Part shown: positions 1-64,000 of the stretch, one piece after another
Position numbering within the stretch: the stretch's first letter is position 1
Layout: each line of letters starts with the position of its first letter
DNA from: a bacterium
GTDB taxonomy: Bacteria > UBA8248
NCBI GenBank assembly: GCA_965213685.1
Contig: CBDBZY010000005.1
Coordinates: 1 to 64,000 of the forward strand
Length of the DNA stretch: 64,000 bases
Reading direction: 5' to 3'
Notes under the pieces: model-generated
The model's database searches: none
Told to the model about the DNA's origin: nothing
The model's input: the letters and a program-made list of their open reading frames with translations, nothing else
Made by a program: the position numbers and the translations under genes

Positions 1-47
1 AAAACCCCCTCGAGGTCGAACACGAAAGCCTTCTTGTCCTGGAACAT
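1..47 (-). CDS. HAD-superfamily hydrolase, N-terminus only (runs off window edge)
   Basis: ATG at 47 after a GAGGGG RBS; translates MFQDKKAFVFDLEGV, resembling HAD motif I (FDxDG); continues the minus-strand operon. Confidence 0.55.
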   Translation of the reverse strand, partial: MFQDKKAFVFDLEGV

Positions 48-61
48 GACGCCCCCTCAAA

Positions 62-1255
62 TCAAATCGCCTCGCGCTCTCTGAGCCGCCCGATTTCCGC
101 ATCGTCCAGACCCAGCACCTCGCGGAGCACCTCCCCGGTGTGCTCGCCCATCAGGGGAGGCGGCGAGGGGACGCCCCCCCACGTGCCCTCCATCTTCACC
201 GGCGTGTTGAACGTCCGCATCTGCCCGAGCCGCGGATGGACCATCTCCACCACCATCTCGCGCGCCCGCGCCTGCGGGTCGTTCAACGCCTCGTCAATCC
301 CCTGGATCGGCCCGCAGGGAACGCCGTGCGCCTCGATTTTCTCTATCCAGTGCGCCGCTGTGTTCGTCATGTACACCTCGGAGAGTTTCGCATCCACGTA
401 TTCGCGGTTCTCGAGCCGCGCCGGACGATCCCGCATCCGGGGGTCCTCCTTCCATTCCGGATGGCCCAGTGCGTCGCACAGGCTCTGGAAGAAATGATCC
501 AGAATCGCGTCCAGCACGAGCCACTTGCCGTCGCCGCACCGGTACGCGCCGATGGGAACGGCGGATGCGTGGCCCGTGCCCATCGGCCTGGCCACGTCGC
601 CCGCCGTGAGATAGTACTGTGCGCGGTAGCTGGAGAGATAGAGCTGGCAATCCAGGAGCGAGACGTCCACCTTCTGCCCGACGCCCGTTTTCTCGCGCTG
701 GTAGAGGGCCGCCAGAATCCCGTGGGCCACGAACAGGCCGCCGCCGATGTCTCCCATCGGCACGCCCAGGCGCACCGGCGGCCTGTCCGGCTCGCCGGTG
801 AAGCTCATGATGCCGCCGCGCCCCTGGATGATGAGGTCGAGGGCGGGCTTGTCCTTGTCGGGGCCGGTGAGTCCGTATCCGGTGACGGAGGCGCTGATGA
901 TGCGGGGGTTCACCCTCCGGAGCGTTTCATAGTCCGCGCCCAGCCGCTCCAGGACGCCCGGGCGATAGTTGTCGTAGACGACGTCCGAGCGCCTCACCAT
1001 CTCGCAAAAGACGCGGTAGCCCTCCTCGTTCTTGAGGTTCAGGAACATGCCGCGCTTGTTCCGGTTCAGGGCGATGAAATAGGCGCTCATCTCCCCCACG
1101 TAGTGGGGGGGCATCGTGCGAACGAGGTCGCCGCGGCCCGGTGCCTCTATCTTGATGACGTCCGCGCCCAAGTCGGCCAGCACCATGCTGCCGTAAGGGC
1201 CCGCGAGCAGGGCGGAGAGGTCGAGGATGCGCACTCCCTCCAGCGGCTTTCCCAC
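62..1255 (-). CDS. CaiB/BaiF family III CoA-transferase
   Basis: PLEGVRILDLS..LAGPYGSMVLADLGADVIKIE, NRNKR and C-terminal PPLMGEHT motifs. Confidence 0.93.
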   Translation of the reverse strand: MGKPLEGVRILDLSALLAGPYGSMVLADLGADVIKIEAPGRGDLVRTMPPHYVGEMSAYFIALNRNKRGMFLNLKNEEGYRVFCEMVRRSDVVYDNYRPGVLERLGADYETLRRVNPRIISASVTGYGLTGPDKDKPALDLIIQGRGGIMSFTGEPDRPPVRLGVPMGDIGGGLFVAHGILAALYQREKTGVGQKVDVSLLDCQLYLSSYRAQYYLTAGDVARPMGTGHASAVPIGAYRCGDGKWLVLDAILDHFFQSLCDALGHPEWKEDPRMRDRPARLENREYVDAKLSEVYMTNTAAHWIEKIEAHGVPCGPIQGIDEALNDPQARAREMVVEMVHPRLGQMRTFNTPVKMEGTWGGVPSPPPLMGEHTGEVLREVLGLDDAEIGRLREREAI

Positions 1256-1289
1256 AACCTCCCCCTCCTCCCCGAAAACGCGCCGCGGC

Positions 1290-1700
1290 TCAGGCGGCGG
1301 GGCCGTTCACGTTTTCGCGGATATACGAGACGACCTCCGCCATATCCGCATGATGGTGGAACACTTCCGCGACCCCGAGGGATTTCAGTTCCGCCACGTG
1401 ACGCCTCAGAATGTTCCCCCCCAAGATGACGAGGCAATCCCCCATGTCCGCCTCCCGCATCCTGGCCATGAGCCTGCGCACAAGCCCCATGTAGGCGCCC
1501 GAGAGCACGCTCAGACCCACCACGTCCACATTCTCCTGGGCCGCGACGGCCACGATCTGATCCGCCGTCTGCCGCAGACCCGAGTAGATGACCTCCATGC
1601 CGGCGTCCCGAAGGGCATGGATGATGACCTTCACGCCCCGATCGTGGCCGTCGAGGCCCGGCTTCGCCATCAGCACCCGTATGCGCCTGTCGCCGCTCAT
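1290..1700 (-). CDS. Cobalamin-binding small subunit of an acyl-CoA mutase
   Basis: KPGLDGHDRG (DxHxxG B12-binding), VGLSVLSG, LGG motifs. Confidence 0.92.
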   Translation of the reverse strand: MSGDRRIRVLMAKPGLDGHDRGVKVIIHALRDAGMEVIYSGLRQTADQIVAVAAQENVDVVGLSVLSGAYMGLVRRLMARMREADMGDCLVILGGNILRRHVAELKSLGVAEVFHHHADMAEVVSYIRENVNGPAA

Positions 1701-1803
1701 CGCACAACCGCCACGTCCGCCTCCCGCATCATTCCGCCGCCCCGGCCGAGGGGGAGGGGGAGGGGAGCGGCTCCTCGGCGCGCGGCGGGGCGGTGCGCGT
1801 CCG

Positions 1804-3462
1804 TCATCCCACCACCGACGGCTCCCTGTAGACGCCGAACACGCCGCGCATCACCTCCGTCATCTCTCCCACCGTGAGGCGCGCGCGCGCAGCCTCTAGC
1901 AGGCAAGGCAGCAGATTCTCCTTCGACTCGCACGCTTTTTGCAATTTTTCCAGCCAGGCGTCCGCCGCGCCCTGGTCGCGGGCGGCCTTCACCTCCGCGA
2001 GCCTCGCCTTTTGCCTCTCCAGGGTCGAATCATCCATCTCGTGGAGGCCTTCGCCCGCGCTCATGCGGTCGGCGGCCTCCTCGGAGGCGAACCTGTTCAC
2101 GCCCACCCAGGGCTGCGCCCCCGAGGCGATCCTTTTCTGGTGCTCATAGGCCTGGCGCGCCAGGAGCCTCTGAATCTCGCCGCTTTCGATGAACGGAACG
2201 ATTCCGCCGCGCGACTCGTAATCCTCAATGATGGCCTGAATCTCCTCCTCCACCTGATCGGTCACCGCCTCCAGCGCGAAGCTGCCGGCCAGCGGGTCCA
2301 CCGTGTCGGCCACGCCGCTTTCATGGGCGATCACCTGCTGAATCCGCAACGCCGTGCGGATGGACTCGTCCGAGGGAATCTCGAAAGCCTCGTCGAAGCA
2401 GGCCATGTTCACCGAGCGCGTGCCGCCCAGCACGGCGGCCAGCGTGAAGAGGGTCTGGCGGACGATGTTGTTGAGCGGCTCGCGCGCCGCCATGCGGCTC
2501 CCGCAATTTCCGGTCGAGAATCTCATCTGCATCGTCCTGGGGTTTTTCGCGCCGTATCTCTCCCGCATGAGGCGCGCCCATATCCGCCGCGCCGCCCGCA
2601 GCTTGCCGACGGACTCGAACAGGTTGAACGGCCCCACGCCGCCGCCGACGGAGAGGTGAAACGACATGGTGGGCACGAAATCATCGACGTGGAGGCCGCG
2701 CGCGGTCAGCTCTCGTATGTAGGCCAGGGCGTTCAGCATGGGGAACGCGACGTCTTGCGCGAGGGTGGCGCCGGTCTCCGCGATGTGGGTGGCGGACACG
2801 CTGATCGCGTTGACGCGCGGACAGCGCCTGGCGTTGTACTCGATGAGGTCGGCCACCAGGCGCATGGCGGGGCGGGGCGGGAATATCCAGGTGCCCCGGC
2901 CGATGTATTCCTTCAGCATGTCGTTCTGGAAGGTTCCGCGCAGCCTCTCCCGGGAGGCGCCCTGCCCCTCGGCGGCGAGGAGCCAGAACGCCTCGATGAT
3001 GGCGGCGGTGGAATTGATGGTGTGCGAGACGCTCACCCGCTCGAGCGGGATGCCCTCGAAAATAGCGGCCATGTCGTCGACGGTGTCCACGGCGACGCCG
3101 AGGCGTCCCACGTCGTCCTGCGCCTCCTCCGCATCGGAGTCGAGGCCCAGCTGCGTGGGCAGGTCGTAGGCCATCGAGAGGCCCGTCTGCCCGTTTTCGA
3201 GCAAAAACCGAAACCGCGCGTTGGTGTCGGCCGAGGTGGAAAAGCCCGCATACTGCCGCATCGTCCAGAGGGAGCCGCGATACATGGTGGGGTAAATGCC
3301 CCGGGTGTAGGGATACTCCCCCGGTGCTCCCACCTTCTCCCGGTATCGCGAAGAGGGCGCGTCCGGCCCGTAGAGCACGGGCACCGGCTTGCCCGAGTTG
3401 TAGGCCGCCTCGCGGAGGGGGGGCGCTTTTTTCGCGCCGTTTTTCCCGGCTTTCGCCATCAT
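1804..3462 (-). CDS. Methylmalonyl-CoA mutase-family large (substrate-binding) subunit
   Basis: PGEYPYTRGIYPTMY, WTMRQYAGF, GLSMAYDLPTQLG, QNDMLKEY, DPLAGS; start set at MMAKAG (ORF track extends upstream across the SDR gene). Confidence 0.92.
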   Translation of the reverse strand: MMAKAGKNGAKKAPPLREAAYNSGKPVPVLYGPDAPSSRYREKVGAPGEYPYTRGIYPTMYRGSLWTMRQYAGFSTSADTNARFRFLLENGQTGLSMAYDLPTQLGLDSDAEEAQDDVGRLGVAVDTVDDMAAIFEGIPLERVSVSHTINSTAAIIEAFWLLAAEGQGASRERLRGTFQNDMLKEYIGRGTWIFPPRPAMRLVADLIEYNARRCPRVNAISVSATHIAETGATLAQDVAFPMLNALAYIRELTARGLHVDDFVPTMSFHLSVGGGVGPFNLFESVGKLRAARRIWARLMRERYGAKNPRTMQMRFSTGNCGSRMAAREPLNNIVRQTLFTLAAVLGGTRSVNMACFDEAFEIPSDESIRTALRIQQVIAHESGVADTVDPLAGSFALEAVTDQVEEEIQAIIEDYESRGGIVPFIESGEIQRLLARQAYEHQKRIASGAQPWVGVNRFASEEAADRMSAGEGLHEMDDSTLERQKARLAEVKAARDQGAADAWLEKLQKACESKENLLPCLLEAARARLTVGEMTEVMRGVFGVYREPSVVG

Positions 3463-3654
3463 GCGCCCCTGGCCCCGCGCTCGAAAAACCACGCGCGCGC
3501 GGGAGTGAAAAGGAGAGGAGAAGCACTTTCCCATGTTCCTATGAAGTATCACACTCTCCCCGAAAGGCCAACGAGAAGGCCGGGGGCCATTGACCCGGGG
3601 GGGCGCCACGGAGAGAATCGGAGCGACGCCACATCCCGAAAGGAGAACCCACAC

Positions 3655-4434
3655 ATGAGCCAATCCCTTTTCGATCTGAGCGGAGCGCAGGCGCTCGTGA
3701 CGGGCGCTGCGCGCGGCATCGGGCGGACGCTGGCCGAGGGTCTGGCCGCAGCCGGTGCGGACGTCGCCATCGCGGACATCGACCTGGAGCCCGCCCGAGA
3801 GGCGAGAGAAGCCATCGAGAGCATGGGCCGCAAGTGCGCGCTCATCCCAGCCGACGTCACCGACACGGCCTCCGCCGAGCGCATGGTGGAGGAGGCGGCC
3901 CGCGCACTGGGTGGCCTCACCGTGCTGGTGAACAACGCGGGCACGAACGTGCGAAAAAAACTCGACGAGGTGACCGAGGCGGACTGGGACAAGGTGCTCG
4001 ACCTGAATCTCAAGAGCATCTTCTTCCTCACGCGGCGCGCGGGCGAGGAGATGAAAAAGGCGGGCGGCGGCAAGGTGATCAACATCGCCTCGCTGATGGG
4101 CTGGTCGGTCTTCCGAAACCCGCGCGGCCAGACCTACGGACCCTACACCTCCTCGAAGAGCGGCCTCATCGGCCTCACCCGCGTCTTCGCCTCCGAGTGG
4201 GCGCGGGAGAACATTCAGGTGAACGCCATCTGTCCCACCTTCATCGAAACGCCGCTCACCGCAGCCCTCAAGGAAGACGCGCTCGTCCACGACGCCATCT
4301 GCGCCAGGACGCCCATGGGCCGCTTCGGGCGGATGGACGAGCTGGTGGGGCCGGCCGTCTTCCTGGCCTCCCGCGCCAGCAGCCTGGTCACCGGCGCGTC
4401 GCTCCTCGTGGACGGCGGGTGGTATGCCACCTGA
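3655..4434 (+). CDS. SDR family oxidoreductase (gluconate 5-dehydrogenase/KduD-like)
   Basis: AGGAG RBS; TGAARGIG, NNAG, YTSSK catalytic motif, VDGG end. Confidence 0.92.
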   Translation: MSQSLFDLSGAQALVTGAARGIGRTLAEGLAAAGADVAIADIDLEPAREAREAIESMGRKCALIPADVTDTASAERMVEEAARALGGLTVLVNNAGTNVRKKLDEVTEADWDKVLDLNLKSIFFLTRRAGEEMKKAGGGKVINIASLMGWSVFRNPRGQTYGPYTSSKSGLIGLTRVFASEWARENIQVNAICPTFIETPLTAALKEDALVHDAICARTPMGRFGRMDELVGPAVFLASRASSLVTGASLLVDGGWYAT

Positions 4435-5677
4435 GGACGGCAGGCGCGCGCTCGTGCTGATGACGACGGCGACCTATCGCGCCTCCGCCTACGTGGCGGC
4501 GGCCGAGGAGATGGGCCTCCGCCTCACGGTCGGAACCGACAGGCCGGACCTGCTCGCCGGGCTGAACCCCGGCGCCTCCATCACCCTCGACTACAGCCGG
4601 CCGGAGGCGGGCGCCGCCCGGGTGGAGGCGTTCGCCAAAACGTTTCCCATCGACGCCATCGCCCCGGTGGATGACGACACCCTCCTCCTGGGCGCCATGG
4701 CGGCGGAAGCCCTGGGCCTGCCCTATCACCCCGTGGAGGCCGCCCGCTCCACGCGAAGCAAGTATGAGCTGCGCAAGACGCTCGCCGAGGAGGGGCTGCC
4801 CTCGCCCGCGTTTCGCCTGGTGTCCGCGCAGGAGGCGCCGGAGAGAATCTCGGCGGGCATCCGGTATCCCTGCGTGCTGAAACCCACCTTCCTGGCTGGC
4901 AGCCGGGGCGTGATTCGGGCGAACGACGAGCGGGAGTTCGCCGACGCCTACCGCCGCATCGGCGCCATCCTGCGCGCACCCGACGCCATCGCCCGGGGGG
5001 GCGAGGAGGCGGGGATGATCCTGGTGGAGGACTACATGGAGGGCGTCGAGGCGGCCGTGGAGGGGCTGGTCGTGCGGGGGGAGGCGCACGTTCTCGCCAT
5101 CTTCGACAAGCCGGACCCGCTCGAGGGGCCCTTCTTCGAGGAGACGATATACGTCACGCCCTCGAGGCTGCCGGAGGAGACCCAGGCGCGGATTCGGGAG
5201 GAAACCGTCCGCGTGGCGCGAGCCGTTCGCCTGCGCGAGGGCCCGCTTCACGCCGAGTGGAGAATCAACGACGCGGGCGAGGTGCGGGCACTGGACGTGG
5301 CGAGCCGATCCATCGGCGGGAAATGCTCGTGCGCCCTGGCGTTCGGGGAGGGCGCCACGCTCGAGCGCCTCATCCTCTCGCAGGCACTGGGCGTAGCGCC
5401 TCCCTCCATCGAGCGGGAGGAGAGCGCCTCGGGCGTCATGATGATTCCCATACCCGCCGCCGGCCTCCTCCGGCGCGTCGAGGGGAGGGAGGACGCCCTG
5501 GCCGTGCCCGGCGTCGAGGCGGTCGACATATCGATCCCCATCGGCGGGCGCGTGGTGCCGCTGCCCGAAGGAGAGCGGTACCTGGGCTTCATCTTCGCCA
5601 AGGGGCGGCGGCCGGAGGCGGTGGAGGCGGCACTGCGCGCGGCCCACGGGAAGCTCGCGTTCGAAATCGGGGAATAG
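4424..5677 (+). CDS. ATP-grasp domain protein
   Basis: RSKYELR, YPCVLKP..AGSRGV, LVEDYMEG, GPLHAEWR. Confidence 0.85.
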   Translation: MPPEDGRRALVLMTTATYRASAYVAAAEEMGLRLTVGTDRPDLLAGLNPGASITLDYSRPEAGAARVEAFAKTFPIDAIAPVDDDTLLLGAMAAEALGLPYHPVEAARSTRSKYELRKTLAEEGLPSPAFRLVSAQEAPERISAGIRYPCVLKPTFLAGSRGVIRANDEREFADAYRRIGAILRAPDAIARGGEEAGMILVEDYMEGVEAAVEGLVVRGEAHVLAIFDKPDPLEGPFFEETIYVTPSRLPEETQARIREETVRVARAVRLREGPLHAEWRINDAGEVRALDVASRSIGGKCSCALAFGEGATLERLILSQALGVAPPSIEREESASGVMMIPIPAAGLLRRVEGREDALAVPGVEAVDISIPIGGRVVPLPEGERYLGFIFAKGRRPEAVEAALRAAHGKLAFEIGE

Positions 5678-5748
5678 GGGGGGAACGCAAAAAGGGCCGA
5701 CCCCGGATGGCCGACCCTTTCCTCCACCACCGCGCCGAAACGCGAAAA

Positions 5749-6297
5749 CTATTTTCTCGTAGGCGCGTAGTAGGGGTTCGTGCCCGATGCGTGGTCCGTC
5801 GTGTCGATCACCCGAATCTCCGGGTCGAGCTGCTGGAGGCGCGCCTCGACGCCCGACTTGAGCGTCACGTCCGCCATGCCGCAGCCCGCGCAGCCCCCGC
5901 CCATCTGGACGAACACGCGCTTCTCCTCCACGTCGAGCAGGTTGATGACGCCGCCGTGAGACGCCACGGCCGGGTTGATCTCCGTGTCGATGATCTCCTG
6001 AATCTGATCCAGCAGGGACGTTTCGCCCTCCGACATCTCGCGCGTCACCTTGAACCCGCTCGTGGGGCCCTCGGTCACGAATTCGATATGGGCCGCCTCC
6101 GCTCTCGAGAGGTGCTCGGGGGAGGCGTAGATGCCCAGCAACGGATTCTCCACCCGGACGTATTGCGCCGCGTCCCCATCCTTCACCAGGTCAAGCTTGT
6201 AGCCGCCCTCAAAGCTGATGAGAATTCCGGCGAACCCGCCGCCGTTCTGCTCCATGATTTCCCTGACCTTCTCCGCCGCCGCTTCGGTTATCCGCAT
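5749..6297 (-). CDS. nfuA: NfuA/NifU-like Fe-S cluster carrier
   Basis: INPAVASHGG, GGGCAGC (CxxC), DTTDHASGTNPYY terminus typical of NfuA. Confidence 0.85.
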   Translation of the reverse strand: MRITEAAAEKVREIMEQNGGGFAGILISFEGGYKLDLVKDGDAAQYVRVENPLLGIYASPEHLSRAEAAHIEFVTEGPTSGFKVTREMSEGETSLLDQIQEIIDTEINPAVASHGGVINLLDVEEKRVFVQMGGGCAGCGMADVTLKSGVEARLQQLDPEIRVIDTTDHASGTNPYYAPTRK

Positions 6298-6431
6298 GGC
6301 CTCGACTCCATAAGGGTTTGTTGTGGTTCATCATGCGCACACTATCGCAATCTCCGCGAACGGGTCCAGCATATCACGGAGGAAAGAAAAGACAACCGCG
6401 AGAAAAAGCGCCCGGGCGGGGAGAGGCCGCG

Positions 6432-7340
6432 CTACAGCGGCGTGCGCTCCTTCAGATCCTCTGCCGTGACGTCCCCCGTATAGACATAGCCCGTCTCCTC
6501 CACGCTGCCGCTTCCGATGTAGACGCCCACCGCCTCGATGGGCTCGGTGTCGCTCAGGTTGTGGAGCCAGTGCTCCACCCCCCTGGGGATGTAGTGAAAA
6601 TGGCCGCCGCGCACCTCGACGCGATCCGCCCCCGCCCCCGCCAGGCCGTGGCCGCTGATGATGTAGTATATCTCCTCGCAATTCTCGTGCCTGTGTTTCT
6701 TGTGCACGGCACCAGGGAAGAACCGCGCCCGAAACAGCGTCGTCCCGCTGCCGTTGTGCGCTCCCAGGGGAAGCCGGAAATCGGTGATCGACCAGCCCTC
6801 CTCCTCGTTCATGTTCTCGCGCGGCACGTCGTCGAGATGCACCAGGACGCCCTCGGTCAGGCCCGCGCGCGGCGCTTGGAGGTCTGCGGGGGTCACCTCG
6901 CCGCAAAACCGGTAGCCCGTGGCCTCGACGCTCGGCGCACCGAGATAGAACCCGACCACCACCGCCTCCTCATCCTCCGTCTCGTTGTAGAAGAAATGCG
7001 TCGAGCCCCTGGGCATGAGGCGGCAATGGCCCGCGCGCACGTCGGCGCGCTGGTCGCCCTGGCCGACCACGCCGTTTCCCTGGAGATAGACCGCGATTTC
7101 CGCACACTCCGCGTGCAGGTGCTTCGCGTGCGTGGAACCGGGCCGGAAGATGGAGTGAAAGACGGTCGTGGAGCTTCCGTGCGCCCCGGTGATGGGCAGG
7201 CGAAACTCCGAGATCGCCCACCCTTCTTTCTCCTCCATCCTCTCCGGGGCGACGTCCTCCACATGTATCAGGGGATGCTGAAGCGTCATCGGCGCCTTCC
7301 TCGCAAAATGGTAAATGGTCGTTTGATTCTCCTCCGCCAT
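6432..7340 (-). CDS. Bicupin (two cupin domains)
   Basis: Two H-x-H...E...GxG...H cupin motifs (HAKHLHAECAE; HKKHRHENCEE). Confidence 0.85.
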   Translation of the reverse strand: MAEENQTTIYHFARKAPMTLQHPLIHVEDVAPERMEEKEGWAISEFRLPITGAHGSSTTVFHSIFRPGSTHAKHLHAECAEIAVYLQGNGVVGQGDQRADVRAGHCRLMPRGSTHFFYNETEDEEAVVVGFYLGAPSVEATGYRFCGEVTPADLQAPRAGLTEGVLVHLDDVPRENMNEEEGWSITDFRLPLGAHNGSGTTLFRARFFPGAVHKKHRHENCEEIYYIISGHGLAGAGADRVEVRGGHFHYIPRGVEHWLHNLSDTEPIEAVGVYIGSGSVEETGYVYTGDVTAEDLKERTPL

Positions 7341-7384
7341 CGGGCGCGGCGGCCTCTCTGAGGACGACGCGCCCGGCGGAGCCG

Positions 7385-8257
7385 CTATTCGATTTTGCCC
7401 GTTCTCTCTTTCAGGTCATCGGCGGTCACCGGCCCCAGATACTCGAAGCCGCTCTCATCGAGTCCGCCCACGCCGATGTACCAGCCGGGTGCGCACAGAT
7501 CCTCCGTGTCGCTGATGTTGGCGAGCCAGTGCTCCGTGGCGGCGGGGATGTAGTGCACGTCTCCGGCGAACACCTCCGCGCGATCGCCGCCCACGCCGGC
7601 GAGGCCGTGGCCCTTCAGGATGTAGCATATCTCCTCGCAACGGTTGTGGCGGTGCTTCATGTGCACGGTGTGCGGGCCGAAGTAGCCCTGCATCCAGCAC
7701 GACCCCGCGCCGTGGCTCCGGTTCAGGGGCTCGTTGAAATAATCCTGCGTCCAGCCCTCCTCCCGCGACACCTTGACGAGGGGGACGGCGTCGTTGTGCA
7801 CGAGGGGATATTCCAGGTCTTCCGTCCGAAGCGTGCGCGGAGCGGCGAGGTCGGCGGCCTCCACGGCGCCCAGATAGACGTGGCCGGTGTCCTGGAGGCG
7901 GGCGACGCGATCGTAGAACCCGATGATGACGAGCGGGTCGTGCCGGCCGAGATTCACGAGCCAGTGCTCCACCCCTCTGGGAATGTAGTGAAAGTGGCCC
8001 GGATGCACCTCGACGCGATCCGCCCCCGCCCCCGCCAGGCCGTGGCCGCTGACGACGTGGTACTGCATGTCGCAGTTCTCGTAGCGGTGCTTGTGGTGGC
8101 GATCCCCGGGCCGCAGGGCGGCGTGGTACATGATGGAGGAGCAGCCCTCCTTTCCGCTGATGATCACCCGGAAATCGGAGATCGCCCAACCCTCGCGCTC
8201 GTCCAGCTTCTCGGGCGTCACGCTCGCGATGCGGACGTAGGGATGTTCCAAAGCCAT
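7385..8257 (-). CDS. Bicupin, paralog of neighbouring gene
   Basis: Two cupin motifs (HHKHRYENCD; HMKHRHNRCEE); clear similarity to 6432-7340. Confidence 0.85.
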   Translation of the reverse strand: MALEHPYVRIASVTPEKLDEREGWAISDFRVIISGKEGCSSIMYHAALRPGDRHHKHRYENCDMQYHVVSGHGLAGAGADRVEVHPGHFHYIPRGVEHWLVNLGRHDPLVIIGFYDRVARLQDTGHVYLGAVEAADLAAPRTLRTEDLEYPLVHNDAVPLVKVSREEGWTQDYFNEPLNRSHGAGSCWMQGYFGPHTVHMKHRHNRCEEICYILKGHGLAGVGGDRAEVFAGDVHYIPAATEHWLANISDTEDLCAPGWYIGVGGLDESGFEYLGPVTADDLKERTGKIE

Positions 8258-8315
8258 GGCGGTCTCCTCAGTCTTTTGCGGATGAGCGCGCGAACGCCCC
8301 CCGGGCGGCCGGACC

Positions 8316-9344
8316 TCAACTTTCGATGTCGATCACCGCCCGAAGCGTGCCGCCGTCTCCGCCCGCCTCGATAAACTCGAAACCCCTCTGAATCTCGTCG
8401 AGCGTGAAGTGGTGGGTGACGAGGGGCTCCAGGTCGATCCGCCCGGTCGAGACCAGGCGGATGGCGCGCTCGAAATCTTCCGGCAACCCGGCGCGCGAAC
8501 CGATGACGGTTAAATCCTTGAAATAATAGGCCTGGCCCGGCACCCCGTCCACCCGGGCCGGGCCGATGCCGAACTGCAGGATGACGCCGCCCGGGCGCAC
8601 CATCTCGTAGGCCTGCGTCATGGTCTGGGCGGTGCCGGCCGTCTCGATCACCACGTCGGCGCCGAGGCCGCCCGTGAGGTCGCGCACGGCCTCCACCGGG
8701 TCCGCCTCGCCGGCGGGCACGATCTCATCGGCGCCCATCTTTCGGGCCACCTCGAGCTTCCACCTGCTTCTGGTCACGGCGATGACGGATTCCGCCCCCG
8801 ACGCCCTGGCCAGCTGGGTATGGAGCAGGCCGCTACTCCCCTGTCCCAGGATGGCCACCCGCCCGCCCGGGATGTAGGGCGCTTTCCTCTGGCTGTAGAC
8901 GACCGTGTAGAGGCCCACGAAATTCGTCGCCGCGGCGAAGCTCACGCGCTCAGGGAAGGCGAACGCCTCCGTCTCCCGCACGGAGACGTACTCGGCGAAG
9001 GTCCCCGGCACCTCCCGCCCCCGCAGCCCGCCGTGCAGACAAATGTTCGTCAGCCCGCGCACGCAGTAGAAGCACGTCCCGCAGCTGGCGAGCGGATTCA
9101 GCACCACCCGATCGCCCGTCTCGAGGCGCGTGACGCCCACACCTGCGCGCACCACCGTGCCGGTGCACTCGTGCCCGGGAACCAGGGGAATCCGCGCGGG
9201 CATCTTTCCCGCCCAGATGGACACGTCGGTACCGCATATCGCGGACGTGGCCACCCGCACCAGCACATGGTCGGCGGGCAGGTCGGGGTCCGGCCGCTCG
9301 CCCACGCTCATCGCCCGCGTTTTCTCCAGCAAAGCCGCTTTCAT
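8316..9344 (-). CDS. Zinc-dependent medium-chain alcohol dehydrogenase
   Basis: ICGTD, GHE, structural Zn CxxCxxC...C, GQGSSG Rossmann; start MKAALLE. Confidence 0.92.
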   Translation of the reverse strand: MKAALLEKTRAMSVGERPDPDLPADHVLVRVATSAICGTDVSIWAGKMPARIPLVPGHECTGTVVRAGVGVTRLETGDRVVLNPLASCGTCFYCVRGLTNICLHGGLRGREVPGTFAEYVSVRETEAFAFPERVSFAAATNFVGLYTVVYSQRKAPYIPGGRVAILGQGSSGLLHTQLARASGAESVIAVTRSRWKLEVARKMGADEIVPAGEADPVEAVRDLTGGLGADVVIETAGTAQTMTQAYEMVRPGGVILQFGIGPARVDGVPGQAYYFKDLTVIGSRAGLPEDFERAIRLVSTGRIDLEPLVTHHFTLDEIQRGFEFIEAGGDGGTLRAVIDIES

Positions 9345-9544
9345 GAGATTCTCCGTTGGAGGGGGGGGACTGCATACGCTCCGGGGAAACGGGAGATCGC
9401 CTCTCCCGGAGGATACGGCATCGAGGCGCGCGGGAAAAGCGCAACCCGGGGGGAGCGAGAGAAATATCCGCGCCTCCTCCCCCCCCACCACCGAACGCGC
9501 CGCCAGAGTCCGGGCGCCGGCTGCGGGAAAAGCGCCCCCCCTAC

Positions 9545-10708
9545 CTAGCGCGCCTCGAAAAACCTGCGCCTCGCGTGGTCCTCGCCGAACCCGCCGTTCA
9601 GGGCGTCGCGCAGCCAGTCCGCCACCATGAGGTAGAAATCGGGCAGGCGGCCGCCCATCGTGTGGGTTTCGTTCTCGTAGATCCACAGCTCCTTGGCGCC
9701 GCCCAGCAAATCGAAGAGCCGCTCGGCGTCCTCCAGCGGACACAACTCGTCAAACTCGCCCATCGCCAGAAGGGTGGGACACCGCACCTCGCCCGCGATG
9801 GGCGCGAGCGTCATCCGCTCGGCCATGGCGTCGAAGGCGTCCTCGTCGTAGGTGTTGGACATATACATGTAGTTCGCGCGGTAGGCGGGCTTTGCGCGCT
9901 GGAAAATATCCTCCTTCTGCAGATAGACGCCCATCGCGCCCACGCAGGCTTTCAGGCGCCGGTCGCAGGCCGCGGCGCGCGGCGCCCAGTAGCTGCCCAT
10001 GCTCCAGCCGTATAACCCGATTCTCCGGGCGTCCACCTCGGGGCGGGACTCCAGAAAATCGATGGCCGCCGCTCCCGCGCGCTCGAAATTGTCGAGCGTC
10101 ACCCAGTTCTCGCGCAGGTTGCTCTCGCCCTGGCCGGGGCCGTCGACGCTGAGCGTGGCGAGGCCGCGGCGCCGAAAATGGTTGTGGTAGGGATTCGGGA
10201 AAAACTCCTTGATGGTGTCCATCCCGGGAACGACGATGACGCAGGGCGCCCCCTCCACCCCCGGGACGGGCTGAAATATGCCGGGGATGGTCTTTCCTCC
10301 CTCGAAAGGAATTTCCACGCGCTCGACGGGCGCCTCGTCGAACAACTCGATGAATTTTTCATAGCAAGCGACGAGCCTGGCGTAGAGTTCGCGCTTTCGG
10401 ACCGTATTCTTGTGGATGACGCCGCAGGCGGGGCCGTAATACAAGGCGGCCCTGTGATAGAACTCGGCGGCCGATTCCCTGTGGCCGGCGGCCTCGGCCT
10501 CCCGCGCGAGCGCCTCCTCCTGGGCGGCGGTGCGCGCCCACTCCTTGGGCACGGCACCGGGCGTCCGTATGCGTTCGGTGGTTCTTCTCACGTCGGCGGG
10601 CCGGAAGCCCCACTCGACATACATCACCGAGCGAAAGGCGTAGACGTCGTGCACCTTGTAGAACTCTTCGGTCACCCACTGGTGACCCCGGCGGCTCCTG
10701 TCGCTCAT
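9545..10708 (-). CDS. Alpha/beta hydrolase (2,6-dihydroxypseudooxynicotine hydrolase-like)
   Basis: PGMDTIKE, DGPGQGES, GWSMGSY nucleophile elbow; start MSDRS overlaps the upstream stop. Confidence 0.85.
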   Translation of the reverse strand: MSDRSRRGHQWVTEEFYKVHDVYAFRSVMYVEWGFRPADVRRTTERIRTPGAVPKEWARTAAQEEALAREAEAAGHRESAAEFYHRAALYYGPACGVIHKNTVRKRELYARLVACYEKFIELFDEAPVERVEIPFEGGKTIPGIFQPVPGVEGAPCVIVVPGMDTIKEFFPNPYHNHFRRRGLATLSVDGPGQGESNLRENWVTLDNFERAGAAAIDFLESRPEVDARRIGLYGWSMGSYWAPRAAACDRRLKACVGAMGVYLQKEDIFQRAKPAYRANYMYMSNTYDEDAFDAMAERMTLAPIAGEVRCPTLLAMGEFDELCPLEDAERLFDLLGGAKELWIYENETHTMGGRLPDFYLMVADWLRDALNGGFGEDHARRRFFEAR

Positions 10709-11439
10709 CGGGAAACCTGGGCGCGTCCGGCCGGGGCCAGATGCGCGCGCATCAAGGCGCCGCCGGCGCTCCCCTGGCCCTCGAAGCCCGCCGTCCGGAG
10801 CGTGTGCCAGAGCGCCGTGGTGTTGCTCGTCAGCACGGGCTTTCCGAGCGAGGCCTCCAGCGCGTCGACCGCTTCGAGAGACCGGAAATTCGTGCAGCTG
10901 ACGAAGACGCCATCCGCCTCCGGGCAATCCACCTCGCGCGCAAGGGCCTCGGCGTTCTCCGGCGGCAAAAAGGCGGGGCACTCGACGTCCCGCCCCTTCT
11001 CGGCCACCACCTCGATCCCCCGATTCTTCAGGAACGCGCACAGCCTGTCGTTGAGCCATTGCGGATAGGGCGAGGCGAGCGCCACCCTGGCGACGCCCAT
11101 CTCGCCCATGGCCTCCGCGAGGGCGGTGGCGGTCGTCGTGGCGGGAATCCCCGTCCTCTGCCGGATCGCCTCGATGATGTCCGCATCCATGCCCGGGCGG
11201 ACGAAGCTGCCCCCCGTGCAGCCGAAACAAATCGCGTCCGGGCGCGCATGGGCGAGCAGATCGGCCAGCTCCGGCACCGCCTCTATCATGTGCAAAAGGG
11301 TTTCCTCCGCATCGTCCGTGTGGGCGATTCGGGTGAAATGAAGCGACACGCCCGCCGGCGCCATGCGCTGGCACTCATACTCCATCACCGTATTCCAGGA
11401 TGGAACGATGAAGCCCAACTTCTTCTTCCAGTCCGCCAT
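10705..11439 (-). CDS. Maleate cis-trans isomerase / Asp-Glu racemase family protein
   Basis: LGFIVPSWNTVME, FGCTGGS and SCTNF two-Cys motifs, PVLTSN. Confidence 0.88.
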   Translation of the reverse strand: MADWKKKLGFIVPSWNTVMEYECQRMAPAGVSLHFTRIAHTDDAEETLLHMIEAVPELADLLAHARPDAICFGCTGGSFVRPGMDADIIEAIRQRTGIPATTTATALAEAMGEMGVARVALASPYPQWLNDRLCAFLKNRGIEVVAEKGRDVECPAFLPPENAEALAREVDCPEADGVFVSCTNFRSLEAVDALEASLGKPVLTSNTTALWHTLRTAGFEGQGSAGGALMRAHLAPAGRAQVSR

Positions 11440-11796
11440 GGGATGTCCTCCGGCGCGAGGGGTTCGGGTTCGCACGTAGTTCCGGAAATCATAGGGAAGA
11501 CGGGGACGCGCGTCCATCGCGCGGCATGGAGGAGGCGCGCGGCCGCCATGCGGGAGAAGGCGGGACGCATCGTCGCCGCCCAACCGAAAGGGGCGGCTCT
11601 CGCGAGCCGCCCCCTCATCATGCGCCGGCGCGTTCCGGGCGCGGGAGGCGCCGCAAGCGGGATACGCCGGACGCGCCGCCCGGACTCCCGCCCCGCCATG
11701 CTCGGGACGGGACGAAAGCCTAGTCCGCTCCCCGCGCCGGCGGGCCCGCTGATCAGCAGATCCGCCCCGCCGCCACGGTCAGGGCGGGATGAAAGC

Positions 11797-13017
11797 CTAG
11801 TCCGCCCCCGCCAGCTCCTTGAACTCCTCCATCGTGAGCAGTCGGTGCAGGTTCAAGGACTTTTCCTTGACGTCCATCAGGAGCGCCATCTTCTCCTCCT
11901 CGGACGCCTGGATGCCCAGCTGATCGAGGAACAGGTTGATGGAGTCGATGCCGCTGCCCTTGCCGATGACGGGCTCGGGCTCCTTCTGGCCGACGAGGCC
12001 GGCGCGGAAGGGCACGAGCTCCGTCGGGAAGTCCTTCTCGCAGTTCTTCAGCCAGCTCACGATGATGCCGCTCTCGATGTCGTAGAGCCGCTCGCCCACC
12101 ACGCAGCGGTTGGGCGCCAGGCTGATCCGCCCGCACTCCTGCACCAGCCGCGACACCTCGGTGAACTTCTCCGTTTTCAGTCCCATGTCCACGTCGTACA
12201 TGGTCAGCATCGCCAGGGCGAGCTCCTCGTAGGCCGCGTTGCCCGCCCGCTCGCCGACGCCGCTCACGGAAGTCTGCGCCACCTGGCAACCCTCGGCCAT
12301 CGCCATCAGGGTGTTCGCCACGCCCATCCCGTAGTCATCGTGAAAATGGGGCTCGAAAGGCTCGTCCGGGAACACCTCGCGCATCTTCCGGATGACGTAG
12401 GGCACGGTGTGCGGACTCAGCACGCCGAAGGTGTCCACAATCGCCAGCGCGTCCATGTGGCCTTCGGTCGCCACCTTCTTGAGCAGGCCCAGCACCCAGT
12501 CGAGCGGGGCGCGGGAGAAGTCGATGGGGAAAAACACGGTGTAGAGGCCGCACTCCTTCGCCACCTGGGTGGCTTTCACGGAGGTGTCGATAGCCTTGTC
12601 GAGCTCCCACCTGTAGGCGCGCTCGATCATGTGCGTGGAGCTGGGCACCTCCATGACGACGCCCCGGACGCCGGTGTCGGCGGATCGCTTCACGTCGTCG
12701 GCCATGCAGCGCGCGAAGCTGAACACCTCGGTGTCCGTCCCCTCCAGGCGCTTGACGATCTCGCGGATCGCCGCCTCGTCGGACGGCGAAACCACCGGCA
12801 TGCCGGCCTCGATGCGGTGCACGCCGACCTCGGCGAGCGCCTCGGCGATTCGTATCTTCTCATCCTTGTTGAACATGACGCCCGCCTGCTGCTCCCCGTC
12901 GCGGAGCGTCACGTCGTGAATCTTCGGCTGCGGGTCAAACCTGATGCCTGCGGTCACCTCGCCCTCGAAATTCCACGGGCTGGTGAACCACATGTCGTTG
13001 TTCCAGGGGTCGCTCAT
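11797..13017 (-). CDS. DRE-TIM metallolyase (homocitrate/isopropylmalate/citramalate synthase-like)
   Basis: DVTLRDGEQ, HFHDDYGMGVAN, GVGERAGNA; no LeuA regulatory domain. Confidence 0.88.
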   Translation of the reverse strand: MSDPWNNDMWFTSPWNFEGEVTAGIRFDPQPKIHDVTLRDGEQQAGVMFNKDEKIRIAEALAEVGVHRIEAGMPVVSPSDEAAIREIVKRLEGTDTEVFSFARCMADDVKRSADTGVRGVVMEVPSSTHMIERAYRWELDKAIDTSVKATQVAKECGLYTVFFPIDFSRAPLDWVLGLLKKVATEGHMDALAIVDTFGVLSPHTVPYVIRKMREVFPDEPFEPHFHDDYGMGVANTLMAMAEGCQVAQTSVSGVGERAGNAAYEELALAMLTMYDVDMGLKTEKFTEVSRLVQECGRISLAPNRCVVGERLYDIESGIIVSWLKNCEKDFPTELVPFRAGLVGQKEPEPVIGKGSGIDSINLFLDQLGIQASEEEKMALLMDVKEKSLNLHRLLTMEEFKELAGAD

Positions 13018-13104
13018 ATCGCGTTCCTCCTATTCGCTTTCGCCTCCCGGGGGGGCGGCTCCCCGCCCGCGTCCCGAGAAGAAAAGGATGGCCTGGCGTG
13101 CGCC

Positions 13105-14454
13105 CTACGCGGGCAGCTCGAAGCGCGGCTCGCCGCGGGATTTCGCCGAGAAGTCAAAATACGGCGAATCCTCGATGCACTCGTCGTAATGCGAGGATCC
13201 GGTGAAGACGATGGGGCCGTCGGGGCCGACGAGCACGTTCTCCTCCAGGCGCACCGTCTGCGGAAGCCCCGGGTGTCCGGCGAACGTCTCGATGGCGAAG
13301 TACATGTTCTCCTTGATCTCCACCGGATAGTCGAGGCTGTAGGCGCGGCTGATCCACATGCCCTCATACAGGTCGAGGCCGATGGAGTGGGCGAACTGCT
13401 GGAGGGTCACCGTGCCGTACTTGTCATCGGCGTAGACGGGGAACTGGGAGGCCACGTCCTTGGAGGTCTTGCCCGGCACGAGCTGGGACATGCCCGCATA
13501 CATCGTGTCGTACACCTCCCTGTAGAGCTCCTTCTCCTTCTTCGTCCAGCCGCCGCCGCACTTGAAGCAGCGCACGTAGTCCACGAAATAGCCGCCCGGG
13601 CCGATGGCGTTGATGTCCACGACGACGAGGTCTCCGTCACGAATCATCTTGTCGGTGTGCCAGCGGCGGTAGGGGCTCGTGTTGCCGCCCGAGGCGACGA
13701 TGATGTCATAGACGAAATCAAAGCCCTCCTCGTAGAGCAAGTTGTTCACCCAGGCGGTGAGGTCGCACTCGCGGATGCCGGGCTTGAGCCACTCGTTCCT
13801 GATCTTCCACATGCAGGTGTCGCCGATGGTGGAGCTGATCTTCAGGCACTCGATCTCCTCGGGCGTCTTGATGACGCGCGCCTCGCTCATCACCGGCCAG
13901 GCGTTCACGAGGTTCACGCCCTTCTCGGTGAAGGCGCTGTAGGCCTGCATGTCCATGATGTCGATGCCGATCCGGCCGTTGAGCGGAATGTTGTTCTCCT
14001 TGAGAACGTCGATGACCGAGTCCGCCATGCGGTTCACCATCATCTGCTCGGCCGTCTCGGACCACTTCCAGGTGATGGCGGGGCGGATGTTCCCCTCGAG
14101 CCAGGGGGCGTCGATGCGGGCGCACTCATAGTCGGAGCCGGCGGTCTCGAAGAGCACCGGCGTGTCCGCCCCCCGGCAGAGCACGGCGTAGCGGATGAAG
14201 ATGTTGTTCTTCCAGTTGCCCTGGAAGACCGACGCGGTGTAGCGGATGTTCTCGCCCTTGTACATGATGATGGCGTCCATGTCGTGTTTTTCCATCATCG
14301 CCTTGGCGCGATTGAGCCTGTCGGTTCTCATCTTGTTGAAATCGACGCGGCGCTGCCAGTCGCTGCCCGTCTGGCTGTAGACGCGCCGGGGGGACTGGTA
14401 GTGCTCCTTCTGCAAGAAGTCCATCGGCATGCCCTGCTTGCTCATCTCCACCAT
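13105..14454 (-). CDS. M24 (Xaa-Pro peptidase/creatinase-fold) family protein
   Basis: KTPEEIE; metal ligands D, D, H, E, E (VVDINA, FVDYVR, HSIGL, AIET, RLEEN); AGGAGG RBS. Confidence 0.88.
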   Translation of the reverse strand: MVEMSKQGMPMDFLQKEHYQSPRRVYSQTGSDWQRRVDFNKMRTDRLNRAKAMMEKHDMDAIIMYKGENIRYTASVFQGNWKNNIFIRYAVLCRGADTPVLFETAGSDYECARIDAPWLEGNIRPAITWKWSETAEQMMVNRMADSVIDVLKENNIPLNGRIGIDIMDMQAYSAFTEKGVNLVNAWPVMSEARVIKTPEEIECLKISSTIGDTCMWKIRNEWLKPGIRECDLTAWVNNLLYEEGFDFVYDIIVASGGNTSPYRRWHTDKMIRDGDLVVVDINAIGPGGYFVDYVRCFKCGGGWTKKEKELYREVYDTMYAGMSQLVPGKTSKDVASQFPVYADDKYGTVTLQQFAHSIGLDLYEGMWISRAYSLDYPVEIKENMYFAIETFAGHPGLPQTVRLEENVLVGPDGPIVFTGSSHYDECIEDSPYFDFSAKSRGEPRFELPA

Positions 14455-14558
14455 GAAACCTCCTCCTGTGCGAAAATGGGTGGTGAATCGTTCGTGAAAC
14501 GTCTTTTCCGCCAAAACATCCGGCAATCCAAGCGGCCTGAGGCGCACCGGCGGCCCGC

Positions 14559-15293
14559 TCAGGCGCGCGGGGGCGCTCCATTCCGGGATTCGGCCAGCGC
14601 CTGCTGGAGGCGCGCGCCCTCCGCCGCCATGTGCTCCCGCATGGCGAGCGCCGCCCGTTCCGCATCGCCCGCCTCCACGGCCTCGAGCAGCTTCTCGTGC
14701 TGGCGGAGCGCCTCGCCCGGCTGGCCGGGAATCCCGATGATCCGGCGCTGGCTCTTTTCGATCAGGTCCGCGATGGCCTCCCACACCGTTCTCAAAACGG
14801 CGTTCCCCGTCGCCTCGCACAGCGCGCGGTGGCAAGCCACCCCCGCGCGCACGAACGACTCCGGCCTGTCGATGCGCTTTCGCATCTCCTCGGTATGGCC
14901 TCTCAGGGCGTCGAGCTGCGCCTGCGTCCTGCGCTCGGCGGTCAGGCGCGCGATCTGCTCCTCGAGCCCCTGGCGCACCTCCCAGAGTTCGAGCAGCGTG
15001 TCCTCCTTCACGTCGAGCAGAAACGCTAGGCTCTCGCGCACCGTGGCGAGATACGGGTCAACCGAAAGGTTGCGCAGGAAGGCGCCCTGGCCGCTTCGCA
15101 CCTCGATGAGGCCCGTGGTGTCGAGGGCGCGCAACGCCTCCCGCACGGAGGGCCGCCCGATGCCGAGCACCGCCGCGAGTTCGCGCTCGGACGGCAGGCG
15201 GTCGCCGGGCGTCAGCTCCCGCGTGCGTATGAGCTGCTGTATCTGCGCCACCACGCCTTCATAGAGCCTCGTCTTCCTCACCGGTCGAAGCAA
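14559..15293 (-). CDS. FadR/GntR family transcriptional regulator
   Basis: GDRLPSERELA..LGIGRPSVREAL HTH plus FCD domain; TTG start after AGGAGG. Confidence 0.9.
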   Translation of the reverse strand: MLRPVRKTRLYEGVVAQIQQLIRTRELTPGDRLPSERELAAVLGIGRPSVREALRALDTTGLIEVRSGQGAFLRNLSVDPYLATVRESLAFLLDVKEDTLLELWEVRQGLEEQIARLTAERRTQAQLDALRGHTEEMRKRIDRPESFVRAGVACHRALCEATGNAVLRTVWEAIADLIEKSQRRIIGIPGQPGEALRQHEKLLEAVEAGDAERAALAMREHMAAEGARLQQALAESRNGAPPRA

Positions 15294-15558
15294 GGAGCCG
15301 CCTCCTCGGGACGCGCGGGCACACCCCGCCGCACAGGCAAAACTGCGCGGGGGTTGTCGCCATTTTCGAGACCAAACCTCGAGACCCGAGATCGAACCTC
15401 GAGACCGAACCGCTTTCTGGTCAGATGGTATTACCATACTAGGCGCGGACGCCCTCCGTGTCAATCCCGAAACCGCGCACCCGTTGCCGCCGCCGTCCCC
15501 CCGGGCGTATACTGCCCTCCGCACAAAGCGCGCTTCCCCTCTTTCGCCCGCCAACGAG

Positions 15559-16416
15559 ATGATTTTGAGATTTCCCCACGCCCTGTCGGCCCACCTCTTC
15601 GCCCACGAACCGCTGCGCTTCGCCCACCTCAGAGAGGCGGCCGACGCCGGTTTCGCGAAGATCGAGCTCTGGGCGATGACGCCGCACTTCGACGCGAGCG
15701 ACAAGGCGAGGCGCAAGGCACTCCGGGGTTGGCTGGACGACCTCTCCCTGTCCGCACCCACCTTCCACGCCCCGTTCTATTCGGACTGGAGCGCGGCGAA
15801 GCAGGGGCGTTGGCTCTCCCTCGCTTCGCCCGACGCGGACGCGCGCGCGGACGCCCTCCGGAGAACGATCCGCGCCATGCGGGCACTCCGCCCCCTCGGG
15901 GCGCGGATCGCCATCCTCCATCCGGGCGCACCCTCCGCAGCCGGGGAGGCGGACGCCCCCGACGCACTGGAGGAGAGCGTCGCGCGGCTCCTGACCGTGG
16001 CGGAGGAGACGGACGCCGTCCTGGCGCTCGAGAACATACCCGCCGCCCTCGGCCGCGCGGAGCCGCTCGCCGGCTTCGTGGAGCGCGTCGACCACCCGAG
16101 GCTGAAAATCTGCATCGACACCGGCCACGCCCTCATCACCGAGAAAGAAAACGCCCAAAGCGCGGTGGAGCGCCTGGCGCCCCTGTGCGCCGCGACCCAC
16201 CTGCACGACAACGACGGGCGGAGCGACGCGCACGCCATCGCGGGGGATGGCCTCTTCGACTGGCCCTCCTTTTTCGCGACGCTCGAGGCCCGGGGCTACC
16301 GGGGGCCGCTGACCTTCGAGCTGCGCAAAAAGGACGAACCCTACCGCAAGACGCTGGAAGACCTGGCGCGCGTCATCCCGACGCTCTGCGCGCCGAACGG
16401 GCCGCACCGCCCATGA
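15559..16416 (+). CDS. Sugar phosphate isomerase/epimerase (TIM-barrel, AP endonuclease 2 fold)
   Basis: FHAPF, LALEN, ICIDTGHA, HLHDNDG..DAH, TFE. Confidence 0.85.
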   Translation: MILRFPHALSAHLFAHEPLRFAHLREAADAGFAKIELWAMTPHFDASDKARRKALRGWLDDLSLSAPTFHAPFYSDWSAAKQGRWLSLASPDADARADALRRTIRAMRALRPLGARIAILHPGAPSAAGEADAPDALEESVARLLTVAEETDAVLALENIPAALGRAEPLAGFVERVDHPRLKICIDTGHALITEKENAQSAVERLAPLCAATHLHDNDGRSDAHAIAGDGLFDWPSFFATLEARGYRGPLTFELRKKDEPYRKTLEDLARVIPTLCAPNGPHRP

Positions 16417-17432
16417 GCGCGCACCTCCCGGAGCGGGCGCGGGCGCATGAGCGCCTCATCGACCTGGCGCGCGCCCATTTCGACGCCGCCGTCTCATCGA
16501 TCGTCCCGCTGCGGGGGGACGCCTCGGACCGCGCCTACGTCCGGCTCGCCCACCCCGGCGGGGGGCGCGCCACCTCCATCGGCATGATCCTGCCCGAGGC
16601 CTTCGGGAAGGCGGCGCTCCCCTTCCTCAACGTCCAGGGACATCTGCGGGCGGTTGGCGTCAGCGTCCCCGAGGTTTTCGCGATGGACGCGGAGGCCGGC
16701 GTCATTCTCCTGGAAGACTGCGGCGAGGAGTCGCTGGAGGACGTATGGCGCCGCGGGGGACGCGCGGCGGCCCAGCCGTTCTACGCCGCCGCCCTCGACG
16801 CGATGGCCGCCATGCAGGAGGCGCCATGCGAGGACGCGCGCGCCCGGGTCGCGCTCGCGCGACGCTTCACCCCCTCGTTTTTCGCGGATGAGCTGCACCA
16901 CACGCGCAAACACGCTTTCGAGAATCTCCTGGGCATGAAAACCGACGCGCGCCGGCTGGACGGGCCGTTCCGGGAGTTGTCCGAGGAGGTGTGCCGGCAT
17001 CCGTTCCGCCTCGCCCACCGCGACTATCACAGCAGAAACCTGATGGCGGGGGATCGCCTGTTCGTCATCGACTTCCAGGACGCGCGCATGGGCCCCGTCC
17101 TCTACGATCTGGCCTCCCTGGCGTTCGACAGCTACGTCGCACTCGACGCCGCGTCGCGGGCGCGCCTCATCGACCGCTACTGGGAGACTTGCGGCCGCCG
17201 GCATTTCTCGGATAAAGAGGAATACGAGCGCGCCCTGCGCGCCACGGCCATACAGCGCAACCTCAAGGCCATCGGCACGTTCGCCTACCAGAAGGCGGCG
17301 CGCGGAGCGGATCGCTACCTCGAGAACATCCCGCACACCGTCAGGATGGTTCAGGAGCATTTTGAGAGGAGGAGCGACCTCGCCCATGTCCACGACCCGC
17401 TCAAGCGCTTTCTGGAGGCGCTCGCGCCATAG
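16413..17432 (+). CDS. amgK: AmgK-like phosphotransferase (aminoglycoside phosphotransferase family)
   Basis: LRGDASDRAYVR, HRDYHSRNLM, IDFQDARMGP..YDLASL, QRNLKAIGTF; same operon as nagZ. Confidence 0.75.
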   Translation: MSAHLPERARAHERLIDLARAHFDAAVSSIVPLRGDASDRAYVRLAHPGGGRATSIGMILPEAFGKAALPFLNVQGHLRAVGVSVPEVFAMDAEAGVILLEDCGEESLEDVWRRGGRAAAQPFYAAALDAMAAMQEAPCEDARARVALARRFTPSFFADELHHTRKHAFENLLGMKTDARRLDGPFRELSEEVCRHPFRLAHRDYHSRNLMAGDRLFVIDFQDARMGPVLYDLASLAFDSYVALDAASRARLIDRYWETCGRRHFSDKEEYERALRATAIQRNLKAIGTFAYQKAARGADRYLENIPHTVRMVQEHFERRSDLAHVHDPLKRFLEALAP

Positions 17433-17454
17433 CGCATAGAGGAGCCGCCGCCCT

Positions 17455-18042
17455 TTGGACTTGCTGAGAGCCGCTTTCGTGACCTCGGTGGAGCTGTGCC
17501 TCTACGACTTTCCGTATCCCGCCGAGATACCTCCGAGCGAGGCGCGAATCGACGTGGAGCACGTCATCCTGGAGGGCGCGTCGGCCAATCGCCACCTGAT
17601 CTCCGACGTCCAGGGAGAGCGCCTCACGGCGAGGCGCTTCGAGCGGGGCGAGAAGTGCTTCGCCGCACTGGAGAAGGGCAAGGCGGTGAGCTACATCTGG
17701 GGGGCGCGCGGCGTGGTGGGCGTGGAGGAGATCGACAAGGCCGTGAAGCCGGCGCCCACCGAAATCTATCTCTACGACGCCTTCACGCTCGAACCCTGGC
17801 GGGGGAGGAACCTCTATCCCTCCGTGCTCCGGCGCGCACTGGAGCACGGGCGGGACCTCGGACTCCGGCGCTCCCTCATCTTCGTCGAATCGGGAAACGC
17901 GGCCTCGCGGCGCGGCGTGGACAAAGCGGGATTCACCCTGTTCCAGACGCTCTACTACAACCGGTTTCTCGTCTTCAGCCGCTCCCGTCTCTCGGAGCCG
18001 GCGGCGAACCACCCCCCTGCGCGGTTCGTCGACCTGGAGTAA
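17455..18042 (+). CDS. GNAT family acetyltransferase
   Basis: YDAFTLEPWRGRNLY motif A and N-A-S-x-x-G-x-x-KAGF motif B. Confidence 0.75.
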   Translation: MDLLRAAFVTSVELCLYDFPYPAEIPPSEARIDVEHVILEGASANRHLISDVQGERLTARRFERGEKCFAALEKGKAVSYIWGARGVVGVEEIDKAVKPAPTEIYLYDAFTLEPWRGRNLYPSVLRRALEHGRDLGLRRSLIFVESGNAASRRGVDKAGFTLFQTLYYNRFLVFSRSRLSEPAANHPPARFVDLE

Positions 18043-18112
18043 CGGGCAAACCCTAGGATCGCCCGCGCGGACGAATCGTCCCCGGAGGCGCAACCGACAG
18101 GAAGGAAACCCC

Positions 18113-19132
18113 ATGCCACGAAGCTCATGCTCCGCCCTGCGGGTAGAGGTTCTCTCCTCGCCGGAGGCGTTCGCGGTACTGGAAACCGAGTGGCGCGGCC
18201 TGATGGCGCGCGCGCGCCACGCGCACCCCTTCTACGACCCCGCGTGGCACCGCTGCTGGTGGGAAAACTTCGGCGCGGGCCGGCTCTGCCTGCATGCCGT
18301 GCGCGATGAGGAGGGCGCGCTCGTGGCGGTGGCGCCCTTCGTGCTGGGCGCGGGTGGACGCTTGCGTCTCACGGGCGGCGAGGACCTCTCCGATTATCTC
18401 GACATCATCGCGGCGGACGGGGAGCACCTGGCGGCCTGGCGGGCGGTTCTCTCCGCCCTGCATGAACCGGGTGCTGCCGACTGGCGGGAAATCTCCCTGC
18501 GGGGGATTCCCGAAGACTCCCCCACCATTCCCGCCCTCGCGGAGCTGACGGAGGGTGCGGCGCTGGTGTCGCAGGAGGAGGTTTGCCCCGTCATCGCCCT
18601 GCCCTGCTCCTGGGAGGAATACGCCGCGACGCTCCACCCCAGGGATGAGCGCGACCTGCGGCGCAAGATGCGAAAAGCCGGCATGGAGGAGGGATTGGCC
18701 TATGAGCGCACGGCCTCGGCGGACGCCCTGGACGGCGACCTGGGCGACTTCATGGCGCTTCATGCGCTGAGCCAGCCGGAGAAGGCGAACTTCTGGAACC
18801 CTGCGAGGAAATCCTTCTTCCGGGACGTGTGCCGGGCGATGCGCGCACTGGGCTATCTCGACCTCACCGTCATGCGGGCGGACGGCCACCCCGTCGCCTC
18901 GAACCTCGCCTTCGACTATCGGGAGCGGATATATCTCTACAACTCCGGCTTCGACCCGGTGGAGCGCGAATTGAGCGCGGGCGTGTTGCTGCTGGCCCAC
19001 CAGATTGGCGAGGCGATTCGGGCGGGACGCTCCTCCTTCGACATGCTCCGGGGGGATGAGGCGTACAAATACCGCTTCGGCGCCCGGGACGAGCGCGTGA
19101 TGCGCGTGCGGATCGAGAGGAGCGCCCGATGA
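18113..19132 (+). CDS. GNAT family protein, CelD/BcsL-like
   Basis: SDYLD, YLYNSGFDP, SAG.LL, FDMLRGDEAYKYRFG. Confidence 0.85.
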   Translation: MPRSSCSALRVEVLSSPEAFAVLETEWRGLMARARHAHPFYDPAWHRCWWENFGAGRLCLHAVRDEEGALVAVAPFVLGAGGRLRLTGGEDLSDYLDIIAADGEHLAAWRAVLSALHEPGAADWREISLRGIPEDSPTIPALAELTEGAALVSQEEVCPVIALPCSWEEYAATLHPRDERDLRRKMRKAGMEEGLAYERTASADALDGDLGDFMALHALSQPEKANFWNPARKSFFRDVCRAMRALGYLDLTVMRADGHPVASNLAFDYRERIYLYNSGFDPVERELSAGVLLLAHQIGEAIRAGRSSFDMLRGDEAYKYRFGARDERVMRVRIERSAR

Positions 19133-20442
19133 CGGGGGACGCCGCGCGCCTGGCGATACTCTCGATGCACACCGACCCGCTCGCCCCCCTGGGAGGCGAC
19201 CTGACGGGAGGCATGAACGTCTACGTGCGCGAGATCGCCTGCGCACTCGGGGCGCTCGGCCTCCCCGCGGACGTCTTCACCCGCCGGGAATCGGACGCTC
19301 TCGACGCGCAAGCCCCCCTCGGGGGCGGCAGCCGCCTCATCCGGGTCGGGGCGGGCCCCGCGAGAAAACTCGACAAGGACGCGCAGCGCGCCCGGGTCGG
19401 CGCGTTCGCCCGGAAGATTCTCGCGTTCGCGGACGAAAACCGGACCCGCTACGACGGGGTTTCCGCGCACTACTGGCTCTCCGGTCTCGCCGGCGAGACG
19501 CTCGCCCAGAGGTGGGGGGTTCCCCTCGCCCTGCGCTTTCATACCCTGGCCGCACTCAAAAACGAGGCGCTACCCGCCGGGAGCAGGCTGGAGTCGGCCG
19601 CCCGGCTCGCGGCCGAGCCCAGGCTCGCGCGGGCGGTGGACGCGATTTTCGTCTCATCCCCCGCCGAGGCGCGCGCCCTGGAGGAGAAATTCGGCGCGGC
19701 GGGGGGCCACGTCATCCCCTGCGGGGTGGACCTCGGGAGGTTCCGGCCCCACCCGAAGCCCCGCGCGCGCGCCCGGCTGGGGCTCGCGGCGGACGGCGCC
19801 TACGTCCTGAGCGTGGGCCGCGTCGAGCGCGTCAAGGGAATCGACCGCCTGATAGAGGCCTTCGCCGCCATGGCCCGCGCGCGCCCGGGGATTGCGGCGC
19901 GCCTCCTGCACGTCGGGGGCGAGATACGGCAGGGGGCGCGAAGGACGGGGGAATCCTATCGCGCCCGGGATTTCGCCTCGCCCGCGCAGGGGGCGGAAAT
20001 CCTGCGCCTCGAGCGCCTCGCGCACCGCCTGGGCGTGGGCGGGCGCGTCGCCTTCCTGGGCGCCAGGCCACAGGAGGAGCTCCCCCTTTTCTACTCCGCC
20101 GCCGATCTGCTCGCCCTCCCCTCGCGCTACGAGAGCTTCGGCATCGCGGCGTTGGAGGCGGCCGCGTGCGGGCTGCGCACCCTCGCCTTCGACGTGGGCG
20201 GCGTCTCCCGGGCGGTGCGCGCGGGTCAGAGCGGCCATCTCGTCCCCGACGGGGACACGCCCGCCTACGCCCGAAAGATGCGGGAGATGCTGGAGGGCGA
20301 ACGCGGCCGGCCGCGCCGCGAGGCGCTGGCCTGGGCGGAGGCGTTCTCCTGGGAGCGGATAGCGGAGGCGGAGCGCAAGGTATGGAGGAACCTGATGCGA
20401 AAGCGGGCGCGCCCCGAGGCGGCGGTGCCCGACATCCCATAA
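19129..20442 (+). CDS. GT4 glycosyltransferase, MshA-like
   Basis: SMHTDPLAPLGGDLTGGMNVYV and HYWLSG resemble the MshA N-terminus; PSRYESFGIAALEA. Confidence 0.85.
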   Translation: MTGDAARLAILSMHTDPLAPLGGDLTGGMNVYVREIACALGALGLPADVFTRRESDALDAQAPLGGGSRLIRVGAGPARKLDKDAQRARVGAFARKILAFADENRTRYDGVSAHYWLSGLAGETLAQRWGVPLALRFHTLAALKNEALPAGSRLESAARLAAEPRLARAVDAIFVSSPAEARALEEKFGAAGGHVIPCGVDLGRFRPHPKPRARARLGLAADGAYVLSVGRVERVKGIDRLIEAFAAMARARPGIAARLLHVGGEIRQGARRTGESYRARDFASPAQGAEILRLERLAHRLGVGGRVAFLGARPQEELPLFYSAADLLALPSRYESFGIAALEAAACGLRTLAFDVGGVSRAVRAGQSGHLVPDGDTPAYARKMREMLEGERGRPRREALAWAEAFSWERIAEAERKVWRNLMRKRARPEAAVPDIP

Positions 20443-20460
20443 ACGAGAAGGAAAACGGCA

Positions 20461-21153
20461 GTGAACCATGCGGAATTTCAGGAAATACTGATCATCGTCG
20501 CCCATCCGGACGATGCGGAACTCTCCGCCGGGGGCAGCATCGCCCGCTGGACGGCGGAGGGTGCCACCGTGCGCACCGTCGTCTGCACGAACGGCGACAA
20601 GGGCACGAAAGAGGACATCACCCCCTTCGACCTCGCCAAGATGCGCGAGGCGGAGCAGCTCGCGGCCTCGGAGATACTGGGCGTCAAGGAAACCCTGTTT
20701 CTGCGGCACCGCGACGGGGAACTCGAGGATACGCGCGCGCTCCGGAACCAGTTCGCCTTCCTGATCCGCCACTTCCGGCCCGACACCATCCTCACCCACG
20801 ACCCCTGGCGCACACACTACCAGCACCCCGACCACCAGGCCATCGGCCACGCCACCTTCAAGGCGGTGGTCTATGCGCGGGATCACCATTTTCTGCCCGA
20901 GCTCACCTACGCCGGCATCGGCGCGCACCACACGAGGAACCTGCTCTATACCAACACGCTCCAGCCGAACTTCTTCGTGGACATCTCGGACACCTTCGAG
21001 AAGAAGGTTCGCGCGGTGTGCGCGCACAAATGCCAGATACAGAACCCCGCGCAGTTTGAAAAGCGGATGCGCGAGCGCCTGACGGACGCCGGACGCCTCG
21101 CGGGCGTGCCGATGGCGGAGCCCTTCACCATCACGCGGATGCGAAAGGGCTGA
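20461..21153 (+). CDS. PIG-L family N-acetylglucosaminyl deacetylase (MshB/BshB-like)
   Basis: AHPDDAE, TNGDKG, HPDH, AHKCQ. Confidence 0.9.
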   Translation: MNHAEFQEILIIVAHPDDAELSAGGSIARWTAEGATVRTVVCTNGDKGTKEDITPFDLAKMREAEQLAASEILGVKETLFLRHRDGELEDTRALRNQFAFLIRHFRPDTILTHDPWRTHYQHPDHQAIGHATFKAVVYARDHHFLPELTYAGIGAHHTRNLLYTNTLQPNFFVDISDTFEKKVRAVCAHKCQIQNPAQFEKRMRERLTDAGRLAGVPMAEPFTITRMRKG

Positions 21154-21168
21154 GAGGGGCGCGCGCGC

Positions 21169-22272
21169 ATGACCGCCGGGACGCCCGAGGCCGCCGCAGG
21201 CCAGCACATCATGGCCGGCTTTGAGGGGGTGGCCGCTCCTCCCGCACTCCTCGCGCGCGTCCGCGGGGGCGAGGTCGGCGGGGTCATCCTCTTCCGGAGA
21301 AACATCGAGTCCGCCGCGCAGGTCGCCGCACTCGCCGCCGCCCTGCAGGAGGCCGCCCGCGCCTCGCCCACGGGGTGCCCGCTGCTGGTGGGAATCGACC
21401 AGGAGGGCGGGCGCGTGAACCGCCTCTCCGCCGATTTCACCACCTTTCCGGCGGCACGGAGGTTCGGCGACGCAGGCGACCCCGCCCTCGCGCGGGAGGC
21501 CGCCCGCATCACCGGGGCGGAACTCCGCGCCGTCGGCGTGAACGTCAACTTCGCACCCGTCCTGGACGTCCTGTCGAACCCGGCGTGCGGCGTCATCGGC
21601 GACCGCGCCTTCGGAGCCTCCCCCGAGGTCGTCGGGCGCATGGGGACGGCGGCGGCGGCCGGCCTCCGGGAGGCGGGCGTGGCCGCCTGCGCCAAGCATT
21701 TCCCCGGCATCGGCGACATGGCGCCTGACCCGCACGAGACGCTGCCCGTCTCCTCCCTCTCGCTCGATGACCTGAGGGCGCGCGAGCTGCTGCCCTTTCG
21801 GCGTCTCCTGGCCCGGGAGTCGCCCGCCGGCGTCATGACGGCCCACGCCGTCTACCGGAAAATGGACGGGACGGCGCCCGCGAGCCTCTCGCCCGGGTTC
21901 ATCGGAGGGCTGCTGCGCGGCGAACTCGGCTTCGGCGGCGTGGCGTTCACGGACGACCTCGACATGGGCGCGATAGAAGACCCCGCCGACGCCGCCCTGC
22001 GCGCCATAGGCGCAGGCGCCGACATCGCCCTCATCTGCCATTCGGAAGACGCGCAAGGAGAGGCCTGGGAGGCGGTCGCCCGCGCTTTGCGCACAGGCGA
22101 GATTCCCCCCGACCGGGAGGCGGCGTCCGCAGCCCGGATAGGAAAACTCAAGGAGGCCTGCCGCCGCCCGAGCCGCTCGGAGCCGGCGGCCGTCCGAGGC
22201 GTCGTCGGCTGTGCTGCTCACCGGAGTGCGCGAGAGAGAATCATCTCCCGAATAGCCGCAGCGGGCGGGTGA
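21169..22272 (+). CDS. nagZ: Beta-N-acetylhexosaminidase (GH3)
   Basis: GVILFRRN, IDQEGGRVNR, NFAPVLD, KHFPGIG...DPH, FTDDLDMGA. Confidence 0.9.
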   Translation: MTAGTPEAAAGQHIMAGFEGVAAPPALLARVRGGEVGGVILFRRNIESAAQVAALAAALQEAARASPTGCPLLVGIDQEGGRVNRLSADFTTFPAARRFGDAGDPALAREAARITGAELRAVGVNVNFAPVLDVLSNPACGVIGDRAFGASPEVVGRMGTAAAAGLREAGVAACAKHFPGIGDMAPDPHETLPVSSLSLDDLRARELLPFRRLLARESPAGVMTAHAVYRKMDGTAPASLSPGFIGGLLRGELGFGGVAFTDDLDMGAIEDPADAALRAIGAGADIALICHSEDAQGEAWEAVARALRTGEIPPDREAASAARIGKLKEACRRPSRSEPAAVRGVVGCAAHRSARERIISRIAAAGG

Positions 22273-22857
22273 GCCCGGCAATCCGCCCCTCCTCCCCGGG
22301 GACTCCCCGGCGGCGCCGCGCGAGGAGACCTGCTCTCACACGTGGAAGCGCACGTGCATGACGTCGCCGTCGCGCACCACGTAGTCCCTGCCCTCCAGCC
22401 GGAGCGTCCCCACCTCTCGGGTGCGGGCGAGGGAGCCCGCCGCCATGAATCGGAAGACGCGCAAGGAGAAGCCTGGGAGGCGGTCGCCCGCGCTTTGCGC
22501 ACAGGCGAGATTCCCCCCGACCGGGAGGCGGCGTCCGCAGCCCGGATACGAAAACTCAAGGAGGCCTGCCGCCGCCCGAGCCGCTCGGAGCCGGAAGCCG
22601 TCCGCAGCGTCGTCGGCTGCGCGGCTCACCGGAGGGTGCGAGAGAGGATCATCTCCCGAATATCCGCAGCGGGCGGGTGAACCCGGCAATCCGCCCCTCC
22701 TCCCCGGGGACTCCCCGGCGGCGCCGCGCGAGGAGACCTGCGCTCACACGTGGAAGCGCACGTGCATGACGTCGCCGTCACGCACCACGTAGTCCCTGCC
22801 CTCCAGCCGGAGCGTCCCCAACTCTCGGGCGCGGGCGAGGGAGCCCGCCGCCATGAA
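22042..22857. repeat. 408-bp tandem duplication (22042-22449 / 22450-22857) of the nagZ 3' end, intergenic spacer and ychF 3' end
   Basis: Copies align at constant offset 408 with about 17 substitutions; creates pseudo-ORFs 22342-22680 and 22336-22689. Confidence 0.93.
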
Positions 22858-23805
22858 ATCCTCGTAGGAGACCACCTCCGCGCGGATGAAGCCGCGCTCG
22901 AGATCGGAGTGAATCGTCCCTGCCGCGCGCAGGGCGGTGCTGCCCGCGCGAACCGGCCAGGCGCGCACCTCGTCCTCCCCCACGGTGAAGAAGCAGCGCA
23001 GGCCCAGCAGCGCGAAGGACGCCCGCACCACCCTGTCCAGGGCGGAGGCCTCCAGGTCGTAGTCCGCGAGAAACGCCGCCCTGTCCGCATCGGGAAGCCG
23101 GGCGAGCTCCTCCTCGAGCCGCGCGGCGAGTGCGACCGGGGCGGGGTCAGCCTCCAGGCCGGCGAAGGCGGCGGCACCCTCCGCCAGCTGCTCCTCCCCG
23201 ACGTTCGCCACCACCAGGAGGGGCTTGGCGGACAGGAACCCGAACCCCCTGGTCGCGCGCGCCTCCTCCGCCTCCATCTCCAGGGAGAGGACGGGCCGCC
23301 CCTCCTCGAGAGCCGCCCGCAACCTCTCCATCAACGCGGACTCGAGCGCCTCGGCGGGGTCTTTCCGCACCCGCGCCATCTTCTCCAGACGCTCCAGGCG
23401 ACGTTCGACCACCGCGAGGTCGCGCAGGATCAAATCCGCGCGGACGTTTCGCAGATCGCGCACCGGGTCCGTCCGCCCGGCGGGATGCGGCACGCCCGCG
23501 TCCTCGAACGCGCGCACCACGATGATGAGCGCGTCCGCCCCCTCGAGTGCCTGGGGAATCGCCTCGGCACGCCCGGAGGCCGCGTCGCCCACGCCGGGGG
23601 CGTCCACGAAATTGACGGTGGCATGCGTCGTCTTGCGGGGGCGGAAAACGCCGCCCAGCGCGTCCACCCGCGCGTCGGCCACTTGTGCCGCGCCCAGGTT
23701 CGCCCGCGACGCCCCGTATCCGCCCGTCGAGGCGGCTCCTCCCGTGAGGGCGTTGAACAGGGTCGTCTTGCCGCTGGCGGCCAGGCCGATGATTCCGATG
23801 CGCAC
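22744..23805 (-). CDS. ychF: Redox-regulated ATPase YchF
   Basis: GLAASGKTTLFNALT, FFTVGEDEVRAW, IHSDLERGFIRAEV, RLEGRDYVVRDGD. Confidence 0.95.
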   Translation of the reverse strand: MRIGIIGLAASGKTTLFNALTGGAASTGGYGASRANLGAAQVADARVDALGGVFRPRKTTHATVNFVDAPGVGDAASGRAEAIPQALEGADALIIVVRAFEDAGVPHPAGRTDPVRDLRNVRADLILRDLAVVERRLERLEKMARVRKDPAEALESALMERLRAALEEGRPVLSLEMEAEEARATRGFGFLSAKPLLVVANVGEEQLAEGAAAFAGLEADPAPVALAARLEEELARLPDADRAAFLADYDLEASALDRVVRASFALLGLRCFFTVGEDEVRAWPVRAGSTALRAAGTIHSDLERGFIRAEVVSYEDFMAAGSLARARELGTLRLEGRDYVVRDGDVMHVRFHV

Positions 23806-23866
23806 GTCCGGACTCCTCGGAGCACTCCACGAAACGGGCGGGGGCGGGGGCGCCCGCCGCCGCGCG

Positions 23867-24637
23867 TCAACGCGCGTCCGCCTCCCGGGCGAAGGCGCGC
23901 GCCTCCTCCACGAAGCGCGCGAAAAGACGCGCAGCCCCGCCGCTGTCCCCGTAGCCGTAGGCCGACATGGATTCGGGGTGCCACTGCACCCCCACGACGA
24001 ACCGGCGGGAGGGGCATTCGACCGCCTCGACGACGCCGTCGGGCGCCCGGGCGGAGACGCGCACGCCGGCGACCGCCTCGCGCGCGCTCTGGTGGTGGTG
24101 GCTGTTCACCACCGACGCAGCACCGAGAACCTCCCGGAGGAGGGAGGGGCCGACCGCTATCTCGTGGAACGTGTAGGTGCGCGCCTCGCCCTCCGCCGGC
24201 CGGTGGGACAGGGCGCCCTCCACCTGGGAGGGGATGTCCTGGTAGAGCGTCCCGCCCGCCGCGATGTGGATGACCTGCATCCCGCCGCAGATGCCGAGCA
24301 CGGGCATGTCGCGGGACATCGCCCCCCGGCACGCCGCCATCTCCGCCGTCTCGCGCCTGGGGTTTGAGGGGCTGCACTCGCGCCGCCGCTCCTCCCCGTA
24401 GAGGGCCGGGTCGAGGTCGTGCCCGCCGCCGGAGATGATCAGCCCGTCCACGCTCTCGAGGGCGGCCGCACAGGCGGACGCATCCGCCGCCGCCGGCAGC
24501 AGGAGCGGCGTCCCGCCCGCCCGGATCACGCATTCCACGTAGGCGTCCATCAGCACGTGACGGGGGCGCACCTCGGGTGCTTCGGGAAAATTCCGCTTCC
24601 CCACGTCGCAGGTGATTCCGATTCTCGGCCGCCTCAT
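23867..24637 (-). CDS. Gamma-glutamyl-gamma-aminobutyrate hydrolase family (peptidase C26, class I glutamine amidotransferase)
   Basis: PVLGICGGMQ, GGTLYQDI, NSHHHQ, GVQWHPE. Confidence 0.92.
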   Translation of the reverse strand: MRRPRIGITCDVGKRNFPEAPEVRPRHVLMDAYVECVIRAGGTPLLLPAAADASACAAALESVDGLIISGGGHDLDPALYGEERRRECSPSNPRRETAEMAACRGAMSRDMPVLGICGGMQVIHIAAGGTLYQDIPSQVEGALSHRPAEGEARTYTFHEIAVGPSLLREVLGAASVVNSHHHQSAREAVAGVRVSARAPDGVVEAVECPSRRFVVGVQWHPESMSAYGYGDSGGAARLFARFVEEARAFAREADAR

Positions 24638-24907
24638 ATCCGCGCTTTCCCTCCCCCCTCTCCCCCGCCGCCTCGGGGGATGACAAAGATGCGCACAACA
24701 AACCCCCCGCGCACCCTTACCAGGTTCCCGCCGCACGGCACAGGGGACGGGAGAGCCATCATACGGCAAACGGGGGGCGGAATCACGCACCGGGGGGGGG
24801 GGTGCGCGGAGCGGGAGGGAGGGAGGAGGGTGGATTGCCGCACCCGCACGCCTTATAGTCCGGTAGTCCGCATATCGTCCCCCCGGCGGGAGGAGGAGGC
24901 AAACCCC

Positions 24908-25270
24908 TTGCTTCGCATGTATCTCACGCGCCTGGTGCTACCCGTTCTGCTCGTGGCGGCGACCCTGGCTGTGCCCTTCGTCTGGCTGCCCGAGGTCGCC
25001 CCGCCCGCCGGGGAGTCCCCCCCCTCCTCCGTCGCCCGAACGGCCTCCCGCCCGGACGCGCCCCTCTCGCCCGCCCGCGCCACGCCCTTCCAGCGGGCGA
25101 TGACGGTCGGCTTCGCCCTCATCCTGGCGTCGGTGACCGCCGGCGGCTGGATGCTCTACCGCATCACGCGCGCGCAGACGGCGGGCTGGCGGCGGCGCTT
25201 CGCTCCCCCCGGCCGGCGGCGGGGGCGCGCCCTCATTCGGGGGCGAGGGCGGGCGGCAGGGCGTCGATGA
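24908..25270 (+). CDS. Hypothetical two-TM membrane protein
   Basis: Strong GGAGGAGG RBS before TTG; two hydrophobic segments; 3' end overlaps the convergent RM gene. Confidence 0.45.
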   Translation: MLRMYLTRLVLPVLLVAATLAVPFVWLPEVAPPAGESPPSSVARTASRPDAPLSPARATPFQRAMTVGFALILASVTAGGWMLYRITRAQTAGWRRRFAPPGRRRGRALIRGRGRAAGRR

Positions 25271-28200
25271 CGCGGGCGGTCTCGACGCCCAGGTGGACGG
25301 CGCGCCGGAGGGCGGCTATCAGGTCGCGCGGGTCGTCGAACCAGCCGTTCGGGTCGTTCGCGATGCCGCTTTCCTTGTCCTTCCTGAACCGGTAGCGGTC
25401 GACGAGCCATTCCAGCGGGGTGCGCCCGTTGACGGCGTATCGGTGGGCCTCCGCAGGAACGCCGCGCAGGCGGATGTGGTCGTTCACGACGAGGGTCGTC
25501 CGCTCCTCCTTGTCGGCGAAGCGCATCTGCTTCCCGATGCGGTAGTGTGCGGGCCGCGCCTCCCCCCGGCCCGTGAAGACGACCTCCAGCGGATACTCCG
25601 CGCAGGTCTCGTAGCCGAGGTGGAGTGCGGCGAGCGCGCGCCCGGCGTCGGCGAAGGCGCGGAAATCAGGCGCTAAGGGCGCCCTCGGCAACTCCTTGGC
25701 GAGGTCGTTGGCGAAGCGCGCGCGGAAGTCCGGGGCGTGGAGGACGCCGTAGACGTAATCGAACACGTCGTCCTTGCTGATTCGATTGTCCGCATAATGC
25801 GCGCGAAATTTGCGCAGCGCCGCATCCGAGATGTTGTCCACCCGCTCCAGCCGCTTCTCCGTTCCCGGCAGGGCGCCCTGGGCGTCCTCCGGCGCCTGAT
25901 ACCGCCAGCGGGGGAAACACTGGCCAAACGCCATAAAATGCAGGTCCGGCATGGCGTCCACCATGAGAGCGGAGAAGGGCGTTTTGGCGCTTTTGCCGGA
26001 GACGCAGATGGCGCGGTTTGCGCTGCCGGCGTCCGGGAAGATGCTGTCCTGTCGATACTTTCTGTGCACCAGCACGTAGTCGACGTAGCAGTGCTGCTTC
26101 ACGAAGGGGCGATACTGCGTCCTCCACACGCGCCCGGGAGCGTACGCCGCCGCCGTCTTGCCCTGCCGCAGGTTGTTCCTCAGGTTCTCATCCCACCGGA
26201 CGTGGGCGGCGTGGCGGCGGGCGATCTCCTCCGCGTCGCCCCCCGTCCGCTCCAGCTCCCGCAGGGCGGCGGCGTAGTCTCCCACCATCCGGCGGGCGTT
26301 CTCCGCACACGCGGTGCGGGAGAAGTTGTAGATGTAGGCGTCTCTGCCAGTCGCGTACCCAAGGCTGAACAGACGGAAAATCGCGTCGTCCGCCCGGCGC
26401 GCCTTGGCTTTTTTCGTGCCCATCGGGAGGAGCGCCTGATAGGCCTCCGCACGCTGCCCGATCCAGTCGTGATGCCGGTCGGGCGCAATCTCCCGCCAGT
26501 CCTCGATTCCGGCGATCGACCCGGCCTCCCGGAGGATGGCGAGCTTCTCCTCCCGCTTGAGATAGTCCCCAATATTGTGGTATAATGGTGGATTTGCTTG
26601 CTTGCTTGCTTGCTTGCTTAGCGGACGGCGGACGAGGATGGTGATGGCCACCGGAACGCGCACGTCGAACACGTTGCCGCCCTCCCGCTTGGAAACTTCT
26701 CCCTGCGTGTGCAGATTCCCCCGCAGATTCAGGACGTATATCTTGTCGAACTCCTCGGCGAGGCACGCCCGCACCCCGGAATCGCCGTTGCCGTCTATCC
26801 AGGAGCCGTTGGTGACGAAGGCGACGACGCCCCCCTCCTTCTTCCCGATGCGGTCGGACGCCCAGCGGATCGCCATCTTGTAGCTGTCATACAGATACTT
26901 TTTGAGGGTCGCATCCGATCGGGCCGCGTAGGTCTGCCGGATGCGCTCGCTCATCTCCGGGTAGAAGACGTTCTGGTTGTCGTCCGCCGCGCTCTTCTGC
27001 CCCGCCGACCAGGGCGGGTTGCCGACTATCACCTGTATCTGCGCCTGCTGCTGCCGCTCGACGCGCGCGCTGTTGTCCGGCAGCCAGTCCTTCGGGAAGC
27101 CCGTCCGCTCGGTGTGCAGGTTGAAGGTGTCGGTGAGGACGACGCCCCGGAAGGGCTCGTAGGCGGCGCCGGCGCCCATGCGTCCGTGAAAGGCCTCCTC
27201 GATGTGGATCGCCGCAATGTAGTAGGCGAGCAGGACTATCTCGTTGGCGTGCAGCTCGTCGCGGTATTTTCGCGTCAGGTCCTCCTCCCGAATCAGCCCC
27301 GACTGCAGCAGGCGCACCAGGAAGACGCCGGTGCCCGTGAACGGGTCGAGCACGCGGACGCCCGCATCGCTCAGGGAGCGGCCGAACTCCGCGCGCAGGA
27401 CATGATCCGCGCTGTGAAGGAGGAAGTCCACAATCTCGGTCGGCGTGTAGACGATGCCGAGCTTCTCCGCCTCCTTCCTCATGGCGGTGCGGAAGAAATT
27501 CTCGTACAGCTCCATCAGCACGCGCTGGCGCGCCTCGGCGTTGTCCAGCCCCCGGGCGCGGTTGCGCACGCTCTCGTAGAAGGGCTTCATCTCCCGCAGC
27601 TCGCCCTCGAGGCCGAACTCGGCGAAATCCTCCCGCAGATTGTCGAGCGCCTGCGAGACGGGGTTGCCGGCGGCGAAGTCGTAGCCCTCGAACAGCGCCT
27701 CGAACACGGGGCGGGTGAGGATGTGCTGGGCCATCATGTCCACGGCGCTCTGGCGGGTGATGGACTCATTGATGGACTCGCGCAGCGCCTTGTGGAAAGC
27801 GCCGAACCACTCGCACAGAAACTCGTTGCCGGGGGTTTCCAGCAGGCACTCGATGCGGGCGACGAGGCGCGCGAAGATGTCCGCCACGTCCTTCGCCCAG
27901 CTCTCCCAGTACCTGCGGTCGCCGCACCGCTCGACGATCTTCGCGTAGATCGCCCCGGGCGGGACGTCCACCGGCGGGAAGGGCAGGGGCTGCTCGGACT
28001 CGTCGCCGCCAAATTCGGAATCGTCGCCGCCGCCAAATATGATGCGATCGCTCCGATTCTCGTTCAGGTCGATCTGGTTGATCTCGGCGTTGAACCGCTC
28101 ATCGTGCGCGCGCAGGGCGTTGAGCACCTGCCAGACCACCTCGAACTGGGCGTTGCGGTCCAGGGCACGAACCGGGTCCGCACCCGGCGGAATCGCCACC

Positions 28201-30011
28201 GGCAGGATGATGTAGCCGTATTCCTTGCCCTCCGCCTTGCGCATCGCGCGGCCCACCGCCTGCACGATGTCCACGTGCGACTTGCGCTTCTCCATGAAGA
28301 GCACGGCGTCCAGGGCGGGCACGTCCACCCCCTCGGAGAGGCAGCGCGCGTTCGAGAGGATGCGGCAGGCGCCCTCCCCCTCATCCTCCTCCCGGAGCCA
28401 GTCGATCCGGCCCTTGCGCTGGAGGGCGTTGTTCTTCCCGTCCACGTGTTCCGTCTCGCACCGCAGCGCGCCCGCCCGCTCCTCGGCGGGCAGCCGTTCG
28501 ACCGCCTGTGCGACGACGTCGCTCCAGTGGTCATTCAGCCGCTGTGACCCCTTGATCGTGTTCGTGAACGCGATGGCGCGCCTGAGCGGGCCGACCGGCC
28601 CGGCCTTCCCGCCCGCACCGCTTTCGGGGTTCTGGAGTGCGCGCCAGCAGCCGACGATCTTCGTCTGGTCGGTGATGGTGATTTCGCTCCTCCCCGTCTT
28701 CCCGAGTCCCTGGAGCGCCTCGCCCGCCCCCTCCTCGGAGAGGGTGAGCACCACGACCTTGAAGTCGGAGAGCAGCTTCTGCTCGACCGCGCGGGAGAAG
28801 GGCAGGCGGTGGAACTCCGGCCCGTAGGTATTCTCATCGTCCATCGAGAACACCTCGACGTCGCGGCTTTTCGCCCTGGCCTTCGCACTCTCGGTGTAGA
28901 GGCGGGGGGTGGCCGTCATGTAGAGGCGTTTTTCCGCGCGTATCCGCTCCTCGTCGTGCACCAGCACGAAGGGGGAGGTCTTCTCCTCCCCGGGACGCTC
29001 GACGCCCGTCGTGCGGTGGGCCTCGTCGCAGAGGATGAGGTCGAACGCCGGCGCCCCTCCCTCTTGGGCCGCCGCCACCAGGGGGAGGGAGTGGTAGGTG
29101 CAGAAGACGGCCGTCAGGGCGTCCTGCGGCGTCTCCCGCAGGCTCGCGGCTATCCTCTCCGGGTCGGTGGTGGGAGGAATCTCCAGCTCCTCCAGCAGGG
29201 CGTCCTCCACCACGTCGCCTTTTTTCGTCGTCTTTTTTCCCGCACTCGCGTCCGAGCAGACGCCGACGTAGCGGTGCGGGAGGCGCCTCTGCTCCGCCCA
29301 CTCCCGCATCGACTGGGCGAACAGCGCGATGGACGGCACCAGGTAGAGCACCCGCCCGCCGCGGCCGGCGACCTCCTCGGCGATGCGCAGGGCGGTGAAG
29401 GTCTTGCCCGTGCCGCACGCCATGATGAGCTTGCCGCGGTCGCCCTTCTGAAAGCCCGCCAGCACGCCGTCGAGCGCCTCCCGCTGATGCGGACGCAGGC
29501 AGAACCGCTCGCCCCGGCGGCGCAAATCCTCCGGCTCGTCGCGCACCAGGTCGGGCCAGTCGAAGCCGTAGGCCGCGAGGTCGCCGAAGCGCAGCACCTG
29601 GCATTCCGGCTTGAGGCCAAGGATGGCGTCCGTCGCGTTCGGCCCCCAGTCGTCGCCTGTGTCCACCACGATGCGGGCGGTGAACGGGTCGCGGCTGGAG
29701 GCTGCGATGAACGAATCGAGATGCGGCTTCGCGATGCGCGTGCCCGGGGCGTAGCACTTGCACTGCACCGCGCAGTAGCCGTCCCCCGCGCGCTCCTGGG
29801 CCACGAGGTCGATCCCGGTGTCCTTCCCGCTGAAGCCGTGATGCCGCGCCGCCCAATCGCTCCAGCGCCAGACGTCCGAGAAGCGGTCGGAATAGACAGG
29901 ATCTTCCCGGAAATACTCCCTCATCACCCGCTCGAAGGTGCGCCCCTTCTCGACCTCGGTGTCCGAGATGGCGCGTATCTGCTCCAGCATGGTCTGAAAA
30001 TCGACGCCCAA
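25233..30011 (-). CDS. Type ISP restriction-modification enzyme (Mrr-like nuclease, SF2 helicase, N6-adenine methyltransferase, C-terminal specificity domain)
   Basis: GIDLV..VQCK nuclease; MACGTGKT, DEAH, TATP, QAVGRAMR helicase; LGIVYTP, LDPFTGTG, GNPPW MTase; LlaGI-like C-terminus. Confidence 0.93.
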   Translation of the reverse strand: MGVDFQTMLEQIRAISDTEVEKGRTFERVMREYFREDPVYSDRFSDVWRWSDWAARHHGFSGKDTGIDLVAQERAGDGYCAVQCKCYAPGTRIAKPHLDSFIAASSRDPFTARIVVDTGDDWGPNATDAILGLKPECQVLRFGDLAAYGFDWPDLVRDEPEDLRRRGERFCLRPHQREALDGVLAGFQKGDRGKLIMACGTGKTFTALRIAEEVAGRGGRVLYLVPSIALFAQSMREWAEQRRLPHRYVGVCSDASAGKKTTKKGDVVEDALLEELEIPPTTDPERIAASLRETPQDALTAVFCTYHSLPLVAAAQEGGAPAFDLILCDEAHRTTGVERPGEEKTSPFVLVHDEERIRAEKRLYMTATPRLYTESAKARAKSRDVEVFSMDDENTYGPEFHRLPFSRAVEQKLLSDFKVVVLTLSEEGAGEALQGLGKTGRSEITITDQTKIVGCWRALQNPESGAGGKAGPVGPLRRAIAFTNTIKGSQRLNDHWSDVVAQAVERLPAEERAGALRCETEHVDGKNNALQRKGRIDWLREEDEGEGACRILSNARCLSEGVDVPALDAVLFMEKRKSHVDIVQAVGRAMRKAEGKEYGYIILPVAIPPGADPVRALDRNAQFEVVWQVLNALRAHDERFNAEINQIDLNENRSDRIIFGGGDDSEFGGDESEQPLPFPPVDVPPGAIYAKIVERCGDRRYWESWAKDVADIFARLVARIECLLETPGNEFLCEWFGAFHKALRESINESITRQSAVDMMAQHILTRPVFEALFEGYDFAAGNPVSQALDNLREDFAEFGLEGELREMKPFYESVRNRARGLDNAEARQRVLMELYENFFRTAMRKEAEKLGIVYTPTEIVDFLLHSADHVLRAEFGRSLSDAGVRVLDPFTGTGVFLVRLLQSGLIREEDLTRKYRDELHANEIVLLAYYIAAIHIEEAFHGRMGAGAAYEPFRGVVLTDTFNLHTERTGFPKDWLPDNSARVERQQQAQIQVIVGNPPWSAGQKSAADDNQNVFYPEMSERIRQTYAARSDATLKKYLYDSYKMAIRWASDRIGKKEGGVVAFVTNGSWIDGNGDSGVRACLAEEFDKIYVLNLRGNLHTQGEVSKREGGNVFDVRVPVAITILVRRPLSKQASKQANPPLYHNIGDYLKREEKLAILREAGSIAGIEDWREIAPDRHHDWIGQRAEAYQALLPMGTKKAKARRADDAIFRLFSLGYATGRDAYIYNFSRTACAENARRMVGDYAAALRELERTGGDAEEIARRHAAHVRWDENLRNNLRQGKTAAAYAPGRVWRTQYRPFVKQHCYVDYVLVHRKYRQDSIFPDAGSANRAICVSGKSAKTPFSALMVDAMPDLHFMAFGQCFPRWRYQAPEDAQGALPGTEKRLERVDNISDAALRKFRAHYADNRISKDDVFDYVYGVLHAPDFRARFANDLAKELPRAPLAPDFRAFADAGRALAALHLGYETCAEYPLEVVFTGRGEARPAHYRIGKQMRFADKEERTTLVVNDHIRLRGVPAEAHRYAVNGRTPLEWLVDRYRFRKDKESGIANDPNGWFDDPRDLIAALRRAVHLGVETARVIDALPPALAPE
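26594..26617 (-). repeat. (GCAA)6 simple sequence repeat inside the type ISP gene
   Basis: TTGC x6 on + strand; encodes SKQASKQA, currently in frame. Confidence 0.9.
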
Positions 30012-30402
30012 CGTCTCCCCTCCTCCTCCTTGCCGGGATGCGGAGCGGGAGCAACCCCCTCCCCCTCCGCCACGGGGCGGCGGCTTGCTCGCTCCCTGCG
30101 CACAAGATGAAAATGTGCCGCAAAGTTATGGCAAATCAGGAGGCGAATGCAAACGAACGGGGGGAGACGGGCCGCCGGAGGGGCCGCTGAGGGAGGGGGA
30201 GGAACGAAACCGCCCGCCCGACGCTGCGCCGATGGGACTGAGAGACGTCCTCTAGCGTAGTATTCTGCCGAATCTGCCTCAAGGTATGTCATATTATACG
30301 TATAACGATGATCTCATTTCGCCGATGAGGCTACCACCGGATGCGCGGACGAACGGTTGCGGATAAAAAAATTACCGTTAGCGATAAAGAAGTAAGATCG
30401 GT

Positions 30403-31755
30403 ATGTTGGCCTGCCAGACTCCATGTGCCAACTACGCCATCTTAAGAACAGTGCCCATGCGTTCCGATCGTGCGCAACAAAAACGAGATGTAAGGAACGA
30501 GTCCCACCAGCCATCTAATCAAAAAAAGCAACCACCGGACGCACATGCAATCCCCGAGGTTAGTGCCCCCGATTTGAGTTGGCGCCTCTCTGATCATCAT
30601 GGTGCCGAAGCTGCAGATGAAATGGTTGCTGACCCTTGGGATGTCCACATTGCGGACAAAAATAATCTACTTGCCGAAACAGGTGAGCCATCATCAAACC
30701 ATGATGTTGCTCCTGTCTCGGCGAAAGTGGGTCTAAAGCTCTTCAACGCATTAAATGAATGGCCACCAGAAGACGATGCGGACGCTGTCTCAACGGAAAT
30801 ACCACTCAAACTCTTCAACGCATTAGACGCATGGCCGCAGGAGGACGATGCCGAGGCTATCGACGACAATAGCGAGCAATTCCACCCGGCAAACAACGAT
30901 AGATTGCCGGATGCTTCGACCAATCCCGAGCCGCTTCTCGGAGTGTTCAGCCCGGCAAATGATATTTTCGAGCTGGACCGGTCCAATGAAGGAGTTTTTG
31001 ATGAAGCAGTCGACGGAGGATTCGAAGGGTTCGTGGCCGATGAGCACGAAGACCTGGCCGACGACTCCTACATCTCTGAATTCGACGAGAACGCCCAACA
31101 ACCACCCTGGGAAATCGCCCCAAAGGAAGAAGAGCGAAATTTACGTCGTGCTCGCACCAAGGCGGCGAAAGTTGTAAATCTGCTTGATTTCAGAAGCCCT
31201 CGCGAGCGAGAGAGGATCATAGCGTATCTGACGGAATTGTTTCAGCAGATGACACATCCGGCGACCTTCCGAGCAATCGAGAGAGCGTCAGAAGGGATAG
31301 GGTTCGACACTTTGGAAGCGATGGTGGAATTGCGCCGATGGTGGTTGAGATTTGACGAACTACGCACGCCTAGGCGCAGCCTAACATTTAGATGGGATAC
31401 GGCGCGCCTCGTGTGTCTCGCCAGAAAGGATTATCCCCCAGAGGCCATGATCGATGACGATTGGCTCGACGAATGGTTGCGATTGCCATATCCGGATCCC
31501 AACTACTCTAGTTTTTCCTCCTACATTGAATACAAGGTTCTTTACCGTGAAGCCGAACTTCTGGGGCAGGGGCTAAGACATTGGGAGCACGGCAATGATT
31601 ATGTAGAAATGGGCGATGACTACAGCTGGTATCGGCGCCTCCCTGGCTATGGTGAGACAATGCGAGATATACGAGGCCATTTCCGCATCATCACGCCCTA
31701 TGATGACTGGACCAGGGACACCACCATCCATTTGTCCCGAGAGGATGAGAAATGA
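30403..31755 (+). CDS. Hypothetical protein, acidic low-complexity N-terminal half and Trp-rich helical C-terminal domain
   Basis: 450-codon ORF in a lower-GC segment; ATGA overlap with the downstream helicase; exact start uncertain. Confidence 0.75.
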   Translation: MLACQTPCANYAILRTVPMRSDRAQQKRDVRNESHQPSNQKKQPPDAHAIPEVSAPDLSWRLSDHHGAEAADEMVADPWDVHIADKNNLLAETGEPSSNHDVAPVSAKVGLKLFNALNEWPPEDDADAVSTEIPLKLFNALDAWPQEDDAEAIDDNSEQFHPANNDRLPDASTNPEPLLGVFSPANDIFELDRSNEGVFDEAVDGGFEGFVADEHEDLADDSYISEFDENAQQPPWEIAPKEEERNLRRARTKAAKVVNLLDFRSPRERERIIAYLTELFQQMTHPATFRAIERASEGIGFDTLEAMVELRRWWLRFDELRTPRRSLTFRWDTARLVCLARKDYPPEAMIDDDWLDEWLRLPYPDPNYSSFSSYIEYKVLYREAELLGQGLRHWEHGNDYVEMGDDYSWYRRLPGYGETMRDIRGHFRIITPYDDWTRDTTIHLSREDEK

Positions 31756-34586
31756 TGCCCATTGAGGTTCTGCTCCCGATCAAAGGATGCTGGGTGAGGC
31801 GTCGCGGCGGCCTCAAGGGACCGCTGGGACGGGTAGAAGAAGTGAACAGCAACGGAGCAACATCAAATCAGGTAAAGGTAATTTGGGGACAAGGAGAAAG
31901 TGAATGGCTGAATGTCGATGAACTGGAGGCTGGATTTCAGCCCAAATGGGCTGTGCAAGACGTTCCTCTTTCCGCAACGCGCAAGCCTTTGGGACAAGGG
32001 CGCGTCGTAGGCAAACGTACATTGGGCGGCCGCCACCAAATTCTTGTGCAACTCGACGATACTGGCCGCTCGGTCTGGTTGCCCTACGAAAACCTGCGGC
32101 GCATTAAAGATGTGCGCATGCGCTATGCTCGCGCGGAGACAGGAGTCGAAAACCATGCCGAAAGGCTCCGCCTTCGCCTGCTTGCCCATGCGCTCGAGAA
32201 CTGGAACCACCTCACCGGCTCGCTAGACCGGCTTGACGTCGACCCCCTCCCGCACCAAATCCAGCTTGTGCATCGGATAATAAGTTCCGGCAACTATAAT
32301 TGGCTAATCGCCGATGACGTAGGGTTGGGCAAGACCATCGAAGTCGGACTGTTGCTCGCCGCCCTCAAACGCAAGGGACAGGCGCGGCGCGTATTGATCG
32401 TTTCTCCCTCCGGTCTTGTGCGCCAATGGCAGGACGAACTCCTTTACAAATTCGACCAGCAGGCTCGAATCTATGGGCGCGACTTCACCATCAACAAGCC
32501 GGAACACTGGAAACTATACGACTACGTCATCGTCTCAATCGATCTCGCCAAGCGGGAAAACCACATGCAAGCGTTTCGGGAGGCGGGAGGATGGGACGTC
32601 ATTGTGTTTGACGAGGGACACAAGCTCACGCGATATGCCAGCGGAGAGCGCGCGGACCGATATAAGCTGGCGGAAATGCTAAGGCCGATGGCGGACGCAT
32701 TTCTCCTCCTCAGCGGCACTCCCCATCAAGGTTATGCGGATAGGTTCATATCGCTCCTTGAACTCGTGCGGCCTGATCTCAGGCCGAGAATACAAACTCT
32801 CGAAGCTAACCCAGAAGTTGTGGGCGACATGATTTTGCGAAATCGAAAGAGCGAGGTCACCGACGCCGACGGGGAGTTCATATTCAAAGGGCAGCAGATA
32901 CACAGGATTGCCATAGAGCCATCCGAACAGACTCGCGCATTCCAGCGTGGCTTGAACAAGTACCTCAGGCACGGCTACCGGGCTGGAGAGCAGACAGGCG
33001 CGGTTGGGCGTGCCATCGGTTTCGTCATGACAACCTACAGAAAACTTTCCTCCTCAAGTATCGCAGCGATCGAACGCGGTCTTAGACTTCGCATGGAGCG
33101 CCTGTCACATAGCGTGAACGCGCAAGACGAAACCGACATCATGGATGATCTGACGTTGGAGGATCTCTCCGAAGGCGGGGACGACCAAGACGACCTTGAA
33201 TCGCACTCGACGAAAGCGACGGAATTCTTCGCCCACGAAAAGGAGATGCTAGAAAACTTGCTTGCAGACGCGAAGGCCATCCGAAGCACCGACGAAAAGC
33301 TGCGCATATTTATCGACCAAGTCGTGGCCCCTCTCGTGGACGAAGGGAAAAACCTTCTCGTATTCACTGAATATCGGGCAACGCAATCCTACATTAAGGA
33401 AGCGCTACAAACTCGATTTCCCGATGACGGTGAAGTCGTCTTGATAAACGGTTCGATGACGCTGGATGAGAAGATGAAAGCCATTGAGGCATTTAGCGAA
33501 TCGGCGCGATTCATGGTTTCGACAGAAGCCGGCGGCGAGGGGATCAACCTTCATGAGTCATGTCATGTGATGGTGAACTATGACCTGCCGTGGAACCCGG
33601 CGAGATTGGTACAGCGTATTGGAAGACTATACCGATACGGGCAAAATGAAACCGTCGTCGTATTCAACCTTCACGCCCGTGACAGCTTCGACAATAAGGC
33701 CATTGACTTGATGATGCAGCGCGTCAGTCAGATCGCACAGGACATGAAACCTGTGGGCACAGAGTACAATGACCGACTTTATGCCGAAATTCTTGGCGAA
33801 GTGCTGGACAATCTCGACTTCGCATCCATCCTTCAATCAGCGACCGAGATGCAAATGGGTTATACGTCTAAGCAAATTGATGAAGCGCTGGCCCGCGCAG
33901 AACAAGCAAAGCGCTTGCAGGATGAGATATTTACACACGTGTCTGGTTACGATCCAAATGCTTTGGGCGGCACCATCGGCTTCACCATGCAGCACGTCGA
34001 TGTTTTTATCCGCGGCATGCTGCCCATTGTTGCAATCAAACTTGAAACAACTTTATACGAGGGGGCGGTCAAGGAAATTCGACTGCCCGAAACGCTTCGA
34101 GGCCAATTCCCGGAGTTTGGGCAACGAACCGTGGTGAGGGTTACGACAGATCGCCGCCTTGCACAGCGGCTACACGATGTTGTTTTGCTCGATTTCGAGA
34201 CACCGTTTTTCCGGTATCTGATTGAGCAAGCGAAATCACGGGGTTTCGATGGGATCTACGCATCGGCTCTATCGACCGCTGATATTCAAGGCATCCTTTT
34301 GGCCTTCAAGCTTCGCTGGCAGAATGACCAGGGCGAGACTTTGACAGAGGAATTTGTTCCGTTGTTCGCTGAGGCGAATGGAATGATCACAAAATTCCCG
34401 CAATTCCTTGCGCAGTGGCTGGTATCGCCGATCCAACCCGCTCCGGCACCCGCCCCCCAAACAGCGGATCGCCTGAAAATGTATGACCGATTAGTGGCGA
34501 AGGCTGAGCAAATCCTTGCCGCCGAAAGTACGCGCTTCAAGCATCCAAACGGACTTGTAGAACTCGCCGCAGCGGATTACAGATAA
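31752..34586 (+). CDS. SNF2/RapA-family SF2 helicase
   Basis: PHQ, LIADDVGLGKT, DEGH, LSGTP, VFTEY, STEAGGEGINL, YDLPWNP..LVQRIGRLYRYGQ. Confidence 0.93.
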   Translation: MMPIEVLLPIKGCWVRRRGGLKGPLGRVEEVNSNGATSNQVKVIWGQGESEWLNVDELEAGFQPKWAVQDVPLSATRKPLGQGRVVGKRTLGGRHQILVQLDDTGRSVWLPYENLRRIKDVRMRYARAETGVENHAERLRLRLLAHALENWNHLTGSLDRLDVDPLPHQIQLVHRIISSGNYNWLIADDVGLGKTIEVGLLLAALKRKGQARRVLIVSPSGLVRQWQDELLYKFDQQARIYGRDFTINKPEHWKLYDYVIVSIDLAKRENHMQAFREAGGWDVIVFDEGHKLTRYASGERADRYKLAEMLRPMADAFLLLSGTPHQGYADRFISLLELVRPDLRPRIQTLEANPEVVGDMILRNRKSEVTDADGEFIFKGQQIHRIAIEPSEQTRAFQRGLNKYLRHGYRAGEQTGAVGRAIGFVMTTYRKLSSSSIAAIERGLRLRMERLSHSVNAQDETDIMDDLTLEDLSEGGDDQDDLESHSTKATEFFAHEKEMLENLLADAKAIRSTDEKLRIFIDQVVAPLVDEGKNLLVFTEYRATQSYIKEALQTRFPDDGEVVLINGSMTLDEKMKAIEAFSESARFMVSTEAGGEGINLHESCHVMVNYDLPWNPARLVQRIGRLYRYGQNETVVVFNLHARDSFDNKAIDLMMQRVSQIAQDMKPVGTEYNDRLYAEILGEVLDNLDFASILQSATEMQMGYTSKQIDEALARAEQAKRLQDEIFTHVSGYDPNALGGTIGFTMQHVDVFIRGMLPIVAIKLETTLYEGAVKEIRLPETLRGQFPEFGQRTVVRVTTDRRLAQRLHDVVLLDFETPFFRYLIEQAKSRGFDGIYASALSTADIQGILLAFKLRWQNDQGETLTEEFVPLFAEANGMITKFPQFLAQWLVSPIQPAPAPAPQTADRLKMYDRLVAKAEQILAAESTRFKHPNGLVELAAADYR

Positions 34587-34689
34587 CTCTCGTTCATTTT
34601 CGCAACAATACGGCTCGCAGCTGGGGCATACTCTCTTCACGCCTCCTCACCAACGTCTCCCCTCCTCCTTACCGTCATGCCCGGCGGGG

Positions 34690-35340
34690 CTAGGGGCGCT
34701 TCCTGGTGCTTTTGGGGGCCGCTTTTTTCTGCGCGGTCTTCTTCGCGGCGGCTTTTTTCCGGGTGGTGCCCGCCTTCTTCGGGGCCGCCTTCTTCCTGGG
34801 CGCGGCCTTTTTCTTGCGGGCCTCTGCGCGCTCCTCCTCCTCCGTAGGCGGAAAAACGGGCTTCCGGCGACCGGTGACCAGGCGAAAGGCATAGCCCACC
34901 TGGGTTTCGCGCCATTCATTCTCCCCGAGATCCTGCAACACCAGCTCGACCGGGGAGCCCGGAACCAGCATGTCCCGGAAACCCTCCCACCCGATCAGGT
35001 GGGAATTTATCTTGATCCCCTCAGCAAGGAGGATGACCGCGGAGACGCGCTCTTCATCCCCCCGCACGGAGGCGCGCGTGACCGTGGCGGAGAGGAGCTT
35101 GCCCTTCCCGCTCAGGAGCACCTCGCTCGTGCTGCGCGGGCAAACAGGGTTGTCGCAAGTGGTCTTCGAACCCGTCTTGGGGAAGAAATACTCCTCGCAT
35201 TCCTGGCACACGGACCCGATGAGCCTGGGCTTGTGACGCGCGTTTCGGGGAATCGTAAAAACATCGCGCAGAAACGGGACGGCAACCTTGTTCTTGCCGG
35301 GAACAAAAATGGAGGGCTTGTTGTTCTGAGGCGCATGCAT
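34690..35340 (-). CDS. Zn-ribbon/OB-fold (DUF35-like) protein with Lys/Ala-rich C-terminal tail
   Basis: CQEC..FFP...CDNPVC, LSGKGKL, GSPVEL, YAFR, followed by KKAAP repeats. Confidence 0.75.
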   Translation of the reverse strand: MHAPQNNKPSIFVPGKNKVAVPFLRDVFTIPRNARHKPRLIGSVCQECEEYFFPKTGSKTTCDNPVCPRSTSEVLLSGKGKLLSATVTRASVRGDEERVSAVILLAEGIKINSHLIGWEGFRDMLVPGSPVELVLQDLGENEWRETQVGYAFRLVTGRRKPVFPPTEEEERAEARKKKAAPRKKAAPKKAGTTRKKAAAKKTAQKKAAPKSTRKRP

Positions 35341-35653
35341 GGGTTGACCTGCCTTTGCGATTCCAGGACGCTCAAACAAGGTAAGCCGAACATAAACAAC
35401 CACTTATAAAAAATTATGCCCCTGGCGCGGCTCCGGTGTGCGAACATTATCAGGGGCGCGCGCGGGTGTCAAGATGAGCGCGGAGCGGAAGAATCCGGGC
35501 ACACGCGCGCGCGGGCGCCATCCGCTCTCCTCTCTTCCGGGGGAAGACCCGCAGCCCTGTGCGCGGGGGAAATCCGCAACCCGCCCCTCCGACTTGACCA
35601 TCCGAAACCCGCAATCTTATATTCATCCCCTGTACGTATATGGGGGATGCGGC

Positions 35654-37102
35654 ATGACTTCTCCAGGCGCTCCGGATTCTCGCCCCGGGCTGTTGCGGCG
35701 ATTGCCCTCCGTGGACGAGATTGTCACCCGCCTCAGGAACGAGGGGGCGAACGGCTCGTCAGACGCCGCATTGTCCGACGCAGCCAGAGAGGCGATCGGG
35801 GGGAAGAGGCGGTTCCTGATGGAGCGCATCCACCGGGAAGAGTCCCCGAGAGGCGCGGAAAACGCCTCGCCGTCCGAGCGGGCGCTTCGGGATATGGTCC
35901 TCCGCGACGCGAAGCGGATTCTCTCCTCCCGCAAACGAAACGGGTTGAAAAAAGTCATCAACGCGACGGGAATCGTCCTACACACCAACCTGGGCCGGGC
36001 GCCGTTGAGCGACGCCGCGGCCGCGGCGCTGCAGGACGTCGCGCAAGGGTATTCCAACCTGGAGTTCGACCTCCGTCTCGGGCGCAGGGGAAAGAGGGGG
36101 GCCGACGTCGAATCCCTCCTCCGCCAGCTGACGGGCGCGGAATCCGCATTGGTCGTCAACAACAACGCCGCGGCCGTGATGTTCGCCATTCACGCCATGG
36201 CCCATTCCGCCGAGGTGATCGTCTCGCGGGGGGAGTTGATAGAAATCGGCGGCTCTTTTCGCATCCCCGACATCATGCGGCAGAGCGGCGCGACGCTGGT
36301 GGAAACCGGGACGACGAACAAAACGAGAATATCCGATTACCGGGACGCCATCACCGAACGCACCGCCCTGCTGCTCAAGGCGCATACGAGCAATTACAGG
36401 ATCGTCGGCTTCACCGAAGAGGTGTCTCGCGACGCGCTCTCCAGGCTCGGGGCGGAAAAGAACGTCCCCACCCTGGAAGACCTGGGAAGCGGCTCCCTCC
36501 TTCATGTGGACGGCCTCCCGCAGGAGCCCACCGTGCGGGAATCCATACGGGCCGGAATCGACGTCGTCACCTTCTCCGGAGACAAGCTGCTGGGCGGCCC
36601 GCAGGCCGGCGTCGTCGTCGGCAAGAGCGCATGGATAGAGAAGATGAAACGACACCCGCTCATGCGCATCCTGCGGCCGGACAAGCTCACGCTCGCCGCC
36701 CTGGAGGCGACGCTGCGGACGCATCTGGACCCGGACGCCGCCCGCGCAGCCATCCCGACCATCCGGATGTTGTCCGCCAGCCAGGAGGAATTGCGGGCGC
36801 GGGCGGAATCCCTGAGGGGCCTCATGGGAGAGCGGGCCTGTTCCGCCCTGGGCGCGAGCGTCGAAAAAACTTCCGGCATGGTGGGCGGCGGCGCCATGCC
36901 TTTGGCGAAGCTGGACAGCTGCGCCGTTACCCTCTCCCCTCAAAATTCCTCCGCGGATTCACTGGAGACCAAACTGCGCCACGCCGCCCCGCCCGTTGTG
37001 GCGCGGGTTCACGGAGACAAGGTGATACTCGACCTGCGATGCGTCACAGGGGAGGAAATCCGGCAGCTCGCCGCCCTTCTCCGAGAACTCGCAACAAGGT
37101 AG
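35654..37102 (+). CDS. selA: L-seryl-tRNA(Sec) selenium transferase
   Basis: VINATGIVLHTNLGRAPL, VNNNAAA, SRGELIEIGGSFRIP, EDLGSG, FSGDKLLGGPQAG. Confidence 0.97.
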   Translation: MTSPGAPDSRPGLLRRLPSVDEIVTRLRNEGANGSSDAALSDAAREAIGGKRRFLMERIHREESPRGAENASPSERALRDMVLRDAKRILSSRKRNGLKKVINATGIVLHTNLGRAPLSDAAAAALQDVAQGYSNLEFDLRLGRRGKRGADVESLLRQLTGAESALVVNNNAAAVMFAIHAMAHSAEVIVSRGELIEIGGSFRIPDIMRQSGATLVETGTTNKTRISDYRDAITERTALLLKAHTSNYRIVGFTEEVSRDALSRLGAEKNVPTLEDLGSGSLLHVDGLPQEPTVRESIRAGIDVVTFSGDKLLGGPQAGVVVGKSAWIEKMKRHPLMRILRPDKLTLAALEATLRTHLDPDAARAAIPTIRMLSASQEELRARAESLRGLMGERACSALGASVEKTSGMVGGGAMPLAKLDSCAVTLSPQNSSADSLETKLRHAAPPVVARVHGDKVILDLRCVTGEEIRQLAALLRELATR

Positions 37103-37181
37103 ATTTTCACCATCCTCGCACAGAGAAAACGGAATCCTCCAGCCCGAACATAGACCGAACATAGAGAGGTCAACTTATCCG

Positions 37182-37985
37182 ATGCCAACCACAAATTCCG
37201 AAGGCCTTGCGATAGATTATGAAGTCATCCGCCCCGACCATCCCCGGCCGCCCGTATTCCTGATCAGCGGGCTGGGCGGGGTGCGCGCGTCCTGGGAGAA
37301 ACAGCTCGACGACTTCTCCGCGCACAGGCCCCTCATCCTGCACGACCACCGGGGAACGGGAAAAAGCGACAAGCCGGGCGGCGTCTACAGCGTCCCGAAC
37401 ATGGCGAAAGACGTCATCGCCATCATGGATGACCTGGGAATCGAAAGGGCGCATCTCGTCGGCAGCTCAACCGGGGGCGCCATCATCCAGGTGATTTGCA
37501 TTGAGCGTCCCGACCGCGTTCAAAGCGCCTCCATCGTCAGCTCCTGGCCCAGGAGCGACGCATATTTCACCCGCCAGTTCAGCGTCCGCAAAGAAGTTCT
37601 GCTGGAGATGGGATGGGAAGCCTACACGAGATTTTCCACGTTCACCTTGCATAGCCCGCAGTTTTTCGCCGACAACTTCCAGACGATACAACAGAAAGAG
37701 GACGAATCGCTCCGGAGCGCGCCTCCTGCGGAGATCATGGCCGAGCGCATCGACTGCATCATAGCCCACGATCAGATGGAGCGACTGGGGCAAATCCGCA
37801 GCCCCGCACTGGTGGCCGTCGCAAGGGACGACGTCGTGACCCCGCTGTATTATTCCCAACAACTGGCTGATTCCATCCCCGGGGCGGAGCTGAAAATTTT
37901 TGACGGAGGCGGCCATTTCGTCTATCTCGAAAAACCCGCCGAATTCAACGCGGCCATCCTGGAATTCATCCACCGCCATGACTAA
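37182..37985 (+). CDS. Alpha/beta hydrolase (RutD/PcaD-like)
   Basis: SGLGG, DHRGTGKS, GSSTGG, DDVVTP, GGHF. Confidence 0.88.
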   Translation: MPTTNSEGLAIDYEVIRPDHPRPPVFLISGLGGVRASWEKQLDDFSAHRPLILHDHRGTGKSDKPGGVYSVPNMAKDVIAIMDDLGIERAHLVGSSTGGAIIQVICIERPDRVQSASIVSSWPRSDAYFTRQFSVRKEVLLEMGWEAYTRFSTFTLHSPQFFADNFQTIQQKEDESLRSAPPAEIMAERIDCIIAHDQMERLGQIRSPALVAVARDDVVTPLYYSQQLADSIPGAELKIFDGGGHFVYLEKPAEFNAAILEFIHRHD

Positions 37986-38030
37986 TCGACGTCCGCACAT
38001 CTGGTGCCCCGGCCGCGCAGGCAACGCCGC

Positions 38031-39944
38031 ATGACGAAGCACGTCGTCATCGGAACCGCCGGCCACATCGATCACGGGAAAACCTCCCTCGTCAAAGCGT
38101 TGACCGGCACAGACACCGATCGCCTGAAAGAAGAAAAAGAGCGGGGGATCACCATCGAACTCGGATTCGCCGAGCTCGTTCTGGGGAGCATCCACGCGGG
38201 CATCGTGGACGTTCCGGGCCACGAGCGGTTCGTCAAGAACATGCTGGCCGGCGTCGGCGGCATCGATTTGGTGATGCTGATCATTGCGGCGGATGAAGGC
38301 GTGATGCCGCAAACCAGAGAACATTTGGCCATCTGCCGACTTCTCGGGATACGAACGGGCCTCGTCGTGCTGACCAAAACGGACCTGGTCGAGCCGGAAT
38401 GGATGGAGCTCGTCACGGACGACGTGCGGGACTTCGTGAAAGACACCTTTCTGGAGAACAAGCCCATCGTGCCGGTTTCGGCCCATGCCGGAGATGGCCT
38501 GGAGAGCCTCCGAAACGCCCTGGCAGAAATCGCGAACGCGACGCCCGCGAAAAGCGAAACGGGTATTTTCCGGCTACCGATTGACCGCGTGTTCACGATG
38601 CGGGGCTTCGGCGTCGTGATAACGGGAACCCTGTTCAGCGGGAGCGTGGGACTCGGGGAGCAGGTGGAAATCTTTCCCAGCGGCCATCAGGCGCGCGTTC
38701 GCGGCCTGCAGGCACACGGGACGCCCGTGAAAAAATCCACCGCCGGCCTCCGGACCGCGCTCAACCTGCAAGGCGTGGAGCACGCCGAGGTGTCCAGGGG
38801 GGACATCGTCGGACGTCGCGGAGAACTGAAAACAACGTATATGCTGGACGTTCACCTGGAACATCTCCCCGACGCGACGCGCCCCCTGAAAACGCGCGAC
38901 CGCATCCGCTTCCATGCCGGCACCGCGGAAATCATGGGGAGGGTGTCTCTCATCGGGCGGGACGCACTGGAGCCGGGGGACCGCGCTTTCGGGCAAATAC
39001 GGCTCGAGGCACCCGTCGTCGTCCTTCCCAGGGACCGGTTCGTCATCCGGCGCTACTCGCCGATCGTCACGATCGGCGGCGGCGAAATTCTGGACGTCAC
39101 GCCCCGCAAGCACAGACGATTGCGCAGTTCATCCATGGATCGCCTGCGGTCGCTGCACCAGGGAGACGAGACGGAGAGGCTGCTCATATTCCTGCGGGAC
39201 GCGCGATGGAACGGGATGGACCTCGCCGACCTCACGGGTCGTCTCACGCTCCAGCCCGGAGACATCCAAAAAACCATGCAGGCGCTGTCCGCGCGCGGGC
39301 GGGTGCAGATTATCGACCAGGCCAGCCTCTTCGTCATGACGAGGGAGCATTTCGACGCCACCCAGAAAAGCGTTCTCTCCTCCCTCGAGGAGTATCACGC
39401 CGGCAACCCCCTGCGCCCGGGCGCTCCCAGAGAGGAGGTGCGCGGGAAGGCGGGCGGCCTGCATGAAAAAATCTTTGACGCCGCTCTCCAGCATTTGGGC
39501 GCGGCGAAGAAAATCGTGGCGGACGGCGCCACCCTGCGGCTCGCCTCGCACCACGTAGAAATTGGCGAGGAACTCAGAGCGGTGAAGACCAGACTGGAGG
39601 CGGCCTTCCGAAACGCCCATTTTCAGCCCCCATCCACAGAGGAGGCGTTCGCGCAAGGGGGCGGGGAGGGCGATGCGAACCAAGACGCTCTGCAAATTCT
39701 GATAGACGAGGGCGTTTTATTGCGGCTGAAGGAGAACATCGTCTATCACCGAGACGCCTTGACGGAGGCGGAAAACCTCCTGAAAGGGCACCTGTCGCGC
39801 CACCGTGAAATTACGGCGGCGGAATTTCGGGACATATTGGGGATCACGCGGAAACACGCCATACCCCTGCTGGAGTATTTCGACACCGCGCGCATCACGT
39901 TGCGGGTCGGGGACAAAAGGGTGCTCCGCCCGGACGCGAGATGA
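38031..39944 (+). CDS. selB: Selenocysteine-specific translation elongation factor
   Basis: [28 protein letters not shown]; C-terminal [12 protein letters not shown] winged helix. Confidence 0.97.
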
Positions 39945-41134
39945 CGTCTCCTGATGAGGAATCCGACATGGCTCTGGACGATGACAAAATCCGACGACTG
40001 CGCTCCGACGTTCCGGCGCTGCAAAATCAAATCTACGTAAATTGGGGAGGAGGGGGGCCGTCCTCCAAATCGACCCTGCACGAGATGGAGGCGTTCACGA
40101 AACGGGAGCTGGCGCTCGGCTCGTTCCATCCGCAAATCCGGGACGAAACCCGCGCGGCACTGGAGCGGACCAGGGAGCGCTGCGCCAAACTCATCGGCGC
40201 CGACCCCTCGGAGGTCGCGCTCGTGAACAATACGACGGCCGGCATCAACATCGCGGCGGCCGGCCTGGAGTGGAGAGCGGGAGACGAGGTTCTTCTCTCG
40301 GATTTGGAGCATCCCGGCGGCTACTTGCCCTGGCTGGTATGGCGGGAGAGAAGCGGCATCCGGGTGCGACTGTTCCGAACCGGCGCAAACGATCAGGAGC
40401 TCCTGCGCAATCTGGAAAGCGCCGTCACCCCGAAAACCAGGGCGGTTTGCGTGAGCCACGTCGCGTGGCTCACGGGCAGGAGACTGCCCCTGGAGGCGAT
40501 CAGCCGGATTTGCGTCCGCTCAGGCGCGCTCCTCGTGGTGGACGGCGCCCAATCCGTCGGCCACATACCCGTCCACATGCGGGAAACCGGCGCGGACGTC
40601 TACACCATATCGGGACAGAAATGGCTGATGGGCCCGCAAGGCACGGGCGCCGTGTATGTGCGGCGCGGCGCGGGCAAAGACGTTCGCCTCTCCTCCGCGG
40701 GCTATCGCTCCGCCCAAAAGAAGAGCCTCGAGACCCTCTCCTTCACGCCGCAGACGAGCGCCATGCGCTATGAGATCGGCACCCTGCATACGCCCGCTTT
40801 CATCGGGCTGGGGGCCGCGGCCGCGCACTTCCAAACAACGGGGCCCGCATCCATCGCCAACAGGGCGCTCGCGCTGTCGAATCGCCTGCTGGACCGGATG
40901 CGCGCCATGAAAAACGTCGACGTCATCAGCCCGCCGGGGCCGGCCCAGTCCGGTCTGGTGTCTTTCCGCATTCCGGGCACCGCCTCTCAAAAGTTGGTGG
41001 ACGCGCTCGTGCGGGAGCACAAAATCATCCTCCGGGCGGTGGAGACCGCACCCCCCGCCATCCGGGCTTCCATCCATTATCTGAATACGGAACAGGAAAT
41101 AGACCAGATCGCGGACGCGATCTCCGCCTTATAG
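39941..41134 (+). CDS. Class V PLP aminotransferase (cysteine/cystine lyase or EgtE-like)
   Basis: NTTAG, EHP, DGAQSVG, SGQKWLMGPQGTG, IRASIHYLN; may start at 39968. Confidence 0.88.
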   Translation: MTSPDEESDMALDDDKIRRLRSDVPALQNQIYVNWGGGGPSSKSTLHEMEAFTKRELALGSFHPQIRDETRAALERTRERCAKLIGADPSEVALVNNTTAGINIAAAGLEWRAGDEVLLSDLEHPGGYLPWLVWRERSGIRVRLFRTGANDQELLRNLESAVTPKTRAVCVSHVAWLTGRRLPLEAISRICVRSGALLVVDGAQSVGHIPVHMRETGADVYTISGQKWLMGPQGTGAVYVRRGAGKDVRLSSAGYRSAQKKSLETLSFTPQTSAMRYEIGTLHTPAFIGLGAAAAHFQTTGPASIANRALALSNRLLDRMRAMKNVDVISPPGPAQSGLVSFRIPGTASQKLVDALVREHKIILRAVETAPPAIRASIHYLNTEQEIDQIADAISAL

Positions 41135-41179
41135 CGGATTGAGCCGGGAATCCGGCGCGGAAAAACCCGGTGAACCGCG

Positions 41180-41219
41180 AAAAAAAGCGGCGGTTCCCTC
41201 TCCCCCCGCCGCTTTTTTC
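41180..41219. terminator. Bidirectional intrinsic terminator
   Basis: AAAAAAGCGGCGG...CCGCCGCTTTTTT between convergent genes. Confidence 0.8.
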
Positions 41220-41233
41220 TGATGGTTCGCTGG

Positions 41234-41974
41234 TTATTTTTTGAGCGTCACGTTCACCGCCGTGGCGGCACCACCCTTCACCGACACCTTCATGGACTTC
41301 CTGCCCAGCGCCTCGTGCCAGACCTCGAGCGTATAGGAGCCCGCCGGAACGTCCCGGAGTTCGAATTTGCCCCCGGGGCCCGTGACGCCGACGTAGGGAT
41401 TATCGGCCACGACAATATATCCCTTCATCCAGTCATGCACATCACACGTCACCTTCACGACCCCGGGCTTCTTGAAGTAGCGGGTCGACATTCTCAGTTT
41501 TTTCTTGAACTTCGGCTGTGCGATATTGGCCACCGGGTTTCCGGTCTTGCCCGGGTGGGTGTGCACGTTATGGAGTATCCGGTCGCTGTTTTTCACCAGG
41601 AGCTTCGTCCGCGACTTCATCACGACGACCCGGGGCAGATACACGCATCCCTTTTGATCGACGACGGCCTTTTTCTGGTCCTTCGCCCACTGCTTGCCGG
41701 ATTTCACCCCTTTCAGGGACACGACGGCCCACACGACGCCGCCATCCTGGACAACCAGGCTGTCGTCGGTGATGGGCTTTTTCGCGCAAACCTTCTTGTC
41801 CTTGTTCACGGAAAGGACCTTGCGCTTCGGGACGGCGCCCTCAAACTTGATCGCACCGGCAATCGAGCCGCCGCCGCTTACCTTCCCCCCCTTGTAAGCG
41901 TCCGCAGAGCCCGCGAACGCGACGCCGAGGACCATCGCAAACACCAAACGCCATGGAACGTATCTGGGAATCAT
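41234..41974 (-). CDS. Secreted protein with carboxypeptidase-regulatory-like/cupredoxin-like domains
   Basis: Signal peptide; DQKGCVYLP, NSDRILHNVH, CDVHDWM, GSYTLEVWHEALG. Confidence 0.8.
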   Translation of the reverse strand: MIPRYVPWRLVFAMVLGVAFAGSADAYKGGKVSGGGSIAGAIKFEGAVPKRKVLSVNKDKKVCAKKPITDDSLVVQDGGVVWAVVSLKGVKSGKQWAKDQKKAVVDQKGCVYLPRVVVMKSRTKLLVKNSDRILHNVHTHPGKTGNPVANIAQPKFKKKLRMSTRYFKKPGVVKVTCDVHDWMKGYIVVADNPYVGVTGPGGKFELRDVPAGSYTLEVWHEALGRKSMKVSVKGGAATAVNVTLKK

Positions 41975-42359
41975 GCCTACTCCTCTCTCGTTGAAAAAAT
42001 TTTCAGGTTGGCCCCTGTGTGTCCCCAAGGCGGGCGGCTCGGCCATGCGCGCGCGCCGCATCGGGAAAAGGTTTCATATGTTCGCGTTCCGGAGTGCTCG
42101 ATCTCTCCGCTCTCCGGTGAGCCTCCCGTCCAGTCCGGGACGCCGGAAGTCCCCTCGCCATTCAAGTAATGTACCTTTCAGGCGAAGTCAAGCCTCTCCA
42201 CGATGCGCGCGATAAACCGGTGCGCTTCGTTGCGCCTCGGGGAGTGGCCCTGCTATGAAGGAGGCTAGGCGCACCGCCGGGCAGACGGGGCGAATCGGCG
42301 CAGCTTCCCGACCCGTAATGCGTTGCGCGAAAAAAGGAAAAAGGGGAGAGAGAGGAGAG

Positions 42360-43238
42360 TTGCTTCACGCATCCATCGGTTTCGCGCTGCTGCTGATGCC
42401 CTGCGTCCCCCTCCTCCTCCCGAGCCACGCCTCCGCGCACCATACCAGTTCCATCGCCTACATCCTGCAGGAAGTCGGCCGAAAGAAGGTCGGCGGCGTA
42501 GAGATGGAGCTGCGCGCCATGCCGCCCAGGCTCACCGGACGTGCGGGTGCGCAGGAATCTCCCCGAAACGCGCATGACCTTCTCTCCCGATTCACGCATC
42601 GCTTTGAAATGCGCGTGACCGGCAATCCGGGCGGCGAGGCCACGCCGCCCAAGGTGGACGTGCAGATTCTGTTCGCCCAGGACGAATGGAGAAAGACGTT
42701 CTCCATGAAAAGACTCTCCGAGGAGCGCCCCGACACCTACGGGGCAAACGTCCGATTGGGCGAGAAAGGTCCATACGCCGTCACGGCGACGATATTCGGC
42801 CTGTCGCCCTCCCCGCTGCGCGCGCGCTTCTCTTTCGACTTTGATCCCGAATCGGTCAGGAGCGCGATGCGAGACCTGGCAAAGACCCTGTCGCACCTCG
42901 GGTGCGAGACGCTCACCCTCGGTCTGGACGGCCAGGCCGTCCCACCGCAAAAAGAACGACGCATCCGGAATCTGGCCGCCAGGTTCCGGTATCTCGCGCC
43001 CTGGGTATCGAACCTTCGGGAGGGAGAGGAGCAGGAGCTGTACGATGGATTCGCCCAGCGGCTGCGCGACCTCGCCGCAACCATAGCGGCAAGCGTTCAG
43101 AAAGCGGATTACGACCGACTCGCCGGGAACCTCGCCGCCGCCAGGGCGCTCTGCTCAAAATGTCACCGAATCTTCCAGGAGGCGGACTCCACCGGAAAAC
43201 CCGTCCGGAAATCATTCCTTCGCCCATCCGAACGTTAG
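42360..43238 (+). CDS. Secreted protein with C-terminal c-type heme site (cytochrome c'-like)
   Basis: TTG after AGGAGA, signal peptide, YGANV motif, C-terminal CSKCH (CxxCH). Confidence 0.7.
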   Translation: MLHASIGFALLLMPCVPLLLPSHASAHHTSSIAYILQEVGRKKVGGVEMELRAMPPRLTGRAGAQESPRNAHDLLSRFTHRFEMRVTGNPGGEATPPKVDVQILFAQDEWRKTFSMKRLSEERPDTYGANVRLGEKGPYAVTATIFGLSPSPLRARFSFDFDPESVRSAMRDLAKTLSHLGCETLTLGLDGQAVPPQKERRIRNLAARFRYLAPWVSNLREGEEQELYDGFAQRLRDLAATIAASVQKADYDRLAGNLAAARALCSKCHRIFQEADSTGKPVRKSFLRPSER

Positions 43239-43352
43239 CGCGGGAAGAACTCATTTCCACCCCCCGCGCGTTTGCAACGGGGCGGACTCTGGGGTATCTC
43301 TCTTCCCAGGACGGCTCGCCGCCGACGCGCTCCATCCTTCTTAGGGACACAC

Positions 43353-44204
43353 GTGAATCCGAACGCCAGATACGCCAGCAAAATGCCCGAGACGCTCGAC
43401 GGCTGGGCCGTTTTGCATCACATTTTCCGGGTGAACTGGCCCGCCTGGAACCGGCTGGAGAGCGACCGACGGCACCGGGTTCTCGACGAGGCGGCGGAAT
43501 ACCTCGGTGCCATCGCCCGGCCGGCGTCCGGCGAGAGCGCTCTTTTCAGCTTGCTCGGCCACAAGGGCGACCTGCTCTTTCTTCATTTCCGGCCCACGCT
43601 GGATGCGCTCCATGAGGTGGAGTTGGGCTTTCGGCAGCTCTCGCTGGCGGAACACCTCGAGGAGACGACGTCCTACCTCTCTTTTCTGGAGCTCGGCCTC
43701 TACGAGATGACGGTGAAACTCCACGACCGGTTCGTGGAGGAAGGCCTGGCGCCGGGAAGCGACGCATGGGAGTCGAAATGGTCCAAGGAGATGGGCATCC
43801 AGCGCGAGCGCATGAAGGAGCGCCTCTACATGGACATCCCCAGAACCAGATACATGTGCTTCTACCCGATGAGCAAGCGCAGGGGGGAGGAGAAAAACTG
43901 GTACGGACTGCCCATGGAGGCGCGCCAGAAGATGATGCGCGAGCACGGCTTCGTCGGCAGAAGATACGCCGGCCGCGTGCAGCAAGTCATCACGGGCAGC
44001 ATCGGCTTCGACGACTGGGAGTGGGGGGTGTATCTGTTTTCAGAAGACCCGCTCGTGTTCAAGCGCCTCGTATATGAAATGCGCTTCGACGAGGCCAGCG
44101 TCTGGTATGGCGAGTTTGGCCCCTTCTACGCCGGCCTGCGGATGATGCCGCATCACCTCCGGGACATATTCCGGGGAAGGGCGCCCGCCCTCGAAGCGCC
44201 GTAG
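43353..44204 (+). CDS. hemQ: Heme-dependent peroxidase / coproheme decarboxylase (chlorite dismutase family)
   Basis: TLDGWAVLH, GHKGDL, CFYPMSKRR..NWY, GSIGFDDWEWGV, VYEMRFDEAS. Confidence 0.9.
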   Translation: MNPNARYASKMPETLDGWAVLHHIFRVNWPAWNRLESDRRHRVLDEAAEYLGAIARPASGESALFSLLGHKGDLLFLHFRPTLDALHEVELGFRQLSLAEHLEETTSYLSFLELGLYEMTVKLHDRFVEEGLAPGSDAWESKWSKEMGIQRERMKERLYMDIPRTRYMCFYPMSKRRGEEKNWYGLPMEARQKMMREHGFVGRRYAGRVQQVITGSIGFDDWEWGVYLFSEDPLVFKRLVYEMRFDEASVWYGEFGPFYAGLRMMPHHLRDIFRGRAPALEAP

Positions 44205-44236
44205 GGCGACGGCGTTTCCGGAGAGACAGGCCCTCC

Positions 44237-45097
44237 ATGGCGAACGTCCTCATCCTCGGGTGCGGCTATGTCGGCACCGCCCTTGGCGCGGTGCTCGGCG
44301 CGGAGGGACACATCGTCTGGGGGATGCGCAGAAACCCCGAAAACCTGCCCGACCCGATTCGGCCGCTGCGGGTCGACATCCACCAGGGAACGCTGCCCGA
44401 CGCCCTCCCCGACAACCTGGATTTCATCTTCTACGCCATATCCTCGGGCGGCGGCGGTGCGGCCGGCTACCGGGCGGCGTATGCGGACGGCCCCCGAAAT
44501 CTCCTCCGCGCACTGGACATCAAAGGAGCAAGGCCCCGGCGCGTCTTCTTCACCTCGAGCACGGCCGTCTACCCCCGGACGGACGGCGGCTGGGTGGATG
44601 AGGAATCGCCTGCGCAACCCGCCCACCATTCGGGCCGCAGCCTGCTGGAGGGGGAACGCGCCTTGCTGGACAGCGACCATCCCGCCACCGTCGTGCGGCT
44701 CGGGGGGATTTACGGACCAGGCCGCACGCGCCTGATCGACGCCGTCCGCGCGGGTCGCGCCGCGTGCCGCGAAGGCCCTCCCCGCTTCACGAATCGCATT
44801 CACCGCGATGATTGCGCGGGCGTCCTCCGCCATCTCATGCGGATGGACGCGCCGGAGGACATCTACGTCGGCGTCGACGACGAGCCTGCGGAGCACCGCG
44901 ACGTGCTGGACTGGCTGGCGGACCGGCTGGGCGTTCCGCATCCCCCCCGAACCGGTGCCGGTGCGTCCGCCTCCGCGCGCGCGGCGACGAACAAGAGATG
45001 CTCCAACGCGAAGATCAAGGCCGCCGGGTATCGGTTTCTCTATCCATCGTATCGGGACGGCTACGCGGAAATGCTCCAGCGCATGGAAACCGCGTGA
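44237..45097 (+). CDS. NAD-dependent epimerase/dehydratase (YeeZ-like atypical SDR)
   Basis: GCGYVG, SSTAVY, RLGGIYGPGR, NRIHRDD. Confidence 0.88.
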   Translation: MANVLILGCGYVGTALGAVLGAEGHIVWGMRRNPENLPDPIRPLRVDIHQGTLPDALPDNLDFIFYAISSGGGGAAGYRAAYADGPRNLLRALDIKGARPRRVFFTSSTAVYPRTDGGWVDEESPAQPAHHSGRSLLEGERALLDSDHPATVVRLGGIYGPGRTRLIDAVRAGRAACREGPPRFTNRIHRDDCAGVLRHLMRMDAPEDIYVGVDDEPAEHRDVLDWLADRLGVPHPPRTGAGASASARAATNKRCSNAKIKAAGYRFLYPSYRDGYAEMLQRMETA

Positions 45098-45109
45098 CGC
45101 GGCGAGAAC

Positions 45110-45805
45110 TCAGCCTCTCAGGACGATCCGCAGATCCTTGCGCAATTTCGCCAGCGAATCGGCGTCGTTGCTGTGGTAATAGCCCCGAATCTGGAACTTC
45201 CTGTCGATCAGCACGAACCGCGAGCTATGGGAGATCAGGACTTCCGGCGTCCCCGCATCCTCCGGATGCCCGGGGTGATGGGCGTGTGCGGAGGGGAGAA
45301 GGAACTGCGCGAACCGCGCGCCAGCGGACCCGGCGGGGCGCATGGCTTTTTGGGTCGCATAGCTCAGGCGGAACCCTTGGAGCACCAGGTTCCGGATTTC
45401 TTTCTCCTCGCCCGAGACAAAATACCAGCGCGACGTGTCGGCGCCGTATTTCCGGGCGTATTTCGCGAGAACCGCCCCCGTATCGTGCGCGGGGTCCGTG
45501 GTGATGGAGAGTTGCCGGAAGTCCGGCTCGCCGGAGAACTCCTCCTGAAGCCGCCGCATCTCGGCCGTTTGCAGAGGACACGTATCCTGGCACCGCGTGT
45601 AGATGAAATCCACGACCCACACCTTCCTCTCCAGATGCCCCCTCTCGAACTTGTGGCCCGACGCGTCGACGAGAGAAAATTCAAAGAGTCGCGAGTAGAC
45701 GGGCAAGGGCTGAAAAAGATGGCCGCGGAGCCAGCGGTAGCCGGGACCTACGGTCAAGGCGATCAGAAGACCCGCGGCCAGGAGCAGGCTCCAGCGGCGC
45801 GCCAT
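45110..45805 (-). CDS. SCO1/SenC family copper chaperone
   Basis: N-terminal TM, FIYTRCQDTCP (CxxxC), DPAHDT, HSSRFVLID. Confidence 0.9.
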   Translation of the reverse strand: MARRWSLLLAAGLLIALTVGPGYRWLRGHLFQPLPVYSRLFEFSLVDASGHKFERGHLERKVWVVDFIYTRCQDTCPLQTAEMRRLQEEFSGEPDFRQLSITTDPAHDTGAVLAKYARKYGADTSRWYFVSGEEKEIRNLVLQGFRLSYATQKAMRPAGSAGARFAQFLLPSAHAHHPGHPEDAGTPEVLISHSSRFVLIDRKFQIRGYYHSNDADSLAKLRKDLRIVLRG

Positions 45806-46097
45806 GTTCCCCTCCCCTCTTGTCCACCGAAAAAAGCTGTCCCGGAAGAAGCCCATCCCCTCGCCCCTCTCTCCGCGCCAAGCGCCCGAAAACCCGCACC
45901 CGCACCCATTTTGGCAAAACAGGGGCGTGCCCGCAAAACCTGTGCGGCGATCGGCGGGTTCCGGGAGACGGGAGACGGCATCGCCGCCGCGCGGTTGCGC
46001 AGCGCCCGCCCTCCTGCTTATACTCCCGCCTCTATCCGAAAACCATCCGGGAGCTTCCGGGCCGCCGGGAACAGAGATTAGAGAAGGAGAATCCGGA

Positions 46098-46610
46098 ATG
46101 AAAAGACATTTCACTGGAGTGCGCATTTGGGTCGCCGCGTGGGTTCTCATCTGCGCCTGCGCCGCGCAGCCGGCCGTTGCCGGCGAGAGCGGGAGCTTTG
46201 AACTCCAAGAAAGCTACGTCCACGATTACACCACGATGCAGCACGCGGGGACGACTATCACCGGCGGCCCACTGCGCGGGACGGGCGTCATCGCCAGGAG
46301 CAGCGGCGGCCTCTTCCCCGAGGGCGGGAGCTACGGCATCACCTGCCTGGTCTATGCGAAGAAATCCAAAAAGGGACTGGACCTCGAGGCCCCCTGCACG
46401 TTCACCGACTCCTCGGGCGATATGTTCTATCTCATGGCGATACGGCGCGCGGGCGTCATCCAGGTCGGCGGCGGCGGGCAGGGCGTTCAGCGGATCGTAG
46501 GCGGGACCGGCAAATACGCCGGCGTCACCGGCGCCTGCCCCTACGTGACCACCTACCTGCCGGACAAATGGCTCGTCTCGAAGGCGACCTGCAAGTGGCA
46601 AAAACCCTGA
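46098..46610 (+). CDS. Hypothetical secreted beta-rich protein (allene oxide cyclase-like barrel possible)
   Basis: AAGGAGA RBS, signal peptide, GGTGKYAGVTG motif. Confidence 0.75.
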   Translation: MKRHFTGVRIWVAAWVLICACAAQPAVAGESGSFELQESYVHDYTTMQHAGTTITGGPLRGTGVIARSSGGLFPEGGSYGITCLVYAKKSKKGLDLEAPCTFTDSSGDMFYLMAIRRAGVIQVGGGGQGVQRIVGGTGKYAGVTGACPYVTTYLPDKWLVSKATCKWQKP

Positions 46611-47017
46611 CCGGCGCGCCGGGGGCGATTCGCCAACCAGGAACACGGGCAGGAAGCGTCCCTGCGCACCCCCTGTAAAGCGAACCGCCGGCGGATGGCG
46701 ATACGCTTCTTCGGCGGTCGTCTCCGAAGCCTGCCGCTCACTGCCCGAAGGATGTCATCTGCGCGTTTTCACCCGACACGGACTCTCCCTGCCCAAGGGG
46801 CACTCCCGAGCGCGCTACGGCGGCTGTGCGAGGGTGCGAAACGCCAGGGCAGCCTGCTCCGCAGCCCCCGTTGGCACAACCAGATGGCGCGCGCCTGAGA
46901 CGAGTCGGGGGCGAGACGACCTCCCCGCATGCGCACAACGGCGCCTCCGCGCCTTCCCGACTGACGCACCTGCGCCTGCTCTCCGGGAGCGTGGCGATCG
47001 GGCGCATCGTCAAAAAG

Positions 47018-47066
47018 CCCCCCCCCCCCCCCCCGCGCTCGGGGGGGGGGGGGGGGGGGGGGGGGG
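47018..47066. repeat. C17-GCGCTC-G26 homopolymer pair
   Basis: Directly visible; self-complementary. Confidence 0.85.
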
Positions 47067-47146
47067 CGATCAGCGATAATGCGCCGGACGCAGCCCATCC
47101 GAGAGGAGAGGCGGCATCGTGAATGATGCGCTCGCCACCCGCCCGC

Positions 47147-47207
47147 GTCACCGTCGCAGAGGCGAGAGGAACGGACGCGCGCATCCGGGGCGGAGTGGCG
47201 CCGAGGC
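47147..47207 (+). repeat. 61-bp direct repeat, copy A
   Basis: 58/61 identical to 47737-47797; shared GATGCGCTCGCC upstream (47125-47136 / 47724-47735). Confidence 0.9.
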
Positions 47208-47297
47208 TCATCCGCCGACATTCAATGGCATTGTGCGGTCGGAGGTGAGACACTTTGAGATGCGATCTTCCCACACCACAAAAAAGAGGAAACCAAA

Positions 47298-47714
47298 ATG
47301 AAAACCCTGCTCGCTGTCTCTGTTTTACTGTTCGCGCTCCCCGCTGGTGCTGAAGCGGGGTATTACGACATAAAGAAAAGCCCATCCGAACCCACGCCCG
47401 TCATGATCTGTACTGTAGGTCATTGGTGTCGCATGATATGCCCTTCGGAAAAATTTCGCCACGCATTGAATGTAGAAGGAGGCGTCACGAAATTCAAGAA
47501 AGTGTCATGGTGGTATAACACGAAGGACAATGAGGTTAATATCCCAGGGGACTCGGCTGTTCCCAAGTTGAATAAATTAATCACTGATCGTGTCCACGAA
47601 TATATTAAGCACGCAATCAGCGAGATTGAGCCTAGATGCGGGGATTTCTGGGGAGAACTGGAGAAAAAGTTTCAGGAGATGAAGATGAAAGGGCTTCTTC
47701 CTTCACTGAAATAG
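47298..47714 (+). CDS. Hypothetical secreted protein, lower GC, flanked by direct repeats
   Basis: GAGGA RBS, signal peptide MKTLLAVSVLLFALPAGAEA, four Cys. Confidence 0.8.
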   Translation: MKTLLAVSVLLFALPAGAEAGYYDIKKSPSEPTPVMICTVGHWCRMICPSEKFRHALNVEGGVTKFKKVSWWYNTKDNEVNIPGDSAVPKLNKLITDRVHEYIKHAISEIEPRCGDFWGELEKKFQEMKMKGLLPSLK

Positions 47715-47736
47715 AGGGGCGCCGATGCGCTCGCCT

Positions 47737-47797
47737 GTCATCGTCGCAGAGGCGAGAGGAACGGACGCGCCCATCCGGGGCGGAGTGGCGCCCAGGC
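47737..47797 (+). repeat. 61-bp direct repeat, copy B
   Basis: Matches 47147-47207. Confidence 0.9.
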
Positions 47798-47902
47798 GTA
47801 AATCGCGCTCGCCGCCCGCTCCACCTCACTCGGGGTAATCTCCACCCAGTAGTGCGCGCGCCTTGCCGAGGGTCATCCCGACGCGGTAAGAGGTGTACAA
47901 AC

Positions 47903-50322
47903 GTTGTGGATTGCGGCCAGGCATCGATCAGCGATAATCCAAAAGACAATGCCTACTACGTCGATGGAGTTGTGGATTGCGGCCAGGCATCGATCAGCGA
48001 TAATACCAGGCTATGACCACTCCGACCTCCGACCGTTGTGGATTGCGGCCAGGCATCGATCAGCGATAATCGCAGTTGGTCGGCGGCCGTCGCGATCTGG
48101 GTTGTGGATTGCGGCCAGGCATCGATCAGCGATAATCGACATGGACTTCAGCCCGGCCGTATCTCCGTTGTGGATTGCGGCCAGGCATCGATCAGCGATA
48201 ATCTGGGGTGGCTTCGACGGCCAGAGGTCTATGTTGTGGATTGCGGCCAGGCATCGATCAGCGATAATGGAAAACCCCCGGGGTGATGGAGAACTATAGT
48301 TGTGGATTGCGGCCAGGCATCGATCAGCGATAATCATCCTCTCCCGTCTTCCTGCCGTGGAGGCGTTGTGGATTGCGGCCAGGCATCGATCAGCGATAAT
48401 CGAACCGGAGTGCCCGCAGGAGTGCGACGGTTGTGGATTGCGGCCAGGCCACGAACGACATCGATCAGCGATAATAAGCGGCCGATCGGCGGCGGGGCAG
48501 CACCACGTTGTGGATTGCGGCCAGGCATCGATCAGCGATAATTGAGCCGAGCAAGAAAGGTTGACCCTCTTCGTTGTGGATTGCGGCCAGGCATCGATCA
48601 GCGATAATCACCTCTTCGTTCGGACGCTATCATGTTCGGGTTGTGGATTGCGGCCAGGCATCGATCAGCGATAATCCCGCCTCAGCCAGCCCGGCCTCAG
48701 GCATGGGATCGCTGTCGTTGTGGATTGCGGCCAGGCATCGATCAGCGATAATACGATGTCTCCTTACCACACTCAAGTTGCGGCCAGGCATCGACGCAAG
48801 TGGTACGGGTTGTGGATTGCGGCCAGGCATCGATCAGCGATAATCGCGCCCTTTCGCGATCACAATCCCTGCAGGTTGTGGATTGCGGCCAGGCATCGAT
48901 CAGCGATAATCCGCATCGTGTTCGACATTGAGGCGCCTGGGTTGTGGATTGCGGCCAGGCATCGATCAGCGATAATCGCGCCCTTTCAGGCGATCATCAA
49001 TCCCTGCAGGTTGTGGATTGCGGCCAGGGCACGATCAGCGATAATTCTGGTGGCACGGGGCGGGTAATGCAGCACGTTGTGGATTGCGGCCAGGCATCGA
49101 TCAGCGATAATTGAACTTTTTTTCGGGAGGTCACCCGAGAAGTTGTGGATTGCGGCCAGGCATCGATCAGCGATAATTATAACGCTTGGCATCCGAGAAG
49201 AATGGGAGTTGTGGATTGCGGCCAGGCATCGATCAGCGATAATCTCCGGCAGGGCCATGGCGTTCACACTACTGTTGTGGATTGCGGCCAGGCATCGATC
49301 AGCGATAATTTTGAACTGAAGAGAGAGAAACCAGGCATCGTTGTGGATTGCGGCCAGGCATCGATCAGCGATAATGAGCGTTTCGTCGCGAAGAGCAGAC
49401 GAAACGTTGTGGATTGCGGCCAGGCATCGATCAGCGATAATCTCCGGCAGGGCCATGGCGTTCACACTACTGTTGTGGATTGCGGCCAGGCATCGATCAG
49501 CGATAATTTTGAACTGAAGAGAGAGAAACCAGGCATCGTTGTGGATTGCGGCCAGGCATCGATCAGCGATAATATAAAATCGGCGATTTCATAGGCGATG
49601 CCGTTGTGGATTGCGGCCAGGCATCGATCAGCGATAATACGACATTGAGGCGAGTGGGTTGTGGAGCGCCAGGCATCGATCAGCGATATCGCGCCCTTTC
49701 GCGTTGTGGATTGCGGCCAGGCATCGATCAGCGATAATACCTAGGGACTACCAGGTGGAGGGTAAGGGCGCTCGTTGTGGATTGCGGCCAGGCATCGATC
49801 AGCGATAATGACGCTTCTGGCGGACGCGCCTGTGGATGGGTTGTGGATTGCGGCCAGGCATCGATCAGCGATAATGGGCGCGCGCCGAACGCGCGCGCAC
49901 CGGGGGTTGTGGATTGCGGCCAGGCATCGATCAGCGATAATCGGAAGCCTCATCATAACGGCGTTCCTTAAGTTGTGGATTGCGGCCAGGCATCGATCAG
50001 CGATAATAAAGCGAGTATAGGGCGCACCTTCAGGGCGGTTGTGGATTGCGGCCAGGCATCGATCAGCGATAATGGAAGCGTTCATCATGACGGCCTGTGG
50101 ATGGAGTTGTGGATTGCGGCCAGGCATCGATCAGCGATAATGGAGGCGCGCGCGGCCAAAGAAGACGCAGGTTGGGATTGCGGCCAGGCATCGGCGTTGA
50201 CGACCTGATCGATGCGTTGTGGATTGCGGCCAGGCATCGATCAGCGATAATCCACACGCGCAGCTACCGAACTTCAGAAGAATCATGTTGTGGATTGCGG
50301 CCAGGCATCGATCAGCGATAAT
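47903..50322 (+). CRISPR. Type II-C CRISPR array, repeat GTTGTGGATTGCGGCCAGGCATCGATCAGCGATAAT (36 bp), about 37 repeats, mostly 30-bp spacers
   Basis: 33 exact copies plus 4 variant/degenerate by manual count; adjacent to cas2; + strand inferred from anti-repeat orientation. Confidence 0.98.
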
Positions 50323-50373
50323 GGATTCATCCCAAGCGTTTGAATCCATTCGGTTAAGGCTCCCGAGAGCAGA

Positions 50374-50703
50374 TCAGAACAGGGCGATCTGCTCGGGAGC
50401 CTTTTCTGTGGCCCCGCGAATCTTTCCGTGAAACACCTTCATCCGGGAAAACTGCTTGTCGGTAAAAAGAAGCAGCCGCACCTCGCCGTCGGGGGGCAGT
50501 GCGCCGTTCACCCGCTTCTCGTGCACCGCGGCGTTCTCCGCACTCGGGCAGTGGCGGGCGTAGACGGAATACTGGAGCATCGCGAAGCCGTCATCGAGCA
50601 GGGCGCCGCGAAACTCCTGGTAGGCCTTGCGGGCGGCCTTCGTGTCGGTCGGCAGGTCGAACATCACCATCAGCCACATGCTGCGCCAGCCGCCGAAGGT
50701 CAT
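50374..50703 (-). CDS. cas2: CRISPR-associated endoribonuclease Cas2
   Basis: MWLMVMFDLP, DGFAMLQYSVYAR, TDKQF typical of type II Cas2. Confidence 0.96.
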   Translation of the reverse strand: MTFGGWRSMWLMVMFDLPTDTKAARKAYQEFRGALLDDGFAMLQYSVYARHCPSAENAAVHEKRVNGALPPDGEVRLLLFTDKQFSRMKVFHGKIRGATEKAPEQIALF

Positions 50704-51596
50704 GGCCGGGGGATGTCCGCCTCCTTCTCCTCCCCGCAGAGGACGCGGCGGACGCCGGCGGCGTAGTACTGCAGGGCGGTGAGGAGGGGGTAGTTCCTTC
50801 CGCCGAACCGCACCTCGCCCGCCAGAATCTCGAGAAGCTCGCGCTTCTCCTCCCTCCCGAGCTCCGGCTCCTCCCCCCAGATGTCGGGGGCGTCCGCCAT
50901 GCGCCGCACCTGGCGATCCACCATCGGCCGCAACGGCTCCACCAGGTCGTCGGCGAGGCAGAAGCCGTCATACTGGTTGTGGTGGTGGAGGCCGAGAGCG
51001 GGGTGCAGACCCGCCGCGACAATCGCGCGGGCCGTCGCCGCGCGAATCAGCGAGTAGCCGTAGTTCAAAAGGCGGTTGACGCCCGGAAGCGCGCGATCCC
51101 GCCGGAAATCCGCCCCGAACAGCAGGGGCCAATACATCCGCGCGGCGCGCGCCTCGGCGTGGGCGGGCTCCTCCCCGCGCGCCGCCCGCCCGGCTATCGC
51201 CCGCAGGGGGCCGCCGTATTCGCCGAATGCGTCCAGGGCGTCCGCCTGGGCGAGAATCTTCGCGCGCACGATGGCCCGCCAGAGGCGGCCCTGCCTCCCG
51301 GGGGTCGCGGCGGCCTGCTCCCTGACGATGCGGCTGTGGAGGGTGTGCCCGTCCAGCGGGAGCAGGACGGAGGCGGGCAGGTGCTTCTCGTCGCACATCA
51401 CCACGGCGACGTTGTTCTTCATGCACTCGGCGAGCAGACCCTGGGAGGGGCGGATGGCGGGGTGATCCAGAATCAGGACGCCCAGATCCTCCACGGGGAG
51501 GGACTCGGCGGCGAACTTATCCCGCTCGACCTTGAGCTGCTTCCGGCTAAGCGAGAGGCGGGCGGGGCTTCCGATCTCGACGATTCGTTTGAGCAT
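50700..51596 (-). CDS. cas1: CRISPR-associated endonuclease Cas1 (type II)
   Basis: PVEDLG, CDEKHLP, EARAARMYW, NRLLNYGY, LADDLVEPLRP. Confidence 0.96.
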   Translation of the reverse strand: MLKRIVEIGSPARLSLSRKQLKVERDKFAAESLPVEDLGVLILDHPAIRPSQGLLAECMKNNVAVVMCDEKHLPASVLLPLDGHTLHSRIVREQAAATPGRQGRLWRAIVRAKILAQADALDAFGEYGGPLRAIAGRAARGEEPAHAEARAARMYWPLLFGADFRRDRALPGVNRLLNYGYSLIRAATARAIVAAGLHPALGLHHHNQYDGFCLADDLVEPLRPMVDRQVRRMADAPDIWGEEPELGREEKRELLEILAGEVRFGGRNYPLLTALQYYAAGVRRVLCGEEKEADIPRP

Positions 51597-54576
51597 GGGC
51601 GGTCTCCAGGTTTCCCAGGGGGTCGACGGACATCTTCGCCGCCCTGAGCGTGTGGGGGGTAGCAATCAACCGTGTTGCCTTGTCCTCTAGTGTCGTGCTC
51701 GTGTGCGCGCGCAGCGTGATTTTTACTTCCCCTGTTGTCCAAATTTTCGAAACCTTCTGCACGCGATAAAGGGCGCAACCGTTCTTCGGCTCATCGAGCT
51801 GGACCATGTCGTTGACAGAAAGCGACATGACGAACCGCCACCCCTCCGCGCACTCGCGCGAGACGATGGGCATCTTCTCGCGGCGGGCGCGCCGGGCGGC
51901 CTCCAGGGTCGTTATGACGCGGCCCTTTCGCCTGCCCGTCTGGACGTTCTCGATGATCTCGACGTGGTGGTTGTTCCCCAGGGCGTAATACTTGAAGGGT
52001 TCTTCCTCTCCATCCCGCGAGACCGAAAACAGCCCATCCGGACTAAGGTTCTCGGCGACGCGCACCTTCTTGATCCGCGTCCTCCCCGAACCTTTCCGGG
52101 AATGCGGGAGGGAAAGGGGGTTGCTCTCGGGGAAGGCGTCCTTGGCCTTCCAGCCGTGGGCCTCCATGCGCTCTTGCACGAGCTCCCGGACCCGGCCGTC
52201 CACGATTTTCTCCACCTGCTTCCTGCTGAGCAATTCGAGCGAAACCCTGCGGACGAAGCACGCCTCTCCCTCAAGAGAGATGCGCCCATACGCGGTTTCT
52301 TCATGAAGAGCGCCACTAATCTTCCTTCCGCTCGGCTGGTGGGAGACCACGATGGCCCGCACCTTCTGCCGCGCCTCGTCCTTGAATCCGGGCCAGGGCG
52401 ACCCGAGCGGAAAACCCCTCTTGCCCAGAACCGCGCGCTGCTCGGCGGAGAGTTTCGCTATGCCGTTGAAGAGCTTCCGGTTCGTGAGGGCGACGACCAG
52501 CGCGTCGATGGCGTGGTGGCGATGGTCGGCGCGGTTCTTCCCGATGTCGGAATCGACGGCGAGAATCGCGTTGAGCCTCCAGGAGCGGCGCAGGGCGGCG
52601 GTGGCCTGCCCGGTCGTCACCTCGATGTTCGCGCCCAACGCCTTGAGATATTTGCTCACCTCGCGGCTGATGTAGCGGGTGTCGTTGAGCTGACGCTCGA
52701 TGAACTTGTTCAGATCGAGCTCCTTCTGCTCGAAGCGCTTCCTCTTGGGATAGGGCATCTCCTTCATGGAGAAGACGCGCTGCCGGACTTGGTCGAACCG
52801 CCCGGCGTCGCCACCCCATGCCTCCCGGGGCGTCCGGTTCCCCTTCTCCCGGTTGGCGGAAGCCAGGGCGAGCACCTTGTTCATGTAGGAATCGTCCAGC
52901 GTCCTGCTGTAGGGGAGGATGTGATCCACCTCGAAGGCGGGGCTGAAAATATCATGCTGCCCGATGCTCCTGCCGGAATAGGGGCATACGCATTTCTGCT
53001 CCTTCCACAGGCGGTATCGGAGCCTGTTGCCGCCGTTGTCGGATTGCCCCTGCTCCGCCATCACCTCCCGTGCCTCATCGTTGAGGTCCCTGTTCTTCTT
53101 GTTCTGGACGTTCAGCCTTTTCTTCTGCTCCTTGCCGAGCTTCATGTCCCGGGCGAGCTCCACCCGGATGCGCGCCGGCTTCCCGTGTTTGCGGATGATG
53201 GCGTTCACCACCTTGCGCACCTCGTTGATCGCCTTCTGGACGATGGGGTTTCTCAGGTCGGGGGCGGGCGGCAGCACATCCTCCTCCGGCGTCTTTTTTT
53301 GATCCTCGCGCAGATAGCCCGCTCGCTGGCAGGCGTCGTGGTAGTTCTCCCCCCGCTCCAGGTACGGGCTGATCCTGCGAATCGCCCGCAGGGAGAGGTT
53401 GGCGTAGCCCGGCTGAAACTCCGTGTTCAGCAGCGCGTCCGCCTGCGCACTCGTGAGTTTCCAGTGCTCCGTCAACCGCTTCGAAAGGGTCTCTTCCTTG
53501 TGAATGCTGAACACATCCTCCAGAAAAGCGTCCCGCTCGCTATCGGACATGGCGTCCCATGTCTTTTTGGAGAGAATTTTCCGGATGTCGCAGAGCGTGC
53601 GCGCACCCAGCAGGTTCTTCTTCCCGCCCTCCTCGATATTGAAGGTTTCGCCGGAGTGCAGTCCCAACGCCTTGCGGACGCTGTTCCAGCCGAGCGTTTT
53701 CCGCTCCCGAAGAAGGTCCTTGATCTCCTCTCTTTCTTCTTGCCTGAGCGGACGATACCCGCCCGTCTGCGGGTCTCTGACCTCGAGATGGTTGACGTCC
53801 TGGAGTGCCCTGAACCACTGGGCCTCCGGGCGGCCCCAGGGACATCTCTTCCTGCCCGGCTCGAAGGTGCATTTTCCGACGAGCCCCTTCTGCAGTTTCA
53901 GGGGACGCTGGTGGAACAGAATCTTGCGGACGCGGTCGCGCGGGGCGTCACCCAGCAGATCGGGGCGAAACTCCGCCTGCTTCCGCCAGAGAAGGTCGAA
54001 TTCCTCCTCATACATTTTCCGCTCCGTCCGATGGTTCCTCTTCTTCGGCTTGTCCGCCAGATATGCGCCCAGCGTGCGCCTGCCGGATTTCTTGATATCC
54101 TCTCTCAGCCCCGCAATCTCCTGGAGAACCTTCCCGTCTTCCTTTTTCTTCTCCTTGGAATCGCGCACCTTGCGGTTGCTGAGAAACCCCCGCCGCTGGT
54201 TCAGATGGAAGATGGCACGGCCCAGCTCATGCGGGGGAATTTCGCTCTTCAGCCCCCGCTTGCGAATCTCATAGGGGTCGGCCTCGTGGAACAGCCTCTG
54301 CCGCTCCCCGCGCTCCTCGGGCAGGAGGCTCGAGCGGATGAGTTCGTTCCGGAGGGTTTCGCGCCGCATCTTCCGCCTGGCAAGCTGACGGCGGCGGCCC
54401 CGCGCGGCGCGCCTCTCGTGGTTCCTGGGCGTTTTCGTCTTCCTGTCCACCATCTCCTGAAACACCCGGACGCCGATAGCCTCGAGGCGCTGCGGTTCTT
54501 CCGCCTCGTTCTCCTCGATGAGCGCCCAGCCGATGGAGTTGGGGCCAAGGTCGAGTCCGAGGGTCAAATCGGGCAT
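51547..54576 (-). CDS. cas9: Type II-C Cas9, 1009 aa
   Basis: RuvC-I LGLDLGPNSIGW, Arg-rich bridge helix, RuvC-II VELARD, HNH VDHILPYSRTLDDSYMNKVL..N..KGN, RuvC-III HHAIDA; no csn2/cas4. Confidence 0.98.
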   Translation of the reverse strand: MPDLTLGLDLGPNSIGWALIEENEAEEPQRLEAIGVRVFQEMVDRKTKTPRNHERRAARGRRRQLARRKMRRETLRNELIRSSLLPEERGERQRLFHEADPYEIRKRGLKSEIPPHELGRAIFHLNQRRGFLSNRKVRDSKEKKKEDGKVLQEIAGLREDIKKSGRRTLGAYLADKPKKRNHRTERKMYEEEFDLLWRKQAEFRPDLLGDAPRDRVRKILFHQRPLKLQKGLVGKCTFEPGRKRCPWGRPEAQWFRALQDVNHLEVRDPQTGGYRPLRQEEREEIKDLLRERKTLGWNSVRKALGLHSGETFNIEEGGKKNLLGARTLCDIRKILSKKTWDAMSDSERDAFLEDVFSIHKEETLSKRLTEHWKLTSAQADALLNTEFQPGYANLSLRAIRRISPYLERGENYHDACQRAGYLREDQKKTPEEDVLPPAPDLRNPIVQKAINEVRKVVNAIIRKHGKPARIRVELARDMKLGKEQKKRLNVQNKKNRDLNDEAREVMAEQGQSDNGGNRLRYRLWKEQKCVCPYSGRSIGQHDIFSPAFEVDHILPYSRTLDDSYMNKVLALASANREKGNRTPREAWGGDAGRFDQVRQRVFSMKEMPYPKRKRFEQKELDLNKFIERQLNDTRYISREVSKYLKALGANIEVTTGQATAALRRSWRLNAILAVDSDIGKNRADHRHHAIDALVVALTNRKLFNGIAKLSAEQRAVLGKRGFPLGSPWPGFKDEARQKVRAIVVSHQPSGRKISGALHEETAYGRISLEGEACFVRRVSLELLSRKQVEKIVDGRVRELVQERMEAHGWKAKDAFPESNPLSLPHSRKGSGRTRIKKVRVAENLSPDGLFSVSRDGEEEPFKYYALGNNHHVEIIENVQTGRRKGRVITTLEAARRARREKMPIVSRECAEGWRFVMSLSVNDMVQLDEPKNGCALYRVQKVSKIWTTGEVKITLRAHTSTTLEDKATRLIATPHTLRAAKMSVDPLGNLETAHAQTNRRDRKPRPPLA

Positions 54577-54592
54577 TGTGGAAATTCTCCTG

Positions 54593-54628
54593 TTGACACC
54601 ATGAGCGAGAGGGGGTAAAAGTATAGCA
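54593..54628. promoter_or_regulatory. Overlapping divergent sigma70-like promoters for tracrRNA (+) and cas9 (-)
   Basis: + strand TTGACA-N17-TAAAAG; - strand extended -10 TGCTATACT at 54628-54620. Confidence 0.6.
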
Positions 54629-54783
54629 GTTTTCGCTGATCGATGCCTAGTTGCTTTTTTCGCGTTTCACAACAAGAAGCGAACAAGCTTCGGAGGCAAG
54701 TCCCCGAACGGGGAAACGAAACCACCCCTCACTTTTGGGGGGAAACCAAAACCCCGGGCGCTCCGGCTCCCGGGGTTTTGTTA
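54629..54783 (+). ncRNA. tracrRNA
   Basis: Anti-repeat TCGCTGATCGATGCCT...TTCACAAC (54629-54673), then hairpins GAAGC/GCTTC and TCCCC/GGGGA, and a terminator hairpin. Confidence 0.9.
54747..54783. terminator. Intrinsic terminator shared by tracrRNA and convergent egtB
   Basis: CAAAACCCCGGG...CCCGGGGTTTTG 12-bp stem. Confidence 0.8.
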
Positions 54784-54827
54784 TGGATGAATGGATTCCA
54801 TCATCCCGCAGGGGGCGGGGAGTTTCC

Positions 54828-56102
54828 CTACCGCGCGAGCCGGATTCCGCTGAACTGCCATCGCGCCTCGGGAGGAAAGAAGTTTCGGTAGGTGGGGCGG
54901 ACGTGGTTTCGGCTCGTGGCGCAGGAGCCGCCGCGCAGGACGTATTGGTTGCACATGAACTTGCCGTTGTACTCGCCGATGGCCCCGGGCGCGGGACGAT
55001 AGCCCGGGTAGGCGCCGTAGGCACTCGACGTCCACTCCCATACGTCGCCATACATCTGGGCGGGCGCGTCCGCGGGCCCGGCGTCGAGCGCCAGGGGGTG
55101 AAAGCGCGCGCTGTCGGCGAAATTTCCGGCGCGCGTGGCGCCTCCCGCCGCCGTCTCCCATTCGGCCTCGGTCGGCAGCCTCGCCCCCGCCCAGCGGGCG
55201 TAGGCGTCGGCCTCGAAGTAGCTCACGTGGCACACCGGCGCGCGCAGGTCTATCGGCGCGAGACCGGAGAGGGTGAAGTGCCTCCAGGCGCCGGCCGCTC
55301 GCACCCAGTAAAGTGGTGCCCGCCAACCCTCCGCGCAAACCCGGGCCCAGCCCAGCGAGAGCCAGTGCTCGGGCCGCTCGTAGCCGCCATCGGCCATGAA
55401 GGCCAGAAACTCCCCGTTGGTGACGAGCCGATCCGCCATCTCCCAGGCTTCGCAGAAGACGCGATGTCTGGGCGATTCGTTGTCGAAGGCGAAGCCCGCG
55501 CCATCGTGCCCCATCCAGCGAACGCCCTCCGGATAGCCCCGCCAGCCCGGGGGCTTCACGCTCCCGTTTTGCGGGCTTCCCTCCTGCTGAGGCGGCGCCT
55601 CGCGATAGACCGGATGAAGCGGGTTCACGGAGAGCACGTGCTTGATGTCGGTAAGCATGAGCTCCTGGTGCTGCTGCTCGTGGTGGAGGCCGATTTCGAG
55701 GAGGGGGGCGAGGCGGGCCAGCTGCGCCTCGCCCGCTCCGGCCAGCAGCTTTTCCACCTGCGCGTCCACGTGGCGGCGATAGGCGTACACCTCATCGAGT
55801 GCGGGCCGGGAGACGTGGCCCCGCAGATGCCTGGGAAACTGCTCCCCCACGCCGTTGTAGTAGGAGTTGAACAGGACGATGAAATCCGGATGAAACGGCT
55901 CGTAGCCGGCGAGGGCCTCCCGCAGGATGAAGGTCTCGAAGAACCAGGTGATGTGCGCCAGGTGCCAGCGGGTGGGGCTCACGTCCGGCATCGACTGGAT
56001 GACGGTGTCCTCCGGTGCTAGGGGTGCCGCCAACTCCAGGCTGAAGCGGCGGACGTCCAGAAACCGCGTCGTCATATCATCGACAAGCCGGGCGTTCGAC
56101 AT
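54828..56102 (-). CDS. egtB: Ergothioneine biosynthesis sulfoxide synthase
   Basis: [32 protein letters not shown]-like C-terminal [20 protein letters not shown]. Confidence 0.92.
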
Positions 56103-57109
56103 GGCGCATCCTCCATCGTATTCCGCCCCTCGGGGTCTGCGGTGAGATACTGCACGCTGAACCAGTCCGCCTCGTCCGTCCACACGCGCTCCACGCGCAT
56201 CCCCCCGCGCGCGGCCAGGGTGCGGAAACCCTCGAGCGTGTATTTGTGAGAGTTCTCGCTGTGGATGCTCTCGCCCTCGGCGAAGGTGAACTCCGCATCC
56301 CCCACCCGCACCTTCTGCGCCTTCCGGCTCACGAGGCGCATCTCGACGCGGCCCCGCTCCGCGTCGTAGGACGCCTGGTGGCGAAACTGATCGAGCGCAA
56401 AATCCGCCCCCAGCTCCTCGTTGATGCGCCGCAGGAGGTTGAGGTTGAAATCCCGCGTCACCTCCTCCTTGTCGTTGTAGGCCACCTCGATGATGGGCGC
56501 CGCCTTCTGCAGGTCCACGCCCACCAGAAGACCGCCCCCGGCCCCCACCGTCCGCGCGACGTTCGCCAGAAACGCCACCGCCTCCTCGTCCGTGAAGTTT
56601 CCGATGGTGGAGCCCGGAAAATAGGCGGCCACGCGCCCATAGGCCGCCGCCACCGGCGGCAGCGCGAACGGCCGGGTGAAGTCCGCGCACACGGGCGCGA
56701 CCTCGAGGGCCGCAAAATCCGCCGCGAGCCCCCGCGCCGCGCCGCGCAGGTGCTTCTTCGATATGTCCACCGGAACGTAGGCGGCGGGCCGTTCGAGATG
56801 CGCGAGCAGGGCGCGTATCTTGCGGTCCGAGCCGCTGCCGTATTCGACGATCAGCGCCTCGGGCCCGATAGCCTCCGCCATCTCGGCCGCGGCCTCCTCC
56901 ATGATGCGAAGCTCCGTCCGGGTGAGGTAGTATTCGTCCAGCTCGCAGATGCGCTCGAAGAGCCGCGAGCCGCGCTCATCGTAGAAATACTTGCAGGGCA
57001 GGGTCTTGGCGGGAGCGCCGAGGCCCTCGAGCACATCCGCCCGAAAGTCCCGGAGCCCGGGCCTGTAGTCGTAGAGCTTGATCTCGCGCGTCGCCCCGGT
57101 GCCCGCCAC
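56072..57109 (-). CDS. egtD: L-histidine N-alpha-methyltransferase
   Basis: [44 protein letters not shown]. Confidence 0.95.
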
Positions 57110-57424
57110 ACAAATTCCCCGAACGTCCCCACAGATTCCGCGATTCCGGTCATTCCGCCCCAGGCGCGGAGAGATCCCCCCCTTCCCCCCGTTGGAGAGA
57201 GAGAAAGTCCCCCGGTGCGCAACCTCGTAGCCTACGACGCCCGGCGCGTCGATTCAAGGAGGGAGGCCATACCCCCCCCCCGTTCTCGTTCGGGAGGGGG
57301 AGTACACATTTCAAAACGCCCGGGGATGACAGATTCCGCGCGGATGCCCCGCGGCCCGCTTTTCTTTCCCGGACCCCGCATCGGTGGTATGAATGGTGTC
57401 GCGCGCCCCTTTTCGGAAACCTCC

Positions 57425-58615
57425 ATGAACGTCAACGGCAACGTCCTCATCATCGCGTCGAGCCACGCGGTGAACTCCGTCTACAACCGGATGCTGACGC
57501 CCATCCTTCCGCTCATCATGGCCGACTTCGGCTTGGGCTACGCGCAGACGGGACTCATCGCCTCCGTCTACGCCCTCTCGAACAGCCTGTTCCAGCTGCC
57601 CATCTCCTTTCTGGGCGATTTCACCGGAAAAACCCGCCTCATCCTGGGACTCTCCCTGTTCTCCAGCGCCCTGCCCGCTTATTTCTACGGCTATTCGGCC
57701 ACATACGCCGCCCTGCTCGCCCTCGTCTTCCTCAGCGGCCTCGGCGGTTCGGCGTATCACCCCTCGGCGGTGTCGATGATCGCCCGGGAGAGTCCCGGGC
57801 ACCGCGGCCTCGCCATGGGACTCTTCAAGGCGGGGGGAGATTTCGGCAGCATCCTGACGCCGGCGGCCATGAGCTGGCTCACCGTCCACCTTGCGAGCTG
57901 GCGCGCCGCATCGCAGTATTTCGTGTTGCCGGGCGTCGCCTGCGCCCTCCTCATCTGGCTGCGGTTCCAGGATGTGCCCGGCGAACGGGCGCCGATGGCG
58001 AGGGCGGCAAAATCCACGCTCGGCGCACTGCTGGGCGACAGGCTCCTGGTGCGGATGACCCTGCTCTCCTCCTGCCGGGTGATGGGCCTGCGGGGCATCA
58101 TGACGTTCCTGCCGCTGCTGCTGGCCCAGGGGCTGGGGTTGGGCACCATCGCGGTCGGCTGGACGCTCACCGGCTATTTCCTCGTCGGCACGGCCTGCGC
58201 CATCCTCTGGGGAAAATACGCGAACGGGAAGAACGAGACGCGCTTCATCCTCCTCATGATGGCGACGAGCGCACTCTCCCTCGCGTTCCTGTCGCGCGCC
58301 GAATCCTTCGTCGTCTTCCTGGGCCTTCTGGGGTTGCTGGGCGCGAGCCTGAATCCCTCCCAAAGCCTCATGCTGACGATCACCACCGGGGCGATCCCGG
58401 AGAAAAACCGCACGAGCGCCATCGGCCTCATGTACACGGCGAACGAGGCGGCGTCCGTCGCGTCGCCCTTCCTGGGGGGACTCATCGCCCAGGCGGCGGG
58501 ACTGCGGGAATCGTTCCTCTTCTACTCCCTCCTCTGCCTGGTCGCCACCGGACTCGCCTGGCGCATCCACGCCGAGCAAAAAAGGCGCGCGCGGGCGGCG
58601 GGCGCCGCTCCCTAG
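57425..58615 (+). CDS. MFS transporter (Fsr-like)
   Basis: About 12 hydrophobic segments; LTPILP, AYHP, RGLAMGLF..GG. Confidence 0.88.
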   Translation: MNVNGNVLIIASSHAVNSVYNRMLTPILPLIMADFGLGYAQTGLIASVYALSNSLFQLPISFLGDFTGKTRLILGLSLFSSALPAYFYGYSATYAALLALVFLSGLGGSAYHPSAVSMIARESPGHRGLAMGLFKAGGDFGSILTPAAMSWLTVHLASWRAASQYFVLPGVACALLIWLRFQDVPGERAPMARAAKSTLGALLGDRLLVRMTLLSSCRVMGLRGIMTFLPLLLAQGLGLGTIAVGWTLTGYFLVGTACAILWGKYANGKNETRFILLMMATSALSLAFLSRAESFVVFLGLLGLLGASLNPSQSLMLTITTGAIPEKNRTSAIGLMYTANEAASVASPFLGGLIAQAAGLRESFLFYSLLCLVATGLAWRIHAEQKRRARAAGAAP

Positions 58616-58753
58616 AGGCGTCTCCGCACGAGGGCGGGGATTCTTTACACGCGCGCACCGGCGGCATATACTGGGAGGAACATCGAGAAATCCTTTTCCG
58701 CCGGGCTGGACAGCCCGCAGATCTGAAACCGGACAAGAGAAGGAGTTCGCGGG

Positions 58754-59662
58754 ATGACCACGAAAAACGCACTCGACAACTTGCAGGTGTTGCCGACGGG
58801 AAGCGCCCTGGGCGCCGAGGTCCGGGGGGTCGATTTCGCCCGGCCCGTGCCCGGGGAGGTGGCCGACGCCCTGCGCGCCGCCTGGACAGAACACCTCGTC
58901 CTGCTGTTTCGGGATCAGGAGCTGACCGAGGAGCAACACCTCGACGCCACGCGCATCTTCGGCGAGGCCCAGGTGGGCGCCGCCAAGGCTTACTACGACA
59001 AGGCGGGGAAGAAGCAGGCCTGGGCCGCCAGGCACCCGGAAATCACCGTCATCCACAACCTGGACGAAAACGGGAATCCCGTGCAGGCAAACGAAAGCCT
59101 GGGGAGCGGCGAGGTCGTCTGGCACAGCGACAACTCCTACGTCGAGAAACCGCCCGCCGGCAGCATGCTCTACGGCCGGACGCTGCCCCCCTCGGGCGGC
59201 GACACCTGCTTCAGCAACCAGTACGTCGCCTACGAGACCCTGCCCGAGGAGGTGAAGGCGAGAATCGAGGACAAAACCGCCGTCCACGACTCGAGCAGAA
59301 ACTCCGCGGGCACGCTCCGGCCCGGCGTCCGGATGCCGACGAAGCCCTCCGAGGTGCCGGGGCCGCACCACCCCCTCGTGCGCACGCACCCCGCCTCCGG
59401 GAGGCGGGCACTCTACCTGGGCCGCAGGCGGGATTATCCCTCGCAGTACATCGACGGCCTCCGGGAGGAGGAGAGCGAGGAGCTCCTCGATTTCCTGTGG
59501 GCACACGCCTGCCGCCCCGAACTGGTGTGGGCGCACCGGTGGCGGCCCGGAGACGTCCTCCTCTGGGACAACCGCTGCACCATGCACTACCGCGAACCCC
59601 ACGCGGGCACGCACCCGCGCGTCATGCACCGCACCCAGATACAGGGCGACCAGCCGGTATGA
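58754..59662 (+). CDS. TauD/TfdA family Fe(II)/2-oxoglutarate dioxygenase
   Basis: WHSD facial triad, GGDT, HPLVRTHP, WDNRCTMH. Confidence 0.93.
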   Translation: MTTKNALDNLQVLPTGSALGAEVRGVDFARPVPGEVADALRAAWTEHLVLLFRDQELTEEQHLDATRIFGEAQVGAAKAYYDKAGKKQAWAARHPEITVIHNLDENGNPVQANESLGSGEVVWHSDNSYVEKPPAGSMLYGRTLPPSGGDTCFSNQYVAYETLPEEVKARIEDKTAVHDSSRNSAGTLRPGVRMPTKPSEVPGPHHPLVRTHPASGRRALYLGRRRDYPSQYIDGLREEESEELLDFLWAHACRPELVWAHRWRPGDVLLWDNRCTMHYREPHAGTHPRVMHRTQIQGDQPV

Positions 59663-59870
59663 CCCTCCGGCGAGGCCGCAGGCGAAAAGCGTCCCGCTCC
59701 TTCCGGCATGCGGGGCAAACCGCCGGGGTTCGGGCCCGGATTCTCTTTTCAGGCCGTATGGAGTTTGATACCCTGATCTCATCCAATGGACATGGATTGC
59801 CGGGGGGCGGGCCGGTGGCCGGGTGCGCTCCGTCCCGCTCCGCGAACCCCCTTGGCGAAGGAAACGCCTC

Positions 59871-61106
59871 ATGTATCTGAACGCAGAGCGCGCGCGCGGG
59901 CTGATGAAGGATTTCGGCTTCGACGCCGTCATCGCCAGCACGCCCGAGAACGTCACCTATCTGGCGGGCACCGTGGGCTGGTCGAACAAGGTCTACGCCT
60001 ACTCCGTGCACATGTTCGCCGTCTTCGCCCGCGACGAGGGGGTGGCACCCGCCCTCGTCGTGCCGGGCCAGGAGGTCACCTACGTCTCGGCCCAGCAGCC
60101 CTGGATAGAGGACCTCTACACCTTCGGCGGCAAGAGCGCGCTCATACAGCCGCCGGGGGAGGCGCCCCGCACGCCCGAGGAGGAAACCTACCTCGGCTTG
60201 TACAACAACGACGCGAGGCGCGGTGCCAACCCGGGACAGGCCCTCGGCATGGCCATCAAGGAGCGCGGGCTGGAGAAGGGCAGGCTCGCACTCGACCAGG
60301 AGCGCGTCACCCCCCTCGTGCGCGCGCAGATAGAGGCGGCCCTGCCCGAAGCCGAGATCGTGGAGGCCGCGGATTTCCTCCGCCTCATCCGGATGGTGAA
60401 GACGCCGGACGAGATCGCCGCCCTCGCCGCGGCCGCCCGCGTGAACGAGAAGGCGGGCATCGCGGCCTCGAACGCGGTGGCCGAGGGGGCGACCGAGTGC
60501 GAGGTGGCCTCCGTCTTCGCGGCGGAGGTGGGGCGCATGGGCGGCAAGTGGCAGTGGTTCCACTTCTGCTCGGGACGCCGCGCGACGGGCATATTTCCGC
60601 CCACGGACAAGAAGATCGCCAAAGGCGAGATGTGGAAGTTCGACGCGGGCGTCGTTCTGGAGAACTACCAGGGAGACACCGGCTGGGGGGGCGTCCTGGG
60701 CGAGCCCACCCGGGCGCAGCGCGACCTGTGGAAGGCGACCGAGGCGGGCTTCGAGGCCGCACTCGCGCAAGTGCGCGCGGGCGCGCGCGGCTCCACCATC
60801 TACAGAACCATGCTCGAGGCCACGCGCGCGGCGGGGCTGCCCGCACACAACGGGAACTTCGCCGGCCACGCCATCGGCCTGGAGCAGCGCGAGGTGCCCT
60901 ACGTGCTCTCGGACCCGGCGCCTCAGGGCAGCCCCTTCCTGCCGGAATCGAGCGACTTCCCGCTCGAGGCGGGCACGACGCTCTGCATCGAGAATCCCTG
61001 CCAGATATTCGGCATGGGGGGAACCCAGATAGAGAAAACCATCGTCGTCACCGAAACCGGCTACGAGTTCATCTACCCGCAGGAGAGGAAGCTCTGGATC
61101 GCCTGA
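59871..61106 (+). CDS. M24 (Xaa-Pro peptidase-like) family protein
   Basis: PENVTYLAG, KTPDEI, FDAG, GDTG, GHAIGL, CIEN, QIEKT. Confidence 0.88.
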   Translation: MYLNAERARGLMKDFGFDAVIASTPENVTYLAGTVGWSNKVYAYSVHMFAVFARDEGVAPALVVPGQEVTYVSAQQPWIEDLYTFGGKSALIQPPGEAPRTPEEETYLGLYNNDARRGANPGQALGMAIKERGLEKGRLALDQERVTPLVRAQIEAALPEAEIVEAADFLRLIRMVKTPDEIAALAAAARVNEKAGIAASNAVAEGATECEVASVFAAEVGRMGGKWQWFHFCSGRRATGIFPPTDKKIAKGEMWKFDAGVVLENYQGDTGWGGVLGEPTRAQRDLWKATEAGFEAALAQVRAGARGSTIYRTMLEATRAAGLPAHNGNFAGHAIGLEQREVPYVLSDPAPQGSPFLPESSDFPLEAGTTLCIENPCQIFGMGGTQIEKTIVVTETGYEFIYPQERKLWIA

Positions 61107-61154
61107 TGAAGTCGCGCGGCCGGACGATTTCCCCCCCTGCCTGAGGAATTTCGC

Positions 61155-61922
61155 ATGTGCGCGAGGAGATTCATCGATTTAAGCACCCCCATCATGAACG
61201 GCTCGAACGAACCCCGCCCGCCCGAGGTCACCTACCTCGACCACGAGGAGTTCGGCGCACGCTCCGCCAGGGGCTGGGGCATCCCGATGGAGGCGCTGCA
61301 CGACGGCGTGGGCGGGGCGGCGGAGTTCGTCACCATCTCCACCCACTCGGCCACCCACATGGACGCCCCCTGGCACTACGGCCCCACCGTGGCGGGTGTG
61401 CCGGCGCGAAAAATAGACGAGGTGCCCCTCGAGTGGTGCTACGGGGACGGCGTCGTGCTCGACCTGCGGCACAAGAAAACGGGCGAGTGGATCACCGAGG
61501 AGGACGTCCGGGCGTGTCTCGCCAACATCGACTACGAGGTCAAGGCGGGCGACATCGTCCTCCTGTGGACGGGCACCGACGCGCACCGGGACAGCCCCGA
61601 CTACCCGGAACTCCACCCGGGCATGAGCATTCCGGCGACGGAGTATCTCCTGGATCGCGGCGTGCGCGTCATCGCCATCGACGCGTTCGGCTTCGACAGG
61701 CCCTTCAGCTTCCAGGTGCCCGAGTTCAAGGCGGGCAGGCGCGAGTCGCTGATGCCCTGCCACCACATCCTGGGCAGGAGGCGCGAGTATTTTCAAATCG
61801 AGCAGATCGCCAACATCGGCGCCATACCCCGTCCCCACGGCTTCCAGGTTTGCTGCTTTCCCGTCAACGTGAAGGACGCGAGCGGTGCGTGGGTGCGTCC
61901 GGTTGCGATAGTGGAGGATTGA
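61155..61922 (+). CDS. Cyclase / kynurenine formamidase family metal-dependent hydrolase
   Basis: HSATHMDAPWH motif, GDGVVLD, ASGAWVRPVA. Confidence 0.92.
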   Translation: MCARRFIDLSTPIMNGSNEPRPPEVTYLDHEEFGARSARGWGIPMEALHDGVGGAAEFVTISTHSATHMDAPWHYGPTVAGVPARKIDEVPLEWCYGDGVVLDLRHKKTGEWITEEDVRACLANIDYEVKAGDIVLLWTGTDAHRDSPDYPELHPGMSIPATEYLLDRGVRVIAIDAFGFDRPFSFQVPEFKAGRRESLMPCHHILGRRREYFQIEQIANIGAIPRPHGFQVCCFPVNVKDASGAWVRPVAIVED

Positions 61923-61971
61923 ACCGAGGCGTTTTCGCGGAATCGAAACCACTGACAGGAGGAGTCCTCTC

Positions 61972-63114
61972 ATGAAACAGTTCCGACGCATTGCCCCCGT
62001 CATCGCCCTCGCCGCATGCATCGCCCTCGCCGCTCCGGGAGCGTCGCCCGCGGCCCCCCAAAAACTCCAGAACATCAAGGTGACGATGGCCAACCCGCTG
62101 TTCAACCCGGGCATCTCCTTTCTGTGGATCGGGAATTTCCTGGGCTACTATCAGGAAAACGGCGTGGACGCGCAGTTCGTCGCCGCCCAGGGCGGTGCCC
62201 AGGCGATGGGCTGGGTGCTCTCCGGCCGCACCCACGTCGGCCTGCCGCGGCCCATCCCCATCCTCTTCCGCGCCGCGCGCGGAAAGAAGATGCCCCCCGT
62301 CAAGGGCGTCTACATCCTGAACCGCGACGCCATCTACGCCGATGGCGTGGCCGTGCCGCCGGGCAGCGCGATCAAATCCGTCTGCGACCTGCAGGGCAAG
62401 AAGGTGGGCGTCATGAGCCAGCGCGACTCAGGGCCCATTTTCGTGCGAAAGGCACTGGAGACTTGCGGCGTCCCCGCCAAGGATCAGAGGGTCACCTACC
62501 TTCCGGTCGGGCCGGTCTCGAAAGCGGCCACCGCCATGAAGCTCGGCCGCGTGGACGCCTGGGCGAACGTGGACATCCAGTACACCCTGGCGCGCGCGCG
62601 GGGATTCCAGTTCGACATCATCCCCTATCAAAAGGAGTGGACCCGGAACCTGTTCGGCAACGTGGTCTGGATCAACAAGAAATACCTGGCGAACAACCGG
62701 GAAACCGTGGTGGGCTTCCTGCGCGGCCTGGCGAAGGGCAGCCTCTTCTTCTACACGAACCCCGCCGCGGCACTCCAGGTGCACTGGGTGCTCTACCCCG
62801 AGTCGAAACCCAAGGGCATGAGCGACAAGGAGGCCACCGCCCTGATGCTCCAGGTGCTCCAGGCGCGCGCGCCGAAGCTGCGCCTCGACGATGAGAAAAT
62901 CCAGAAATTCGGCGCCCACCACGACGGCGAGTGGAAGGAGTACGTGAAATTCGTGGGCCTCGACAAGACACTGAGCGACGCGCAGGTGAAATCCCTCTAC
63001 ACGAACGATCTGATCGACGAGGTCAACAATTTCGACCGCAACGCGGTCATCCAGCGGGCCAGGAACTTCGACTTCGCCAAGGAGCTCCGGCGCTTCCGGG
63101 CCACGCAGAAATGA
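61972..63114 (+). CDS. ABC transporter substrate-binding protein (NMT1/THI5/TauA-like)
   Basis: Signal peptide, GYYQENG, DLQGKKVGV, FLRGLAKG. Confidence 0.88.
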   Translation: MKQFRRIAPVIALAACIALAAPGASPAAPQKLQNIKVTMANPLFNPGISFLWIGNFLGYYQENGVDAQFVAAQGGAQAMGWVLSGRTHVGLPRPIPILFRAARGKKMPPVKGVYILNRDAIYADGVAVPPGSAIKSVCDLQGKKVGVMSQRDSGPIFVRKALETCGVPAKDQRVTYLPVGPVSKAATAMKLGRVDAWANVDIQYTLARARGFQFDIIPYQKEWTRNLFGNVVWINKKYLANNRETVVGFLRGLAKGSLFFYTNPAAALQVHWVLYPESKPKGMSDKEATALMLQVLQARAPKLRLDDEKIQKFGAHHDGEWKEYVKFVGLDKTLSDAQVKSLYTNDLIDEVNNFDRNAVIQRARNFDFAKELRRFRATQK

Positions 63115-63127
63115 TGCGGGAAACGGC

Positions 63128-64000
63128 ATGAAGACCGCCGGCCAAAGGAGGGAGCCGCCCAGGAGCGTGGAGGCGCTGCTGCTGGACAGACCCTACCTGC
63201 TGTTCGCCATCTCCTTCGTGGTGCTGCTCATCGTCTGGGAGTGGGCGGTGCGCTACTTCGAGGTGGACGACTTCATCTTCCCCGCCCCCTCTGGGGTGGC
63301 GACGGCGCTTCTGCGCGGCCTGTTCTTCTACGATGCGGGCGGCGGCGTCGGCTCCGCCGCCGACTTCATGGGGCTGATGAAAACCAGCTTCTACAACCAC
63401 ATCAGCCACACCCTGTTCGAGGCCGTCATGGGCTTTTTCATGGGCAGCCTCATAGGCCTGGGGCTGGGGCTGGCGTTCATGCAGTCGAGATGGGTCGAGG
63501 CGATCATCATGCCCTACGTGGTGGCGTTTCAGACGCTGCCCAAGCTCGCCATCGCGCCCCTGTTCATCATCTGGTTCGGCTACGAGGTGAAGTCCAAAAT
63601 CTTTCTGGCCGGCCTCGTGGCGTTCTTCCCGCTCCTGGTGAACACCATGGTGGGGCTGAAGTCCGCCGCGACGGACCAGATCGACCTGATGCGCTCGCTC
63701 TCCGCCTCCCGCTGGCAGATGTTCTGGAAGATGCAGTTTCCCAACGCCCTGCCCTTCATCTTCGCCGGCTTCGAGATCGCGGTCGTCTTCAGCCTCCTGG
63801 GCGCCATCTTGGGCGAGTTCGTCGGCGCGGGGCAGTGCATGTGGGGCGGGCGCGGCCAGTGCGGCCTGGGGATTCTGCTCATGCAGATGAGCTTCAGCAG
63901 CGACACCACGGGCACGTTCGCCATTCTGGTCATCCTCTCGATCATGGGCCTCGGGATGCACCAGATCGTGCGCTTCGTGAAGAAAAAGGTGCTCTTCTGG
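63128..64000 (+). CDS. ABC transporter permease (SsuC/TauC-like), runs off window edge
   Basis: FPAPS, FQTLPKLAIAPLFIIWFG, SLSASRWQMFWKMQFPNALPFIFAG. Confidence 0.88.
   Translation, partial: MKTAGQRREPPRSVEALLLDRPYLLFAISFVVLLIVWEWAVRYFEVDDFIFPAPSGVATALLRGLFFYDAGGGVGSAADFMGLMKTSFYNHISHTLFEAVMGFFMGSLIGLGLGLAFMQSRWVEAIIMPYVVAFQTLPKLAIAPLFIIWFGYEVKSKIFLAGLVAFFPLLVNTMVGLKSAATDQIDLMRSLSASRWQMFWKMQFPNALPFIFAGFEIAVVFSLLGAILGEFVGAGQCMWGGRGQCGLGILLMQMSFSSDTTGTFAILVILSIMGLGMHQIVRFVKKKVLFW

Follow-up and report, generated by a model that had tools for sequence, protein, structure and literature searches.

Introduction

RapA (HepA), a Swi2/Snf2 ATPase of E. coli that associates with RNA polymerase and removes it, is the product of a chromosomal housekeeping gene; no partner gene is known to be coupled to it. 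Its N-terminal domain is reported to autoinhibit the ATPase until RNA polymerase binds (PMC8501970). Related motors belong to several defence systems. BrxHII of type 3 BREX is laid out as a Tudor domain, a Snf2 core, a degenerate REase-like domain and an alpha+beta domain (PMC12839542). HmaA of the BR systems is placed in the same clade as the BrxHII-like helicases (PMC12839542) and has an active C-terminal nuclease (PMC11232893), ArmA of ARMADA is a helicase that has been likened to BrxHII and RapA (PMC12458937), and ietH of ietHAS is a Snf2-family ATPase that has been drawn into a small operon for defence (PMC13069673). The clade to which the helicase described here belongs recurs in defence, in BrxHII, HmaA, ArmA and ietH (PMC12839542, PMC12458937, PMC13069673, PMC11232893).

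Here we describe a gene pair, located in a bacterial DNA stretch of 64,000 nucleotides (the window), in which such a helicase follows an acidic partner protein. This pairing was not found described in the literature searched.

Results and discussion

Organisation of the gene pair

The partner gene, in its longest-ORF form, occupies nucleotides 30403–31755 of the plus strand (450 amino acids) and is followed on the same strand by the helicase gene (31752–34586, 944 amino acids). The ATGA overlap between them, read in the original prediction, is present both in the ORF list and in the letters of the junction, ...AAATGATG..., so that the TGA stop codon of the partner overlaps the ATG of the helicase. 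Position 30403 is probably not the real start of the partner gene; the ATG at 30457, where both the database copy P0003 (432 amino acids) and the aligned homologues begin, is favoured, which places the gene at 30457–31755. The 5′ non-coding part of the cassette (30028–30456, plus strand) is GC-rich up to about 30240 and AT-rich thereafter. No Rfam family matched, in this part or elsewhere, no tRNA was found, and no upstream non-coding sequence conserved between distant loci was found. Scans for promoters (3 found, 3.1 expected from shuffled sequences) and terminators (8 found, 6.7 expected) performed no better than the shuffles.

The helicase

The helicase is a Snf2-family ATPase, RapA-like along its full length. 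Both Pfam lobes score above their cut-offs (SNF2-rel_dom, residues 169–343, 64.0 bits against 24.9; Helicase_C, residues 521–630, 73.4 bits against 23.5), and the GLGKT sequence of Walker A (residues 191–195) and D287, E288 and H290 of the DEGH box are invariant across 42 homologues, in agreement with the intact motifs reported initially and with membership of the Snf2/Swi2 ATPases. The chain begins with tandem small beta-barrels, Tudor-like in the model (residues 12–117, nucleotides 31785–32102, block-mean pLDDT 69–92). These are followed by the Snf2 ATPase core (residues 160–645, nucleotides 32229–33686), delimited from Pfam, the homologue alignment and the AlphaFold2 model and containing Walker A (32322–32336) and the DEGH box (32610–32621). 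A conserved helical linker (residues 646–745, nucleotides 33687–33986), which is poorly modelled with pLDDT below 50, leads into two alpha+beta domains (residues 746–944, nucleotides 33987–34583, block-mean pLDDT mostly 79–93, one block at 63); all these features lie on the plus strand. The prediction that a C-terminal nuclease is lacking stands, as no nuclease family matched residues 646–944 even at E ≤ 10. From sequence and model together, the product is predicted to be an active Snf2-type double-stranded-DNA translocase with the full RapA/BrxHII architecture.

When the AlphaFold2 model is compared with the PDB by Foldseek, the five best matches are RapA, the top one being 6bog_A (E 3.6e-33 over 1081 alignment columns), with the next-best Snf2 proteins at E 1e-18 over about 650 columns; model and matches agree on the RapA architecture, and RapA is also the best PDB match by sequence (E 3.9e-28). 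The highest-scoring PADLOC models are BrxHI/BrxHII (3e-102), DrmD (1e-86) and HmaA (1e-77), and no curated family cut-off of NCBIfam is reached. The full-length likeness to RapA and the RapA-type alpha+beta carboxy-terminus go beyond the original prediction.

These matches bring up a cellular role, that of a RapA-type accessory transcription factor, in which the helicase would recycle or remove stalled RNA polymerase, bound, by analogy, by the predicted tandem Tudor-like N-terminus, while the acidic partner would regulate it. We consider this unlikely. It would account for the RapA fold, for the tandem N-terminal barrels, which are absent from BrxHII, and for the high conservation of the helicase (mean column identity 70%, unusual for an immune protein), and the autoinhibition reported for the RapA N-terminal domain (PMC8501970) fits it as well; however, the score with the NCBIfam RapA model is 160 bits, where the cut-off is 576, and the sequence is nearer to DrmD and BrxHII.

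The acidic partner protein

The partner protein (432 amino acids from the likely start) has no match among the Pfam, PADLOC, NCBIfam and PHROGs models. Residue counts bear out the division into a D/E-rich N-terminal half and a Trp-rich C-terminal domain that had been proposed. Residues 1–205 (nucleotides 30457–31071, plus strand) contain 47 Asp and Glu against 14 Lys and Arg, giving a net charge of -33; they are predicted to be disordered and carry a conserved W..DH..DPW motif, with the DPW at residue 59. Nine tryptophans are found in residues 206–432. A conserved acidic motif, in which A213 and Q215 are invariant and P217 and W218 are present in at least 90% of sequences, precedes a Trp-rich domain modelled as all-helical (block-mean pLDDT mostly 71–94, one block at 63); motif and domain together (residues 207–379, nucleotides 31075–31593, plus strand) form the part common to plasmid-borne relatives.

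Acidity is a trait of the family, with a median of 24.5% Asp and Glu versus 6% Lys and Arg in 84 relatives, and in the N-terminal region it is conserved while the sequence is hypervariable. The partner represents an undescribed protein family, the reality of which is established by its about 275 representative clusters at 50% identity; Pfam matches nothing in 93 of 95 relatives. The partner could not be assigned to a known fold: the lowest Foldseek E-values for the partner model were 0.94 (PDB) and 0.07 (BFVD), the best PDB profile match has an E-value of 0.089, and searches of the ESM Atlas with the whole partner and with residues 200–385 gave no usable match. Longer or fused forms of the domain were not found, which is weak evidence. 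The partner thus defines a family that has neither a Pfam model nor a known fold.

Foreign composition and boundaries of the cassette

The AT-rich segment that had been noticed by eye is clear in 500-nt windows, in which the GC fraction is 0.51–0.58 across 30000–34500, against 0.61–0.76 across 22000–30000 (0.61–0.71 inside the type ISP gene) and 0.58–0.68 in the right flank. Likewise, GC3 is 0.53 for the partner and 0.61 for the helicase, against 0.75–0.90 for 11 flanking genes. The low-GC segment holding both genes measures 4.6 kb and is bracketed by a perfect 20-nt direct repeat (30008–30027 and 34650–34669; blastn-short E 5e-6 within the 64-kb window). The left copy contains, on the minus strand, the ribosome-binding site and TTG start codon (30011) of the type ISP gene, while the right copy, located just beyond the stop (34690) of a minus-strand OB-fold gene, is a relic of this start region, which has therefore been duplicated and preserved rather than destroyed. 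Terminal inverted repeats were not found at the cassette ends. These repeat boundaries, too, are additional to the original prediction.

A second, independent insertion is that of locus L006, one of six related loci (L001–L006), where the pair is bracketed by a 30-nt direct repeat of a host gene start (E 1.7e-13); in L001, no bracketing repeat was found. The pair is low in GC relative to its flanks in the window and in both loci profiled (L001 and L003). It is well supported that 30028–34649 is a horizontally moving two-gene cassette, and two independent repeat-bracketed insertions at host gene starts hint at an undescribed way of movement of small cassettes. For a RapA-type accessory factor, such a foreign composition, in three of three chromosomal contexts examined, and the repeat-bracketed insertions in the window and L006 are adverse.

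The cassette could instead be cargo of mobile elements, with a task in maintaining the element or in countering defence. By mimicking DNA, its polyanionic arm would inhibit restriction or BREX-type enzymes of the host, and the motor would help incoming DNA to become established. We give this reading a low probability. The charge of -33 in the N-terminal half and the acidity kept across the family agree with it, as do an insertion point that coincides with the very start of a restriction gene, the presence of sister pairs on plasmids beside transposase and replication initiator genes, and a weak PHROG match to DarB-like antirestriction proteins (E 2.2e-6). Against it, the chromosomal copies hold no mobile-element gene inside the repeats other than the pair itself, tblastn finds no match to the partner in 50,697 phage or 72,556 plasmid records, and the helicase has just two partial matches, at 26% identity, in the phage records. 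The disordered arm is moreover hypervariable, not a fixed mimic shape, and the type ISP start region is preserved by the duplication.

Conserved pairing and genomic context

In all six related loci, which come from a species-representative genome set and belong to unrelated phyla, the partner gene is immediately followed by the helicase gene; six is a minimum, since two peptide patterns were used to find them. The pair is the sole thing that the window, L001 and the L002–L006 group have in common. The ATGA overlap is present in five of seven pairs, and the distances among partners track those among helicases (Mantel r 0.94, a value reached in 0 of 5000 permutations), so that the coupling proposed originally is conserved. 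Together with the foreign composition and the direct repeat, adjacency and co-variation lend good support to the view of a horizontally acquired, stand-alone pair, and likewise to its transfer, as a whole, between distantly related bacteria. Between pairs, partner identity is 33–48% where helicase identity is 69–84%; judged from these sequences, the faster evolution of the partner may be the signature of an arms race.

On plasmids of Nitrosococcus and Deinococcus, the sister helicases are likewise preceded by a gene with a partner-like C-terminus, and these pairs adjoin transposase and replication initiator genes. The homology of the partner domain on plasmids is apparent from hhalign (95%, E 2.7e-8) and BLASTP (2e-19); for the 1315-aa Deinococcus protein, direct hhalign to the partner family gives a probability of 3.8%, and its link to the family holds solely via the Nitrosococcus protein. 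In the tree, the partner-associated helicases form a clade of their own. In L002–L006, the pair is held at one syntenic site across five genomes, among metabolic genes, as a cellular, RapA-type role would predict; such a role is countered by the plasmid-borne sister forms and by the small number of loci, six as a minimum, that the species-representative genomes yielded, in unrelated phyla.

The divergent neighbour (25233–30011, minus strand) is a type ISP enzyme, as first read, with Mrr_cat_2, ResIII, ISP_coupler, N6_Mtase and Type_ISP_C domains. On the other side, ORF 35416–37164 was rejected as a neighbour gene, being a wrong-frame shadow of SelA (35438–37102). Flanking L001 are genes for HEPN_AbiU2 and for an IS630-type transposase. 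The flanks on pNHAL01 form a dense defence island, with annotated Dsr1 and restriction endonuclease genes and PD-DExK, HNH and TIR-like effector matches. Recognised defence genes thus occur within 10 kb in three of five independent contexts, too few for a claim of enrichment.

Partner genes of DISARM, Zorya and BREX, which the original prediction had called absent around the pair, were indeed not found between 17455 and 54576 (22 ORFs searched with Pfam, 17 with PADLOC). With no curated cut-off reached and the partners of DISARM, BREX, Zorya and Hma absent, the pair maps to no known system. Within 10 kb of the pair in the window, L001 and L003, no methyltransferase, DUF499, BrxC, PglZ, DrmA or DrmB gene was found, the sole methyltransferase in the window scan being the type ISP enzyme's own domain. 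That the pair is an orphan remnant of type 3 BREX, class 1 DISARM, ARMADA or Hma/BR, having lost the methyltransferase and ATPase genes, is therefore very improbable, even though the best PADLOC matches are the BrxHI/BrxHII, DrmD and HmaA models, and, on a Halorubrum plasmid, a relative of 30% identity comes after a large protein with a TaqI-like specificity domain, a methyltransferase-plus-helicase layout. The two-gene layout, mostly translationally coupled, in six of six loci, the repeats that enclose just two genes in the window and L006, and the separate clade of the partner-bearing helicases also argue against a remnant.

Proposed function

We tentatively favour an anti-phage or anti-plasmid module, an assignment about which we are slightly more doubtful than confident. 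It is suggested by the clade of the helicase, the fast-evolving partner and the defence neighbours in three of five contexts; the metabolic neighbours in L002–L006, the conserved helicase, its scores below every curated family cut-off and the lack of a PADLOC match for the partner speak against it. In such a module, the first gene product would probably be an adaptor, anchored to the helicase by its conserved Trp-rich helical domain. Its hypervariable, acidic, disordered arm, bearing short conserved acidic-Trp motifs, might sense or bait a component of the invader, or might keep the motor inactive by DNA mimicry. Once freed, the Snf2 motor would itself be the effector and strip or block protein complexes on DNA, much as RapA does with RNA polymerase; as nuclease, toxin and modification enzyme are absent, this step is conjectural.

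A more speculative variant, to which we attach only a slight probability, is a nuclease-free, minimal chromatin remodeller with an immune or genome-guarding task, composed of a RapA-like motor and a disordered, acidic partner resembling histone chaperones. The acidic-aromatic motifs DPW and D-x-D-x-A-x-Q-x-P-W would capture basic DNA-coating proteins, of the invader or of the nucleoid, which the motor would then evict from DNA, and the recombinase-less cassette would land on host gene start regions, duplicating 20–30 nt. Should the favoured defence module prove protective, the contribution of the motor and of an acidic, disordered sensor arm could be studied in isolation.

Comparison with known systems

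In the model, the helicase shares with RapA the tandem N-terminal Tudor-like barrels, the Snf2 core and the two C-terminal alpha+beta domains. It differs in its NCBIfam score (PRK04914, 160.4 bits, cut-off 576) and in its gene, whose composition is foreign and which in every case comes after that of the acidic partner. With BrxHII of type 3 BREX it shares the order of domains, and the BrxHII profiles match well in PADLOC (PDLC02500, 3e-102, the best match; PDLC02504, 1.7e-80; the PADLOC models used have no curated cut-off), but BrxHII has one Tudor domain (PMC12839542) where our helicase has two, and BrxC, the PglXI methyltransferase, PglZ, BrxA and BrxF are absent nearby. HmaA is similar by PADLOC profile (1e-77), whereas the DUF499 ATPase, the N6-methyltransferase gene and the PD-(D/E)xK nuclease of Hma/BR were not found here.

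DrmD of class 1 DISARM is the best NCBIfam match (1.2e-93), yet at 315.2 bits against a cut-off of 610, and drmA, drmB (DUF1998), drmC (PLD) and drmMI are absent, also from the flanks of L001 and L003; for DISARM and ARMADA alike, genes for a DrmA/YprA helicase, DUF1998, PLD and a PglX-like methyltransferase are lacking. The ietA/ietS protease-ATPase pair of ietHAS is likewise absent. ZorD of type I Zorya is also a Snf2-family ATPase in a small defence operon (PADLOC ZorD, 2e-28), but the helicase scores 64.6 bits against an NCBIfam cut-off of 1500, and there are no matches to ZorA, ZorB or ZorC and no Mrr-like nuclease. RapA/BrxHII-like Snf2 motors thus recur in BREX, DISARM, ARMADA, Hma and ietHAS, and the pair described here may be the simplest setting of this motor, one ATPase with a non-enzymatic adaptor and neither methyltransferase nor nuclease.

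Gene pair and surroundings

The two genes lie on the forward strand, the partner at 30403–31755 (longest open reading frame, 450 amino acids) and the helicase at 31752–34586 (944 amino acids), and share an ATGA overlap. The database copy of the partner and its aligned homologues begin at the ATG at 30457, giving 432 amino acids; by sequence comparison this is the likelier start than 30403. The GC content of the segment is 0.51–0.58 (positions 30000–34500), against 0.61–0.76 at 22000–30000 and 0.58–0.68 on the right side, and GC3 is 0.53 for the partner and 0.61 for the helicase, against 0.75–0.90 in 11 flanking genes. The composition of the segment is foreign. On the left, a complete type ISP restriction-modification gene (25233–30011, minus strand) is divergent from the pair and is recognised by Pfam and by PADLOC (REase_MTase). 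Both the AT-rich segment with its overlapping frames and the divergent type ISP neighbour, as given in the original prediction, are thus confirmed.

The right flank starts with a small OB-fold gene (minus strand, Pfam). Beyond it, SelA (35438–37102, GC3 0.80, Pfam 5e-150) is followed by genes for an alpha/beta hydrolase, for SelB and for a class-V aminotransferase, which makes this flank a selenocysteine operon. The longest open reading frame in this place, 35416–37164 (582 amino acids, GC3 0.52), is a wrong-frame shadow of SelA and was discarded. The aminotransferase beside SelB (39941–41134) matches the PADLOC models of SspA and DndA at about 1e-34, most likely through generic cysteine-desulfurase homology and not as part of a phosphorothioation system. 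A type II CRISPR-Cas locus is located 16 kb from the pair, with Cas1 (50700–51665) and Cas9 (51547–54576), both on the minus strand, beside the array. The array has a repeat of about 36 nt and a 66-nt period and consists of three blocks (47902–48403, 48809–49638 and 49774–50193) parted by non-repeat stretches; a small open reading frame (48986–49465) lies within it. An unbroken run of 26 G residues is present at 47041–47066.

Cassette boundaries

A perfect 20-nt direct repeat stands on both sides of the pair (30008–30027 and 34650–34669; E 5e-6 within the window). From 14 nt into the repeat, a stretch of 28 nt is 79% alike (30022–30049 and 34661–34688). On the minus strand, the left copy carries the type ISP gene's TTG start together with its ribosome-binding site; the right copy is found directly beyond the stop of the OB-fold gene. 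The positions of the repeat therefore show that 4.6 kb were inserted between the minus-strand type ISP and OB-fold genes, and its content that the insertion left the type ISP gene's start region in two copies. Between the repeats, no open reading frame is recombinase-like and no tRNA or Rfam family is matched; the cassette ends bear no terminal inverted repeats.

In the related locus L006, the pair is bracketed by a perfect 30-nt direct repeat (9896–9925 and 14166–14195; E 1.7e-13), which takes in the beginning of the GH32 gene downstream, with its start codon and first nine codons. A leader of 29 codons runs from the relic start, and its stop overlaps the ATG of the partner. In locus L003 the same repeat (9936–9952 and 14174–14190) has decayed to an 11-nt core. 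The L006/L003 insertion is independent of that in the window, and since one repeat contains the type ISP start and the other the GH32 start, both known insertions duplicate the translation start region of a host gene. Neither is accompanied by a recombinase.

Partner protein

No match to the partner was found in Pfam, PADLOC, NCBIfam or PHROGs. A word-indexed search yielded 22 homologous proteins, and a profile search 275 representative clusters at E<=1e-3, 194 of these at E<=1e-10; judged by these sequences, the partner represents a real protein family. Pfam gave no match for 93 of 95 members scanned. One of the 95 has a sub-threshold DUF2868 match, and the sole member with a known domain in the N-region is P0191 (477 amino acids), with a SAM (sterile alpha motif) domain at residues 2–56.

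In the predicted structure (mean pLDDT 56), the bulk of residues 1–195 is disordered and residues 224–377 make up a domain of helices only, with block-mean pLDDT mostly of 71–94. Foldseek revealed no counterpart of this fold, the best E being 0.94 in the PDB and 0.07 in BFVD. The invariant positions of the helical domain are mostly hydrophobic or tryptophan, and W313, W336 and W340 are the only ones conserved at 90% or more across 146 relatives; inspection of the conserved positions gave no catalytic signature. The N-terminal half has a net charge of -33 in the window protein and is hypervariable in sequence across the family. The N-regions are acidic as a rule, with a median of 24.5% D+E against 6% K+R in the 84 relatives whose N-region reaches 80 residues or more. 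They contain a DPW motif in acidic surroundings in 91 of 167 family proteins (median position 51), and an acidic A-x-Q-x-P-W motif directly precedes the helical domain.

Helicase

Pfam identifies SNF2-rel_dom and Helicase_C in the helicase. Across 42 homologues (mean column identity 70%) the ATPase motifs do not vary. Nuclease families do not match the C-terminus even at E<=10, and by eye no PD-(D/E)xK triad is seen among the conserved columns. Both proteins thus turned out as foreseen: the partner with an acidic N-terminal half and a Trp-rich C-terminal domain that cannot be assigned by family or fold, the helicase with intact motifs and lacking a C-terminal nuclease.

The AlphaFold2 model (mean pLDDT 71) starts with two small beta-barrels (residues 14–60 and 67–117), followed by the Snf2 core, a helical linker of low model quality (residues 644–740) and two C-terminal alpha+beta domains. 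The five top Foldseek matches in the PDB are all E. coli RapA (best 6bog_A, E 3.6e-33 over 1081 columns), while other Snf2 proteins align over the core only, at E 1e-18 or worse. RapA is also the top match in a PDB sequence search. A RapA-like transcription accessory would be in keeping with this ranking, but we consider such a role unlikely; the helicase stays below every curated NCBIfam cut-off, including that of RapA (160 bits, cut-off 576), as well as those of DrmD (315 vs 610), DpdE (193 vs 500) and ZorD (65 vs 1500). The PADLOC models are ranked BrxHI/BrxHII (3e-102), DrmD (1e-86), a second BrxHII model (2e-80) and HmaA (1e-77).

Conservation of the pair

A genome scan confirmed six related loci from 250 pattern matches, and in all six the helicase gene directly follows the partner gene. 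Identity to the window proteins is 69–84% for the helicase and just 33–48% for the partner. The ATGA overlap is retained in five of seven pairs. In L006 an 11-nt spacer separates the genes; in L001 there is a gap of 111 nt because the partner tail is cut short. The tail of the longer homologues P0005, P0006 and P0009 is legible there in another frame (L001:11044–11200, between stop and helicase), so the early stop reflects a frameshift or else a fault in the assembly. Loci L002–L006 represent one insertion event, since their flanking genes are common to all five. Partner and helicase identities correlate across 11 pairs, five of them assigned only from equal-sized source contigs of both proteins (Mantel r 0.94; none of 5000 permutations as high). 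The best 120 helicase matches are all 58–84% identical, so the close helicase family exceeds the partner set first found. The window, L001 and the L002–L006 group share only the pair. That it was left over from a larger known system (type 3 BREX, class 1 DISARM, ARMADA or Hma/BR) is very improbable.

The nearest outgroup helicases (41–44% identical) are encoded on Nitrosococcus and Deinococcus plasmids, each preceded by a gene whose product has a C-terminus homologous to the partner domain. The Nitrosococcus protein aligns to this domain with an hhalign probability of 95% (E 2.7e-8), and the Nitrosococcus and Deinococcus upstream proteins match each other by BLASTP at 2e-19. Their N-regions are wholly unlike, acidic with a DPW motif in one (524 amino acids) and with coiled-coil and proline-rich stretches in the other (1315 amino acids). 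The Deinococcus versions (L008:3994–7941 and L009:4039–7941, about 1300 amino acids) place such a long coiled-coil-like, proline-rich region before the shared helical domain; the variable arm is therefore not acidic in every version. Directly downstream of the helicase on the Deinococcus actinosclerus plasmid, a 1229-residue protein with eCIS core and Ntox15 toxin domains is encoded (L009:11817–15506, minus strand). On Halorubrum pHLAC01 (L010, 2403–10206), a helicase 30% identical to that of the window is preceded by a 1432-residue protein with a TaqI-like specificity domain; genes for a TATA-box-binding protein and a DUF262 protein follow.

Genomic contexts and proposed function

Five independent contexts were counted. 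In the window, the type ISP gene adjoins the pair. L001 is a low-GC islet with an HEPN_AbiU2 gene and an IS630-type transposase, with housekeeping genes at both ends. In L002–L006, metabolic genes surround the pair, which is itself low in GC (0.47–0.50 vs about 0.60). Nitrosococcus pNHAL01 carries annotated Dsr1 and restriction endonuclease genes, and PD-DExK, HNH and TIR-like effector matches by PADLOC. The Deinococcus plasmids contain transposases, replication initiator genes, a NERD-domain gene and TnpB; PADLOC matched none of the four neighbour genes scanned. Recognised defence genes are present within 10 kb in three of the five contexts, which is suggestive, the number being far too small for statistics. 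Cargo of mobile elements, serving counter-defence or maintenance, would suit the plasmid and transposase surroundings; we give this a low probability. In a phage collection the partner has no match and the helicase two partial matches only (26% identity).

Our preferred reading, held tentatively, is that the pair is an anti-MGE module in which the partner would sense or regulate and the Snf2 motor would be the effector. It is favoured because a fast-evolving, non-enzymatic partner is coupled to the motor, because the two-gene cassette spreads horizontally and frequently lands beside defence genes, and because all members of the helicase's clade with a reported role, RapA apart, are anti-phage components. 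Such roles are reported for BrxHII and the HmaA of BR systems (PMC12839542), ArmA (PMC12458937), ietH (PMC13069673) and HmaA (PMC11232893). As an inference by analogy, the acidic arm would be a DNA-mimicking brake on the motor, or bait, and the motor would remove protein complexes in the way that RapA removes RNA polymerase. The remaining probability belongs to explanations other than this reading and the three alternatives considered.

Comparison with known systems

No description of the pairing was found in the article texts searched, and source annotations of the proteins read only 'DEAD/DEAH box helicase', 'SNF2-related protein' or 'hypothetical protein'. The motor clade is already known; the partner family is undescribed and the two-gene layout minimal. 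According to PMC12839542, RapA combines a tandem Tudor with a REase-like domain that is degenerate and an alpha+beta domain specific to RapA, and the modelled helicase shares this layout, including two N-terminal barrels. RapA is reported to keep its ATPase inhibited through its own N-terminal domain as long as RNA polymerase is not bound (PMC8501970). The BrxHII/BR helicases, as described in PMC12839542, have the degenerate REase-like and RapA-specific domains but a single Tudor, where the window helicase has two barrels. The methyltransferase-plus-helicase layout of known systems is that of the Halorubrum relative, where the gene of the specificity-domain protein takes the place of the partner gene.

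Follow-up and report, generated by a model that had tools for sequence, protein, structure and literature searches.

The window, a stretch of 64,000 nucleotides of contig C5 from a genome assembly of 7.97 Mb (G000 in the comparisons below), contains a CRISPR-Cas locus and, at the end of its array farthest from the cas genes, an 822-bp unit with the gene of a secreted-type orphan protein, p138 (Table 1). The locus is type II-C. Its Cas9 has RuvC and HNH domains according to Pfam, cas1 and cas2 are the sole companions of cas9 (neither csn2 nor cas4 is present), and the anti-repeat of the probable tracrRNA was located at 54629-54650 on the plus strand, where the complementarity to the repeat is the best in the flanks (score 26 of 36). 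A promoter-like TTGACA-N17-TAAAAG sequence precedes the anti-repeat, and the RNA would end at one or more hairpins with a T-run, as judged partly by eye. On the far side of cas9 the tracrRNA is followed by egtB/egtD-like genes, and on the array side the end of cas2 lies 52 nt from the last repeat. No tRNA gene was found near the CRISPR cassette.

Table 1. Features of the locus, in window coordinates
Feature	Position	Strand	Basis or remarks
Gene A, SCO1/SenC family	45110..45805	-	PF02630, E 5.8e-23
Gene B, 170 aa, signal-peptide-like N-terminus	46098..46610	+	no family in Pfam, NCBIfam or PHROGs
C17-GCGCTC-G26 homopolymer hairpin	47018..47066	.	C17 at 47018-47034, G26 at 47041-47066; length uncertain
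Putative stump of old terminal CRISPR repeat, last 14 nt	47067..47080	+	sequence match; homologous in position to G009's first repeat
822-bp unit in the oldest spacer position	47081..47902	+	
Left direct-repeat copy	47125..47207	+	core 47147-47207; extension to 47125 by eye
p138, 138-aa secreted-type orphan protein	47298..47714	+	family of five paralogs
Right direct-repeat copy	47724..47797	+	core 47737-47797; extension to 47724 by eye
CRISPR array	47903..50322	+ (crRNA sense)	36-nt repeat in 33 perfect copies, with further broken ones
Conserved flank following the array, probable spacer-uptake leader	50323..50400	+	hairpin and terminator-like hairpin
cas2	50374..50703	-	PF09827, E 1.7e-16
cas1	50700..51665	-	PF01867, E 9.1e-26
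cas9	51547..54576	-	RuvC_III, HNH_4, Cas9 alpha-helical lobe (PF18541, PF13395, PF18470)
Probable tracrRNA	54625..54795	+	complementarity scan; promoter and terminator judged by eye

The array and the unit at its oldest end

Since the anti-repeat lies on the plus strand, the plus strand is also the sense of the crRNAs. The flank that follows the array beside cas2 is kept in six other genomes of the genus (G002, G007, G009, G013, G015 and G017) and in sequencing run X1, and the flanks before the first repeat, on the cas-distal side, differ among those genomes. An account of the Neisseria meningitidis type II-C system describes the same order of cas9, cas1 and cas2, an array transcribed towards the cas genes, and a leader that adjoins the last repeat (R26), where new spacers enter (PMC12477760). 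The crRNA sense, the conserved flank on the cas2 side and the correspondence with the Neisseria layout together identify position 47903 as the leader-distal, oldest end of the array.

The repeat, GTTGTGGATTGCGGCCAGGCATCGATCAGCGATAAT, is 36 nt long and occurs in 33 perfect copies, the first of which (47903-47938) borders the 822-bp unit. Twenty-four of the 32 inter-repeat units measure 29-32 nt; the remaining eight contain broken repeats, and no clean long spacer was found among them. Two spacers are present twice within the array. These damaged repeats and repeated spacers show that repeat-repeat recombination is active in the array. The 822-bp segment was matched by none of the 32 inter-repeat units, and the only matches of the array spacers to the rest of the genome were two partial ones of 18-19 nt. 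A search of JGI metagenome contigs returned no match to the exact repeat and none to its degenerate form.

Immediately to the left of the unit stands a 14-nt sequence, CGATCAGCGATAAT, which is identical to the 3' end of the repeat and on the same strand. It occurs 36 times in the window, 35 times within the array and once at this place, compared with 0.01 occurrences per window expected from dinucleotide shuffles, and it includes the -10-like hexamer GATAAT. Directly abutting it is a C17-GCGCTC-G26 hairpin, which was overlooked in the first reading of the sequence. On the minus strand the hairpin is followed by CTTTTTG and is therefore terminator-like. In an Rfam scan of positions 45800-48000, sub-threshold miRNA matches on this C/G hairpin were the only hits.

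Flanked by the 14-mer and the first intact repeat, the unit occupies a spacer-like slot; it is not itself a spacer by size (822 nt versus a norm of about 30 nt), and its left repeat is represented by 14 of 36 nt in the assembly. The p138 gene within it is bracketed by two direct repeats of 61-83 nt with cores 95% identical, which were likewise overlooked at first. They sit inside the unit, away from its ends, and the two ends of the segment are unrelated to each other. The direct repeats showed no significant fold (z -0.4 to -1.1 against shuffles) and no Rfam family. An integron gene cassette was considered and rejected, the direct repeats being unstructured, with no attC-like fold, and no integrase being present among the scanned ORFs. 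Nor did we find inverted repeats that pair the segment ends: of 21 inverted pairs, 20 lay in or extended from the C/G hairpin and one was internal. Within the 822 bp there is no recombinase or transposase; p138 is the sole accepted gene, and two other overlapping ORFs had no Pfam match. BLAST of the segment against phage and plasmid collections gave no match, and with 46620-47902 as the query in 60 relatives the matches were confined to the homopolymer zone, the segment itself being absent from all 60. The first-pass annotation had named its presence as ordinary chromosome in relatives as a ground for refutation, and none of the 60 carried it in that form.

Much of this anatomy had been read correctly in the first-pass annotation: the 14-nt match, the perfect repeat at 47903, a lower-GC gene for a secreted protein between them and the position at the distal end of the array were all borne out. 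A minus-strand gene tail that it had proposed next to the repeat (47900-47826) found no support. It is an open stretch of 24 codons, a length that is unremarkable in DNA of 67% GC, with no paralog in the genome and no Pfam match (tested with the 105-aa ORF 47632-47949).

The p138 gene and its family

The N-terminus of p138, MKTLLAVSVLLFALPAGAEA, resembles a Sec signal peptide as judged by eye, and the GC content of the ORF is 0.46 compared with 0.62 in its flanks. This genome encodes four paralogs, spread over three further high-GC contigs, and p138 thus belongs to a narrow family that is native to it. The members share the motif ICxxGHWCRxxCP together with a signal peptide. The paralogs have a GC content of 0.50-0.56 versus 0.63-0.66 in their flanks, so that all five genes lie below their surroundings; the low GC of p138 is thus a trait of the family and is not evidence of recent capture. 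The first-pass annotation had regarded the segment as foreign DNA caught between repeats, a view that the native paralogs and the lack of any match in the phage and plasmid collections speak against.

Outside this genome the family is hardly detectable. In 60 relatives no match reached E<=0.001, with one marginal hit at E 0.009, and a profile search of 1.84 billion representative sequences returned three proteins: the genome's own paralog, a true relative of 116 aa and a repetitive protein of 958 aa, which we regard as spurious. Pfam, NCBIfam and PHROGs contained no family for p138, a word-indexed protein search found nothing, and the best score in the ESM Atlas (0.76) was uninformative. The AlphaFold2 model built on the alignment of the five paralogs had a mean pLDDT of 46.8, too poor for a fold search. 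In sum, p138 is a small, cysteine-bearing and probably secreted protein that belongs to a lineage-specific family.

Assembly of the left join and comparison within the genus

The junctions of the unit were examined in Logan contigs. In three runs of one study, each from a different sample (X2-X4), the segment is present and connects with the repeat at 47903. In each of them one contig covers 46300-47007 and ends 24-55 letters later, and a second contig begins 22-35 letters before 47076, continues across the entire segment, enters the 47903 repeat and then jumps to the post-array flank, as is produced by collapse of the array at k=31. Contig depths to the left and right of the homopolymers were 4.6 and 7.2, 17.9 and 17.6, and 24.3 and 20.7, respectively. 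The misjoin that the first-pass annotation had allowed for did not show in these contigs, and no contig bridged 47008-47075, a stretch subject to masking, in any of the three runs, the direct junction of the G run with the repeat being that of the window assembly only. Run X1, from another study, carries the identical repeat and a copy of gene B that is about 94% identical; in this run 46636-47867 is uncovered and the repeats lie on the strand opposite to gene B, by either a rearrangement or k=31 collapse.

The homopolymers themselves call for caution. The assembly comprises 49 bacterial contigs (3.07 Mb, GC at least 0.60) and 22 eukaryote-like ones (4.9 Mb, rich in microsatellites), in which G/C runs of at least 12 nt number 49 and 323, and A/T runs 0 and 39, respectively. 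This excess of G/C runs, together with their rarity among congeners (15 of 22 contain no G16 run), suggests that run lengths may be inflated, and for the same reason the 14-nt stump may be less truncated than the assembly reads. At C3:93233 a G21 run stands in place of the G-rich ribosome-binding stretch that relatives have between two conserved genes; for two other homopolymer sites no orthologous region was found in the five genomes searched. By a crude frame test based on GC3, 8 of 13 runs picked from the 49 for lying inside coding signal shift the frame. Some of the G/C runs fall in genes resembling DNA methylases. Real phase-variable tracts occur in DNA methylase genes of other bacteria.

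Relatives provide a comparison for the left join. In G009 a C15-GCGCCTCGC-GGGG element lies 9 nt ahead of the first repeat, and after that repeat comes a normal spacer; this C-run/G-run element at a first repeat argues that the 14-mer in the window is the stump of an old terminal repeat. Similarly placed runs are a G13 run 35 nt ahead of the first repeat in G013 and a C6-GC-G13 sequence about 20 nt ahead of the terminal repeat in G017. We therefore take the left join as correct and the 14-mer as a probable remnant of the old terminal repeat, with the extent of truncation as given by the window assembly.

Synteny around the array was followed by tblastx with filters, low thresholds being swamped by GC-rich noise. 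Gene A is present in 22 of 22 congeners and served as the anchor. Gene B is found in few congeners; it stands to the left of the array in the window and beyond cas9 in G007 and G001. In G019, which has no CRISPR locus, genes A and B are followed about 2.5 kb on by an MFS transporter gene (which starts near 57434 in the window). In G007, gene A is followed by a degenerate repeat and, 2.48 kb on, by the array, cas2-cas1-cas9 and finally gene B; in G009, about 450 nt that include the C-run lie between gene A and the array, and the cas genes come next. In G001 only the first ~340 nt of cas9 are left, adjoining gene B, and in G002, G013 and G015 the CRISPR cassette is at other genomic places. The cassette has repeatedly been moved, lost or replaced within the genus. 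Beside cas2, G007 and G013 further contain a second, degenerate repeat that is accompanied by its own copy of the leader-like flank and lies about 0.6-0.7 kb away from the leader of the working array, as would be expected if a new array with its flanks had been laid into the remains of an old one.

Distal ends were readable in seven arrays of the genus. They were scanned for repeat remnants, the threshold being 22-24 matches out of 36 or, failing that, 10 exact terminal nucleotides, and were also inspected by eye. The layout of a decayed terminal repeat, a unit with a signal-peptide ORF and then the intact array recurs in two of the six other arrays, those of the sister species G007 and G017, and thus in three of seven with G000. 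In G007 a degenerate repeat (27 of 36 positions), 59 nt from gene A, is followed by a 2482-nt unit encoding an alanine-rich protein of 655 aa with a signal peptide. In G017 the repeat is split (a 5' part matching at 14 of 15 positions, 32 nt and 11 exact 3' nucleotides) and the unit is 389 nt long with an ORF for 92 aa and a signal peptide; this is the weakest case, because Ns and low-complexity runs lie near the remnant. G015 has two decayed half-repeats with a duplicated 27-nt flank and no gene-bearing unit. G002, G009 and G013 showed no remnant within 8.3, 2.0 and 5.4 kb, respectively, and neither unit nor ORF. All three unit ORFs run in the crRNA sense, with signal peptides recognised by eye. 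The G007 and G017 ORFs belong to no family in Pfam, NCBIfam or PHROGs, the G017 protein is confined to that genome among 23 genomes of the genus, and the three units share no sequence.

The three remnants have in common that they retain the 3' end of the repeat with its -10-like hexamer. Across congeners the repeats end in GATAAT, TAAAAT, TATAAT or TACAAT, with A2 and T6 invariant. In N. meningitidis, crRNAs start at the sixth nucleotide of the spacers from promoters inside each repeat (PMC12477760). The hexamers that end the repeats are the point of likeness here, and we infer from them that repeat-embedded promoters may be active in the present locus as well. A sigma-70 scan of 46500-48100, which requires a -35 element, found no promoter.

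Origin of the unit

We consider recombination at the decayed old end of the array to be the most probable explanation of the layout and put its probability at roughly 55%. According to this account, the 14-mer would be what remains of the array's old terminal repeat, and the 822 bp would be ordinary lineage-specific chromosomal DNA with a secreted-protein gene of a native family. Recombination at the leader-distal, oldest end would have placed this DNA between the terminal repeat and the working array, with spacer uptake playing no part. By the route that we slightly favour, the working array came from a sister strain and brought along its own upstream flank, the 822 bp; homology would have guided the joining on the cas side, and the join inside the resident array's oldest unit would have been illegitimate. 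The alternative route, which we rate only a little lower, is direct insertion of a gene-bearing piece into the oldest spacer. In either case the decay of the outer repeat, which would keep it from recombining with the other repeats, may explain why the unit persists. By analogy with the Neisseria repeats, transcription of the plus strand would probably proceed from the -10-like hexamer of the stump into the unit, in the sense of p138. Some observations count against recombination: both junctions of the unit fall exactly at repeat borders, as an integrase would also produce, and the recurrence is limited to three of seven arrays in one genus. No sister strain with the 'before' state of the G000 array was found.

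The first-pass annotation was right that the segment sits in a spacer-like slot between repeats, an arrangement that recurs in G007 and G017, and its proposals for the mechanism of capture fared less well. One of them was that Cas1-Cas2 had integrated the 822-bp DNA as an oversized prespacer, with the outer repeat decaying later. The repeat borders at both edges of the unit, the intact cas1 and cas2 genes and the similar giant units of the two congeners would fit such an event. Cas1-Cas2, however, acts at the leader-proximal repeat and duplicates it whole, as described in PMC12477760, whereas the unit is leader-distal and would need to date from the array's earliest acquisitions; its outer repeat is a 14-nt stump (27 of 36 positions in G007, split in G017) beside 33 identical inner repeats. 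The regular 29-32-nt units, the absence of a clean long spacer from the eight irregular ones and the kinship of p138 with native genes point the same way. No protospacer source was found in phages or plasmids, the closest sequences being the paralogs in the same genome, and we regard oversized integration as very unlikely. Under the other proposal, recombination between a spacer and its protospacer, one and the same spacer would be expected on either side of the insert. The two segment ends do not duplicate each other, which speaks against this proposal, as does the lack of any match between the segment and the 32 inter-repeat units. Also very unlikely, in our estimate, is that the unit is the remnant of a CRISPR-targeting mobile element, for instance a prophage with the repeat as its attB site or a Tn7-like transposon, reduced to its cargo. 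Both kinds of insertion into arrays are known (bioRxiv 10.1101/2020.10.09.333658; PMC11837452), and G007 and G013 have a small element with inverted ends by a degenerate repeat, at the opposite end of the array. The unit in the window, in contrast, encodes no integrase or transposase, has no inverted repeats at its ends and no phage match, p138 is without a Pfam, NCBIfam or PHROG match, and the units of G000, G007 and G017 have no sequence in common.

An assembly artefact, which we judge distinctly unlikely, would be a misjoin or miscall at the homopolymers, such that the left flank is misplaced or a full repeat was partly overwritten by G calls. The interval left uncrossed in all three runs, the excess of G/C runs in bacterial and eukaryote-like contigs alike, the patchy distribution of long G runs among relatives, the broken repeats inside the array and the 8 of 13 frame-shifting runs can be cited for it. 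Against this stand the G/C homopolymers just upstream of the terminal repeat in G009, G013 and G017, as a correct join predicts, the similar depth on both sides in three samples, and the coincidence of the contig ends in those samples, which random chimeras would not give; the runs in DNA methylase-like genes, too, fall where real phase-variable tracts are known. Even with a full repeat in place of the stump, the 822-bp unit would have a repeat on each side. A bolder reading than recombination alone, and in our view an unlikely one, is that this genus, whose bacteria are sponge-associated, has turned the decayed terminal repeat of its type II-C arrays into a promoter and uses the oldest spacer slot as a landing pad where strain-specific genes for secreted proteins settle. 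It builds on the three of seven arrays that each carry a different orphan signal-peptide gene, all in the crRNA sense. If every repeat has its own promoter, a lodged gene could be transcribed without harm to the downstream crRNAs, and the decayed outer repeat would protect it from deletion.

Decayed terminal repeats are a textbook feature of CRISPR arrays. The outermost repeat of the old end is unlike the others and indicates where the array ends, as stated in bioRxiv 10.1101/2020.10.09.333658, citing Jansen 2002. The present array shares this distinct outermost repeat and differs in that 822 bp with a gene replace a spacer of about 30 nt and a 14-nt stump stands beside a homopolymer hairpin. 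The same text describes the prophage PhiAP1.1, which integrates into the type II-A repeats of Streptococcus pyogenes, in natural strains mostly into a lone degenerate terminal repeat. Large DNA inside an array at a degenerate terminal repeat is common to both cases, but PhiAP1.1 is a whole prophage with attP and an integrase and splits the repeat, whereas the unit here is 822 bp long, lacks a recombinase and has its junction at or after the 3' border of the repeat. Tn7-like elements of Cyanobacteria, as described in PMC11837452, insert at a fixed spacer position and are thought to spare array function; they resemble our case in lying within the spacer region of an array, but carry transposition genes and element ends, neither of which is present in the 822-bp unit. 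The parts of the N. meningitidis account at hand mention no gene-bearing terminal unit (PMC12477760), and a limited full-text literature search found no description of a unit that bears a gene, lacks a recombinase and occupies the oldest spacer slot.

The layout is real and unusual, and its most probable explanation is a scar that recombination left where a type II-C array has decayed at its old end. If it is a mere rearrangement scar, it advises caution in annotating arrays and in accepting 'giant spacers' when genomes are assembled from metagenomes. Should the pattern prove real, whole arrays would be swapped between strains together with their flanks, and in host-associated bacteria the old end of type II-C arrays would offer new genes a niche that is tolerated and perhaps expressed. 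In this genus the oldest slot may be such a tolerated, perhaps promoter-supplied niche for new secreted-protein genes.

Composition of the assembly and its G/C homopolymers

The assembly under study (contigs C1-C71) is a mixture and not one genome. Its bacterial share comprises 49 contigs (3.07 Mb, GC of at least 0.60), a size compatible with congeners of 3-4.6 Mb. The remaining 22 contigs (4.9 Mb, GC 0.33-0.54), in which microsatellites are numerous, look like mis-binned DNA of a eukaryotic host. The high-GC contigs carry 49 homopolymers of G or C, 12-44 nt long, and A/T runs are absent from them. Part of the homopolymers are located within coding signal, among others in two DNA-methylase-like genes; the motifs DPPFN and FLGGFAGAEGKRGGEFYT were found in the methylase-like genes bearing homopolymers. 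The reading frame is shifted by 8 of 13 homopolymers hand-picked from the 49. Either these homopolymers are contingency tracts that undergo phase variation, or sequencing introduced them into the data set as an artefact.

Positions of features in the window, other contigs and related genomes
Feature	Position	Strand
Example G/C homopolymers, assembly under study	C63:20926-20939; C31:99221-99237; C36:99104-99147	
Probable tracrRNA	window 54625-54795	+
EgtB-like (DinB_2 plus FGE-sulfatase) and EgtD-like (histidine methyltransferase) genes	window 54828-57109	-
Irregular part of CRISPR array	window 48401-50215	
Repeat with 10-nt insert	window 48430-48475	
Long 'spacers' containing partial repeats	window 48753-48808; 49639-49702; 50142-50215	
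Repeat with 3 mismatches (single case)	window 49010-49045	
Duplicated block of two spacers	window 49244-49339 = 49442-49537	
0.6-0.7 kb element, G007	L017 reverse complement 10107-10730	
0.6-0.7 kb element, G013	L024 5616-6330	
Solitary repeats, 2-3 mismatches, distant from arrays	G013:C1:732869-732904; G013:C2:480311-480346; G023:C69:8353-8388	
cas9 remnant, G001	L021 8793-9120	

The array and its surroundings

The probable tracrRNA, which is divergent from cas9, is served by a sigma-70-like promoter of its own and by a terminator. Pairing between its anti-repeat and the repeat involves the 3' 22 nt and the 5' GTTGTG of the latter, leaving an internal loop between them. The CRISPR cassette is immediately adjoined by the EgtB-like and EgtD-like genes, i.e. 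a pair for ergothioneine synthesis, next to which lies an MFS transporter gene. At the other end of the locus (window 46998-47088), a 10-nt imperfect palindrome, TCGGGCGCAT / ATGCGCCGGA (9/10 match), has its arms on either side of the C/G hairpin, and its right arm straddles the junction of the 14-nt repeat stump and the 822-bp segment; this palindrome may be due to chance.

CRISPR elements and remnants in related genomes

In the relatives G007 and G013, an element of 0.6-0.7 kb, delimited by inverted TCACTTCTTGTA ends, sits between the leader of the working array and a second, degenerate repeat-plus-leader copy adjoining cas2. It carries the coding sequence of a conserved, strongly basic peptide of ~36 aa and is oriented one way in G007 and the other way in G013; a tRNA-like sequence adjoins the G013 copy. 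The solitary repeat of G023 is followed by 19 nt and then by a 13-nt repeat start. In G001, all that remains of cas9 is the first ~340 nt together with the upstream region, directly followed by two tandem copies of gene B, which codes for a 170-aa protein in the window. The cas9 remnant of G001 is a decayed CRISPR-Cas locus.
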